The notes under the pieces: generated by a model
The model's input: the letters and a program-made list of their open reading frames with translations, nothing else
Told to the model about the DNA's origin: nothing
Databases searched by the model: none
Shown: piece by piece, positions 1 through 32,000 of the stretch
Position numbering within the stretch: the first letter of the stretch is position 1
Layout: the number at the start of each line of letters is the position of its first letter
Origin: Thermoproteota archaeon
GTDB taxonomy: Archaea > Thermoproteota > Nitrososphaeria > Nitrososphaerales > Nitrosopumilaceae
Length of the DNA stretch: 32,000 nucleotides
Reading direction: 5' to 3'
NCBI GenBank assembly: GCA_003352285.1
Contig: QQVN01000005.1
Location: 316,380-348,379, forward strand
Position numbers and translations under genes: made by a program

Positions 1-1125
1 TGCTAGGCTGGCAGCACGGGACATGTCCTCATATGATGAATTTGTACAACTTCCAATTAGTGCTACAGAAATTTCATCAATGTATTTTTCTTTTTGGACA
101 TCATCATTTAGTTTTGATATTGGTCTTGCAAGATCAGGAGTGTGTGGTCCAACTATGTGTGGTTCAAGTGTTGAAAGATTAATCTCAATTACCTTATCAA
201 AATACTTTTTTGGATCTTTTTCTACTTCAGGATCTGCGACAAGTAATTTTTTATTTTTGTTTGCAAGTTCAGCTAATTCTTTTCGTTCAGTGTAATTGAG
301 ATAAGTTTCCATTCTTTCATCATATGGGAATATAGAACATGTAGCACCAATTTCTGCACCCATGTTGGTAATTGTTGCCTTTCCAGTACAGCTGATCGAT
401 TTTGTTCCTGGTCCAAAATATTCTATAATGGCATTGGTGCCACCAGATACAGTCAGCTCTCCTGCAACACGTAAAATGATATCTTTTGGTGCTGTCCATC
501 CGTTTAGCTCGCCAGTCAAGTAGACACCTATTCTTTTTGGATAGAGAATCTCCCAGGGCATTCCAGCCATTGTTTCTGCTGCATCAACACCGCCAACACC
601 AACTGCAACCATTCCTAGACCACCAGCATTTGGAGTGTGAGAGTCTGTGCCAATCATCAGACCACCTGGAAATGCATAGTTCTCTAAAACAACTTGGTGA
701 ATAATTCCAGCACCTGGTTTCCAAAATCCTATTCCATGTTTGCTAGCAGATGATTCAAGAAATTTGAATACTTCACTATTTTCATCTAGTGAAACGCGCA
801 TGTCGGTTTCACCTTCAACTTGTGCTCTGATAAGATGATCACAATGAATTGTAGTTGGCAAACTAGTTTGTTTAAGACCTGTTGACATAAACTGGAGCAT
901 TACCATTTGACCAGTAACATCTTGACATGCAACTCTATCTGGACGTAAGAAAACATAATTTTTACCATCATCGAGATTCTTGTTTTCCACTTCTACTAAA
1001 TGGCCTGCTAGAATTTTTTCAGCCAAAGTGAGAGGTCTGTTTACAACCTTTCTATATTTTGAAATATTTTCTTCTAATTTTGCATAAACTTTGGAAACCA
1101 TAGAAGGTGTTGTTTCAATTTCCAT
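1..1125 (-). CDS. aconitate hydratase (aconitase), N-terminal 375 codons; the C-terminus lies beyond the window start
   Basis: The reading frame is open to the window edge and starts at the ATG at 1125. My translation reads [94 protein letters not shown]. These are the classic aconitase-family blocks, including the Fe-S cysteine region. The plus-strand ORFs 23..295 and 486..704 are antisense artefacts. Confidence 0.9.
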
Positions 1126-1272
1126 GTTTGTACAACAAATAAACCGGAATTTAATACTATCAAAAGTGGTTTTTTTGCATTTTGATTGATGATTTCTTAA
1201 CAATTATAAGCGAAAACTGCTTTTTACTATAAGGGGGAGAATAAGAGTATCTTATTACGAATGTGATTAAAA

Positions 1273-1905
1273 ATGGTCAACAAAGGTTTCCCAAAATTTG
1301 GAATGTCTCAAGCAGGTGCATTTGTAGCTGCTCTCAAAAATTACAATTTACCAGATTTCATTTTAGAGCTGGTCGCAAAGGAATCAAATTCAGAATTATT
1401 GGAAAGGGGTAGAATCGACGATAGATTACAAAGTATGAATGATCAAGCACTCGAGCTTTTACACAAAGTCTTTGTAGACTGTGAAGAAGATGATGCTGGA
1501 AAGTATGCTCAATACAGATTTTATGCATATGTATCAAGCATGTATCACAAATGTGAAGTTTTGATAAATGAGTCAATTCCTGGGAAATCAGGAAAAAATC
1601 ACAAGGTTCCTGTAGCAGTAAAAAATAATGGAATGTATATTGCGGTAGCATTTAACAAAGCTACTGGAAACCAAATTGCAAAAAAAGACACTGTCAAATT
1701 CTATGATATTGTAGATGACATTAAGAAAGGTGAACAAGGAACCATGCTCACTGATGCAATTTATGGTTCTTCTGTTGGATTCAAGGGCGAAGCACTAGTT
1801 GAGCTTGAAAAACTAAGCAAATCAAGAAGTAATGATCCTGAAAATAAGCTTGATTTTAAAACTGCTAACTTTGAAAACAATATTTACTCTGTAACAAAGT
1901 GCTAA
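1273..1905 (+). CDS. hypothetical protein (210 aa, soluble)
   Basis: Long ATG-initiated ORF in an otherwise unoccupied interval, with no motif I recognise. The antisense ORF 1358..1651 was rejected. Confidence 0.6.
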   Translation: MVNKGFPKFGMSQAGAFVAALKNYNLPDFILELVAKESNSELLERGRIDDRLQSMNDQALELLHKVFVDCEEDDAGKYAQYRFYAYVSSMYHKCEVLINESIPGKSGKNHKVPVAVKNNGMYIAVAFNKATGNQIAKKDTVKFYDIVDDIKKGEQGTMLTDAIYGSSVGFKGEALVELEKLSKSRSNDPENKLDFKTANFENNIYSVTKC

Positions 1906-1913
1906 TCATTTTC

Positions 1914-2180
1914 TCATAACCATTTTACGTCATCTAATTCATAATATTTTGTTTTGTCTTTAGAGTGACGTGGTCTTGTATGCAAAACAGTATTACAACA
2001 AGGACATTTTGTTCCCTTCCAATTAATATAAACACTGCAAACACTACAACGTTTTTGGCCAGAATTATATCTCAACAGCACATCACCTAGAAGATGCTTT
2101 AATGATGTTTGGCACAAGCCTTTACATGAAAACATGAAAAGGATAACAGAAATTAGATTAAAAGAAAATGGTGAGAACAC
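1914..2180 (-). CDS. small zinc-ribbon protein (CxxC..CxxC)
   Basis: The C-terminal half reads RCSVCSVYINWKGTKCPCCNTVLHTRPRHSK, giving two CxxC pairs. The ORF-track start is a GTG that overlaps the upstream stop by 1 nt. An internal ATG at 2135 (MFSCKG..) is an alternative start. Confidence 0.55.
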   Translation of the reverse strand: MFSPFSFNLISVILFMFSCKGLCQTSLKHLLGDVLLRYNSGQKRCSVCSVYINWKGTKCPCCNTVLHTRPRHSKDKTKYYELDDVKWL

Positions 2181-2746
2181 TATAACCGAAAGCTTGAGAC
2201 ATCCATTGTAAGAAACATTGGCTTGTCATTGGTCTTTTCAAAATTTTCTCCATATTGTTCAAATGGCAAATTTGCATAAAAGTGTCTAGTCCAGACATCG
2301 TGAACATCTTCTTTGAATTTTTTATGCCCTGCTTGTCTTAGTAACTCATGAGATAATTCATGAGATACAGTAGTACAGTTTTTTTCTGCCAAGAACATAA
2401 CATCATCAGTAGTTTTTGGTTTTTGCCAATGTATCATGGCAAAATTTTGAGCAAAATATCCTTCACAAGTGCAATCAGTCCAAAACGGCCTAAAATGTGA
2501 TAGGTAAAAATGAAATGTGTCCTCTCCACGTTGCCGATGATCTCTCAGTAGAGCATTGGTGTCAAGTCGTTCAAGTAAACCTCTATGACCAGTGATCATC
2601 TCGTCACATTTGACATCATAATTTTTTGAGAATTTTTCTTTAATCCATTTTTTGTAAAAATTTGCCATATGAATAACATATTGAAACTCTTCGTTTCGTT
2701 TTCCATAATCCTCTTCCTTTATTACAAAAATGAAATGCAGAAGCAT
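2180..2746 (-). CDS. putative zinc metallopeptidase-like protein (HExxH motif)
   Basis: 188-aa ORF containing VSHELSHELLRQAGH, which is HExxH plus a third His 7 residues later. I did not recognise a family. Confidence 0.55.
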   Translation of the reverse strand: MLLHFIFVIKEEDYGKRNEEFQYVIHMANFYKKWIKEKFSKNYDVKCDEMITGHRGLLERLDTNALLRDHRQRGEDTFHFYLSHFRPFWTDCTCEGYFAQNFAMIHWQKPKTTDDVMFLAEKNCTTVSHELSHELLRQAGHKKFKEDVHDVWTRHFYANLPFEQYGENFEKTNDKPMFLTMDVSSFRL

Positions 2747-2764
2747 TTTAAGAAAAATAGATGG

Positions 2765-3004
2765 TTAGGTTTGGCCTTCGATGCCCATTAATGTTAGAGT
2801 TGATCTAATTTTTTCGATCTTTCTAATTTTCCATGTAATGGTTTCTCTCAGTTTTTCCACGGTATCTGATTCAATTTTTGCTAAAATATCATATGCGCCA
2901 AAAGTTCCATGTACTTCACGTACGCCTTCAAGGCCTTTTAGTTGCTGAATGATAGCTTCCTCAGAACCGAGTTCACAGTTTATTAAAACATAAGCTGTTG
3001 CCAT
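2765..3004 (-). CDS. stand-alone Lrp/AsnC-type ligand-binding (RAM) domain protein
   Basis: 79 aa: MATAYVLINCELGSEEAIIQQLKGLEGVREVHGTFGAYDILAKIE.. This is the typical AsnC_trans_reg beta-alpha-beta-beta-alpha-beta pattern, without an HTH. Confidence 0.75.
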   Translation of the reverse strand: MATAYVLINCELGSEEAIIQQLKGLEGVREVHGTFGAYDILAKIESDTVEKLRETITWKIRKIEKIRSTLTLMGIEGQT

Positions 3005-3047
3005 GTACTGCTTTAGGAAATACGGCTATATCAATAAACCGATTTGG

Positions 3048-3455
3048 CTATTTTGATAATTTTAGGATGCTGCTCCAGATTTCTTTGGGAACTGGCATGA
3101 CAGATAGCCTAGAAATGCGTAATAATTCCCAGTTTTTGAATTTTTTTTGTTTTTTCATTTCAGATAAGGTTACTGGATTTTTGAGCTGACTCTTGTATTT
3201 TACATCTACAACAACATATCTTTCATCTTTTTCATCAGGATTTGGGTAGGGGTTTTTTGTAACTTCCATAATTCCCACGGCTTGTTTCTGATCACCTGAA
3301 TGATAAAAGAGAATTTGATCACCCTTTTTCATATTGCGTATATGTTTTAGTGCCAAATTGTTATGCACACCATCCCAGACAGTTTTCTTTTCTTTCTTTA
3401 GAGTTTCAAAATTGTAACTTGAAGGTTCTTGTTTTGCAAGCCAGTAGTTTACCAT
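3048..3455 (-). CDS. EVE (PUA-like) domain protein
   Basis: From the internal ATG at 3455 the protein reads MVNYWLAKQEPSSYNFETLKKEKKTVWDGVHNNLALKHIRNMKKGDQILFYHSG.., the canonical EVE-domain N-terminus. The 30-codon extension to 3545 in the ORF track overlaps a structured GC-rich island and is probably not coding. Confidence 0.8.
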   Translation of the reverse strand: MVNYWLAKQEPSSYNFETLKKEKKTVWDGVHNNLALKHIRNMKKGDQILFYHSGDQKQAVGIMEVTKNPYPNPDEKDERYVVVDVKYKSQLKNPVTLSEMKKQKKFKNWELLRISRLSVMPVPKEIWSSILKLSK

Positions 3456-3498
3456 GATAATCCTATCAATACAGGGTTTAATTATTTTTGTAAGAGAA

Positions 3499-3654
3499 TG
3501 TTCCCCGGTTCTGACTCGCGCAAGATCATTGGTGTTTTTAGCCATTAACCTCCTTGGGTTTTTCTAACCGGGGTTGCCCGAATGTAGCACACCTGGGTGA
3601 ATTAGAAATCATTGAAATCAATACGATCACCTCATCCCAATCCGTCTGCGTGCT
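3499..3654 (-). ncRNA. candidate structured small RNA: two roughly 70-nt hairpins, each immediately followed by ACA (H/ACA-like)
   Basis: The region is a GC-rich island in AT-rich DNA. Hairpin 2 has ccccggtt (3573..3566) pairing perfectly with aaccgggg (3510..3503), then A, then ACA (3501..3499). Hairpin 1 has agcacgc (3654..3648) pairing with gtgtgct (3592..3586, one G-U), then ACA (3585..3583). Hairpin 2 also has an 11-bp upper stem, gaggttaatgg/ccaatgatctt. The pocket geometry is not textbook. Confidence 0.3.
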
Positions 3655-3690
3655 TGCTCTTGGGCACAATACAATACACTTGGTCAAATA

Positions 3691-5313
3691 TTAACCAGGC
3701 AGGTTGATTTCAAATCCCACTACTGGAACTCTAATCTTAAAATTTTCAATTATTGCTGAATCGATTTCTCCAATTGTTCCAATTGAGTTTCCATTAAGAA
3801 TGACTTTGGCTGATCTGCCTTTTTTGAACAAAGATTCCGAGGATGTCTTTGTCAGTGAGTCAAGATTGAATGAGGTCTTTAACATAGATTGCATGATAGA
3901 TTTTATTTCAGTGAAATTTGATGATTGGTGAGCACTGACACAAGCAACATGTGTTGTTTCATTAATTGGATTTCCAAGTGTAAAGACTGTGCCGATTTCA
4001 AATAATTTCTGAGGGTACTGCTCATGAATATTTCGTGAGAGATTTTCAATCAATCCAGGAAGAAGTGAATCACGTAAAATTGTGTGCTCTTGACTTTTGG
4101 AATCAACGACAGAAATACTATCTTTCGGATCTCTTTGAGTAGAACTGTAAAGAATTCGTTCACTTGTTAAACTAGAGTTTAGTGCTTCTGTAAATCCAAG
4201 TCCAACCAAAACTGAACTTAGAGTTTTGAGTTTTTCTGAAAATTGGTTTTTTTGACCAACAGTTAATGATGGAGATAATATCGGTTCCAAGTTTTGAATG
4301 CCATAACCCAGTGCAACTTCTTCAACTAAATCCATTGGGCCAAAGATATCAAATCTATATCGAGGTATAGTACACTCGATCTTTTTTCCTTTAGCGATTG
4401 CATCTAATCTAGATTTTTTCAAGCATGAGCATATCAGTGATGTAGTAAGATTTGTTCCAAGTGTTTTGTTTACTAGGTCAGAGTCAAGCGTCAGTTTTTT
4501 ATTTTTTAATAATGGTGAAGAGTTTTTGGAGCCAGAAATTTTTACCGACTCTAGCTTAAATCCTGCACTTTGAAGAATGGTTGCAACTACAGAAAGAGCG
4601 TCTTCTACATCATCTTTGTTCAGACCAGTAACTTCTACAAGAAGATTCTTTGTTTTAGTAGTAACAGTAGTCATTGAAGCGTTGATTATTGGAGGAAATG
4701 ATACGGTTTTTCCTTTGGAGTCTATAATAATTGGAAATTTCGTTGAATTTCCAAGTATACTGCCATAATCTCTTCCAACATCGGTGTTTTTTAGAATATC
4801 AGTTATTGTTTGCTCTTGATTTGAATTAAGTGGAGTAAATTTATGATTTTTATCAGTTGTAGAATACTTAAGTGGAAAGGATATTGTGTCTAGGTCGTGA
4901 ATACCAATAGAGGATTTTTTTCTTCGTCGGCCAATACCAAAATGAAGATCTTCTTGCATGACCATCAGCTGTTTAATTGTGGCATCATCAATTGAACCAC
5001 CTTTTGCAATTATGCTAGTAACATATGGTCTAATTTTTGATACTGAAGAATCTACCAGAATTTTATTAGAGCCAGATGAAATTTTTAGTTTGTATAGACC
5101 TTTTTTAGTGCCGAGTAATCCTTGCATTCCCAATGCAATTCCAAAATCAGTTGAATAGTCCGGTCGGTTAGGACTGTATTCAATTCTAATTTCATCTTTT
5201 GATTCAGACTCAATGTCTAATCCAAGATATGGAAGACTCTCAAGAATTTGCTTTCTTGAAACTTTACCGATAAGTTTCTCAAGTCTAGAATAACTTAATT
5301 CAACTACTGGCAT
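3691..5313 (-). CDS. pheT: phenylalanine--tRNA ligase beta subunit (archaeal type)
   Basis: 540 aa. The N-terminus MPVVELSYSRLEKLIGK.. and the B3/4 and B5 domain pattern are typical. It overlaps the pheS stop by 10 nt in the usual pheS-pheT order. Confidence 0.9.
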   Translation of the reverse strand: MPVVELSYSRLEKLIGKVSRKQILESLPYLGLDIESESKDEIRIEYSPNRPDYSTDFGIALGMQGLLGTKKGLYKLKISSGSNKILVDSSVSKIRPYVTSIIAKGGSIDDATIKQLMVMQEDLHFGIGRRRKKSSIGIHDLDTISFPLKYSTTDKNHKFTPLNSNQEQTITDILKNTDVGRDYGSILGNSTKFPIIIDSKGKTVSFPPIINASMTTVTTKTKNLLVEVTGLNKDDVEDALSVVATILQSAGFKLESVKISGSKNSSPLLKNKKLTLDSDLVNKTLGTNLTTSLICSCLKKSRLDAIAKGKKIECTIPRYRFDIFGPMDLVEEVALGYGIQNLEPILSPSLTVGQKNQFSEKLKTLSSVLVGLGFTEALNSSLTSERILYSSTQRDPKDSISVVDSKSQEHTILRDSLLPGLIENLSRNIHEQYPQKLFEIGTVFTLGNPINETTHVACVSAHQSSNFTEIKSIMQSMLKTSFNLDSLTKTSSESLFKKGRSAKVILNGNSIGTIGEIDSAIIENFKIRVPVVGFEINLPG

Positions 5314-6695
5314 TTTGGCGTGCTCCTCAACCAGCTGAGATTATTATTGTAAAACTCTCTAACATCATCTAGACCATATTTTAGCATGGCAATTCTTTCA
5401 ATGCCACCACCCCAAGCTAAAACAGGTTTTGTGATTCCCAAAGGCTTTGTAACCTCTGGTCTAAAGATTCCCATTCCAAAGAGCTCAACCCATTTTCCTA
5501 ATCGATCATTGTAAACCATTGTCTGCAGTGATGGTTCAGTGTATGGAAAGAATGTAGGCCAGAATTTTATTTTGGTTAATCCTAAACGTTTGTAGAATTC
5601 TTTTTGAATTCCCATAAGATCACGAAGGGTTGCGTTTTTGCCAACGACAATTCCTTCAATTTGATTAAATTCAACAAGGTGTTTGTAGCTTACCTTTTCA
5701 TTCCTAAAGACTCTACCTAATGAAAAAACTCTAGCATCATCAGGCTTTTGTTCTGCAAGATATTTTATTGTCACACATGTGGTATGAGTTCGCAAAACCA
5801 TTTTTTGTGATTCAGAAATATCCCATTGGTATCGCCAATTTTTTTTGTGTGAAGAAGAGACATTCTTAATCTGAGTGGGAGTAGCGGGTTTTTTATCACG
5901 TAGATTCTTCAAGTAAAAGGTATCTTGCATTTCACGTGCAGGATGATCCTGTGGAGTGAATAGCGCATCAAAATTCCAAAAACTTGACTGAGATAAATTG
6001 CCAAAAATTTCTGAGAATCCCAATGTAACAAAAGTTTCACGAATCTCATCAATAGTATCTTTGAGAGGATGCGTTCTTGCAGCAAAAACTTTTGGAGTAT
6101 CTGCTTCTACATCTATTGCTCCGCTTGTATCATCTAATTCAATATTGCGAGCACTTTCAGAAAGTGATATTGTTTTTGATGTTGTGATTTCTTCAGTGAT
6201 AAAATCCGGTCTTTTGACAAGTGAATTATAATCGGATTTGTTACTAATTTCTTCAAGTGATATTTTACTTTCACCAATTTGGTTGATTATTTTTTCACCT
6301 GGCAATTCCAAGGGAGGATTGTTGAGTGATATTTTATCTCCGTCCGATTTTATCCAGTTGTTTTTTCTTGCTATTCCCATTGCAGGACCAAAAACAGATT
6401 TCATCTCTTTTTGTAAATCTTGAAGTTGTTTTGGTCCGTCTTTTAGTAAATTTAGTAATTGTCTTTCGGGTAAGCCATTTGCTTTTGATTCAAGACCATT
6501 TTTACCTAATTTGATTAATGTCTTTTTGGTTTCTGAAACATCAAGAAGATTTTTTAGCTTAAGCCACTCTATCCCACGTCTTATTTGATCAGTGGATAGC
6601 GTAGTTTCTTCTTCAAGTTTTTCAGGAGAAATTTTTGGCTTTTCTTTTAAAACTCTGATAATTTTTTTTTCTATATCATGAAAAACCTGAGACAC
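5304..6695 (-). CDS. pheS: phenylalanine--tRNA ligase alpha subunit
   Basis: 463 aa. The class II core includes HPAREMQDTFY, LRTHTT, FRNE and GFGIERI-like GGGIERIAML, with N-terminal winged-helix repeats typical of archaeal and eukaryotic PheRS alpha. Confidence 0.92.
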   Translation of the reverse strand: MSQVFHDIEKKIIRVLKEKPKISPEKLEEETTLSTDQIRRGIEWLKLKNLLDVSETKKTLIKLGKNGLESKANGLPERQLLNLLKDGPKQLQDLQKEMKSVFGPAMGIARKNNWIKSDGDKISLNNPPLELPGEKIINQIGESKISLEEISNKSDYNSLVKRPDFITEEITTSKTISLSESARNIELDDTSGAIDVEADTPKVFAARTHPLKDTIDEIRETFVTLGFSEIFGNLSQSSFWNFDALFTPQDHPAREMQDTFYLKNLRDKKPATPTQIKNVSSSHKKNWRYQWDISESQKMVLRTHTTCVTIKYLAEQKPDDARVFSLGRVFRNEKVSYKHLVEFNQIEGIVVGKNATLRDLMGIQKEFYKRLGLTKIKFWPTFFPYTEPSLQTMVYNDRLGKWVELFGMGIFRPEVTKPLGITKPVLAWGGGIERIAMLKYGLDDVREFYNNNLSWLRSTPKCQ

Positions 6696-6746
6696 AGCAC
6701 AAAGTTCTAAAAAGACTTTTTAAACCTTAACCTAAGTCAAACATGA

Positions 6747-7859
6747 ATGTCAGTCGATGACTTTGTAGTTACCCCATGGCATGTTGAAGGAGACATTGAC
6801 TATGACAAGCTCATAAAGCAGTTTGGTACAGAAAAAATTTCTAGTGAACTTTTGAAAAAAATTACCAAGATTACAGGTGAGGATCACTTTATGTTGAGAC
6901 GTGGAGTGTTTTTTTCCCACAGGGATTTAGGAAATTTACTCAATGAGTATGAAAAAGGGAAAAAATTTTTCCTATATACTGGAAGAGGCCCATCAGGCCA
7001 TACTCACATTGGTCATCTTGTACCATGGGTTTTTGCAAAATGGTTACAAGACAAATTTGACGTAAACATGTATTTTCAACTCACTGATGATGAGAAATTC
7101 TTCTCAAAGCAAAATCTTACTTTAGAGGAGACAAACAAGTATGCATTTGAAAATGCCCTTGATTTTATTGCACTTGGGTTTGATCCAAAAAAAACAAAGA
7201 TCATAATTAATACACAAAACATCAGTACGCTTTATCCAATAGCTGCTCAAGTAGCAAAAAAAATTAACTTTTCAAATACAAAAGCAGTTTTTGGTTTCAC
7301 AAATGAAACTAACATTGGAATGATTTTCTATACATCACTTCAATCTGCTCCATGTTTCATTGAGGATCTTCCTGTACTAATTCCTCTGGGAGTTGATCAA
7401 GATCCTCACTTTAGATTAACACGAGATATTGCACCAAAGATTGGAAAACCAAAACCTTCGCTTATTCACAACATAATGATTCCTGCGCTTGAAGGGCCTG
7501 GAGGAAAAATGTCCGCATCTGCAGATAATGGCACAATCTATACAACTGATTCTCCAAATGCTGTTAAAAAGAAGATTAACAAGTATGCATTTTCTGGCGG
7601 TCAACCCGATGTAGAACAACATAGAAAGCTGGGAGGCAATCCAGATATTGATGTATCATATCAATATCTGAGAATCTTTTTTGAACCAGATGATATGAAG
7701 CTCAAAAAAATTTATGATGATTACAAATCAGGAAAAATGTTAACTGGAGAACTAAAAGCAATTCTAATTGAAAAGATAAATGCATTTTTAAAAATTCACC
7801 AAGAAAAGCGTGAAAAAGCAAGAGAGCTAGTACCCAAATTTTTACTAGAAAATAAATGA
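6747..7859 (+). CDS. trpS: tryptophan--tRNA ligase (archaeal/eukaryotic type)
   Basis: The sequence VTPWHVEGDIDYDKLIKQFGTE..FFSHRDL..LYTGRGPSGHTHIGHLVPW..QLTDDEKF..KMSAS aligns block for block with eukaryotic and archaeal TrpRS as I remember it. Confidence 0.9.
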   Translation: MSVDDFVVTPWHVEGDIDYDKLIKQFGTEKISSELLKKITKITGEDHFMLRRGVFFSHRDLGNLLNEYEKGKKFFLYTGRGPSGHTHIGHLVPWVFAKWLQDKFDVNMYFQLTDDEKFFSKQNLTLEETNKYAFENALDFIALGFDPKKTKIIINTQNISTLYPIAAQVAKKINFSNTKAVFGFTNETNIGMIFYTSLQSAPCFIEDLPVLIPLGVDQDPHFRLTRDIAPKIGKPKPSLIHNIMIPALEGPGGKMSASADNGTIYTTDSPNAVKKKINKYAFSGGQPDVEQHRKLGGNPDIDVSYQYLRIFFEPDDMKLKKIYDDYKSGKMLTGELKAILIEKINAFLKIHQEKREKARELVPKFLLENK

Positions 7860-8137
7860 AGACAATAATTAACTGTCAAGACAAGTATGAAGCGCAGAAA
7901 TTATCTAGTCTTATCTACATTAAAGATGGAAACGAGACGTTTATCACCGAAATACTAAACATTGTAGAAAATGAGCTAGTCATATCTCTAAAAGATAAAT
8001 CAGCGCACAGTATTATCCTAGAAAGTACTAAACAAGTTGAAACATTTGCAGATTTTATTCAATCAGTTATAGAAAAACAGCATAAAATTATCAGTACTGT
8101 AACTATCAATGAAAAAGTTGAGATAGTAAAGGGTTAG
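7856..8137 (+). CDS. hypothetical protein (93 aa)
   Basis: The ATG overlaps the trpS stop (ATGA), which suggests translational coupling. No motif recognised. Confidence 0.5.
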   Translation: MKTIINCQDKYEAQKLSSLIYIKDGNETFITEILNIVENELVISLKDKSAHSIILESTKQVETFADFIQSVIEKQHKIISTVTINEKVEIVKG

Positions 8138-8463
8138 ACTAGTGATTTATCCATTTCATCAGCAAGTATTTCCTGAACTTTCAAAAAATACAGCTGTGTA
8201 GAATATGGCATTTCATCGATATTATTTTCAACTGCAATCATAAAGTATCTTACAGCACGCTTTGAGATATCCAGATTAAATTTTAGTGGTAAAATTGGAT
8301 CCTGTTTTACTTTTATTTTATCTTGCAACCAAGGTGGAGTCATCTCAATACTTTCGGCAATAATTTTTTCATACCAATAAGCAAGATTCTCAGGATGAAG
8401 CCCTTTTTGTAAATTAGTGACATCATTATCCAGTTTTTTCATCATGTGATTAATTACAGTCAC
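8134..8463 (-). CDS. hypothetical protein (109 aa)
   Basis: The ORF fills the gap and is convergent with 7856..8137 (4-nt overlap). The first codon is GTG; the internal MMKKL is an alternative start. Confidence 0.45.
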   Translation of the reverse strand: MTVINHMMKKLDNDVTNLQKGLHPENLAYWYEKIIAESIEMTPPWLQDKIKVKQDPILPLKFNLDISKRAVRYFMIAVENNIDEMPYSTQLYFLKVQEILADEMDKSLV

Positions 8464-8527
8464 AGTAATGTCTTAGAATTTTTTGTTTTATCTCGATGAC
8501 TCAATGTAAAGCAAGTAAATTGTCAAC

Positions 8528-8992
8528 TCATGACAAGTTTCCCTCTGAATCAATTTCAGAGTTTCGTATTCTAGTTGTGGAAATTCTTTTTCCATCACCT
8601 GCAAGGATCATTGGGACCACTATTGTCTCGATTGGAGGCATGTTTTTTTCCTGTCTCAACTTGTTGAGATTATTTCCTTGGTAGCTGGTCTCTTGACTAG
8701 TTACTAGTGCTTCAACATCTTTTTCAAGCACTGCCGGGCCAAAATCATTGTCAAGTTTACTAATTTGATACTTGGAATTAGGAAATGTTTTCTCTATTAT
8801 GGATTTTAGATTTATTTTTCTTGTTTCAAAATCATTAAGAGTTTTCTTTCCTTTTTGTATGGCAAACTCATCACTTGTTAGACCTATGATAACACCAGAT
8901 GATACAGAGAATGCCTTTTCTAGCAATGCCAAATGACCTTTGTGAACAATATCAAAAGTTCCCCCGGTTGCAACAAGATTGAATTTTTTCAT
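8528..8992 (-). CDS. coaD: phosphopantetheine adenylyltransferase (archaeal cytidylyltransferase-fold PPAT)
   Basis: MKKFNLVATGGTFDIVHKGHLALLEKAF carries the (T/H)xGH nucleotidyltransferase signature. The 154-aa size and the ISTTRIR C-terminal motif fit archaeal PPAT. Confidence 0.8.
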   Translation of the reverse strand: MKKFNLVATGGTFDIVHKGHLALLEKAFSVSSGVIIGLTSDEFAIQKGKKTLNDFETRKINLKSIIEKTFPNSKYQISKLDNDFGPAVLEKDVEALVTSQETSYQGNNLNKLRQEKNMPPIETIVVPMILAGDGKRISTTRIRNSEIDSEGNLS

Positions 8993-9018
8993 AATGACAG
9001 TTACATTTGAAATTAAAT

Positions 9019-10080
9019 CTAGTTTACTAATACGAGGTGTATTGGACCTTTATCGCCAAGTGCAATACCGCTTGGATCCCAAATGTAAGTTTCAACATAG
9101 TATAACCCACTTTTTTCTGGAATCCACTCAACTGATGGCATCTGGGAATTTGGTCCTTCAAATTTTCCCTCGAATGTACCGATAAATTCAACATAAGGTG
9201 GTTTTCCAGATTGAATTACTTGTGCATAGTAAACATATTCTTGATCATATGATTCACTTTCAGAAGCAATCTGTATCCACATGTTACTTTGAATGTTAAC
9301 TGGGGTGTCTTTTGTCAGACTGCTCAATAAATTACCATCTTTATCACTAATTGAAATATCATTAATGGAAATGCTTTTGCTTAAAATTTCGGGAGGGGTT
9401 ACTTGAGCATTCAAAACATTTGATGAAAAGCTCTTTGATTCAGATAAAATCTTAAAACCGCTTGCTTGATTGATTCGTTTTTCGGTGAATGTGAATTCCT
9501 TTGTAGCTTTTGATTCAATAGTTCCCAAATCAATTGATGAGATTTTCAGTAATCGTGGAGGAGTAAATGCATCATAAAATATTAGGTGGGCAGTTGTATT
9601 CTCCGATTTTACACCACCATTGTTTGTAATTGTTCCAGAGAAGCTTATCGATTCTCCCATTATGGTATCAGTTGTTTTGAGATTAAGGGAGCTTGGTTTT
9701 ACTCCAGCAGAATTGAAGCCTAAGAGATTGACTGAGATGTTAGTTATTGCGCTATTTTTTGTGGGGGATTTTATCACATATGGTGACTTTGCATTTGGTG
9801 GAATTACTTCTAAAAGAGAAGTGCCAACGGTTGATTCTAAGGGTTGAAGATTCACATCATCATAAAATCCAGCCCAAATTTTTACTCCAGTAACTGGGAA
9901 GTTTTTTGTATTCTGGACCTCACCGATAATTATCGTATATCCATCATCATCAGTGTAGTGATATGGGGTAAAACTAGTTAGAACTATACCAAGTGTAGGC
10001 TGTTTGTCTTGGAGTTGTGAATAGCTGGCACTAAACGGAAAAAGGCCAACAATCAAAATCAAGATTACAAGAAATTTCAA
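9019..10080 (-). CDS. secreted or surface hypothetical protein with signal peptide
   Basis: The N-terminus (TTG start) is KFLVILILIVGLFPFSASYSQ. The rest is rich in beta-strand Thr, Ser and Asn, consistent with Ig-like extracellular domains. Confidence 0.6.
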   Translation of the reverse strand: MKFLVILILIVGLFPFSASYSQLQDKQPTLGIVLTSFTPYHYTDDDGYTIIIGEVQNTKNFPVTGVKIWAGFYDDVNLQPLESTVGTSLLEVIPPNAKSPYVIKSPTKNSAITNISVNLLGFNSAGVKPSSLNLKTTDTIMGESISFSGTITNNGGVKSENTTAHLIFYDAFTPPRLLKISSIDLGTIESKATKEFTFTEKRINQASGFKILSESKSFSSNVLNAQVTPPEILSKSISINDISISDKDGNLLSSLTKDTPVNIQSNMWIQIASESESYDQEYVYYAQVIQSGKPPYVEFIGTFEGKFEGPNSQMPSVEWIPEKSGLYYVETYIWDPSGIALGDKGPIHLVLVN

Positions 10081-10210
10081 TAGATGTTCTAATGAAGAGT
10101 GATTAATTTTATGTGAAATAGCATAATCTAAACAAGGTAGTTAGAAGGTTTTACCTTATTTCATCTAGGAATGATAAATAAGAAAAAGATGTAAATGATA
10201 AATTGTTATT

Positions 10211-10318
10211 TTATCTTCGTTTCTTCATTGCGGTAATTGCAAACCAGTAAACTAATCCTGGTGCTAGACCAACAATAAGTGGAATCCATACTGGCCATCC
10301 ATCGACTACGCTTGCCAT
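10211..10318 (-). CDS. possible 35-aa single-pass membrane miniprotein
   Basis: My translation is MASVVDGWPVWIPLIVGLAPGLVYWFAITAMKKRR followed by a stop. It has a clean hydrophobic helix and a basic tail. It is below the ORF-track size cutoff. Confidence 0.35.
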   Translation of the reverse strand: MASVVDGWPVWIPLIVGLAPGLVYWFAITAMKKRR

Positions 10319-10406
10319 GTTAATTTCACCCTAACTTATCCTATTTAAATCCATCCTGTAGTCTGAAATCCTTCAAAGATCGCATGGCTTTAGAAAAATG
10401 TGTAAG

Positions 10407-10480
10407 TGGACTGAAGGGGATTTGAACCCCTGACCCCCCGCGTGCAAGGCGGGTATACTACCAGTCTATACTATCAGCCC
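10407..10480 (-). tRNA. tRNA-Ala (anticodon UGC)
   Basis: The cloverleaf was folded by hand. The acceptor GGGCTGA/TCAGTCC contains the G3:U70 alanine identity pair. The anticodon loop is CTTGCAC and the T-arm is AGGGG-TTCAAAT-CCCCT. Length is 74 nt and CCA is not encoded. Confidence 0.9.
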
Positions 10481-10564
10481 ACGGGAATCATGAAATTCGT
10501 GTTGATTTTAATTGTTGTCTTATTGGCCGGTAAAGATTTTATTTGCTCAAAAGGGGTTTTTTGT

Positions 10565-11119
10565 ATGGTACTTTTAGAGTCGCAAATTAAATTAAAAACT
10601 GGTGATAAGATTCCAGATTTCTCTCTAAAAGGAATTGACGATAAAATTCATTCAGTAAGTGACTACAAAGACTATGATGGCAAGTTAATTATTTTCATGT
10701 GTAATCATTGCCCATATGTTAAAGCAAAAGTTGAGGCAATAAAGGAGATTCATGAAAAGTTTAGTGACAAGGTGGCAGTAGTTGGCATCAACAGTAATGA
10801 CCCCATAGCCTTTCCAGATGATAATTTTGAAAACATGAAAAAGACTGCTTCAGAAAAGGGTATCAAATTTGACTATTTGGTAGATGACACACAAGAGGTA
10901 GCAAAAAGATTTGGGGCAATGTGCACACCAGACCCATTCCTATTTGACAAAAACGGAAATCTTGTTTTCCATGGAAGAATTGACAACGCAATGAAGCCAG
11001 AAGATGTAGCTACTGAAAAGACCATGATTGATAACATTACCAAATTACTAAATCAAGAAAAAATCCAAAAGGACTTTGATCCTTCAATTGGTTGTTCAAT
11101 AAAGTGGAAGGAAAATTAA
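10565..11119 (+). CDS. thioredoxin-fold thiol-disulfide oxidoreductase (AhpC/TSA-redoxin family)
   Basis: From the ATG at 10565 the protein reads MVLLESQIKLKTGDKIPDFSLKGIDDK..LIIFMCNHCPYV (CxxC) ..GINSND..PDPFLFD. The ORF-track start at 10442 would overlap tRNA-Ala and was rejected. Confidence 0.8.
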   Translation: MVLLESQIKLKTGDKIPDFSLKGIDDKIHSVSDYKDYDGKLIIFMCNHCPYVKAKVEAIKEIHEKFSDKVAVVGINSNDPIAFPDDNFENMKKTASEKGIKFDYLVDDTQEVAKRFGAMCTPDPFLFDKNGNLVFHGRIDNAMKPEDVATEKTMIDNITKLLNQEKIQKDFDPSIGCSIKWKEN

Positions 11120-11152
11120 ACTTAAATGAGTCTAGCCTAGAGAACTGTTCGT

Positions 11153-11240
11153 GGGCTCGTAGCTCAGCTTGGCTGGAGCGTTCGACTGATAAGATTTCTC
11201 AGAGATCGAAAGGTCATGTGTTCGAATCACATCGGGCCCA
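11153..11240 (+). tRNA. tRNA-Ile (anticodon GAU) with a 13-nt intron at the canonical 37/38 position
   Basis: The acceptor is GGGCTCG/CGGGCCC and the D-arm is GCTC..GAGC. The anticodon stem TTCGA/TCGAA is interrupted, and the loop CTGATA-[agatttctcagag, 11192..11204]-A restores a 7-nt loop. The T-arm is ATGTG-TTCGAAT-CACAT. Confidence 0.85.
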
Positions 11241-11244
11241 TATT

Positions 11245-12138
11245 CTAATTCTTACTTTCAAAAACTGTTTCCGACCATTGTAATACTGCATCAATATCCT
11301 CCGTAATGAGGTCAGCCTTGATTCGCGTTTTTTTGCCAACCTTTCCACATAAAATTAATTTTAGATTTTTTCCAATCTTTGTTTTTAGCGATATAATAGA
11401 TTCTGAAAAAAAGTTTAGGCCTTCTTCGGATTCTGAAAAAACAACAATTATCATTATTCCATTTTTTTGCTTCCAAATTCTCCCTAGAAATTTTTGAAGA
11501 TCCAAATCAAAGATTACATCAATTGATGAGGACATATCACCCAAGTAGGAGACAGTCCATTTTTCATATCGATAAGATGCAGATGCTGCCTCTGCAAACA
11601 ATGAGCTGTTTGCATCTGCAGATAGTATGAGGACATTCTTTTTTGGATCGTTGTCAATCGTGGAGGCTCTTAGGGATTGAATACAACTAGAAATGATGTT
11701 GTAAAGATATTTTCTTTCAGAATTTCCTATTTTTCCATCATCGTATTGTTTTTGAACAGATTTGATAGAAGGATAGATCACTTCTGAAATCATCTTTGTG
11801 GTAATGGCACCAGAATGAATACAATTTTGAATTAAGCTGTTAATTTGATTTTGTGTTCCTGTGTTAAGAAGTTCTGAAAACTTTTTTTGAATTTTATAAT
11901 AGTCATCTGGGAAACTGTATTTTTCAATTCCCTCTTCGGTTAACCACAGTGTAATATTTCCAATGTTTTTTTGTGTGATACTTCCTTCTGCTGCAAAAAT
12001 GTTAAGGTACTTTGTAATAGTTAATCTATTGATTCCTAGTTGTTCGGATACTTCGGTTCCAGAAAGACCAGTCTTTGATTCAGATAGTAGATCAATTATT
12101 TTTTCACGTATCTCATTGACTTGATATCCTCTTGCCAT
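11245..12138 (-). CDS. winged-helix transcriptional regulator fused to a B12-binding-like (helical bundle plus Rossmann) sensor module
   Basis: The N-terminus IREKIIDLLSESKTGLSGTEVSEQLGINRLTITKYLNIFAAEGSI looks like a winged HTH. The middle, VIYPSIKSVQKQYDDGKIGNSERKYLYNIISSCIQSL, resembles the B12-binding_2 helical bundle. The C-terminus (NVLILSADANSS..VSYLGD..IVVFSES..KLILCGKV) mirrors the cobalamin-binding Rossmann blocks, but the DxHxxG histidine is absent. Confidence 0.55.
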   Translation of the reverse strand: MARGYQVNEIREKIIDLLSESKTGLSGTEVSEQLGINRLTITKYLNIFAAEGSITQKNIGNITLWLTEEGIEKYSFPDDYYKIQKKFSELLNTGTQNQINSLIQNCIHSGAITTKMISEVIYPSIKSVQKQYDDGKIGNSERKYLYNIISSCIQSLRASTIDNDPKKNVLILSADANSSLFAEAASASYRYEKWTVSYLGDMSSSIDVIFDLDLQKFLGRIWKQKNGIMIIVVFSESEEGLNFFSESIISLKTKIGKNLKLILCGKVGKKTRIKADLITEDIDAVLQWSETVFESKN

Positions 12139-12256
12139 ACTGGTCTAACCTTGCAGTATGGTATAAAGTCTAATTTTTTTTAGATATCAGGTTCACAAAA
12201 GAGACAAAACAAGTCTTAAATAGTTGTACCATAAAGTACGGTAAGAGGAAAGTAAA

Positions 12257-12643
12257 TTGCCGAAAGCAGGATTCAAATCAATTACAGTTTCAGAAGCAGT
12301 TTACGATAAGTTCTTCAATGTTTATGAAAAGAACAAAGAAGACCTAACCATGAAAGGTGTAAACAGCTTTTCAGGATATGTCACATACATGTTAGAGGAG
12401 ATGATGCAAAAGGACAAAACCTTTGCAAGATATGCTCCAAAATTAGAAAAGATTTCAGTTGACGGAGACAGAGTTGTTCTTAAAGATAATATCAAAAACA
12501 GGATTGCTGAAGTTACAATTCAGCGAGGCGAGCTATTCTGCCAGCTATGTGATGAAAAAGATTGTGTCCATATTGGATTTGTATTCTCATTACCTGATGT
12601 TTACGAAGTTTTGAACTCTAGAGGAATTAAACATCCAAGATAA
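12257..12643 (+). CDS. hypothetical protein with a possible ribbon-helix-helix N-terminus and a Cys/His cluster
   Basis: It has a TTG start. KSITVSEAVYDKFFNVYEKNK is RHH-like and CQLCDEKDCVH is a possible metal site. It is divergent from the regulator at 11245..12138. Confidence 0.5.
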   Translation: MPKAGFKSITVSEAVYDKFFNVYEKNKEDLTMKGVNSFSGYVTYMLEEMMQKDKTFARYAPKLEKISVDGDRVVLKDNIKNRIAEVTIQRGELFCQLCDEKDCVHIGFVFSLPDVYEVLNSRGIKHPR

Positions 12644-12649
12644 GAGCAG

Positions 12650-12770
12650 TGGAGGAGGTGGGATTTGAACCCACGAACTCCTGAGAGACAGGATCACCCA
12701 TTTTATGATCTTAAGTCCTGCATGTCCAAAAGCACAAGTGCTTACTTTGGCCAGGCTTGATTACTCCTCC
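12650..12770 (-). tRNA. tRNA-Leu (anticodon UAA) with two introns: 21 nt in the D-arm (12724..12744) and 15 nt at 37/38 (12695..12709)
   Basis: The acceptor is GGAGGAG/CTCCTCC and the T-arm is GTGGG-TTCAAAT-CCCAC. It has a long variable arm (TCTCTCAGGAGTTC) and the anticodon loop is CTTAAG-[intron]-A. Removing TAAGCACTTGTGCTTTTGGAC restores the D-stem ATC/GAT and gives an 85-nt mature tRNA. A bulge-helix-bulge can be drawn around both D-arm splice sites. Confidence 0.8.
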
Positions 12771-12862
12771 GTTGATGCTAATTTTTGTGTGAAATTTAAC
12801 AGTTTAGAGAGAAACTCGCTATAACTAAGAATTATAAGGATTTTCTACAGGGCAAAAACGGT

Positions 12863-12936
12863 GCTTCGATAGCTCAGCCTGGTAGAGCGTTACCTTGGTA
12901 AGGTAAAGGTCGCGGGTTCGGATCCCGCTCGGAGCT
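12863..12936 (+). tRNA. tRNA-Thr (anticodon GGU)
   Basis: The acceptor is GCTTCGA/TCGGAGC and the D-arm is GCTC-AGCCTGGTA-GAGC. The anticodon stem-loop is TTACC-TTGGTAA-GGTAA and the T-arm is GCGGG-TTCGGAT-CCCGC. Length is 74 nt. Confidence 0.9.
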
Positions 12937-13812
12937 CTAATAATTTTTGATTAACAGTTCCAGATGGCCTGTTCTCTTTTTAGAGTTTGAATTGATTGCA
13001 CGATTAGCTGCTATTGCAATTGTCTTCCAAGGTTTTTTTGAAAACATCTTTTTGACTTCTGGTGAATATGAGTTAGATAAGAGAACGTAACATCCTTTTG
13101 CATCCAATTCCAAGCATATCTCAAATAGTCGTTTTAGGTCTTTTACACTAAAGTCCTTGTTTGTATAGCTTGTAAAATTAGCAGTTTTACTAACTGGCTG
13201 ATATGGAGGATCAAAATATACAAAGTCATTTTTTTGTGCCAATTTAGAAACAGAGGTAAAGTCACGACAACTAATTGAAACCTTCTTTGATTGTAAGGTG
13301 TGGCTTACTGAGTTAAGATTATCCTCATTTACGATGTTTGGGTTTGTGTATCGTCCTAGTGGAACATTGAATTTTCCTTTACTGTTAACCCGATAGAGTC
13401 CGTTAAAGCAGGTTCTATTAAGAAATATCAATCTGGCCGTCTTTTCAACTTGGGTCTTTGGCTCACTATCTCTAATAGAATAGTAATAGGAGCTAGAATC
13501 CTCAGAGTATTTTTTTTCATGTTTTTTTAGACAGGAGATTAGTTCGCTTACTTTATCACGAATTGTCACATAGGAAAGAACCAGGTCAGAGTTTAGATCA
13601 GAAACTACACATGCTTGTTTTTGATTCTTCTCAAGCATATGAAATAGCATTGCACCACCTCCCAAAAATGGCTCAAAATATGTGCCAAAAGCATCTGGTA
13701 TGTGTTTGTCAAGTTCAGATAATAGCTGTCTTTTCCCACCAGCCCATTTTACAAATGGTTTTGGAGAATCATGAATCTGATCATATTGCTGTGCCAATAT
13801 GATATGATTCAA
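12937..13812 (-). CDS. dam: DNA adenine methyltransferase (Dam / D12-class N6-adenine MTase)
   Basis: PFVKWAGGKRQLL, FEPFLGGGA (AdoMet motif I) and FVYFDPPY (DPPY catalytic motif IV) are in the Dam-family order. The stop codon directly abuts tRNA-Thr. Confidence 0.88.
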   Translation of the reverse strand: MNHIILAQQYDQIHDSPKPFVKWAGGKRQLLSELDKHIPDAFGTYFEPFLGGGAMLFHMLEKNQKQACVVSDLNSDLVLSYVTIRDKVSELISCLKKHEKKYSEDSSSYYYSIRDSEPKTQVEKTARLIFLNRTCFNGLYRVNSKGKFNVPLGRYTNPNIVNEDNLNSVSHTLQSKKVSISCRDFTSVSKLAQKNDFVYFDPPYQPVSKTANFTSYTNKDFSVKDLKRLFEICLELDAKGCYVLLSNSYSPEVKKMFSKKPWKTIAIAANRAINSNSKKRTGHLELLIKNY

Positions 13813-13911
13813 TCAATTTAGAAGGTATGAAGAGACAACAAATGATCACTATCTGTGCAATATTTTTTAATCAAATTTGGAAGAGCTGAGAATTCTCTCA
13901 GTGTAGATAAT

Positions 13912-13941
13912 AAAATGAAAAGGAAAAGGAAAAGATTGGGT
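13912..13941 (-). terminator. pyrimidine/oligo-T tract directly after the amoA stop (cttttccttttccttttcatttt)
   Basis: Archaeal terminators are oligo-T runs. The same 15-mer ttccttttccttttc occurs after amoB. Confidence 0.5.
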
Positions 13942-14592
13942 TTAGTCCCACTTGGACCAAGCGGCCATCCATCTATAAGTCCACGTTGTTAATTTACATC
14001 CCAACGCAGCCATAGTTACAGACAACACTGCACCAGCACCTGCTCCCAGTGCTACTGGGCTGTTATAGAATTTACCTACTTGAGGTTCTATGGGTGTCAT
14101 GTATGGTGGTAATGTTGGTCTTGGATATTTGAAGGCCGTTTCTAGTGGGTCAGCTACCGTAATCAAGTTGACCATGTTGAACAATGGTAGAGACATTCCT
14201 ACCAGTACACCGCCGAACAGTATCAGTGAGTGTTTGTTTCTCTTTGTTGCCCAATAAGCCAAGTCCATCAACATTGCTGATGGTAGCCAAACTGGTGTAA
14301 CAATGAAGTCGTATGGATATCCGAGTGCAAACCATGCACCTTTTGCAATCCACGTGTATACTGTCATAATCAACGCATAATACGTTGCTGTTCCAGGAAC
14401 GCCTGTAAATGTTAGGTAATATGCTGCACCTACTACAAGCATTAACGTTTGAGATATTGAGAATACTACAAACGATGTCCAGGCCCAGTCAGTGTAGAAG
14501 ATATAGTCTCCTGCATTAATTGTTAACAAAGTCGAGTTAACCGCAACTACTACTATGAATAAGTAGTGGGTACATCGTCTTAGCCAGACCAT
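13942..14592 (-). CDS. amoA: ammonia monooxygenase subunit A (archaeal)
   Basis: 216 aa: MVWLRRCTHYLFIVVVAVNSTLLTINAGDYIFYTDWAWTSF..PLETAFKYPRPTLPPYMTPIEPQVGKFYNSPVALGAG.. This is unmistakably archaeal AmoA of the Nitrosopumilus type. Confidence 0.98.
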   Translation of the reverse strand: MVWLRRCTHYLFIVVVAVNSTLLTINAGDYIFYTDWAWTSFVVFSISQTLMLVVGAAYYLTFTGVPGTATYYALIMTVYTWIAKGAWFALGYPYDFIVTPVWLPSAMLMDLAYWATKRNKHSLILFGGVLVGMSLPLFNMVNLITVADPLETAFKYPRPTLPPYMTPIEPQVGKFYNSPVALGAGAGAVLSVTMAALGCKLTTWTYRWMAAWSKWD

Positions 14593-14615
14593 TATCAGGT
14601 AGAAGATAGGGTTGG

Positions 14616-14624
14616 TATATAAAA
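14616..14624 (-). promoter_or_regulatory. TATA box of amoA (ttttatata on the minus strand)
   Basis: It lies 24-32 nt upstream of the amoA ATG (14592). This spacing implies a leaderless or very short-leader mRNA. Confidence 0.55.
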
Positions 14625-14671
14625 TTTTAGACTGGTATGATGATCGTCTTTATCTAGAAAATGAAAAAGAG

Positions 14672-14689
14672 AAAAAAGTCCAATGGACT
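14672..14689 (-). terminator. hairpin plus T6 downstream of amoX
   Basis: On the minus strand the sequence is agtc-cattg-gact followed by tttttt, starting about 9 nt after the amoX stop. Confidence 0.45.
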
Positions 14690-14697
14690 GTATCTCA

Positions 14698-15060
14698 CTA
14701 TACACCGACGTATAGAGAAATAAACACAGTTCCTACTGCAGTACCAGCAAGTGTAGCGGCGATGATTCCGTTGCTATTCTTTCTAGAACCTTCTTCCATG
14801 ACTTTAACACAGAAGAGATAACCAATCGCCTCGATGATTGTGAGTACGATGAAAGCATAGTGTCCGCTTGGTGTTGGATATGCCCATGGATAATAGAAGT
14901 ATCCAGCTGCTGTTCCACCAAATGTTGCTAGCCATGCTGCAATGTATGATATTGTTATCAGGCCGGTCATGTTTTCAACTCGTCTGCCAATCATCTTTTC
15001 GACGTCAGCAGAACCAGTGCCACCTGAGCCACCTGAACCAAATCCTTTCGGAAGAGTCAT
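14698..15060 (-). CDS. amoX: AmoX (conserved small membrane protein between amoA and amoC in ammonia-oxidising archaea)
   Basis: 120 aa with a Gly/Ser-rich N-terminus (GFGSGGSGGTGS) and hydrophobic helices (ITISYIAAWLATFGG; YAFIVLTIIEAIGYLF; IIAATLAGTAVGTVFISLYV). Its position between amoA and amoC matches the known AOA synteny. Confidence 0.85.
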   Translation of the reverse strand: MTLPKGFGSGGSGGTGSADVEKMIGRRVENMTGLITISYIAAWLATFGGTAAGYFYYPWAYPTPSGHYAFIVLTIIEAIGYLFCVKVMEEGSRKNSNGIIAATLAGTAVGTVFISLYVGV

Positions 15061-15144
15061 TTGCGTTTATACTATGCAGAATACTTTTAAGTCTTTCTTA
15101 AAGGACGAAAAAGACTCGATCTAAGTTATAGTTAAAATATAAAG

Positions 15145-15162
15145 AAAAAAGTGCTTTCGCAC
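15145..15162 (-). terminator. amoC terminator: GNRA-capped hairpin gtgc-gaaa-gcac followed by T6
   Basis: On the minus strand the sequence after the stop reads TAG acaaaaac GTGC GAAA GCAC TTTTTT c. Confidence 0.55.
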
Positions 15163-15170
15163 GTTTTTGT

Positions 15171-15734
15171 CTATGGGATTGATCTGCTGTACAGTTTGCC
15201 TTCTAGGGCCATCTTGTACATTTCAGCAACATATGGATTTTCACCTGGTGTTTCTGCACCGAGTTCGACAAGTCTAGCATAGACTCTGACCACGTATGCA
15301 AGTGCGCCCATAAAGGCGACTACTACACCCATGTTAAACATCCAATGGTTTGGTACTGCAAAGATTTCTTCTACAAACCAAAAGTGCCACATCTCATTTA
15401 CTCCAATGGTAAACATGGTTGCCAAGTAACCTAGAATGGTCATCTTAAGACCAGTATTCATAGAGTTATTTGGACCTCTTAGAATTGGTACTTTTCTATC
15501 ATAGATTGCAACTGAACCCCATCCAAGTGGTAGAGCCACGAAGTGGGAGTATAGCCACCAGTGTGCTGGTGTAAATGCACTATCTCTAATAGAGGTTTGA
15601 TGTAAAGATCCATCAACGAAGTTATCTACTTCGACAGATGCTGCAGTAGAACCCATAGCGATGACGATAAGCCAGATTTTCTTTAGTCTCTGGATTTCGA
15701 CTTCTTTTGGGATTAATGCGGGCATTTGTGCCAT
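15171..15734 (-). CDS. amoC: ammonia monooxygenase subunit C (archaeal)
   Basis: From the ATG at 15734 the protein reads MAQMPALIPKEVEIQRLKKIW..HWWLYSHFVALPLGWG..NEMWHFWFVEE..PNHWMFN.. A TATA-like ctttatatt lies 23-31 nt upstream. The 46-codon extension in the ORF track runs through the promoter and was rejected. Confidence 0.95.
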   Translation of the reverse strand: MAQMPALIPKEVEIQRLKKIWLIVIAMGSTAASVEVDNFVDGSLHQTSIRDSAFTPAHWWLYSHFVALPLGWGSVAIYDRKVPILRGPNNSMNTGLKMTILGYLATMFTIGVNEMWHFWFVEEIFAVPNHWMFNMGVVVAFMGALAYVVRVYARLVELGAETPGENPYVAEMYKMALEGKLYSRSIP

Positions 15735-15756
15735 AGGTACAGTGTGTTGCCATCTG

Positions 15757-15765
15757 AATATAAAG
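15757..15765 (-). promoter_or_regulatory. TATA box of amoC (ctttatatt on the minus strand)
   Basis: It lies 23-31 nt upstream of the ATG at 15734, which supports the shorter amoC start. Confidence 0.5.
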
Positions 15766-15888
15766 TAAGAGTTCCAATTCTGAGTTTTTTTGTAAATTTC
15801 TTTCATTAAATTATGACTAAAACTTGTAATTTTCTGTAATTTTACAATAAAAAAATATAGAAATAATATCAATTTAGAAATGAATTTG

Positions 15889-15912
15889 AATGATAATCAT
15901 CAATGATAATCA
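15889..15912. repeat. tandem direct repeat aatgataatca (2 copies, 13-nt period) in the amoC/amoB divergent intergenic region
   Basis: The copies at 15889..15899 and 15902..15912 are identical and separated by tc. Confidence 0.8.
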
Positions 15913-15995
15913 ATAAAACTATTCTTAGATCTCTCACATTAAGGTAAAACATATAACGACGTATGTTACCTCACTGAGTAATTAACGGGATAACT

Positions 15996-16565
15996 ATGGT
16001 CGATAAAAAACTAATTGTAGTCGGACTCAGCGTCGTTTTAGCACTGGGAACCGTTGGATTCAACTGGGTTGAATCTATCCTTCCAACAGCTGAAGCACAC
16101 GGAGTTCAAGCACAACTGCAGAGTCGTTTCGTTAGAATTGAAGATGAAACCTTCAATCGACAATCTCTACAAACCGGAGAGACACTAACTGTACAAGGTA
16201 AGTTAGTCAGCCTCGTAGAAAGAGACCTTAGAGGATGGATTTCAATATTCTCTGAATCAACCAATGCTGGAAACAGATGGGAGATTCTAGCAAGAGATCC
16301 ACCAGGTAACGTCTTTGATATGTCTGGCAACTCAGTTACAGATTATGCAATCTCCGCAAAAGCACTTGAGCCAGGTGTATACCATGTACACACTCAGCTT
16401 AACGTAGCTCAAGTAGGTCCAGGACTTGGTCCAGGACAAACAGTAGTAGTCGAGGGAGAACCAATCATCAAAGAAATTCCATACACCAACATTGCATATC
16501 AATCAATCATCATTGGTGTTGGATATGTAATCACATTCGCGACACGACCCTGGCAAGTTATCTAA
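15996..16565 (+). CDS. amoB: ammonia monooxygenase subunit B (archaeal, short form)
   Basis: 189 aa. The signal peptide ends ..PTAEA|HGVQ, so the mature N-terminus is a His. YHVHTQL supplies an HxH pair, the ligand set known from the PmoB/AmoB copper site. There is a C-terminal TM helix (IIIGVGYVITFA). Confidence 0.95.
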   Translation: MVDKKLIVVGLSVVLALGTVGFNWVESILPTAEAHGVQAQLQSRFVRIEDETFNRQSLQTGETLTVQGKLVSLVERDLRGWISIFSESTNAGNRWEILARDPPGNVFDMSGNSVTDYAISAKALEPGVYHVHTQLNVAQVGPGLGPGQTVVVEGEPIIKEIPYTNIAYQSIIIGVGYVITFATRPWQVI

Positions 16566-16593
16566 AATCCCTTCTTTCCTTTTCCTTTTCTAG
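16566..16593 (+). terminator. pyrimidine/oligo-T tract directly after the amoB stop (cccttctttccttttccttttc)
   Basis: It contains the 15-mer ttccttttccttttc (16576..16590), identical to the minus-strand sequence at 13917..13931 after amoA. Confidence 0.5.
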
Positions 16594-16633
16594 TACATCA
16601 TAGATTTATCTATCCAAGTCTCATTTTGAAAAA

Positions 16634-16948
16634 GTGACCAGTTTCAAAATTACAAAATTAGACATGCATCAGAGTTATTTTGTTGGTAAGGTAGAATCAG
16701 CAGGAAAAGAATTCAGCATAAATGTTCAGGATCAAAGAAGAGGCAAAGTGCTCAAAATGCCAATTAAACCATACTCAAAAAAACACCGATTTTTAGTCAG
16801 ATTTACAGGGAAAGAAGATATCTTTGTTGAGGACTATCTGCCATACATTGGAGAATCGGAATGGCTTGAGATTGACTCTGATGAGATAGTATTTGCACTT
16901 GCAGATAAACAGGATGAATTTGACACAATAGAAATTGTAGATGAATAG
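16634..16948 (+). CDS. hypothetical acidic cytoplasmic protein (104 aa)
   Basis: The ORF lies immediately downstream of amoB on the same strand. It starts with GTG; an internal ATG (MHQSYF..) is possible. No motif recognised. Confidence 0.45.
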   Translation: MTSFKITKLDMHQSYFVGKVESAGKEFSINVQDQRRGKVLKMPIKPYSKKHRFLVRFTGKEDIFVEDYLPYIGESEWLEIDSDEIVFALADKQDEFDTIEIVDE

Positions 16949-16990
16949 AATCATAGAAACGACTTTAAAGAATTTCAAGAGAGATAAGAC

Positions 16991-17521
16991 ATGATTTGGC
17001 CAGGGATGGGAGATCCCACAAAGCGGAAAAAAACACTCAAGTTTTTGGGTTTGACAGCAGCCATTGGAATGTCGGTTTTTTTGGCAGGCAGTCTCATTCA
17101 AGGTCAGCTTAGTCAAGGCGACCCGCTAAAGGCATGCATCAATGACAGAAATACACCATACAAGATCAAGGCAACCTTAGAGCTTTATGTTGATAAACAG
17201 AAAGCAGACATTCCTGCAAATATTGGCTTTGTTGAGGGAGAATGTCAAAGGTCGCTTTATACAATTACAGATGATGGAACAATTTATGCAGAGTGGGAAG
17301 AAGAGTACCCATTTGAGATTGGTCATTTTCTATGGTCATGGGACTTTCCGTTAAGAGATATGGAACAGTCAAAATCAAGAATTCTAGTTAACGGTGTAGA
17401 ATCACCAAACTTCATTCACTCCCCGTTAGTTGAAGGATATCACTACAGAGCAGAGTTCACATCAAAGGCATATGATGAATCAAAAGACAAGGACTTTTTG
17501 CCACCCGAGTTACAACCATAA
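16991..17521 (+). CDS. hypothetical N-terminally membrane-anchored protein (176 aa)
   Basis: It has a basic N-terminus followed by the TM helix LKFLGLTAAIGMSVFLAGSLI, then a Cys-containing soluble domain predicted to face outside. Confidence 0.6.
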   Translation: MIWPGMGDPTKRKKTLKFLGLTAAIGMSVFLAGSLIQGQLSQGDPLKACINDRNTPYKIKATLELYVDKQKADIPANIGFVEGECQRSLYTITDDGTIYAEWEEEYPFEIGHFLWSWDFPLRDMEQSKSRILVNGVESPNFIHSPLVEGYHYRAEFTSKAYDESKDKDFLPPELQP

Positions 17522-17586
17522 ATCTGAATTCTATAGAATCATCTAAGTCCGATTTTAAAAATAATGAAAAGAAGAAAAAGGTAATT

Positions 17587-17856
17587 TTACCAATACTTGC
17601 CGTTATCTGGAATTAGACCGATACCTTCTCTTTCAAAGTGTCTATCCAATTCGTCGACCCATCTCTCACGGTTGTCTTTGTATCCCCATCCGTGAACACG
17701 TAACCAGAAGGAAACGATAGCCAGAAGGAATATCGTAAACATTATGGTTCCGAAGATGTAAATCATAACGTCATAGAACAATGGGTCATAGTTAGGTCCC
17801 AGTTGTCCTGTTATTGTTGACAAGATACTGAGGAATGTGCCCAATATAGGAGTCAT
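17587..17856 (-). CDS. small integral membrane protein (89 aa), candidate AMO-associated subunit
   Basis: It has a strong TM helix (VMIYIFGTIMFTIFLLAIVSFWL), a weaker N-terminal hydrophobic segment and a charged C-terminal tail. A T-rich tract follows the stop. Confidence 0.6.
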   Translation of the reverse strand: MTPILGTFLSILSTITGQLGPNYDPLFYDVMIYIFGTIMFTIFLLAIVSFWLRVHGWGYKDNRERWVDELDRHFEREGIGLIPDNGKYW

Positions 17857-17967
17857 TGAATATCGAACGATATTTCTGCGATATATACATTTCCTTCATT
17901 CTCAAAAAGGACGAGATCAGCACATGATATAGAAAAATCTAATAAAATAAGAGAAAAGAGGTTTTGT

Positions 17968-18297
17968 TTATCCTCTACCTTGAGCGGCGTATTTACCAGA
18001 TCTTCCTCTAATGAATAGAGCGCCTGCAATGCCACCAAATACTGCTGCAGAAATTGCAGAAGCACCAATTACACCGCTAGCATCAAGATATGGAGTTCCT
18101 GAACCGCTGGCAGGGTTTTCCTGTACTGCCTCGATTCTTCTTCTTTGAATCTCGAGGGCTTCTTCTAAAGTGTATTTTCCAGTTTGTCCTTCGTCTCCAA
18201 CATTACCCATGTATTGAGCATAAGCAACGCCAGTCATTCCCATGCTGCCGAAGGCAATTACTGCCAAAACACTTGCGAATAGTATTGTCTTAGTCAT
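17968..18297 (-). CDS. small type-I membrane protein (109 aa): signal peptide plus C-terminal TM anchor, candidate AMO-associated subunit
   Basis: The signal peptide is MTKTILFASVLAVIAFGSMGMTGVAYA|Q. It is followed by a helical soluble segment and the C-terminal helix GVIGASAISAAVFGGIAGALFI with a basic tail RGRSGKY. Confidence 0.6.
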   Translation of the reverse strand: MTKTILFASVLAVIAFGSMGMTGVAYAQYMGNVGDEGQTGKYTLEEALEIQRRRIEAVQENPASGSGTPYLDASGVIGASAISAAVFGGIAGALFIRGRSGKYAAQGRG

Positions 18298-18423
18298 ACC
18301 GTTTACCTGTTGGTGAGATGTCTATTATACTTATTTAACTTTTATTCTTAGACCCAGATCCAGGAATTTTGTTCGATAATCGCAGTAAGTAACGTTTAAT
18401 TCTCTTCTAAAGTCTGCCAGAAT

Positions 18424-18873
18424 ATGGGACGACTACACACTCACAGACACGGAAGATCTCACTCTATCAGACCGGTAACTGTAAGAGCGCCATCTTGGAT
18501 TACTCAGAGCTCAAAAGAGGTTGAAGAGTTAGTTGTCAAGTATGCAAAAGAAGGACTCTCCCCAAGTCAGATAGGCATTAAGCTTCGCGATCAGTATTCT
18601 ATTCCATTAACAAAACCAATCACTCAAAAATCTGTAACAAAAATTCTGGAGGAAAACAAGATGCTTCCAGAACTTCCTGAAGACTTGAACAATATTGTTA
18701 ACAAGGCAGTAGGATTACAAAAACACCTCAAAGCAAACAAAGGAGATCACAGAAACGTTAGATCATTAGAGTTAATCGAAGCCAAAGTTCACAGGCTGGC
18801 AACTTATTACAAAAGAATAGGTCGAATTCCCAAAAACTGGAAATATAAATCCGTGGTAGCTCAGTTAGAGTAA
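18424..18873 (+). CDS. rps15: 30S ribosomal protein S15 (uS15, archaeal S15P/S13e)
   Basis: MGRLHTHRHGRSHSIRP.. and the C-terminal ..HRNVRSLELIEAKVHRLATYYKR.. are typical of archaeal uS15. Confidence 0.93.
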   Translation: MGRLHTHRHGRSHSIRPVTVRAPSWITQSSKEVEELVVKYAKEGLSPSQIGIKLRDQYSIPLTKPITQKSVTKILEENKMLPELPEDLNNIVNKAVGLQKHLKANKGDHRNVRSLELIEAKVHRLATYYKRIGRIPKNWKYKSVVAQLE

Positions 18874-20273
18874 TGGGAAAAAGCCTAAGCGAATCATTAT
18901 CTAGTTTTACCGATAAAATTTCAGATTGCATTAAAACAAACAAATCAATCGTTGTTACTACCCACATAGATTGTGACGGATTAACATCAGGAAGTATTAT
19001 CACTAAAGCCCTCATCAGAGCAGGAGTCAAATGTACAGTTAGAACCTCAAATGAGTTTAGTCAAAATGTTATTTCTGGAATGCAAAAAGATTCTAGAGAT
19101 TTTCACATTGTAACAGACCTTGGAGGAGGATTTGCAGATGAGCTTGATGCAGCATTAAATGATAATTGGTTTGTTATTGATCATCATCAAATTTCTGATG
19201 AAGAGATGGACAATGAACGAGTGATTAACGCATGGAAGTACGGCATAGATGGAGGAGTAGAGATTTGTGCAGGAGGAATGACTTACTTGGCTTCCATGGC
19301 TCTTGATGAGAAAAACTCAGATCTTGCAGGAGTGGCAGTGGTTTCAGCTTTGGGAGACAGACAGGATCAGGGAGAGAAAAAATCTTTCATAGGAAAAAAC
19401 TCTGAGATTGTAAAAGCAGCCAAAGAACAAGGTTTGGTAGATGTGGACTTGGATTTGTTACTTGTTGGTAGAGAGACAAGGCCATTGCCTGATGCCTTGG
19501 CATTTACCTCACAGCCATTTATTGAAGGACTTACTTGGAATAGAGATGCCTGCTTATCATTACTAAATTCATCAGGAATTAAACTCAAAGAAGGTGGAAG
19601 ATGGAGAGTTCCTGCAGAATTATCAGAAGATGAAAAAAGAGCAGTAATAGAATCAATTACAAAATTCACGTCAGGAAAGAATGCAACTGATATCATGGAG
19701 GAATTGATTGGATATACCTACACTTTTCCTAGAGAAGACAAGATGAGTTTTTTGAGAGATGGTAGAGACTTTTCAACAATGCTGAATTCATGTGGAAGGA
19801 TTAGCAAGGCAGGTGTCGGAATAGCCATTTGCATGGGAGATCGAAACAGGATGCTAAGAGAGGGCGAAACTATTCTAACAGAGTATCGAAAGATGATAAG
19901 AAATTACATGAATGTTTTAGCCAATGAAAGATGGAGAATTTCTGAAAGTCAGTCATGTGTCATGGTCAATGGAGAAGGCATAGTACCAGAAACAATGACA
20001 GGTACAATCTCATCGCTAATTGCAGGTTCTCCAAAGAATGCTGGAAAGATAGTCATTTTGAGAACAAATGGAGAAGAGGGCACGATAAAATTCTCTTCTA
20101 GAAAATCTATGGGTTGCAAATCAGAAGTAAATCTAAGCTTACTCATGAGAAATGGTGCAGAAAAATTTGACGGAGTAGGTGGAGGACATGATGCAGCAGC
20201 AGGTGCAAAAATAACTAAAGACAAATTGGATGGATTTTTGGATTATTTGGAATCAAATGTCATTAACGTGTAG
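18873..20273 (+). CDS. DHH/DHHA1 phosphoesterase, archaeal RecJ-like nuclease
   Basis: The DHH motifs are VVTTHIDCDGLTSG, DLGGG and VIDHHQ. The DHHA1 motif is GGGHDAAAGA. The ATG overlaps the S15 stop (TAATG). Confidence 0.8.
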   Translation: MGKSLSESLSSFTDKISDCIKTNKSIVVTTHIDCDGLTSGSIITKALIRAGVKCTVRTSNEFSQNVISGMQKDSRDFHIVTDLGGGFADELDAALNDNWFVIDHHQISDEEMDNERVINAWKYGIDGGVEICAGGMTYLASMALDEKNSDLAGVAVVSALGDRQDQGEKKSFIGKNSEIVKAAKEQGLVDVDLDLLLVGRETRPLPDALAFTSQPFIEGLTWNRDACLSLLNSSGIKLKEGGRWRVPAELSEDEKRAVIESITKFTSGKNATDIMEELIGYTYTFPREDKMSFLRDGRDFSTMLNSCGRISKAGVGIAICMGDRNRMLREGETILTEYRKMIRNYMNVLANERWRISESQSCVMVNGEGIVPETMTGTISSLIAGSPKNAGKIVILRTNGEEGTIKFSSRKSMGCKSEVNLSLLMRNGAEKFDGVGGGHDAAAGAKITKDKLDGFLDYLESNVINV

Positions 20274-20499
20274 ATTACAGATAACTCTGGATAATATTTC
20301 AGCCCAAAAGGCAGAGGCAATCAAAAAGGCTTTAGAGCCAGACAATGTAGATTTTCCAGAAAACTTGACTCTAAAAATTGAAAATGTTGATAACAAACTT
20401 GTTTTTGATTTCCAAAGTCAGAATAACATGAAAAGTATGATTGCCTCTGTCGATGAAGTTTTAGAGCATGTTCAAGTGATTCTCAAAGTGATAGAGTGA
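20257..20499 (+). CDS. pcc1: KEOPS complex subunit Pcc1-like protein
   Basis: About 80 aa: LQITLDNISAQKAEAIKKALEPDNVDFPENLTLKIENVDNKLVFDFQSQNNMKSMIASVDEVLEHVQV. This fits the Pcc1/CTAG pattern as I remember it. The start is ambiguous (20230 or 20257) and the ORF overlaps the upstream gene. Confidence 0.6.
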   Translation: MSLTCRLQITLDNISAQKAEAIKKALEPDNVDFPENLTLKIENVDNKLVFDFQSQNNMKSMIASVDEVLEHVQVILKVIE

Positions 20500-21761
20500 T
20501 GCTAGACCCAAAATTTATCAGAGAAAATGTAGAAGAAATTCGCTCGATGCTAGAAGCCCGTTGTGTGAATTTTGATCTAGAAAAATTATTAGATTCAGAT
20601 CAGAAACGGCGTGATTTCATAATCAAAACTGATGAGCTGCGACAAAAGAAAAACCAAGTTGCATTACAAATAGCTCAAAAGAAAAAGTCAGGAGAGGATG
20701 CATCAGAAATCCTCAATGAGATGAAGACAGTTTCTGAAAAACTTGCAAAATTGGAGATGGAGCAAAATGAGATAGAAAGGGATTTTGCCAAACTCGCATA
20801 TACTATTCCAAATTTAATTCACGAGTCAGTACCTAAAGGAAAAGATGAAACTGCAAATAAAGAAATCAGAGCTTGGGGAAACCCGCCAAAATTTGATTTT
20901 AAAATTCATGACCATATTGATATTTCAGCAGACTTGGATCTTGTGGATTTGGAGAGAGCTGCAAAGGTAGCAGGGGCCAGATTCTATTATTTGAAAAATG
21001 ATCTAGTGAGATTAAATCAAGCATTGATAAATTACGCATTGGATTTTCTTAACAAGAAAAACTATTCGCTAATTCAGCCACCATATATGATAAAAAAAGA
21101 ATCAATGGAAGGCGCAGTAATCTCTGAGGACTTTGAGGAAGTAATATACAAAATTCAAGATGAAGACCTATACCTTATAGGTACATCAGAGCACGCGATG
21201 GCTGCAATGCACTCAGGGGAGATCATGGATGGAAATACTTTACCAATCAGATATGCTGGAGTCAGTCCATGTTTTAGAAAAGAAGCAGGAGCACATGGAA
21301 GAGATCAGAAAGGAATTTTCCGAGTTCATCAATTTGAAAAGATTGAACAATTTGTATTTGCAAGACCAGAAGATTCATGGAAAGAGCATGAACGAATGTT
21401 ATCTATTGCAGAAGAATTTTACCAAAGTTTAGAAATTCCACATAGAGTTATGTTGCTTTCAAGTGCAGATATGGGAAAAGTTTCAGCAAAGACATATGAT
21501 ATTGAAGCTTGGATGGCAGGACAAAATTCATTTCGAGAGATCGTATCTTGCTCTAATTGTCTAGATTATCAAGCAAGACGTCTAAAGATAAGATTTCGAG
21601 ATAAAACCAATGAGGACACACAATTTCTTCATACACTAAATAGTACGTTAGTGGCAACCTCTCGAGTTTTAGTTTCTTTATTGGAAAATTTCCAAACAAA
21701 AGATGGACATGTTTCCATTCCAAAAATTTTAAGAAATTATATCGGCAAAGATTCAATTTAA
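20499..21761 (+). CDS. serS: serine--tRNA ligase
   Basis: MLDPKFIRENVEEIRSMLEAR is followed by the coiled-coil arm. The class II motifs include RFYYLKND, GTSEH, FRKEAG..GRD..GIFRVHQF and NSTLVATSR. An alternative GTG at 20496 is 1 codon upstream. Confidence 0.93.
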   Translation: MLDPKFIRENVEEIRSMLEARCVNFDLEKLLDSDQKRRDFIIKTDELRQKKNQVALQIAQKKKSGEDASEILNEMKTVSEKLAKLEMEQNEIERDFAKLAYTIPNLIHESVPKGKDETANKEIRAWGNPPKFDFKIHDHIDISADLDLVDLERAAKVAGARFYYLKNDLVRLNQALINYALDFLNKKNYSLIQPPYMIKKESMEGAVISEDFEEVIYKIQDEDLYLIGTSEHAMAAMHSGEIMDGNTLPIRYAGVSPCFRKEAGAHGRDQKGIFRVHQFEKIEQFVFARPEDSWKEHERMLSIAEEFYQSLEIPHRVMLLSSADMGKVSAKTYDIEAWMAGQNSFREIVSCSNCLDYQARRLKIRFRDKTNEDTQFLHTLNSTLVATSRVLVSLLENFQTKDGHVSIPKILRNYIGKDSI

Positions 21762-21802
21762 TAACATACCCTTATATTTTGGATTCAAAGGTCGGTTACT
21801 AA

Positions 21803-22414
21803 TTGGCACGAAGAAAGACTAAGGTTAAGGACAAATGGAGAGAGAAAAAATGGATTACAGTATTAGCTCCAGATTCATTTAACAATGTTCCAGTAGCCTA
21901 TGTTCCTATTACTGATGAGGAAAATGCTGTTGGCAGAGTCTTTGAAGTTACATTATTTGATATTCTAAAGGGAGATCCATCACAACACCAATACAAGATG
22001 TATTTCCAGTTACACAAAATTCAAGATGATAAAGCAACAACTATCTTCAAAAGATACGAGTATGCAAAAGAATTTTTACGAAGTCTTGTTAGACGAGGCT
22101 CCTCAAAAATCAATTTCATTATTGATGCAAAGACCAAAGACGGACATGTTTTCAGATTAAAGGTTTTAGCATTAACACACAGACAGTTAAACACATCTAG
22201 AAAACATGCTTTAAGATTGATTGCAAAGGATGTAATAGAAAAGACAGTACCTCAAATGACAATAGACCAATTTGTTCAAGCAACATGTTATGGAAAGATT
22301 AATTCTGATATTATGGCAGCAGCAAAGAAGCTAATCAGAATGAGACATGTTGGACTAGAAAAAGTCAAACTTGTAAGAACTGCCGAAAAGGAAGTAGCAT
22401 TACTTCAAGCCTAA
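21803..22414 (+). CDS. rps3ae: 30S ribosomal protein S3Ae (eS1)
   Basis: It starts with TTG and reads ARRKTKVKDKWREKKWITVLAPDSFN.., the hallmark eS1 N-terminus. Confidence 0.9.
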   Translation: MARRKTKVKDKWREKKWITVLAPDSFNNVPVAYVPITDEENAVGRVFEVTLFDILKGDPSQHQYKMYFQLHKIQDDKATTIFKRYEYAKEFLRSLVRRGSSKINFIIDAKTKDGHVFRLKVLALTHRQLNTSRKHALRLIAKDVIEKTVPQMTIDQFVQATCYGKINSDIMAAAKKLIRMRHVGLEKVKLVRTAEKEVALLQA

Positions 22415-22439
22415 ATATTAAAAAACATCCTACTTAGAG

Positions 22440-22868
22440 ATGGGAAACAAAACTGAAGTTACTATTGATGTAATTATTCACGCAACTGAGGACATGGTAA
22501 AATTTCAGGAAACTTTTCAAGATGTCTTTTCTATAACTCCAGAGGAGTTTTCTACTCAGATTGTTTCAGGGCATTATGATAATCCAATTACTATCATGAC
22601 TACAAAAATTGTTAAAGAACAGGCAATGGGTTTTGTTGAAACCCTTACTTCAATGATGAGTAAAGAACAGATGGATGAGATCATTTCAAATCTTGATTCC
22701 ATGATTGATAATTCTACACTTTATTTGAGAATCAGCAAACAAGATTTTGTGGAAAATAAAATTACGTTTCAAGAGGAGAATGCAATAAAGATAAAAATTT
22801 ACACTCCAATCTATTCGAAAAAAAATACTATCAAAGCATTTACCGATTTGCTCAAAAAATCCATCTAG
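22440..22868 (+). CDS. putative RNA-binding protein of the predicted-exosome-subunit family (COG1325-like)
   Basis: TIDVIIHATEDMVKFQETF matches the hATED pattern I remember at the N-terminus of this family, and the protein is 142 aa. The assignment is from memory only. Confidence 0.5.
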   Translation: MGNKTEVTIDVIIHATEDMVKFQETFQDVFSITPEEFSTQIVSGHYDNPITIMTTKIVKEQAMGFVETLTSMMSKEQMDEIISNLDSMIDNSTLYLRISKQDFVENKITFQEENAIKIKIYTPIYSKKNTIKAFTDLLKKSI

Positions 22869-23009
22869 ATTAAATAGGAAATCACACTTTCTATTTTTTG
22901 GGAATGAGGAAATAACAGCCGCTCCAGTCTGAGCAGCGCAAGCTTTGAAGATGCCGCGACGAACCGACCCAATTATAGATCCTTAAAATCAAGATTGTTT
23001 TAAATACCG

Positions 23010-24485
23010 ATGAACGAGGGGATGTTTGTGGCCGATTATGATGTCATTATAGCTGGAGGAGGATTAGCAGGAACAATTGCTGCACAATCAGTATCTCACT
23101 ATTCTAAACAAGGACTAAAAATTCTAGTTGTTGACAGAAACTCTAGTTTTCTACCAGGTAGAAAAAGTGTAGGAGGATGGATTTGTGGTGATGCAGTAAG
23201 CAAAGAAGCTGTAGACTACATGTCAGAAAGAATCAAGGTGAATTGGACGGATCCTGAGATTGAACACAAAGTAAAAGGAGTCATGGCATTTTCTCCTAAC
23301 AGAGAAACATCAATTCCTTTTGATGGGGACGGTTACATGCTAAATCGTCAAAAACTCCCAGAAAGGCAAAACGAGCGTTCCATGAAAATGGGAATTAACT
23401 TTGATTTTGAGATTAATCTTACAGGTCTAATTTATGATGGAAGTCAAGTAGTTGGCGTTCAAGGAGTGGATAATAAAAATAAGCAGCCTTACAAAAAAAC
23501 TGCAAAGATAGTGATTGATGCAACTGGAATTACATCAATGCTAAGAAATCAAATTCAAAACACAACTAAAATTGAAAGAAAGGTAGACAGAAGAGATGTG
23601 GAATCCACAGGCAGGCACATCATGTATTTTGAAAATGGTGAAGAAGACCTATCTGAATTTGACCCAGATTATTGTATCATACATTTAGACCAAGATATCG
23701 CACCAGGTGGATATGGTTGGGTATTTCCAAAAGGCAAAAACAAAGTAAACATCGGTCTAGGTGTTGAAAAAACTCTTCTTGATAAACGAAATAAGCGCTT
23801 AGGAAAAAACGATAACGTATCAATGTTGATTGATCAATATGTAGCACGAAACAGAGCTATCAAAAATCCCAAGCTTTCAACTGATCCAGAAGATAAGAAT
23901 AATGCAACTGGAAATTTCCAGGTGTCAGTTAGAAGACAAAACGACTGCCTAGTAGCTAATGGATACATGTTGGTTGGAGATGCTGCATGGATGCCAAAAC
24001 CATTAGATGCCGGAGGAATTGGTCCTGCACTAGTAGCTGGCACAATTATTGGAAAATGTGCTGTAGAGGCAATTCAAAAAGGAGACGTTACAGAAAAAGG
24101 ACTGTGGAATTACAATAAAGAATTCATCAACGAATATGGATACAAAACTGCAGGTCTTGAGGTATTTAGAAGATTAATTCAGACATTAACAAATGAACAG
24201 ATTGACTATGGAATGAAACACTTTTTGGGAAACTTGGATGTTGAAGCAATTTCCAAAGGGGAGCACCCAGACTTTAGTGCACTTGGGAAACTTGGAATGA
24301 TTATCAGAGGAGCACTAAACAAAAAATTAGCCGACGGCCTAAGATTTACTACACAGCAAAACAGATGGTTAACAGAACATTATTACAATTATCCAGATTC
24401 GCCTGAAGGATTTGCAGATTGGAGTCAAAAATTACACAAAGTTCTTGATGAATCTAATGCCAAACTAGAACAATTTCAAAACTAA
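23010..24485 (+). CDS. geranylgeranyl reductase-family FAD-dependent oxidoreductase
   Basis: It has the dinucleotide fold YDVIIAGGGLAGTIAA, WICGDAV (the conserved Cys), APGGYGWVFPKG and LVGDAAWMPKPLDAGGIGPAL. At 491 aa it is longer than typical GGRs and carries an extra C-terminal helical region. Confidence 0.8.
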   Translation: MNEGMFVADYDVIIAGGGLAGTIAAQSVSHYSKQGLKILVVDRNSSFLPGRKSVGGWICGDAVSKEAVDYMSERIKVNWTDPEIEHKVKGVMAFSPNRETSIPFDGDGYMLNRQKLPERQNERSMKMGINFDFEINLTGLIYDGSQVVGVQGVDNKNKQPYKKTAKIVIDATGITSMLRNQIQNTTKIERKVDRRDVESTGRHIMYFENGEEDLSEFDPDYCIIHLDQDIAPGGYGWVFPKGKNKVNIGLGVEKTLLDKRNKRLGKNDNVSMLIDQYVARNRAIKNPKLSTDPEDKNNATGNFQVSVRRQNDCLVANGYMLVGDAAWMPKPLDAGGIGPALVAGTIIGKCAVEAIQKGDVTEKGLWNYNKEFINEYGYKTAGLEVFRRLIQTLTNEQIDYGMKHFLGNLDVEAISKGEHPDFSALGKLGMIIRGALNKKLADGLRFTTQQNRWLTEHYYNYPDSPEGFADWSQKLHKVLDESNAKLEQFQN

Positions 24486-24519
24486 GACTTATTTGTAAAT
24501 TAAAAATTCTATCTTGTAG

Positions 24520-25317
24520 ATGCTACAAGAAGCAAGTTACTTAGATTGGAATGATTCTTTTAAAATTTTGAACAAGGCTTACGAATCTGGATTGTTTGTT
24601 TTAATTATTGGTCCAAAAGGAACAGGAAAGACTACTCTGGTAAGGGATTTTGCAAAGAGCAAATCAGTCCCATTAGAATCAATTAACTTTAGCCTTAGAA
24701 CAAGAGAAAGCCATTTGGTGGGAACAAAAACACTCAATGATGGATCAATAGGATTTGATGAGGGAATACTAATCAAGTCAATGAGGGAAGGAAACATACT
24801 ATATCTTGATGAGCTAAATTCTGCAGAAGCAGATGTTCTTTTGAGATTAGATGAAGCCTTGGATGATAGACGACAAATTGTGCTAAAGGAATCCACAGGA
24901 GAAGTTGTCAATGCAAAGGAAGGGTGGTTTGTTGTAGCTACAATTAATCCCTTAACTCATGTTGGAACAAAGGAACTTCCACCTCAACTGCTTAGTAGAT
25001 TTCCAGTGAGAATAAGACTAGAATATCCTCCAGAGGAAATTGAACTAGAAATAATAAAAAAATATGTCTCAGCATCACATCAAGATTCCTTAAAGCAGGG
25101 AATAAAATTGGCAAATACATTACGACAAGCAGCTGCAGTTGAAGAATTGTATTATTCTCCAAGTTTGAGAGAGAGTATTGCATTTGGGAAGATGCTAGAT
25201 TCTGGAGTAGCCCCAAAAGAAGCTGCAAACATTGTTTTTGGTAACGTGTATGCTCAATGGGGAAATGTGGAATATCAAAAAGTAAGCGACATCATTACCT
25301 CCATGTTTGGTAATTAG
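24520..25317 (+). CDS. AAA+ ATPase of the MoxR class, CbbQ/NorQ-like (AAA_5)
   Basis: Walker A is GPKGTGKT and Walker B is ILYLDELN. ATINP and LLSRF are also present. The 265-aa size is typical of CbbQ/NorQ. Confidence 0.8.
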   Translation: MLQEASYLDWNDSFKILNKAYESGLFVLIIGPKGTGKTTLVRDFAKSKSVPLESINFSLRTRESHLVGTKTLNDGSIGFDEGILIKSMREGNILYLDELNSAEADVLLRLDEALDDRRQIVLKESTGEVVNAKEGWFVVATINPLTHVGTKELPPQLLSRFPVRIRLEYPPEEIELEIIKKYVSASHQDSLKQGIKLANTLRQAAAVEELYYSPSLRESIAFGKMLDSGVAPKEAANIVFGNVYAQWGNVEYQKVSDIITSMFGN

Positions 25318-26883
25318 ATGCAATCATTACAAATTAGAAATGATTCTCTTGTTGAGATAGCAACCTTTCTAGCAAGACGGTGGTCTGAAAAAGAAAACAT
25401 CACAGTAGAATTTTCAGACAAAAGTGAAACAAAGACCCTGCTAAGAGAAAGTCGAATTATCTTAGTACCATTTGAGAAATTAAGTGGAGATGATTTTCAA
25501 AGATATAGGCAATTTAGAACTGCTCTTTGGTATGAATCAATGAGAGTGAAATTATGTAAGAAGATTCTCAGCAACGATCATGCGTTTGGGTTTATTCTCA
25601 ATACAATTGAAACAAGAAGGATTGAGCTTTTAGGAAGAAAGATTTGGAAAGGAATGGATGAAGAATTAATCTTCAATTATGCCTTCATGTGGAATTACAG
25701 ACCCATGTTAAACACAGTATATGGAAAAGCAAGAATGGTAGAAGCACTCTATCAATACTTTTTATTTGGTGATGTAAAAGGAGAAATTCAACCTAGTCAT
25801 CTTGAGAGAATTAAGAAAGCCTCTTCATACGCGTCTGAAATTCTACAATATTCAATTAAAAATGATCTCGATACAAATTGGTTAGAAACAAAAATTCCTG
25901 AAATAATAAAAATTCTCGATATTGATTCATTGATGACTATACCAGTTGCATTACCATGGATAAAACCAGGAATGGCCCTTACAGAAGAGGAATTACTAAA
26001 AGCTTTGATCAAAGTTTCAAAAAATCGGGAAAGTGATTTTGGAAAAATTGATCACGAGGCTGCATTTCGTGGAAAAAATATTTTTGAGGAATACAAAGTT
26101 CTCTTGGAAGAAAATAAAAAAAATCAAAATAAAGGATTAGGTACAGAAACGATTGGAGTCAAGATCCCATCCCAAACAAATGTTGATGAAACAACAATCT
26201 ATGATTTGGATTTAATTAATAATCTAAAAATTCGATTCAAAGATTGGAAATCTGGTTGGAAAGAACAGCATCTAAAAACAGGTGATGAGTTTGATGAAGA
26301 AACATACATTGAGGGGCATGAGCCATTTTTTACTGATCAAAAAAAGGTAATAAAAACAAAAATTGTAATTTTGTTGGATCATTCATCAAGTATTTCCTCT
26401 CAACAATTAGAATACAAAAAGGCAACCTTAGCTTTATGTGAAGTATTATCATATTTGAAAATTAATTTTTCTGTTTATGCATTTAGTACTGTGGATAAAG
26501 CGGTGATGTGTTGGTTAGTAAAACCTGATAATATGAAGTGGAATAATATATGCGCAAAACGCCTTACTCAAATTATTGCAAATGGTGGAACTCCACTTGC
26601 CGAAGTGTATGATAAAATGTATTCTGTATTACAATCCAAAAGACCAAATGTTTTTTTGACTTTAACTGATGGAGAGCCGTCAGATCCTAATGCAGTCCGT
26701 TCCATGATTAAATCATTCAAATCAATGGGAATCAAGATGGTTGCACTAGGATTAGGTCCAAACACCGTTGGTGCAACAATTATTGCAAGCAATCTCAAGC
26801 GCTTGGGTTATGAAAGAACTTTGGCAGTCAGTAGATTAAACGATATTCCAAATAGAGTTCTTTCTGTTTTACAGGAGCAATAA
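25318..26883 (+). CDS. von Willebrand factor A domain protein, NorD/CbbO-like partner of the upstream ATPase
   Basis: The C-terminal VWA domain has a complete MIDAS: ILLDHSSS (DxSxS), ANGGTPLAE and LTDGEPSD. Its ATG directly follows the ATPase stop (TAGATG). Confidence 0.8.
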   Translation: MQSLQIRNDSLVEIATFLARRWSEKENITVEFSDKSETKTLLRESRIILVPFEKLSGDDFQRYRQFRTALWYESMRVKLCKKILSNDHAFGFILNTIETRRIELLGRKIWKGMDEELIFNYAFMWNYRPMLNTVYGKARMVEALYQYFLFGDVKGEIQPSHLERIKKASSYASEILQYSIKNDLDTNWLETKIPEIIKILDIDSLMTIPVALPWIKPGMALTEEELLKALIKVSKNRESDFGKIDHEAAFRGKNIFEEYKVLLEENKKNQNKGLGTETIGVKIPSQTNVDETTIYDLDLINNLKIRFKDWKSGWKEQHLKTGDEFDEETYIEGHEPFFTDQKKVIKTKIVILLDHSSSISSQQLEYKKATLALCEVLSYLKINFSVYAFSTVDKAVMCWLVKPDNMKWNNICAKRLTQIIANGGTPLAEVYDKMYSVLQSKRPNVFLTLTDGEPSDPNAVRSMIKSFKSMGIKMVALGLGPNTVGATIIASNLKRLGYERTLAVSRLNDIPNRVLSVLQEQ

Positions 26884-26957
26884 TTTTTTATCAAAACTCT
26901 TAGCTTGTGAAAAAAAACCATATCTAGATATTTATTGAAGGGATCTAAAGTCACCAC

Positions 26958-27095
26958 ATGGGACTATTCAACAGGAACAAGAATTTGGAATTAGCAACTG
27001 TATGTAAGATATGCGGAATGGAATTTTCAGATTCTGAAAGAACACTCAGACATATGGTAAAGGCTCATTCAAAGCCTCGTAAGAGTAAAGGTTAG
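26958..27095 (+). CDS. 45-aa C2H2-type zinc-finger miniprotein
   Basis: My translation is MGLFNRNKNLELATVCKICGMEFSDSERTLRHMVKAHSKPRKSKG. The spacing C-x2-C-x12-H-x4-H matches the classical C2H2 finger. The ORF is below the ORF-track cutoff. Confidence 0.5.
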   Translation: MGLFNRNKNLELATVCKICGMEFSDSERTLRHMVKAHSKPRKSKG

Positions 27096-27147
27096 AAGAA
27101 TTTTCAATTAAGTAAGTTCTAAATTTAGCTAGAAATGGAGGTTTTTC

Positions 27148-28689
27148 ATGAAAGAAGTTGACACAAAGCTTCTTGAACGATTCAAAGAAGGGATTTGGAG
27201 TAAAGTTCCTCATCTAGATGAACAGGGTCACAAAGTCATTAATGCGACTCCTCTAGTCAATCTCACTGAAGATTTGAAGGAATGTGCGAAAAGCGTCTTT
27301 AAACTCAACTTATCAGACAAGGATTTGAGCATTTATGGTAAATTTGATTCTAAATTACCAACAGGCTCTATCAAAGTAAGGCCTGCAGTACACATTATGT
27401 ACAATGCAATAATGGCAGGTCATCTCAAGAGTGGTCAAACAGTAATAGAGGCAACATCAGGTAATTTTGGAATAGCTTTAGGACAATTATCAAAGCTTGG
27501 ATTAACAGTAGTTGCTCTAGTATCAAGAAAATTACAAGAAGGTGTTTTCAAGGAATTAAGAAATGAAAAAATTCGAATCATGGATTTAGATATGGATATC
27601 TGTCCCGCTCCAGGAATGAAAGATAATCCAAATGTTTTAGCAGCAAAGGCAACTGCAGCAAACATTCGTTCACAATTAGTAGAATTAGGTTTTGATCCTG
27701 TACCATTTGATAATGCAAGTAAAGAGATTGAATCACTTTTAGCTGCACAAGATATTATTAATTTAGCAAAGTTTCTTGCAAAGATATACGGATTATTTTG
27801 TCCAGAGCAGTATGATAATCAGCAAAATATCGAAGTTCACCGTACCATCACTGCCCCCGAGATTGACCAGCAATTACATGAAGAAGGAAAATCACTTGGC
27901 GATTATCAAGTTGTTTGTTCTTTTGGAACAGGTGGTACATCAGGCGGTATCAGCAAATACATTTCAGAAAAATATGGTAAAAAATCAGTTCACGTTGTAT
28001 TTCCTCCAGCAGGTCAAGATGTCGCAGGAATCAGAACAAAAGACAAAGCATCAGGGTTAACATTGTTTCAGCCTGACATTTATGCAGGACAGTATGAAAT
28101 AGATTTTGAGCAGGCAAAACATCTCCTAAAATTTTTTGTTGACAAAGGATACGATATTGGGGAGAGTAGTGCACTTGCATTATATGCGGTAATCCAAATG
28201 GCAAATTTTGGAAGTGTAGGAAATTTTGTAGTAATCATTGCAGATGGGATTGACAAATATAGAAAGCACTTGGAAGAGATGTCAAAAAATCAAAAACGAA
28301 CTCAGATTACTCTACAAGAAGCAGCATCACAAATTGACAATTACGATAAAATCATCTGGGTGCACACTCAATATACTCCAAAGGAAGAAGGAGTTGAAAT
28401 TATTGCCAAATCCCTCGGAGTAGATAAATCAAAGATTGTAGTGCCTAAAGCTAGAACAATTGGGGAATTACTTCAAACACAGCAGATCCCTGAAGAATTA
28501 AACAAGGAATTGAATGGTTCCAAGGGAAAGTCATTATTGGTCTGCATGGCAGGAAATACTTCGCTGATGGCAGTCAACGTTCTTGCAAGCAAGGGCGTAG
28601 TAACAGAAAGTTTGACTGGAGGAATTACAAATTTGCCTGAAGGTAGAGGTAGAAACCCAGGTGATTATATCAAAGCAGCAACTGAATAA
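27148..28689 (+). CDS. PLP-dependent cysteine synthase/CBS-family enzyme fused to a C-terminal rhodanese-like domain
   Basis: The PLP lysine block is PTGSIKVRPA. TSGNFGIALG and the phosphate loop SFGTGGTSGG are also present. The C-terminal roughly 120 aa contain LLVCMAGNTSLMAVNVLASKG, a rhodanese-type Cys loop. Confidence 0.75.
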   Translation: MKEVDTKLLERFKEGIWSKVPHLDEQGHKVINATPLVNLTEDLKECAKSVFKLNLSDKDLSIYGKFDSKLPTGSIKVRPAVHIMYNAIMAGHLKSGQTVIEATSGNFGIALGQLSKLGLTVVALVSRKLQEGVFKELRNEKIRIMDLDMDICPAPGMKDNPNVLAAKATAANIRSQLVELGFDPVPFDNASKEIESLLAAQDIINLAKFLAKIYGLFCPEQYDNQQNIEVHRTITAPEIDQQLHEEGKSLGDYQVVCSFGTGGTSGGISKYISEKYGKKSVHVVFPPAGQDVAGIRTKDKASGLTLFQPDIYAGQYEIDFEQAKHLLKFFVDKGYDIGESSALALYAVIQMANFGSVGNFVVIIADGIDKYRKHLEEMSKNQKRTQITLQEAASQIDNYDKIIWVHTQYTPKEEGVEIIAKSLGVDKSKIVVPKARTIGELLQTQQIPEELNKELNGSKGKSLLVCMAGNTSLMAVNVLASKGVVTESLTGGITNLPEGRGRNPGDYIKAATE

Positions 28690-28692
28690 AAC

Positions 28693-29145
28693 TTGAAGTG
28701 TCTTTCTGTCTCTCAACCGTTTGCAGAATTAATTATTTCTGGAAAAAAAACTATAGAGTTACGTAATTGGAATACAAATTTTCGTGGTGAGTTTTTAATC
28801 CATGCTCCAATTAAGATAAAAAAAGAAGATTACAAGCGGCTGAAAATAACTAAACTACTCCCAGCAGGTGTCATAGTGGGCAAAGCTGAACTTTTCGGTG
28901 TAAAAAAATATGAATCTATTTCAGAATTAAAAAAAGATTACAATTATCATTTTGCTAAAAATATTCAGAATAAAAAATATGGTTTTTTGTTAAAAAATCA
29001 AAAAGCGTTTCGGATTCCAATTCCATTGAAAGGTAAACTAGGTTTTTTTGAAGTGAAACTTCCTAAGAGCAAAATCAATGACAAAGCTATAGAAGCTGAC
29101 ATTATTGATGAAGAATACAGGTATCAATGGATAGGGCATCATTAG
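28693..29145 (+). CDS. ASCH (PUA-like) domain protein
   Basis: It starts with TTG. KCLSVSQPFAELIISGKKTIELRNW..GEFLIHA is typical of the ASCH N-terminal strands. Confidence 0.7.
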   Translation: MKCLSVSQPFAELIISGKKTIELRNWNTNFRGEFLIHAPIKIKKEDYKRLKITKLLPAGVIVGKAELFGVKKYESISELKKDYNYHFAKNIQNKKYGFLLKNQKAFRIPIPLKGKLGFFEVKLPKSKINDKAIEADIIDEEYRYQWIGHH

Positions 29146-29176
29146 ATAGGAAAATTTTTTGAAGTATCACCATGTG

Positions 29177-29185
29177 TATATAAAG
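29177..29185 (+). promoter_or_regulatory. TATA box of tbp (tatataaag)
   Basis: It lies 23-31 nt upstream of the TTG start at 29208. It is a strong match to the archaeal TATA consensus. Confidence 0.55.
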
Positions 29186-29207
29186 GGGCGTTCTAAATGA
29201 GCAACGA

Positions 29208-29771
29208 TTGCCCCAGACCAAGCCTATTGTCAGTGTAGAAAATGTTGTTGCATCTGCATCTGTTGATCAAAAAATTGATCTTATTGAAGTTACAAAAAAA
29301 TTTCCAGATACGGAATATCATCCTGAACAATTTCCAGGATTAGTATTTAGATTAAAAAATCCAAGAACTGCCACATTGATTTTCAGAACAGGTAAAATGG
29401 TTTGTACGGGTGCAAAATCTGAAGAAATGGCTGTTAAAGCAGTTAGAACTGTAGTTCAAAATCTTAGAAAAAATGGAATAAAAATTAAAAATGATGCAGT
29501 AATTGTAGTTCAAAATATAGTTGCAGCCATAAATTTAGGCGGTAAAATTCACTTAGAGCGAGCAGCAAGGGTTTTACCACGAAGCATGTATGAGCCAGAA
29601 CAATTTCCTGGCTTAATTCATAGAATGGTAGACCCTAAAACTGTGATTCTTTTGTTTGCATCAGGAAAACTAGTATGTACAGGTGCAAAAAAAGAGGCTG
29701 ATGTTTATCGTTCAGTACATAATTTACATGCATTACTTGAAGAAAAACAATTAATGATCTATGGAGAATAG
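29208..29771 (+). CDS. tbp: TATA-box binding protein
   Basis: It contains the two TBP repeats, VENVVASASVDQKIDL..EQFPGLVFRLKNPRTATLIFRTGKMVCTGAKS and QNIVAAINLGGKIHL..EQFPGLIHRMVDPKTVILLFASGKLVCTGAKK. It starts with TTG, and the nearby ATG at 29197 is out of frame. Confidence 0.95.
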   Translation: MPQTKPIVSVENVVASASVDQKIDLIEVTKKFPDTEYHPEQFPGLVFRLKNPRTATLIFRTGKMVCTGAKSEEMAVKAVRTVVQNLRKNGIKIKNDAVIVVQNIVAAINLGGKIHLERAARVLPRSMYEPEQFPGLIHRMVDPKTVILLFASGKLVCTGAKKEADVYRSVHNLHALLEEKQLMIYGE

Positions 29772-30165
29772 TAAGATATACGTTTTAGAGGAAATAAAAA
29801 TGGAAATTTCAATTGAACCTTGGAAGAAATTAGTTATTCATGAAGTCATTGAATACAAGTTTGATGACTGGGTTAAACAAATAGCATTTAGTAGTAGGAC
29901 ATCGGGTGGAGGAATACCTACAATGCAATGGGCTAATGGAATTGTTTTTTCACCCTTAAATTTTCCTACAACAAATGTAATAATGGAGGAACAGTTGAAA
30001 GGTACACTACATTGGTCATCAGTATCTTTTGCAATTAAGGAAAAATTTGAAAAACAAATAGTAAGTGAAAATGCAACAATAAATTTAGTGGATGTTAGTG
30101 CAAATGATATATTCAATAAGTTAGCTGATGATTTAAAATCTCGCTCAAAATATAAAATTAAATAA
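29761..30165 (+). CDS. hypothetical protein (134 aa)
   Basis: The ORF overlaps the tbp end by 11 nt. An alternative start is MEISIEPW at 29800. No motif recognised. Confidence 0.45.
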   Translation: MENSKIYVLEEIKMEISIEPWKKLVIHEVIEYKFDDWVKQIAFSSRTSGGGIPTMQWANGIVFSPLNFPTTNVIMEEQLKGTLHWSSVSFAIKEKFEKQIVSENATINLVDVSANDIFNKLADDLKSRSKYKIK

Positions 30166-30166
30166 A

Positions 30167-30880
30167 TTATTTTTTAATGGTTATGGAAACTTCTTCTTCT
30201 GACTTTCCATCATCTGCAGAAATAGTATACTTTCCAGAGTCTTCCCATCCAGGTCCCCCAGCAATCAGTAGAGTAGAATAAGTACCATCACTCTTTGTTG
30301 TAACATCCTCAGACCACACTAGGTTTCCCTGTGTGTTTCTAATCGATAAAGAAACTTTGGAAGCAGATGCATCAGTGCTTCCAGAAATAGAAATGATATC
30401 TTCAATTTCATATGACGATGAATCGGTATCTATGATTAATCCAGATACTTTTTGTGTAACTTTTGGTGTAGGTATTTCTTGTGTCCCAGTGTCATCAAAT
30501 TCAAATTGAGAAACTCCTACAATCAATATTATTGCCAAAGCAGCTGCTCCAATTCCAAAAGCAATTTTTGTTGTTTTAGGATTTGATTTTGATACAAATA
30601 TTGGTTGTTTTTTGATGACAGGTTTTGGTATTGGTTTTTCTAGAGAACTGGTTTGTTTGGGTGATTCAATAGGTTTTCTTATGCTTTCTTTTTTTAGCTC
30701 TTCAAATTTTGGTCTTAGATGAGTTTCTACTAATTTTCTTACATAATCTCGCTCATAAACTGAAATTACTTCATTTCTTTCTGCAGCCCTCTTAATTCGT
30801 TCTAAGATTTTAAAATCTCCTTTTTCTAAATTAATCAGTTCGTTTACATCATCTAGGATTGTATCTACCATGGAATTCAA
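30167..30880 (-). CDS. hypothetical single-pass membrane protein with an extracellular Ig-like C-terminal domain
   Basis: It has an N-terminal helical cytoplasmic part, a Pro/Lys-rich linker, the TM helix IAFGIGAAALAIILIVGV and a beta-rich C-terminus. Confidence 0.6.
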   Translation of the reverse strand: MNSMVDTILDDVNELINLEKGDFKILERIKRAAERNEVISVYERDYVRKLVETHLRPKFEELKKESIRKPIESPKQTSSLEKPIPKPVIKKQPIFVSKSNPKTTKIAFGIGAAALAIILIVGVSQFEFDDTGTQEIPTPKVTQKVSGLIIDTDSSSYEIEDIISISGSTDASASKVSLSIRNTQGNLVWSEDVTTKSDGTYSTLLIAGGPGWEDSGKYTISADDGKSEEEVSITIKK

Positions 30881-30962
30881 AATAGATAAGCAGGAATGCC
30901 TTGTTTAACGTTTCTAAGAAAAGATTAGACACAAAACCAATTTTTTAGATTATAAATGAAAA

Positions 30963-31139
30963 CTATTGAGGATAGATTTTTCGTGCTTGAATAATTACAG
31001 TCCTCATGTAATCTTTTGCTGTAGAATCAGAAACACCCATCTGTTTTGCCCTTTTGAATAATTCTCGCTCAGTAGGATTTTGCAGGTAATATTTCAATAG
31101 ATGATTTAATCTATGAGAACGTTTTTCGTCACTTTTCAT
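30963..31139 (-). CDS. possible 58-aa helix-turn-helix-like miniprotein
   Basis: My translation is MKSDEKRSHRLNHLLKYYLQNPTERELFKRAKQMGVSDSTAKDYMRTVIIQARKIYPQ. It is below the ORF-track cutoff and occupies an otherwise empty gap. Confidence 0.35.
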   Translation of the reverse strand: MKSDEKRSHRLNHLLKYYLQNPTERELFKRAKQMGVSDSTAKDYMRTVIIQARKIYPQ

Positions 31140-31288
31140 AATTATAGTTAAAAGATGGAATCTAAAAAGCAGACTGTATTATGATATAACCTTGTGATCG
31201 TCATCGGGATTCTGATATTGTAAAAAAATTACGAAAAGTCTTTACCAATAGACTATTTATTTGAAGTTTAAAATATGAGAATGAAAAA

Positions 31289-31612
31289 ATGGATACCATG
31301 AGAAAAGAGTTCGTTGTAAAGAGTATTGATGCTGCACCAGATGGTGCTCCGTATGTAATAGTATCATTATCATCTGCAAAAGAGCTAAAAGAAGGAATTC
31401 AGCCGCAATCACCTTTCGGTCCCAAAGTCATGGGATTTAGCAACATGAATGATATGATGAAAGATCTAAACAAGATGTTTTCAGGAATGGGAGGAATGCC
31501 AGGTGGAGTTACATCAATAAAAATGGACATGCATGAATACAAACAGATGAATTTATCAGTTGGAGATAAAGTATTCTTAGAGCTGTCAAAAGCTGAATCA
31601 TCAGGTGTTTAA
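31289..31612 (+). CDS. hypothetical protein (107 aa, Met/Gly-rich central segment)
   Basis: Clean ATG-initiated ORF in a gap, containing MNDMMKDLNKMFSGMGGMPGG. No family recognised. Confidence 0.5.
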   Translation: MDTMRKEFVVKSIDAAPDGAPYVIVSLSSAKELKEGIQPQSPFGPKVMGFSNMNDMMKDLNKMFSGMGGMPGGVTSIKMDMHEYKQMNLSVGDKVFLELSKAESSGV

Positions 31613-31623
31613 AGAAATTTTTT

Positions 31624-32000
31624 CTAGATACTAATATTTTGATTTGTGTTCTTTAATTTTTCCCAATCTGCTAGAAAATTTTTCAAGCCAATATCTGTAA
31701 GAGGATGCTTTAGCATTTTACCCAATACATCAGGAGGTAAGGTTACAACATCTGCACCTATTTTGGCAGCTTCAACAACATGAAGAGGATGTCTCACACT
31801 TGCAACAAGAATTTCAGTTTTAAAAGAGTAGTTTTTAAAAATCTCTTTTATTTCTCTGATCAAGTTCATGCCATTATGACCAATATCATCTAATCTTCCA
31901 ATAAATGGACTAACATATTTTGCACCAGCTTTTGCAGCTAAAACTGCTTGATTGGAAGAAAATATCAAAGTTACATTAACAGGTATTCCTTCATTTGTTA
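31624..32000 (-). CDS. tal: transaldolase / fructose-6-phosphate aldolase family protein (C-terminal part; the N-terminus lies beyond the window end)
   Basis: The frame stays open to the window edge. It reads ..[62 protein letters not shown], the type 3B transaldolase/FSA signature. Confidence 0.88.

Follow-up and report, generated by a model that had tools for sequence, protein, structure and literature searches.

The window, a stretch of 32,000 nucleotides, carries between positions 13,942 and 18,297 what we read, with a probability of about 0.85, as the complete AMO gene cluster of an archaeon like Nitrosopumilus sp. b1, the genome closest to the window. Three genes on the minus strand (amoA, amoX, amoC) are followed by three on the plus strand (amoB, an Nmar_1504-type and an amoE-type gene) and then by amoY and amoZ, again on the minus strand. 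The original prediction had described an extended AMO locus with these eight ORFs; an ORF check of the sequence agrees with it for the coordinates and strand of every one, and its interpretation of the locus is supported and already known. The four additional small ORFs had been called uncharacterised, which is true only of database annotation, where all four are entered as "hypothetical protein"; in the literature they are described as AmoY, AmoZ, AmoE and the Nmar_1504-type protein. New here are the probable ancestry of the AmoE-type protein from a histidine-rich family, its occurrence in Nitrosotalea, and the lack of both a signal peptide and a cupredoxin match in Foldseek for the 104-aa Nmar_1504-type protein.

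Conservation of the AMO gene cluster

The full eight-gene order is kept in 64 of 70 species-level loci of the Nitrosopumilaceae, and the gene for the 176-aa AmoE-type protein is found in all 70. Median dN/dS across all eight genes is 0.03-0.20, indicating purifying selection, although these ratios are approximate because dS is near saturation. In Nitrosocaldus the order and the flanking genes (SerRS, Pcc1-like, DHH, S15) are as in the window, but the two middle genes are lacking.

The subunits of the Nitrosopumilus maritimus enzyme have been described by cryo-EM in an unreviewed preprint of September 2026 (bioRxiv 10.64898/2026.08.31.748207; hereafter the cryo-EM preprint). In AOB, the bacterial AmoD/AmoE (PmoD family) are likewise encoded by accessory genes directly downstream of amoB. 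No sequence relationship was found between these proteins and the accessory proteins of the window, and archaeal and bacterial AmoE differ in position and topology according to the cryo-EM preprint.

Core subunits

By their sequences, AmoA, AmoB and AmoC are assigned as the copper monooxygenase core. The amoA gene (13942..14592, minus strand) encodes a catalytic-core subunit of 216 aa (Pfam Archaeal_AmoA, E 1.9e-118) with 93-97% identity across 53 loci and a dN/dS of 0.042. Between amoA and amoC, a position common to all loci, lies amoX (14698..15060, minus strand); its 120-aa product, which is named AmoD in the cryo-EM preprint, has three hydrophobic helices by hydropathy and is 50% identical to a 92-aa gene product at the equivalent site in Nitrosocaldus.

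The identity and strand of amoC (15171..15734, minus strand; Pfam AmoC, E 5.7e-13) were predicted correctly, but the listed TTG start at 15872 was not: the conserved start is the ATG at 15734, as indicated by a TATA box 30 nt upstream and by the 187-aa gene calls in other loci. The resulting 187-aa protein is 94-99% identical across loci. The amoB gene (15996..16565, plus strand) encodes 189 aa (Pfam Monooxygenase_B, E 3.6e-7), arranged as a signal/anchor segment, one cupredoxin domain and a C-terminal helix, and matches the crystal structure of archaeal AmoB (PDB 4O65, E 7e-46). Its alignment with PmoB is confined to the N-terminal cupredoxin part (chain residues about 27-178), so the second soluble PmoB domain is missing, as the original prediction had stated for archaeal AMO.

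AmoY and AmoZ

The two small membrane proteins that had been singled out as candidate AmoY/AmoZ-type subunits are, on the homology evidence, orthologues of the experimentally defined AmoY and AmoZ. The 89-aa product of amoY (17587..17856, minus strand) is 54% identical (E 4e-33) to UniProt A0A2K5APV6, which is NCAV_0488, the AmoY of the proteomics table of Hodgskiss et al. 2023, a protein that co-migrates with AmoABC on native gels. Known AmoY proteins (NVIE_004540, NCAV_0488, Nmar_1506; AmoF in the cryo-EM preprint) share with it a mass of about 10 kDa and one transmembrane helix. Of the two topologies proposed for this ORF, polytopic or bitopic, only the latter stands, because there is a single transmembrane segment (30-48). 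The motif GQxGPxYDPLFYDV is invariant, and the Nitrosopumilaceae form differs notably only in its C-terminal tail, which is slightly longer and ends in GKYW. AmoY is 84-94% identical across 80 loci, with a dN/dS of 0.028. The cluster built around it at 90% identity comprises 1521 members.

The 109-aa product of amoZ (17968..18297, minus strand) shares 76% identity (E 1.4e-43) with Nlim_1898, the amoZ entry of the synteny table of Hodgskiss et al. 2023, and shows a weak similarity to Nitrosocaldus (32% identity, E 8e-6, to A0A2K5APZ8, which is NCAV_0486, the AmoZ of their proteomics table). The signal peptide and C-terminal anchor noted originally are both recognizable: a signal-like N-terminus with a cleavage site (AYA|Q) precedes a helical external segment, a transmembrane helix at about 73-94 and a basic tail. 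Known AmoZ proteins (NVIE_004550, NCAV_0486, Nlim_1898, Nmar_1507; AmoG in the cryo-EM preprint) share this architecture of signal peptide, external helical segment and C-terminal transmembrane helix. The window protein, in contrast, contains no cysteines, the segment with the Cys pair of the N. cavascurensis protein being deleted, and therefore cannot form the disulfide predicted for N. viennensis AmoZ. The dN/dS of amoZ is 0.20.

The layout of the window, with two genes between amoB and the adjoining amoY and amoZ, agrees with the N. maritimus row of Hodgskiss et al. 2023 (amoB RS08065, amoY RS08080, amoZ RS08085) and with reports for the Nitrosopumilaceae that place amoY next to amoZ and one to two genes from amoB. 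Both proteins are described in the literature as crossing the membrane once, with the N-terminus outside and the charged C-terminus inside, and as pairing into a clamp between neighbouring protomers that keeps the trimer together.

Promoters and terminators

Transcription signals were read from the sequence and surveyed across loci. The separate T-rich terminators proposed for the two small membrane genes follow the stops of amoY (17553..17582, minus strand) and amoZ (17930..17958, minus strand) and are conserved: a run of at least five T lies no more than 60 nt past the amoY stop in 72 of 76 loci, and at least two T4 runs follow amoZ in 73 of 75. A T-rich tract after amoB (16570..16592, plus strand), also with at least two T4 runs in 66 of 67 loci, is a probable archaeal terminator.

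A TATA box (17881..17888, minus strand) precedes the amoY ATG by about 30 nt; over 76 loci, -29 to -32 is the commonest position of a TATA-like box (TATAT) for this gene, with 32-43 loci at each position. A TATA also precedes the amoA ATG by about 30 nt, and TTTATAT, conserved across loci, stands 30 nt before the amoC ATG. With a separate TATA box at about this distance from the ATG in each of amoA, amoX, amoC and amoY, leaderless mRNAs are implied for all four. No terminator of its own was seen for the gene of the 104-aa protein in the T-run survey across loci; it is thus probably transcribed together with amoE, its transcripts reading into that gene.

The Nmar_1504-type protein

The first gene after amoB (16634..16948, plus strand) encodes a 104-aa protein whose acidic, soluble nature, as originally described, is evident from a pI of 4.95 and the lack of a hydrophobic segment. 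Its AF2 model is a compact acidic barrel (pLDDT 93.4) of eight strands and one helix, and like Nmar_1504 it is soluble, acidic and all-beta and directly follows amoB. The gene is present in 64 of the 70 loci (dN/dS 0.19), missing from the other six, and absent from Nitrosotalea, the L086 lineage and Nitrosocaldus.

The cryo-EM preprint finds Nmar_1504 to be soluble and not part of the AMO complex, and reads it as a detached periplasmic cupredoxin on the outer membrane face beside AmoB: it structurally resembles the C-terminal cupredoxin of N. halophila AmoB, has a similar electronegative surface, and came down with AmoB cupredoxin domains in an in vitro pull-down against the AmoB external domain. 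For the window protein, the gene position directly 3' of amoB and the acidic, all-beta character agree with such a role, but we consider it rather unlikely. There is no signal peptide (the first strand of the AF2 model begins at residue 2), and the claimed likeness was not reproduced by Foldseek or profile searches. Foldseek against the PDB gave no match at E<=0.001 (best E 0.18, TM 0.33 or lower); the 50 matches listed are headed by OB-fold proteins (RPA, HIN, LysRS) and include no PmoB/AmoB chain, though the PDB holds pMMO/AMO entries. At E<=10 the family profile search retrieved neither PmoB nor AmoB, the hhalign comparison with the archaeal AmoB cupredoxin gave a probability of 0.3%, and the family has no conserved His, Cys or Met. 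The patchy distribution of the gene also argues against this role, and the missing signal peptide together with the Foldseek result makes a periplasmic cupredoxin a poor fit. The 104-aa protein is probably cytoplasmic, judging solely from the absence of a signal peptide, a placement that conflicts with the in vitro pull-down.

A cytoplasmic protein could act on that side of AMO, either as an assembly factor or as the cytoplasmic subunit AmoH, which the cryo-EM preprint modelled only as poly-alanine. Its predicted location, its strong acidity opposite the basic tail of AmoZ (FIRGRSGKYAAQGRG) and the KRKK of the AmoE tail, and its probable co-transcription with amoE are compatible with this. We nevertheless find it very doubtful, given that Nmar_1504 lies outside the complex in the preprint, that AmoH is rich in flexible loops whereas the 104-aa model is a compact barrel (pLDDT 93), and that the gene is dispensable in six of 70 loci and absent from other AOA families.

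The AmoE-type protein

The amoE-type gene (16991..17521, plus strand) lies between amoB and amoY in all 70 Nitrosopumilaceae loci and is a constant part of the cluster in this family. The description of its 176-aa product as N-terminally anchored and exported holds, with one hydrophobic segment at 18-36 and two cysteines: a short cytoplasmic tail (MIWPGMGDPxKRKK) leads into one transmembrane helix and an external domain that contains Cys49-Cys85 and has a core resembling a beta-grasp. The AF2 model (pLDDT 88.9; helix at 9-41) consists of one long helix and an alpha/beta domain, for which beta-grasp proteins head the Foldseek list at E-values of 0.008 and above. It agrees with NmAmoE as the preprint describes it, a subunit in the N. 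maritimus map (PDB 9XJ2) that crosses the membrane once and has an external domain. By elimination, using the figure legend of the preprint and the spacing of RefSeq tags and not an alignment, we infer that the 176-aa protein is AmoE, Nmar_1505, in keeping with the suggestion that it could be a further partner.

Could it merely be a conserved neighbour, exported for a job of its own outside AMO? Searches of Pfam, NCBIfam and PDB sequences gave no match for the protein; it changes more quickly than the core subunits (49-77% identity), was not picked up by Hodgskiss et al., and is absent from Nitrosocaldus, whose AMO was analysed on native gels. However, its invariant place between amoY and amoB, the strong conservation of its cytoplasmic tail, and the cluster-encoded single-helix subunit with a C-terminal domain that was built into the N. 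maritimus map make this highly improbable. In a Nitrosotalea MAG where the cluster is split, moreover, the orthologue (54% identity, E 2e-70) remains convergent with amoY while amoB is 8 kb away. Orthologues also occur in a further Nitrosopumilaceae lineage (L086/L087). AmoE is marine-specific according to the cryo-EM preprint; its presence in Nitrosotalea indicates that the AmoE-type protein is not limited to marine lineages. The sequence-cluster members labelled as b1 or "Crenarchaeota archaeon" MAGs, b1 being the genome closest to the window, are presumably lake genomes.

An exhaustive HMMER search on the origin of AmoE returned 106 relatives. Among them is a distant, N-terminally membrane-anchored, histidine-rich family with the pattern C..NH..HIH...IPANIGI..C.RPLHTHD..GTIHVE, whose aligned members match the 176-aa protein over residues about 20-160 with 21-31% identity (E 5e-9 to 3e-4 in the whole library). 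Besides the Cys pair, in which both cysteines are invariant, the 176-aa protein has kept the IPANIG motif and, at its C-terminus, the beta-grasp-like end VNG...DG. While the AmoE-type gene resides in the amo cluster, a P-type ATPase or cupredoxin gene lies within 5 bp in three of the six neighbourhoods examined for more distant relatives, two of the six being from intermediate AOA-type relatives. The external domain of AmoE probably descends from a histidine-rich, disulfide-bearing family often encoded beside copper P-type ATPases or cupredoxins. At the six alignment columns where at least 10 of 14 distant members share a histidine, the 176-aa protein has D, K, K, Y, I and Y. With all six histidines lost, the AmoE-type protein is most likely a structural subunit and not a metal binder.

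The extended amo cluster

The observation of an extended amo locus, in which amoB is followed by four small ORFs, is confirmed, and its interpretation, that the two small membrane proteins encoded there are AMO subunits, is supported. The finding is not new: AmoY and AmoZ have been in print since 2023, a September 2026 preprint describes AmoE and Nmar_1504, and no new component is added here; a review of April 2026 still gave the structure of archaeal AMO as unsolved. The subunit list of archaeal AMO is important to the design of inhibitors and the interpretation of metagenomes, since this enzyme carries out a large share of nitrification worldwide. What the present analysis contributes beyond this concerns the ancestry of AmoE and its broader occurrence, a doubt about the site and action of the 104-aa protein, and the state of database annotation.

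The ORF map of the original prediction was reproduced exactly by ORF listing. All three subunits of the CuMMO core score above the curated cut-offs of their Pfam models: amoA (13942-14592, minus strand; E 1.9e-118, 393 bits against a cut-off of 25.6), amoC (minus strand; E 5.7e-13, 49.2 bits against 26.7) and amoB (15996-16565, plus strand; E 3.6e-7, 30.2 bits against 22.7). The amoC ORF extends to a TTG at 15872, but comparison across loci places the conserved start at the ATG at 15734, which gives a protein of 187 aa. AmoB matches 4O65, a crystal structure of archaeal AmoB, and, of PmoB, the N-terminal cupredoxin only; the second soluble domain is therefore missing from the enzyme, as had been claimed at the outset. 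A D12-class (Dam-like) N6-adenine DNA methyltransferase gene (12937-13812, minus strand; Pfam E 1.4e-61) adjoins amoA in the window, as it does in most Nitrosopumilaceae loci, on either strand and with 52-73% identity (95% in the near-identical locus L001); it is found in a distant Nitrosopumilaceae lineage (L086/L087) too.

The 120-aa amoX gene (14698-15060, minus strand) is placed by its position between amoA and amoC. Its product is a small membrane protein, 76-88% identical within the Nitrosopumilaceae and 50% identical to its positional counterpart in Nitrosocaldus. A third hydrophobic helix is present at its C-terminus (residues 98-120), whereas Nitrosocaldus AmoX, of 92 aa, lacks it; this helix has been likened to bacterial AmoD (bioRxiv 10.64898/2026.08.31.748207).

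The five genes of the locus other than amoA, amoB and amoC have no Pfam family match, and amoX and all four small ORFs are publicly annotated as "hypothetical protein". By exact-sequence look-up the window belongs to a genome like that of Nitrosopumilus sp. b1. PDB sequence searches with the four ORFs and their family profiles, in a set that lacks 9XJ2, matched nothing relevant. Weak family matches to Agenet (0.13), FixQ (0.52), ETRAMP, uL18 (E 0.011), an antifreeze-protein repeat and serpin (E 8e-4) were rejected as chance. Despite the "hypothetical protein" labels, the whole subunit set is recoverable from raw sequence.

The small membrane proteins are AmoY and AmoZ

AmoY is defined as NVIE_004540, NCAV_0488 and Nmar_1506, and AmoZ as NVIE_004550, NCAV_0486 and Nmar_1507, on the basis of native-gel co-migration, cross-linking, co-expression and synteny (Hodgskiss et al., PMC10030591). 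The supplement of that study equates NCAV_0488 with UniProt A0A2K5APV6 and NCAV_0486 with A0A2K5APZ8 (PMC10030591), both of which were recovered in a protein-cluster look-up. The homology check suggested in the original prediction gave a match for each of its two candidates: the 89-aa protein (17587-17856, minus strand) is 54% identical to NCAV_0488 (E 4e-33), and the 109-aa protein (17968-18297, minus strand) is 32% identical to NCAV_0486 (E 8e-6), with the same architecture, and 76% identical to Nlim_1898, which Hodgskiss et al. list as amoZ (PMC10030591). The gene layout agrees as well. In the N. maritimus row of their table, amoB is RS08065, amoY RS08080 and amoZ RS08085, so that exactly two genes separate amoB from amoY (PMC10030591), the number also found in the window; amoY adjoins amoZ and is linked to amoABCX in the Nitrosopumilaceae. 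Because of this homology and the matching layout, the 89-aa and 109-aa proteins are, on sequence grounds, AmoY and AmoZ.

Their features are in keeping with the assignment. AmoY, at 10.5 kDa, is close to the expected 9-10 kDa and has a single hydrophobic window at residues 30-48; in AmoZ, residues 1-27 form a signal-like segment that ends in an AYA|Q site, and a hydrophobic window lies at 73-94, in keeping with an exported N-terminal helical segment and one C-terminal transmembrane helix. A disulfide, which does not define AmoZ, has been modelled in the soluble segment of the N. viennensis protein (PMC10030591); it cannot form in the window AmoZ, since that protein has no cysteine. The Cys pair of N. 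cavascurensis AmoZ lies in the segment EECKQLGIPEFAC, which is deleted from the window protein. The only organisms for which AmoY is shown to belong to the AMO complex and to be co-expressed with amoABC are N. viennensis, N. cavascurensis and N. maritimus (PMC10030591; bioRxiv 10.64898/2026.08.31.748207).

AmoY is very strongly conserved, with 1521 member sequences in its 90%-identity cluster and a motif, GQxGPxYDPLFYDV, that is invariant from Nitrosocaldus through Nitrosopumilus. Some members carry misleading database labels ("cbb3-type cytochrome oxidase subunit 3", "MotA/TolQ/ExbB domain").

Conservation and transcription of the locus

An AmoY-profile scan of one genome per species found 555 AmoY-encoding stretches, of which the best 80 loci (at least 84% identity) were used; these take in neither N. 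maritimus SCM1 nor N. viennensis, and distant lineages, including Nitrosocaldus and Nitrosotalea, were reached outside this set through contigs encoding relatives. Of the best 80 of 555, 70 have amoY and amoB no more than 3 kb apart. Synteny beside amoB, proposed originally as a further check, holds widely: 64 of these 70 loci have both middle genes and the full gene order, six have the 176-aa gene alone, and none is without it. A few Nitrosopumilaceae genomes have rearranged clusters (L027, L005, L004, L008, L019 and L002); neither amoABCX nor the 176-aa gene lies within 10 kb of amoYZ in L027, and in L005 the 176-aa gene remains beside amoY, with amoB no longer nearby.

Percent identity with the window sequence and the median dN/dS are 84-94% and 0.028 for AmoY, 94-99% and 0.030 for AmoC, 93-97% and 0.042 for AmoA, 82-94% and 0.063 for AmoB, 76-88% and 0.12 for AmoX, 56-79% and 0.196 for AmoZ, 49-77% and 0.106 for the 176-aa protein, and 41-65% and 0.188 for the 104-aa protein; the ratios are rough because dS is near saturation, and all eight are far under 1. 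By these comparative measures the four ORFs are real genes.

The commonest TATA-like position across loci is about 30 nt before the ATG of amoA, amoX, amoC and amoY, implying that their transcripts are leaderless. Between 95 and 100% of loci have a T-rich tract after amoX, amoC and amoY; after amoZ, 73 of 75 loci have two or more T4 runs, as have 66 of 67 after amoB. The original statement that both small membrane genes have terminators of their own is correct. Behind the 104-aa gene none of 59 loci has such a tract, and its transcripts therefore probably continue into amoE. These comparative counts were used in place of a sigma-70 promoter scan (19 sites against 14.8 expected), which is uninformative in an archaeon.

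The 176-aa protein is probably of the AmoE type

The September 2026 preprint gives the cryo-EM structure, at 2.88 A, of AMO within native membranes of N. maritimus; its figure places in the cluster the genes of AmoA to AmoG and also Nmar_1504, whose product is not part of the complex (bioRxiv 10.64898/2026.08.31.748207). By elimination, we infer that AmoE corresponds to Nmar_1505, whose place in the cluster is that of the 176-aa ORF (16991-17521, plus strand). That ORF lies in the cluster in 70 of 70 loci, in the window between the Nmar_1504-type gene and amoY, and its AF2 model (overall pLDDT 88.9) has a single transmembrane helix (9-41) and a C-terminal folded domain (57-168, pLDDT above 90). 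The protein has no sequence match in a PDB set that lacks 9XJ2; the best structural neighbours of its domain there are beta-grasp proteins, namely Mth1743 (E 0.008, probability 0.99), ThiS, SAMP1 and MoaD.

The preprint describes AmoE as "specific to marine lineages" (bioRxiv 10.64898/2026.08.31.748207). This is too narrow, because orthologues occur in a Nitrosotalea MAG (54% identical, convergent with amoY though amoB is 8 kb off) and in another Nitrosopumilaceae lineage (62% identical); AmoE-type genes reach beyond marine lineages. Nitrosocaldus has no orthologue.

An exhaustive HMMER search found 106 relatives. The distant ones have an N-terminal anchor, two invariant cysteines and the His-rich motifs HIH, HTHD and IHVE; in the cluster-encoded form of AOA all six conserved His columns are replaced (D52, K58, K60, Y90, I92 and Y99). 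Six neighbourhoods of more distant relatives were looked up: in two the relative is translationally coupled to a heavy-metal P-type ATPase, in one it abuts a plastocyanin-like cupredoxin, and in three there is nothing metal-related. The His-rich relatives match no named family or model in Pfam or NCBIfam and are an unnamed family with a likely copper link. AmoE was probably recruited from this external, probably copper-handling family and lost the ligands afterwards, as far as a small sample of six neighbourhoods indicates. It appears to be a His-stripped relative of a copper-linked external family, which offers a testable origin for a subunit that the preprint calls "of unknown function".

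Across three loci encoding His-rich relatives (L088 2490-6510, L095 2-1905 and L094 2092-3274), these genes are found 4-5 bp from, or overlapping, heavy-metal P-type ATPase genes and also beside HMA-DsbD-cupredoxin or plastocyanin-like genes. Another distant relative, P0445 (encoded in L084), was rejected as amo-linked on its neighbourhood; an AhpC/TSA gene adjoins it.

The 104-aa protein and the preprint's account of Nmar_1504

The 104-aa ORF (16634-16948, plus strand) corresponds to Nmar_1504, as the first gene past amoB with a soluble, acidic product; its AF2 model (pLDDT 93.4) is a beta-barrel of eight strands and one helix. Nmar_1504 is reported to be absent from the AMO complex, to resemble the C-terminal cupredoxin of bacterial AmoB and to pull down with the external domains of AmoB (bioRxiv 10.64898/2026.08.31.748207). 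Foldseek of the 104-aa model against the PDB returned nothing at E of 0.001 or below (best E 0.18, TM 0.33 or lower); the top matches are OB-fold proteins, and the 50 matches listed include no chain of PmoB or AmoB. Profile searches with the family found no PmoB or AmoB, and hhalign showed no relationship of the family to archaeal AmoB (probability 0.3%).

Neither a signal peptide nor a hydrophobic segment is present in the family, and none of its His, Cys or Met residues is conserved. The protein is accordingly predicted to reside in the cytoplasm, a location difficult to reconcile with action next to AmoB's external domain. Lack of a signal peptide and of a cupredoxin signal gives concrete reason to doubt what the preprint says of Nmar_1504. 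One might suppose a cytoplasmic AMO-linked factor instead of a detached periplasmic cupredoxin: in the boldest form AmoH, the subunit that closes the trimer base and was left without an assigned gene in the cryo-EM study (bioRxiv 10.64898/2026.08.31.748207), or more mildly an assembly or regulatory partner that docks on the cytoplasmic side, at the basic tails of AmoE, AmoY or AmoZ. We regard this proposal as a long shot. The gene is absent from six of the 70 loci and also from Nitrosotalea, the L086 lineage and Nitrosocaldus.

Flanking genes and history of the cluster

The Nitrosocaldus order is SerRS, Pcc1-like, DHH, S15, amoZ, amoY, amoB, amoC, amoX, amoA, and the order and flanks of the window are the same. 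In the simplest history, amoE would have been inserted between amoY and amoB in the ancestor of the Nitrosopumilaceae, and the 104-aa gene added later, in the Nitrosopumilus/Nitrosarchaeum group.

Synteny of the flank around the amo genes is unusually stable: genes for S15, a DHH phosphoesterase, a Pcc1-like protein and seryl-tRNA synthetase adjoin amoZ (window 18424-21761, plus strand; 3640-7282 in the Nitrosocaldus locus L081) and are kept from Nitrosocaldus to Nitrosopumilus. On the other side lies an AhpC/TSA (redoxin) gene (10442-11119, plus strand), whose listed GTG start overlaps a tRNA-Ala (10406-10480, minus strand), so that the true start must be downstream of it; the amo-syntenic families of the Hodgskiss supplement include one of "thiol-disulfide isomerase" (PMC10030591). 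The window has two further tRNAs besides tRNA-Ala: tRNA-Thr (12863-12937, plus strand) and an 88-nt tRNA (11153-11240, plus strand) that is found by Rfam (54 bits), is absent from the ARAGORN output and may have an intron or a long arm. Cumulative GC skew is flat over the amo region and climbs steadily from about 19 kb (19000-30000), where nearly all genes are on the plus strand.

Follow-up and report, generated by a model that had tools for sequence, protein, structure and literature searches.

Which protein is served by the orphan NorQ/NorD-like pair of ammonia-oxidising archaea (AOA), and does the geranylgeranyl reductase (GGR)-like flavoprotein encoded directly upstream of it belong to the same functional module? 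In the window, by which we mean the whole 32,000-nucleotide stretch of DNA analysed, the GGR-like gene (23010-24485, + strand) is separated by a 34-nt spacer from the ATPase gene (24520..25317, +), encoding a 265-aa, NorQ-like protein of the MoxR class, which is followed by the VWA-protein gene (25318-26883, +), encoding a partner of 521 aa. The three reading frames reported in an earlier note, with their coordinates, strand, lengths and GPKGTGKT, LYLDELN and MIDAS motifs, were all re-found in the sequence, as was the zero gap between the last two genes, where the ATPase stop codon is followed at once by the VWA ATG (ggtaatTAGATGcaa; TAGATG). This coupling stays tight in all loci examined, comprising those of Nitrosopumilaceae, Nitrososphaera, Nitrosocosmicus, two deeper lineages and four virus-like contigs. 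A T6 run (26884..26889, +), read from the sequence directly 3′ of the VWA stop codon, is, given the general features of archaeal termination, a candidate oligo-T terminator of a two-gene ATPase–VWA unit.

The pair itself is not a new discovery, as a norQ–norD–flavoprotein cluster has been known in Cenarchaeum since Hallam et al. 2006, and its orphan state ("NorQ/NorD without NorB") has been restated in later AOA genome papers. New here are the pseudo-zincin motif state of the VWA partner, the viral relatives of the pair, the limited synteny of the GGR gene, a TATA-like element in the spacer and the extent of the homology to NorQ/NorD. The reading that we favour, and consider probable, is that the pair forms an independently transcribed NorQD-like remodelling chaperone that carries a pseudo-peptidase adaptor domain and acts on a client encoded elsewhere.

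The ATPase matched Pfam AAA_5 (E 1e-22) and has intact Walker A (G31-T38, GPKGTGKT, residues 31-38; 24610-24633, +), Walker B (L94-N100, LYLDELN; 24799-24819, +), sensor-1 (N143), Arg-finger (R160) and sensor-2 (R217) residues, with the motif residues invariant in 7 cellular and viral homologues. Its closest solved relatives in a PDB search were NorQ (9qhd_A, E 3e-20) and CbbQ (5c3c, E 7e-17), and comparison with a genuine NorQ, that of Ruegeria pomeroyi, whose gene lies beside norB, gave 34% identity over 196 aa (E 4e-28) in an alignment ending at residue 202 of 265. The CbbQ_C domain (PF08406, the C-terminal domain of CbbQ/NirQ/NorQ) was not matched in a Pfam screen of 18 families at E<=0.01, and the score for GvpN (TIGR02640, 36.4 bits) fell below the cut-off of 266.8. 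The pair shares the Q/O architecture of the CbbQ/CbbO Rubisco activase, but no Rubisco gene was found in the loci examined, the CbbQ_C domain is not matched, and CbbO is about 250 aa longer than the partner described here. By homology, the ATPase would form a hexamer. In NorQ the helix-2-insert motif GRxLL/IxxxxT grips the NorD finger (PMC13036017), whereas the helix-2 insert of the window ATPase (N56-G82) keeps only the G and one L of this motif, in G68-T-K-T-L-N-D-G-S-I77, so that the interface between ATPase and partner may differ from that of NorQD. The insert sequence (LVGTKTLNDGSIGF versus YLGTYVTDDTGKLSF) resembles midasin more than NorQ, and midasin AAA domains match the ATPase singly, with up to 57 bits. 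Midasin/Rea1, whose AAA domains are combined with a C-terminal MIDAS domain, has in common with the pair the principle of a VWA finger in a ring, but in the pair the ATPase has one domain only and the VWA part is a protein of its own, and the pair is confined to Nitrososphaerota and their viruses.

The VWA partner is homologous to NorD in its C-terminal part. An AF2 model of the full-length protein reached a pLDDT of 87; confidence falls at residues 211-216 and at 273-278, which form two loops of a helical linker (residues about 201-296; 25918..26205, +). Beyond the linker, a finger region (residues about 297-345; 26206..26352, +) precedes the VWA fold and aligns with the NorD finger, with G322 and D326 invariant within a T-G-D-E-F-D-E-E motif. 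The VWA domain (26353..26883, +; Pfam VWA, E 9e-8), whose C-terminal helix ends in ...VLSVLQEQ, has a complete MIDAS made up of D354-x-S356-x-S358 (26377-26391, +), T425 (26590-26592, +) and D451 (26668-26670, +) within the motifs LLDHSSSI, GGTPL and LTDGEPSD, and these five residues are invariant across 21 aligned homologues with identities as low as 22%. A profile of the partner matched the PDB NorD chain 9qhd_G (E 7e-10, profile positions 304-467), hhalign paired residues 308-492 with 390-603 of R. pomeroyi NorD at 97% probability, and the best Foldseek matches were NorD chains (E 2e-9, 250-260 aligned columns). The earlier note's assignment to the Q/D-type MoxR–VWA pairs is thereby borne out, NorQ/NorD being the closest solved relatives by profile, hhalign and Foldseek. 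As in the NorQ/NorD system (9qhd, 9qh6), which inserts the non-haem iron of cNOR, an ATPase of about 265-270 aa is encoded ahead of, and tightly coupled to, a protein made up of an N-terminal domain, a linker, a finger and a MIDAS-bearing VWA domain; unlike that system, the pair has no reported NorB client, and its VWA partner is shorter, at 521 aa against about 640 aa for NorD. In NorQD, cryo-EM work placed the finger (NorD residues 403-448) in the NorQ pore (PMC13036017), and by analogy the finger of the partner would enter the pore of the ATPase, with the MIDAS site turned towards the client.

The N-terminal domain of the partner is of a different kind. The proposed mapping of this part of the protein against NorD succeeded for the finger and VWA only, as hhalign and the PDB profile aligned just these regions and detected no NorD-type N-terminal domain, with a sensitivity limited by the single-sequence template. 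Residues 1-200 (25318..25917, +) instead appear to adopt a zincin-like (minigluzincin-like) fold, a view drawn from the AF2 model, Foldseek and the motif found in relatives. The model of this domain (pLDDT 92) fits the topology of a helix, a three-stranded sheet, an active-site helix and a glutamate helix, and its top Foldseek matches were selecase, abylysin, jannalysin, M1 aminopeptidases, ArdC, FtsH and IrrE, with weak scores (E 0.3-0.7, probability up to 0.96). The best of these fold matches are the minigluzincins (selecase, proabylysin, projannalysin), and the equivalent helix carries HExxH in non-AOA homologues and is followed by a helix with an invariant Glu (E98). In the window protein the alignment places a degenerate W71-Y-E-S-M-R76 (25528-25545, +) where HExxH is expected, so that both histidines are replaced (Y72-E-S-M-R76), and N95-T-I-E98-T-R-R-I-E103 stands for N-I-I-E-D-x-R-I-E. 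A census of 140 homologues found YExxR or a similar motif in all Nitrososphaerota homologues examined and HExxH in nearly all others with an aligned N-terminal region. Given the YESMR motif, the domain is a pseudo-peptidase at most, and the loss of both zinc-binding histidines across Nitrososphaerota suggests that it should bind rather than cleave; it would serve as a second contact point.

The adjacent flavoprotein is a GGR homologue of Sulfolobus type, with a FAD-binding GxGxxG motif and a match to Pfam GGR_cat (E 2e-16), although its score for NCBIfam DGGGPL_reductase (316 bits) did not reach the equivalog cut-off of 580. Its description as unusually long was overstated, since it aligns end to end with the 453-aa Sulfolobus acidocaldarius GGR 3ATQ (9-486 to 6-452, E 2e-63), the extra length being due to a few short insertions. 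Its position upstream on the + strand was as described, but the 491-aa start is probably not the right one: a TATA-like tttaaata lies only a few nt upstream of the ATG at position 23010, and the true start is probably the GTG at 23028, giving 485 aa, which is the NCBI call in locus L002 and also the start of the orthologue in L064. Could the three genes form one operon, in which the pair matures the GGR or acts in membrane-lipid saturation? The shared strand, the short spacer and the preservation of the gene order in about 75 Nitrosopumilaceae loci, and in Cenarchaeum, are consistent with this, and as the GGR stop codon is not followed by a T-run, read-through into the pair may occur. Those loci, however, share an 11-gene syntenic block, and the adjacency therefore carries no specific signal; the ribosomal-gene neighbourhood of the pair is likewise a feature of Nitrosopumilaceae only. 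In Nitrososphaera (L091), Nitrosocosmicus (L092) and the loci L084 and L085 the GGR is not adjacent, its place being taken by a hemerythrin, GTP cyclohydrolase I, 4HBT thioesterase or unrelated gene, and no GGR accompanies the viral homologues of the pair. Moreover, an AT-rich TATA-like element (cttatttgtaaattaaaaa; 24488..24506, +) lies right after the GGR stop, ~20-30 nt 5′ of the ATPase ATG, and recurs at the same position, as one of two conserved variants (cTTATTTGTAAA and ctaatATTAAATATTGT) in spacers of 34-44 nt, in about 75 Nitrosopumilaceae loci. In L064, where 2.4 kb of foreign DNA including a Fic-motif gene has entered between GGR and ATPase, the ATPase gene has kept the element in front of it. 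It is a candidate promoter of a leaderless ATPase–VWA transcript, and on this sequence evidence the two genes most likely have a promoter of their own and do not depend on the upstream gene. The GGR is thus probably a neighbour outside the functional module, and the earlier suggestion that it is operon partner or client is quite unlikely to be correct.

A literal role of the pair as accessory to nitric oxide reductase, as AOA genome papers annotate it and as its closest solved relatives would suggest, is extremely improbable, as norB and norC are stated to be absent from AOA, no nor genes were found in the 32-kb window or in the related loci examined, the N-terminal domain is not detectably NorD-like, and the ATPase departs from NorQ in its helix-2 insert and C-terminal region. 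The usual annotation of the viral homologues, a chelatase motor of the CobS/CobT type that would serve cobalt or a different tetrapyrrole metal, also pairs an AAA_5 ATPase with a VWA partner, with weak co-linear similarity of the partners that includes N-terminal positions: the ATPase matched the viral "porphyrin biosynthesis" (CobS) family phrog_249 (E 9e-37), the VWA proteins matched phrog_5298 (CobT; E 2e-5 to 5e-10), the partner family profile matched CobT 9uka_G (E 8e-6), and 3 of 18 N-terminal domains weakly matched Pfam CobT (PF06213, best E 0.051). cobS has been reported in thaumarchaeal viruses, and AOA are major B12 producers. We nevertheless regard this role as unlikely, given that the ATPase scored only 25.5 bits against NCBIfam CobS (TIGR01650, cut-off 558), lacks the CobS N-terminal extension and is far closer to NorQ than to PDB CobS (E 2e-5), that an N-terminal-only profile gave E 0.25-1.7 against PDB CobT, and that CobN, CobS and CobT are reported absent from Thaumarchaeota/AOA, which use CbiX in an anaerobic route (PMC4303638). 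The cobT gene of viruses frequently bears a peptidase annotation (PMC8651126), in agreement with the HExxH domain of the viral relatives found here. [quoted passage not shown] Proteolysis is very improbable for the cellular pair because both histidines are replaced, and such a role may be confined to the viral versions.

The pair is conserved across AOA, being matched in 526 GTDB species genomes and occurring also in Nitrososphaera and Nitrosocosmicus. Sequences of the YExxR clade are of Nitrososphaerota type only and come from both Nitrosopumilales and Nitrososphaerales, and the nearest non-AOA relatives, with ATPases 60–63% identical to that of the window, lie on tailed-virus-like contigs. 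Expression of the NorD-like protein has been detected in a sponge AOA (PMC6790972). No canonical client gene was found near the pair in the window or the related loci examined, and the client would be encoded away from the pair and be common to both orders. It is possible, though we propose it tentatively, that this client is an AOA-typical metalloenzyme complex whose metal site the pair loads or repairs, the favoured candidates being the heme-copper terminal oxidase, which shares a superfamily with NorB, and AMO, one of the copper enzymes put forward in the earlier note. The restriction of the YExxR clade agrees with this, as do the amo cluster 8-10 kb upstream of the pair in the window and in Nitrosopumilaceae and the service of known Q/D pairs to metal sites (PMC13036017); against it, the Nitrososphaera and Nitrosocosmicus loci show no linkage of the pair to amo or oxidase genes. 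A broader and more doubtful scenario would unite the "norQ/norD" of AOA and the "cobS/cobT" of thaumarchaeal tailed viruses in one family descended from a MoxR motor with a VWA-tethered zinc peptidase, of which AOA would have fixed the dead YExxR form as an essential chaperone that assembles or repairs a lineage-defining metalloenzyme such as AMO or the terminal oxidase, while viruses would keep the active form to manipulate the same host target.

These results remove the adjacent GGR as a misleading lead and leave both the cellular NorQ/NorD and the viral CobS/CobT labels unsupported as assignments of function, while the probably inactive zincin-like domain, the finger and the MIDAS site provide concrete features for experiments. 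As AOA drive marine and soil nitrification, a chaperone pair shared by the two AOA orders examined, with copies in their viruses, may offer a handle on metalloenzyme assembly in these organisms.

The ATPase gene (24520-25317, 265 aa, with GPKGTGKT and LYLDELN) and the VWA-protein gene (25318-26883, 521 aa, with LLDHSSSI, GGTPL and LTDGEPSD) adjoin as TAGATG with no gap between stop and start codon, and 34 nt separate the ATPase gene from the geranylgeranyl-reductase (GGR) homologue upstream. Reading of the ORFs, motifs and junctions placed all three genes exactly where the earlier note had them, with Pfam matches to GGR_cat, AAA_5 and VWA, and in protein sequence the window shares 99% identity with Nitrosopumilus sp. 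b1 (L004). For the GGR, the most likely start is GTG 23028 (485 aa) rather than ATG 23010: the NCBI call in locus L002 and the orthologue in L064, a Nitrosopumilus locus, both begin there, and a TATA-like tttaaata precedes the ATG by only a few nt. The GGR is also not unusually long, as had been claimed, because an end-to-end alignment pairs it with the GGR of Sulfolobus acidocaldarius (SaGGR, 453 aa; 3ATQ, E 2e-63), its extra residues being confined to a few short insertions.

A norQ homologue was described in Cenarchaeum symbiosum by Hallam et al. in 2006, and the Cenarchaeum three-gene cluster is equated with that in the window through the molecule name "Conserved Archaeal protein" shared by the SaGGR entries in the PDB. 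Later genome papers on ammonia-oxidising archaea (AOA) report NorQ and NorD homologues and the absence of NorB, and in one of them a NorD-like protein was detected as expressed (PMC6790972). The gene pair is real, conserved and correctly described, and its orphan status, on record since 2006 and repeated in AOA genome papers, is therefore a known puzzle and no new finding. Within the established Q/D class the pair is divergent; the family assignment made from sequence holds in outline, while the link to the GGR does not, as detailed below.

Among solved structures, the best single-domain relatives of the ATPase are NorQ (9qhd_A, E 3e-20) and CbbQ (E 7e-17), with further matches to a MoxR-proper protein (E 3e-11) and CobS (E 2e-5); midasin owes its higher score solely to matches in several of its AAA domains. 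Identity to a genuine NorQ, that of Ruegeria pomeroyi, whose gene lies beside norB on the megaplasmid, is 34% over 196 residues. The Walker A, Walker B, sensor-1, arginine-finger and sensor-2 residues do not vary within the family. The ATPase is a canonical member of no curated family; it has no Pfam match to CbbQ_C, and its GvpN and CobS NCBIfam scores lie far under the cut-offs. The motif GRxLL/IxxxxT in the NorQ helix-2 insert, which grips the NorD finger (PMC13036017), reads G-T-K-T-L-N-D-G-S-I in the window ATPase.

As a single query, the VWA protein gave no PDB or NCBIfam match; it belongs to a small family, with 346 clusters at 50% identity in a set of 1.84 billion representatives. The family profile matched NorD in the PDB (E 7e-10) over the pre-VWA region and VWA domain and, less strongly, CobT (E 8e-6) across a span that takes in N-terminal positions. 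Alignment to R. pomeroyi NorD with hhalign (probability 97%) was confined to residues 308-492 against 390-603. NorD chains were the best PDB fold matches of an AlphaFold2 model (pLDDT 87) of the protein, at E 2e-9 over 250-260 aligned columns. The NorD-aligned region takes in the segment equivalent to the NorD finger that enters the NorQ pore, and the MIDAS residues D354, S356, S358, T425 and D451 are invariant in the homologue alignment.

The N-terminal domain sets the AOA proteins apart from their relatives. Where distant homologues read W-H-E-A-M-H in helix 59-79 and N-I-I-E-D-x-R-I-E in the next helix, the window protein reads W-Y-E-S-M-R and N-T-I-E-T-R-R-I-E. A census of 140 full-length homologues gave a strict split between these two states of the motif: every Nitrososphaerota-type sequence, a set including Nitrosopumilaceae, Nitrososphaera sp. 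and Nitrosocosmicus sp. (names as given by the sequence sources), carries YExxR or a similar histidine-free form, and among the other homologues whose N-terminal region aligned, nearly all keep HExxH. Modelled separately (pLDDT 92), residues 1-195 gave as best PDB fold matches the minimal gluzincins selecase, abylysin and jannalysin, followed by M1 aminopeptidases, ArdC, FtsH and IrrE, all with weak scores (E 0.3-0.7, probability up to 0.96). An N-terminal-only profile retrieved nothing significant from the PDB, and Pfam gave only marginal matches, to CobT and zincin. Taking the weak fold matches and the motif together, we read the domain as a predicted zincin fold that would be catalytically dead in AOA. 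With both histidines replaced, zinc-peptidase activity of the AOA version appears unlikely, in which case the domain would be expected to work as a binding module.

Three HExxH homologues were traced to contigs L086, L088 and L089; each has an AAA_5 gene immediately 5′ of it, and the surroundings are virus-like. Also present on L086 are genes for a family-B DNA polymerase and the large subunit of a primase, together with a TGT-like gene; the layout of L088 is related. On L089 lie genes for the large subunit of a terminase (E 2e-32) and for a major head protein (E 3e-12), and a STIV_B116-like gene. A fourth example, the IMG/VR viral contig L133, was found with a family-specific DNA pattern (RLDEALDDR); all four contigs are tailed-virus-like, and their VWA partners have an intact HExxH. 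Their ATPases share 60-63% identity with the window ATPase, nearly matching the cellular orthologues of Nitrososphaera (70%) and Nitrosocosmicus (63%), while the VWA partners share 30-34%. Neighbour joining recovers the YExxR sequences as a monophyletic clade, which the viral HExxH clade adjoins. The G+C content of the contigs (47-57%, compared to 57% at the Nitrososphaera locus) suggests Nitrososphaera-like archaea as the likely hosts. Searches of GenBank phages with tblastn found no match for the VWA protein and, for the ATPase, only distant CobS-like genes of cyanophages and a Gordonia phage; IMG/VR scans with HExxH-group and Walker-A-dominated patterns found no close relative. Published work reports cobS among the auxiliary genes that marine thaumarchaeal viruses carry, as well as viral norQ and norD linked to Nitrososphaerales, and notes that peptidase is a frequent annotation for viral cobT (PMC8651126). 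These labels may all name this family, which seems to be called norQ/norD in cells and cobS/cobT in viruses.

A narrower profile search of genome contigs (alignment A2) returned only Nitrosopumilaceae among the best 80 loci listed, and the matches listed for a protein search with a deep-clade alignment (A6) were dominated by the same family; deep lineages were examined singly. In about 75 Nitrosopumilaceae loci among the matches listed, the whole block is syntenic (GAN, Pcc1, SerRS, S3Ae, RNA-binding protein, GGR, ATPase, VWA, PALP, ASCH, TBP), so GGR adjacency there carries no specific signal. The pair is also intact at the Nitrososphaera (L091) and Nitrosocosmicus (L092) loci and in two deeper lineages (L084, L085), there with a gene other than the GGR upstream (hemerythrin, GTP cyclohydrolase I, a 4HBT thioesterase or an unrelated gene). 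Within the short spacer that follows the GGR stop, an AT-rich, TATA-like element is conserved ~20-30 nt ahead of the ATPase start, and a T6 run directly follows the VWA stop codon. In L064, a 2.4-kb insert (2829-5208) that includes a 295-aa Fic-motif protein (HPFGDGNGR) on the opposite strand separates the GGR from the ATPase gene, beside which the TATA-like element and a remnant resembling the GGR 3′ end remain. From these sequence features we infer a separate two-gene transcript, probably leaderless, with possible read-through from the GGR. The only neighbour kept across AOA orders is a convergent cluster of transaldolase, split transketolase and ribulose-phosphate-epimerase genes, directly downstream of the pair in L085, L091 and L092 and ~5 kb downstream of it in the window (31624-32000, minus strand). 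We treated this conservation as ancestral synteny and not as functional evidence.

Several other features of the window were recorded. Between the RNA-binding-protein gene and the GGR lies a GC-rich element of ~70 nt (22898-22968, plus strand), reading GGGAATGAGGA...CTGA...TGAAGA, then 12 nt, then CCGACCC. It is almost invariant across 28 distinct Nitrosopumilaceae loci, shows C/D-box-like and K-turn-like features and is probably an unannotated C/D box sRNA; seven of its eight sub-threshold Rfam matches were to C/D-box snoRNA families, none of the eight reaching the gathering score. Just 3′ of the VWA gene, a 45-aa C2H2-type zinc-finger ORF (26958-27095, plus strand; CKICGMEFSDSERTLRHMVKAH) is confined to the closest relatives (L004, L005 and L019), and a comparable N-terminal extension, CxxC...HxxxxH, occurs in the viral homologues of the ATPase. 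Further along, a gene (27148-28689, plus strand) encodes a cysteine-synthase-like PLP enzyme of 513 aa, whose C-terminal extension of ~140 aa weakly matches the CARF-like PF23400 (E 0.0013); the gene occurs in most, not all, Nitrosopumilaceae loci and is inverted in some. The ammonia monooxygenase cluster (13942-16565) comprises amoA (13942-14592), a 120-aa ORF at the amoX position (14698-15060) and amoC (15171-15734), all on the minus strand, and amoB (15996-16565, plus strand); it is near the pair in the window and not in the Nitrososphaera and Nitrosocosmicus loci.

The best-supported model for the pair, by analogy, is a NorQD-like one, in which a hexameric motor would grip the finger and C-terminus of the VWA protein, the VWA protein would bridge to a client via its MIDAS and N-terminal domain, and ATP-driven rotation would remodel that client. 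The GGR is unlikely to be this client, as the adjacency is limited to the syntenic Nitrosopumilaceae block and other genes stand upstream elsewhere. A lineage-typical metalloenzyme is an attractive idea, given the amo cluster 8-10 kb upstream of the pair in the window, but a doubtful one, since amo is unlinked to the pair in the Nitrososphaerales loci. A cobaltochelatase role is improbable, conflicting with the reported absence of CobN and use of CbiX (PMC4303638), and a literal NOR accessory role, with NorB reported absent, is barely credible. PADLOC made no defence-system assignment at the locus, which is a stable housekeeping region, and a defence role was rejected on these grounds. A midasin-like role in ribosome biogenesis, considered for the S15, S3Ae and SerRS neighbours and the similarity to midasin, was set aside because this neighbourhood is not kept outside Nitrosopumilaceae.

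For a family known as an orphan in AOA, the new elements are a putative pseudo-zincin domain, close relatives borne by viruses that keep the motif intact, and evidence suggesting an independent transcription unit.
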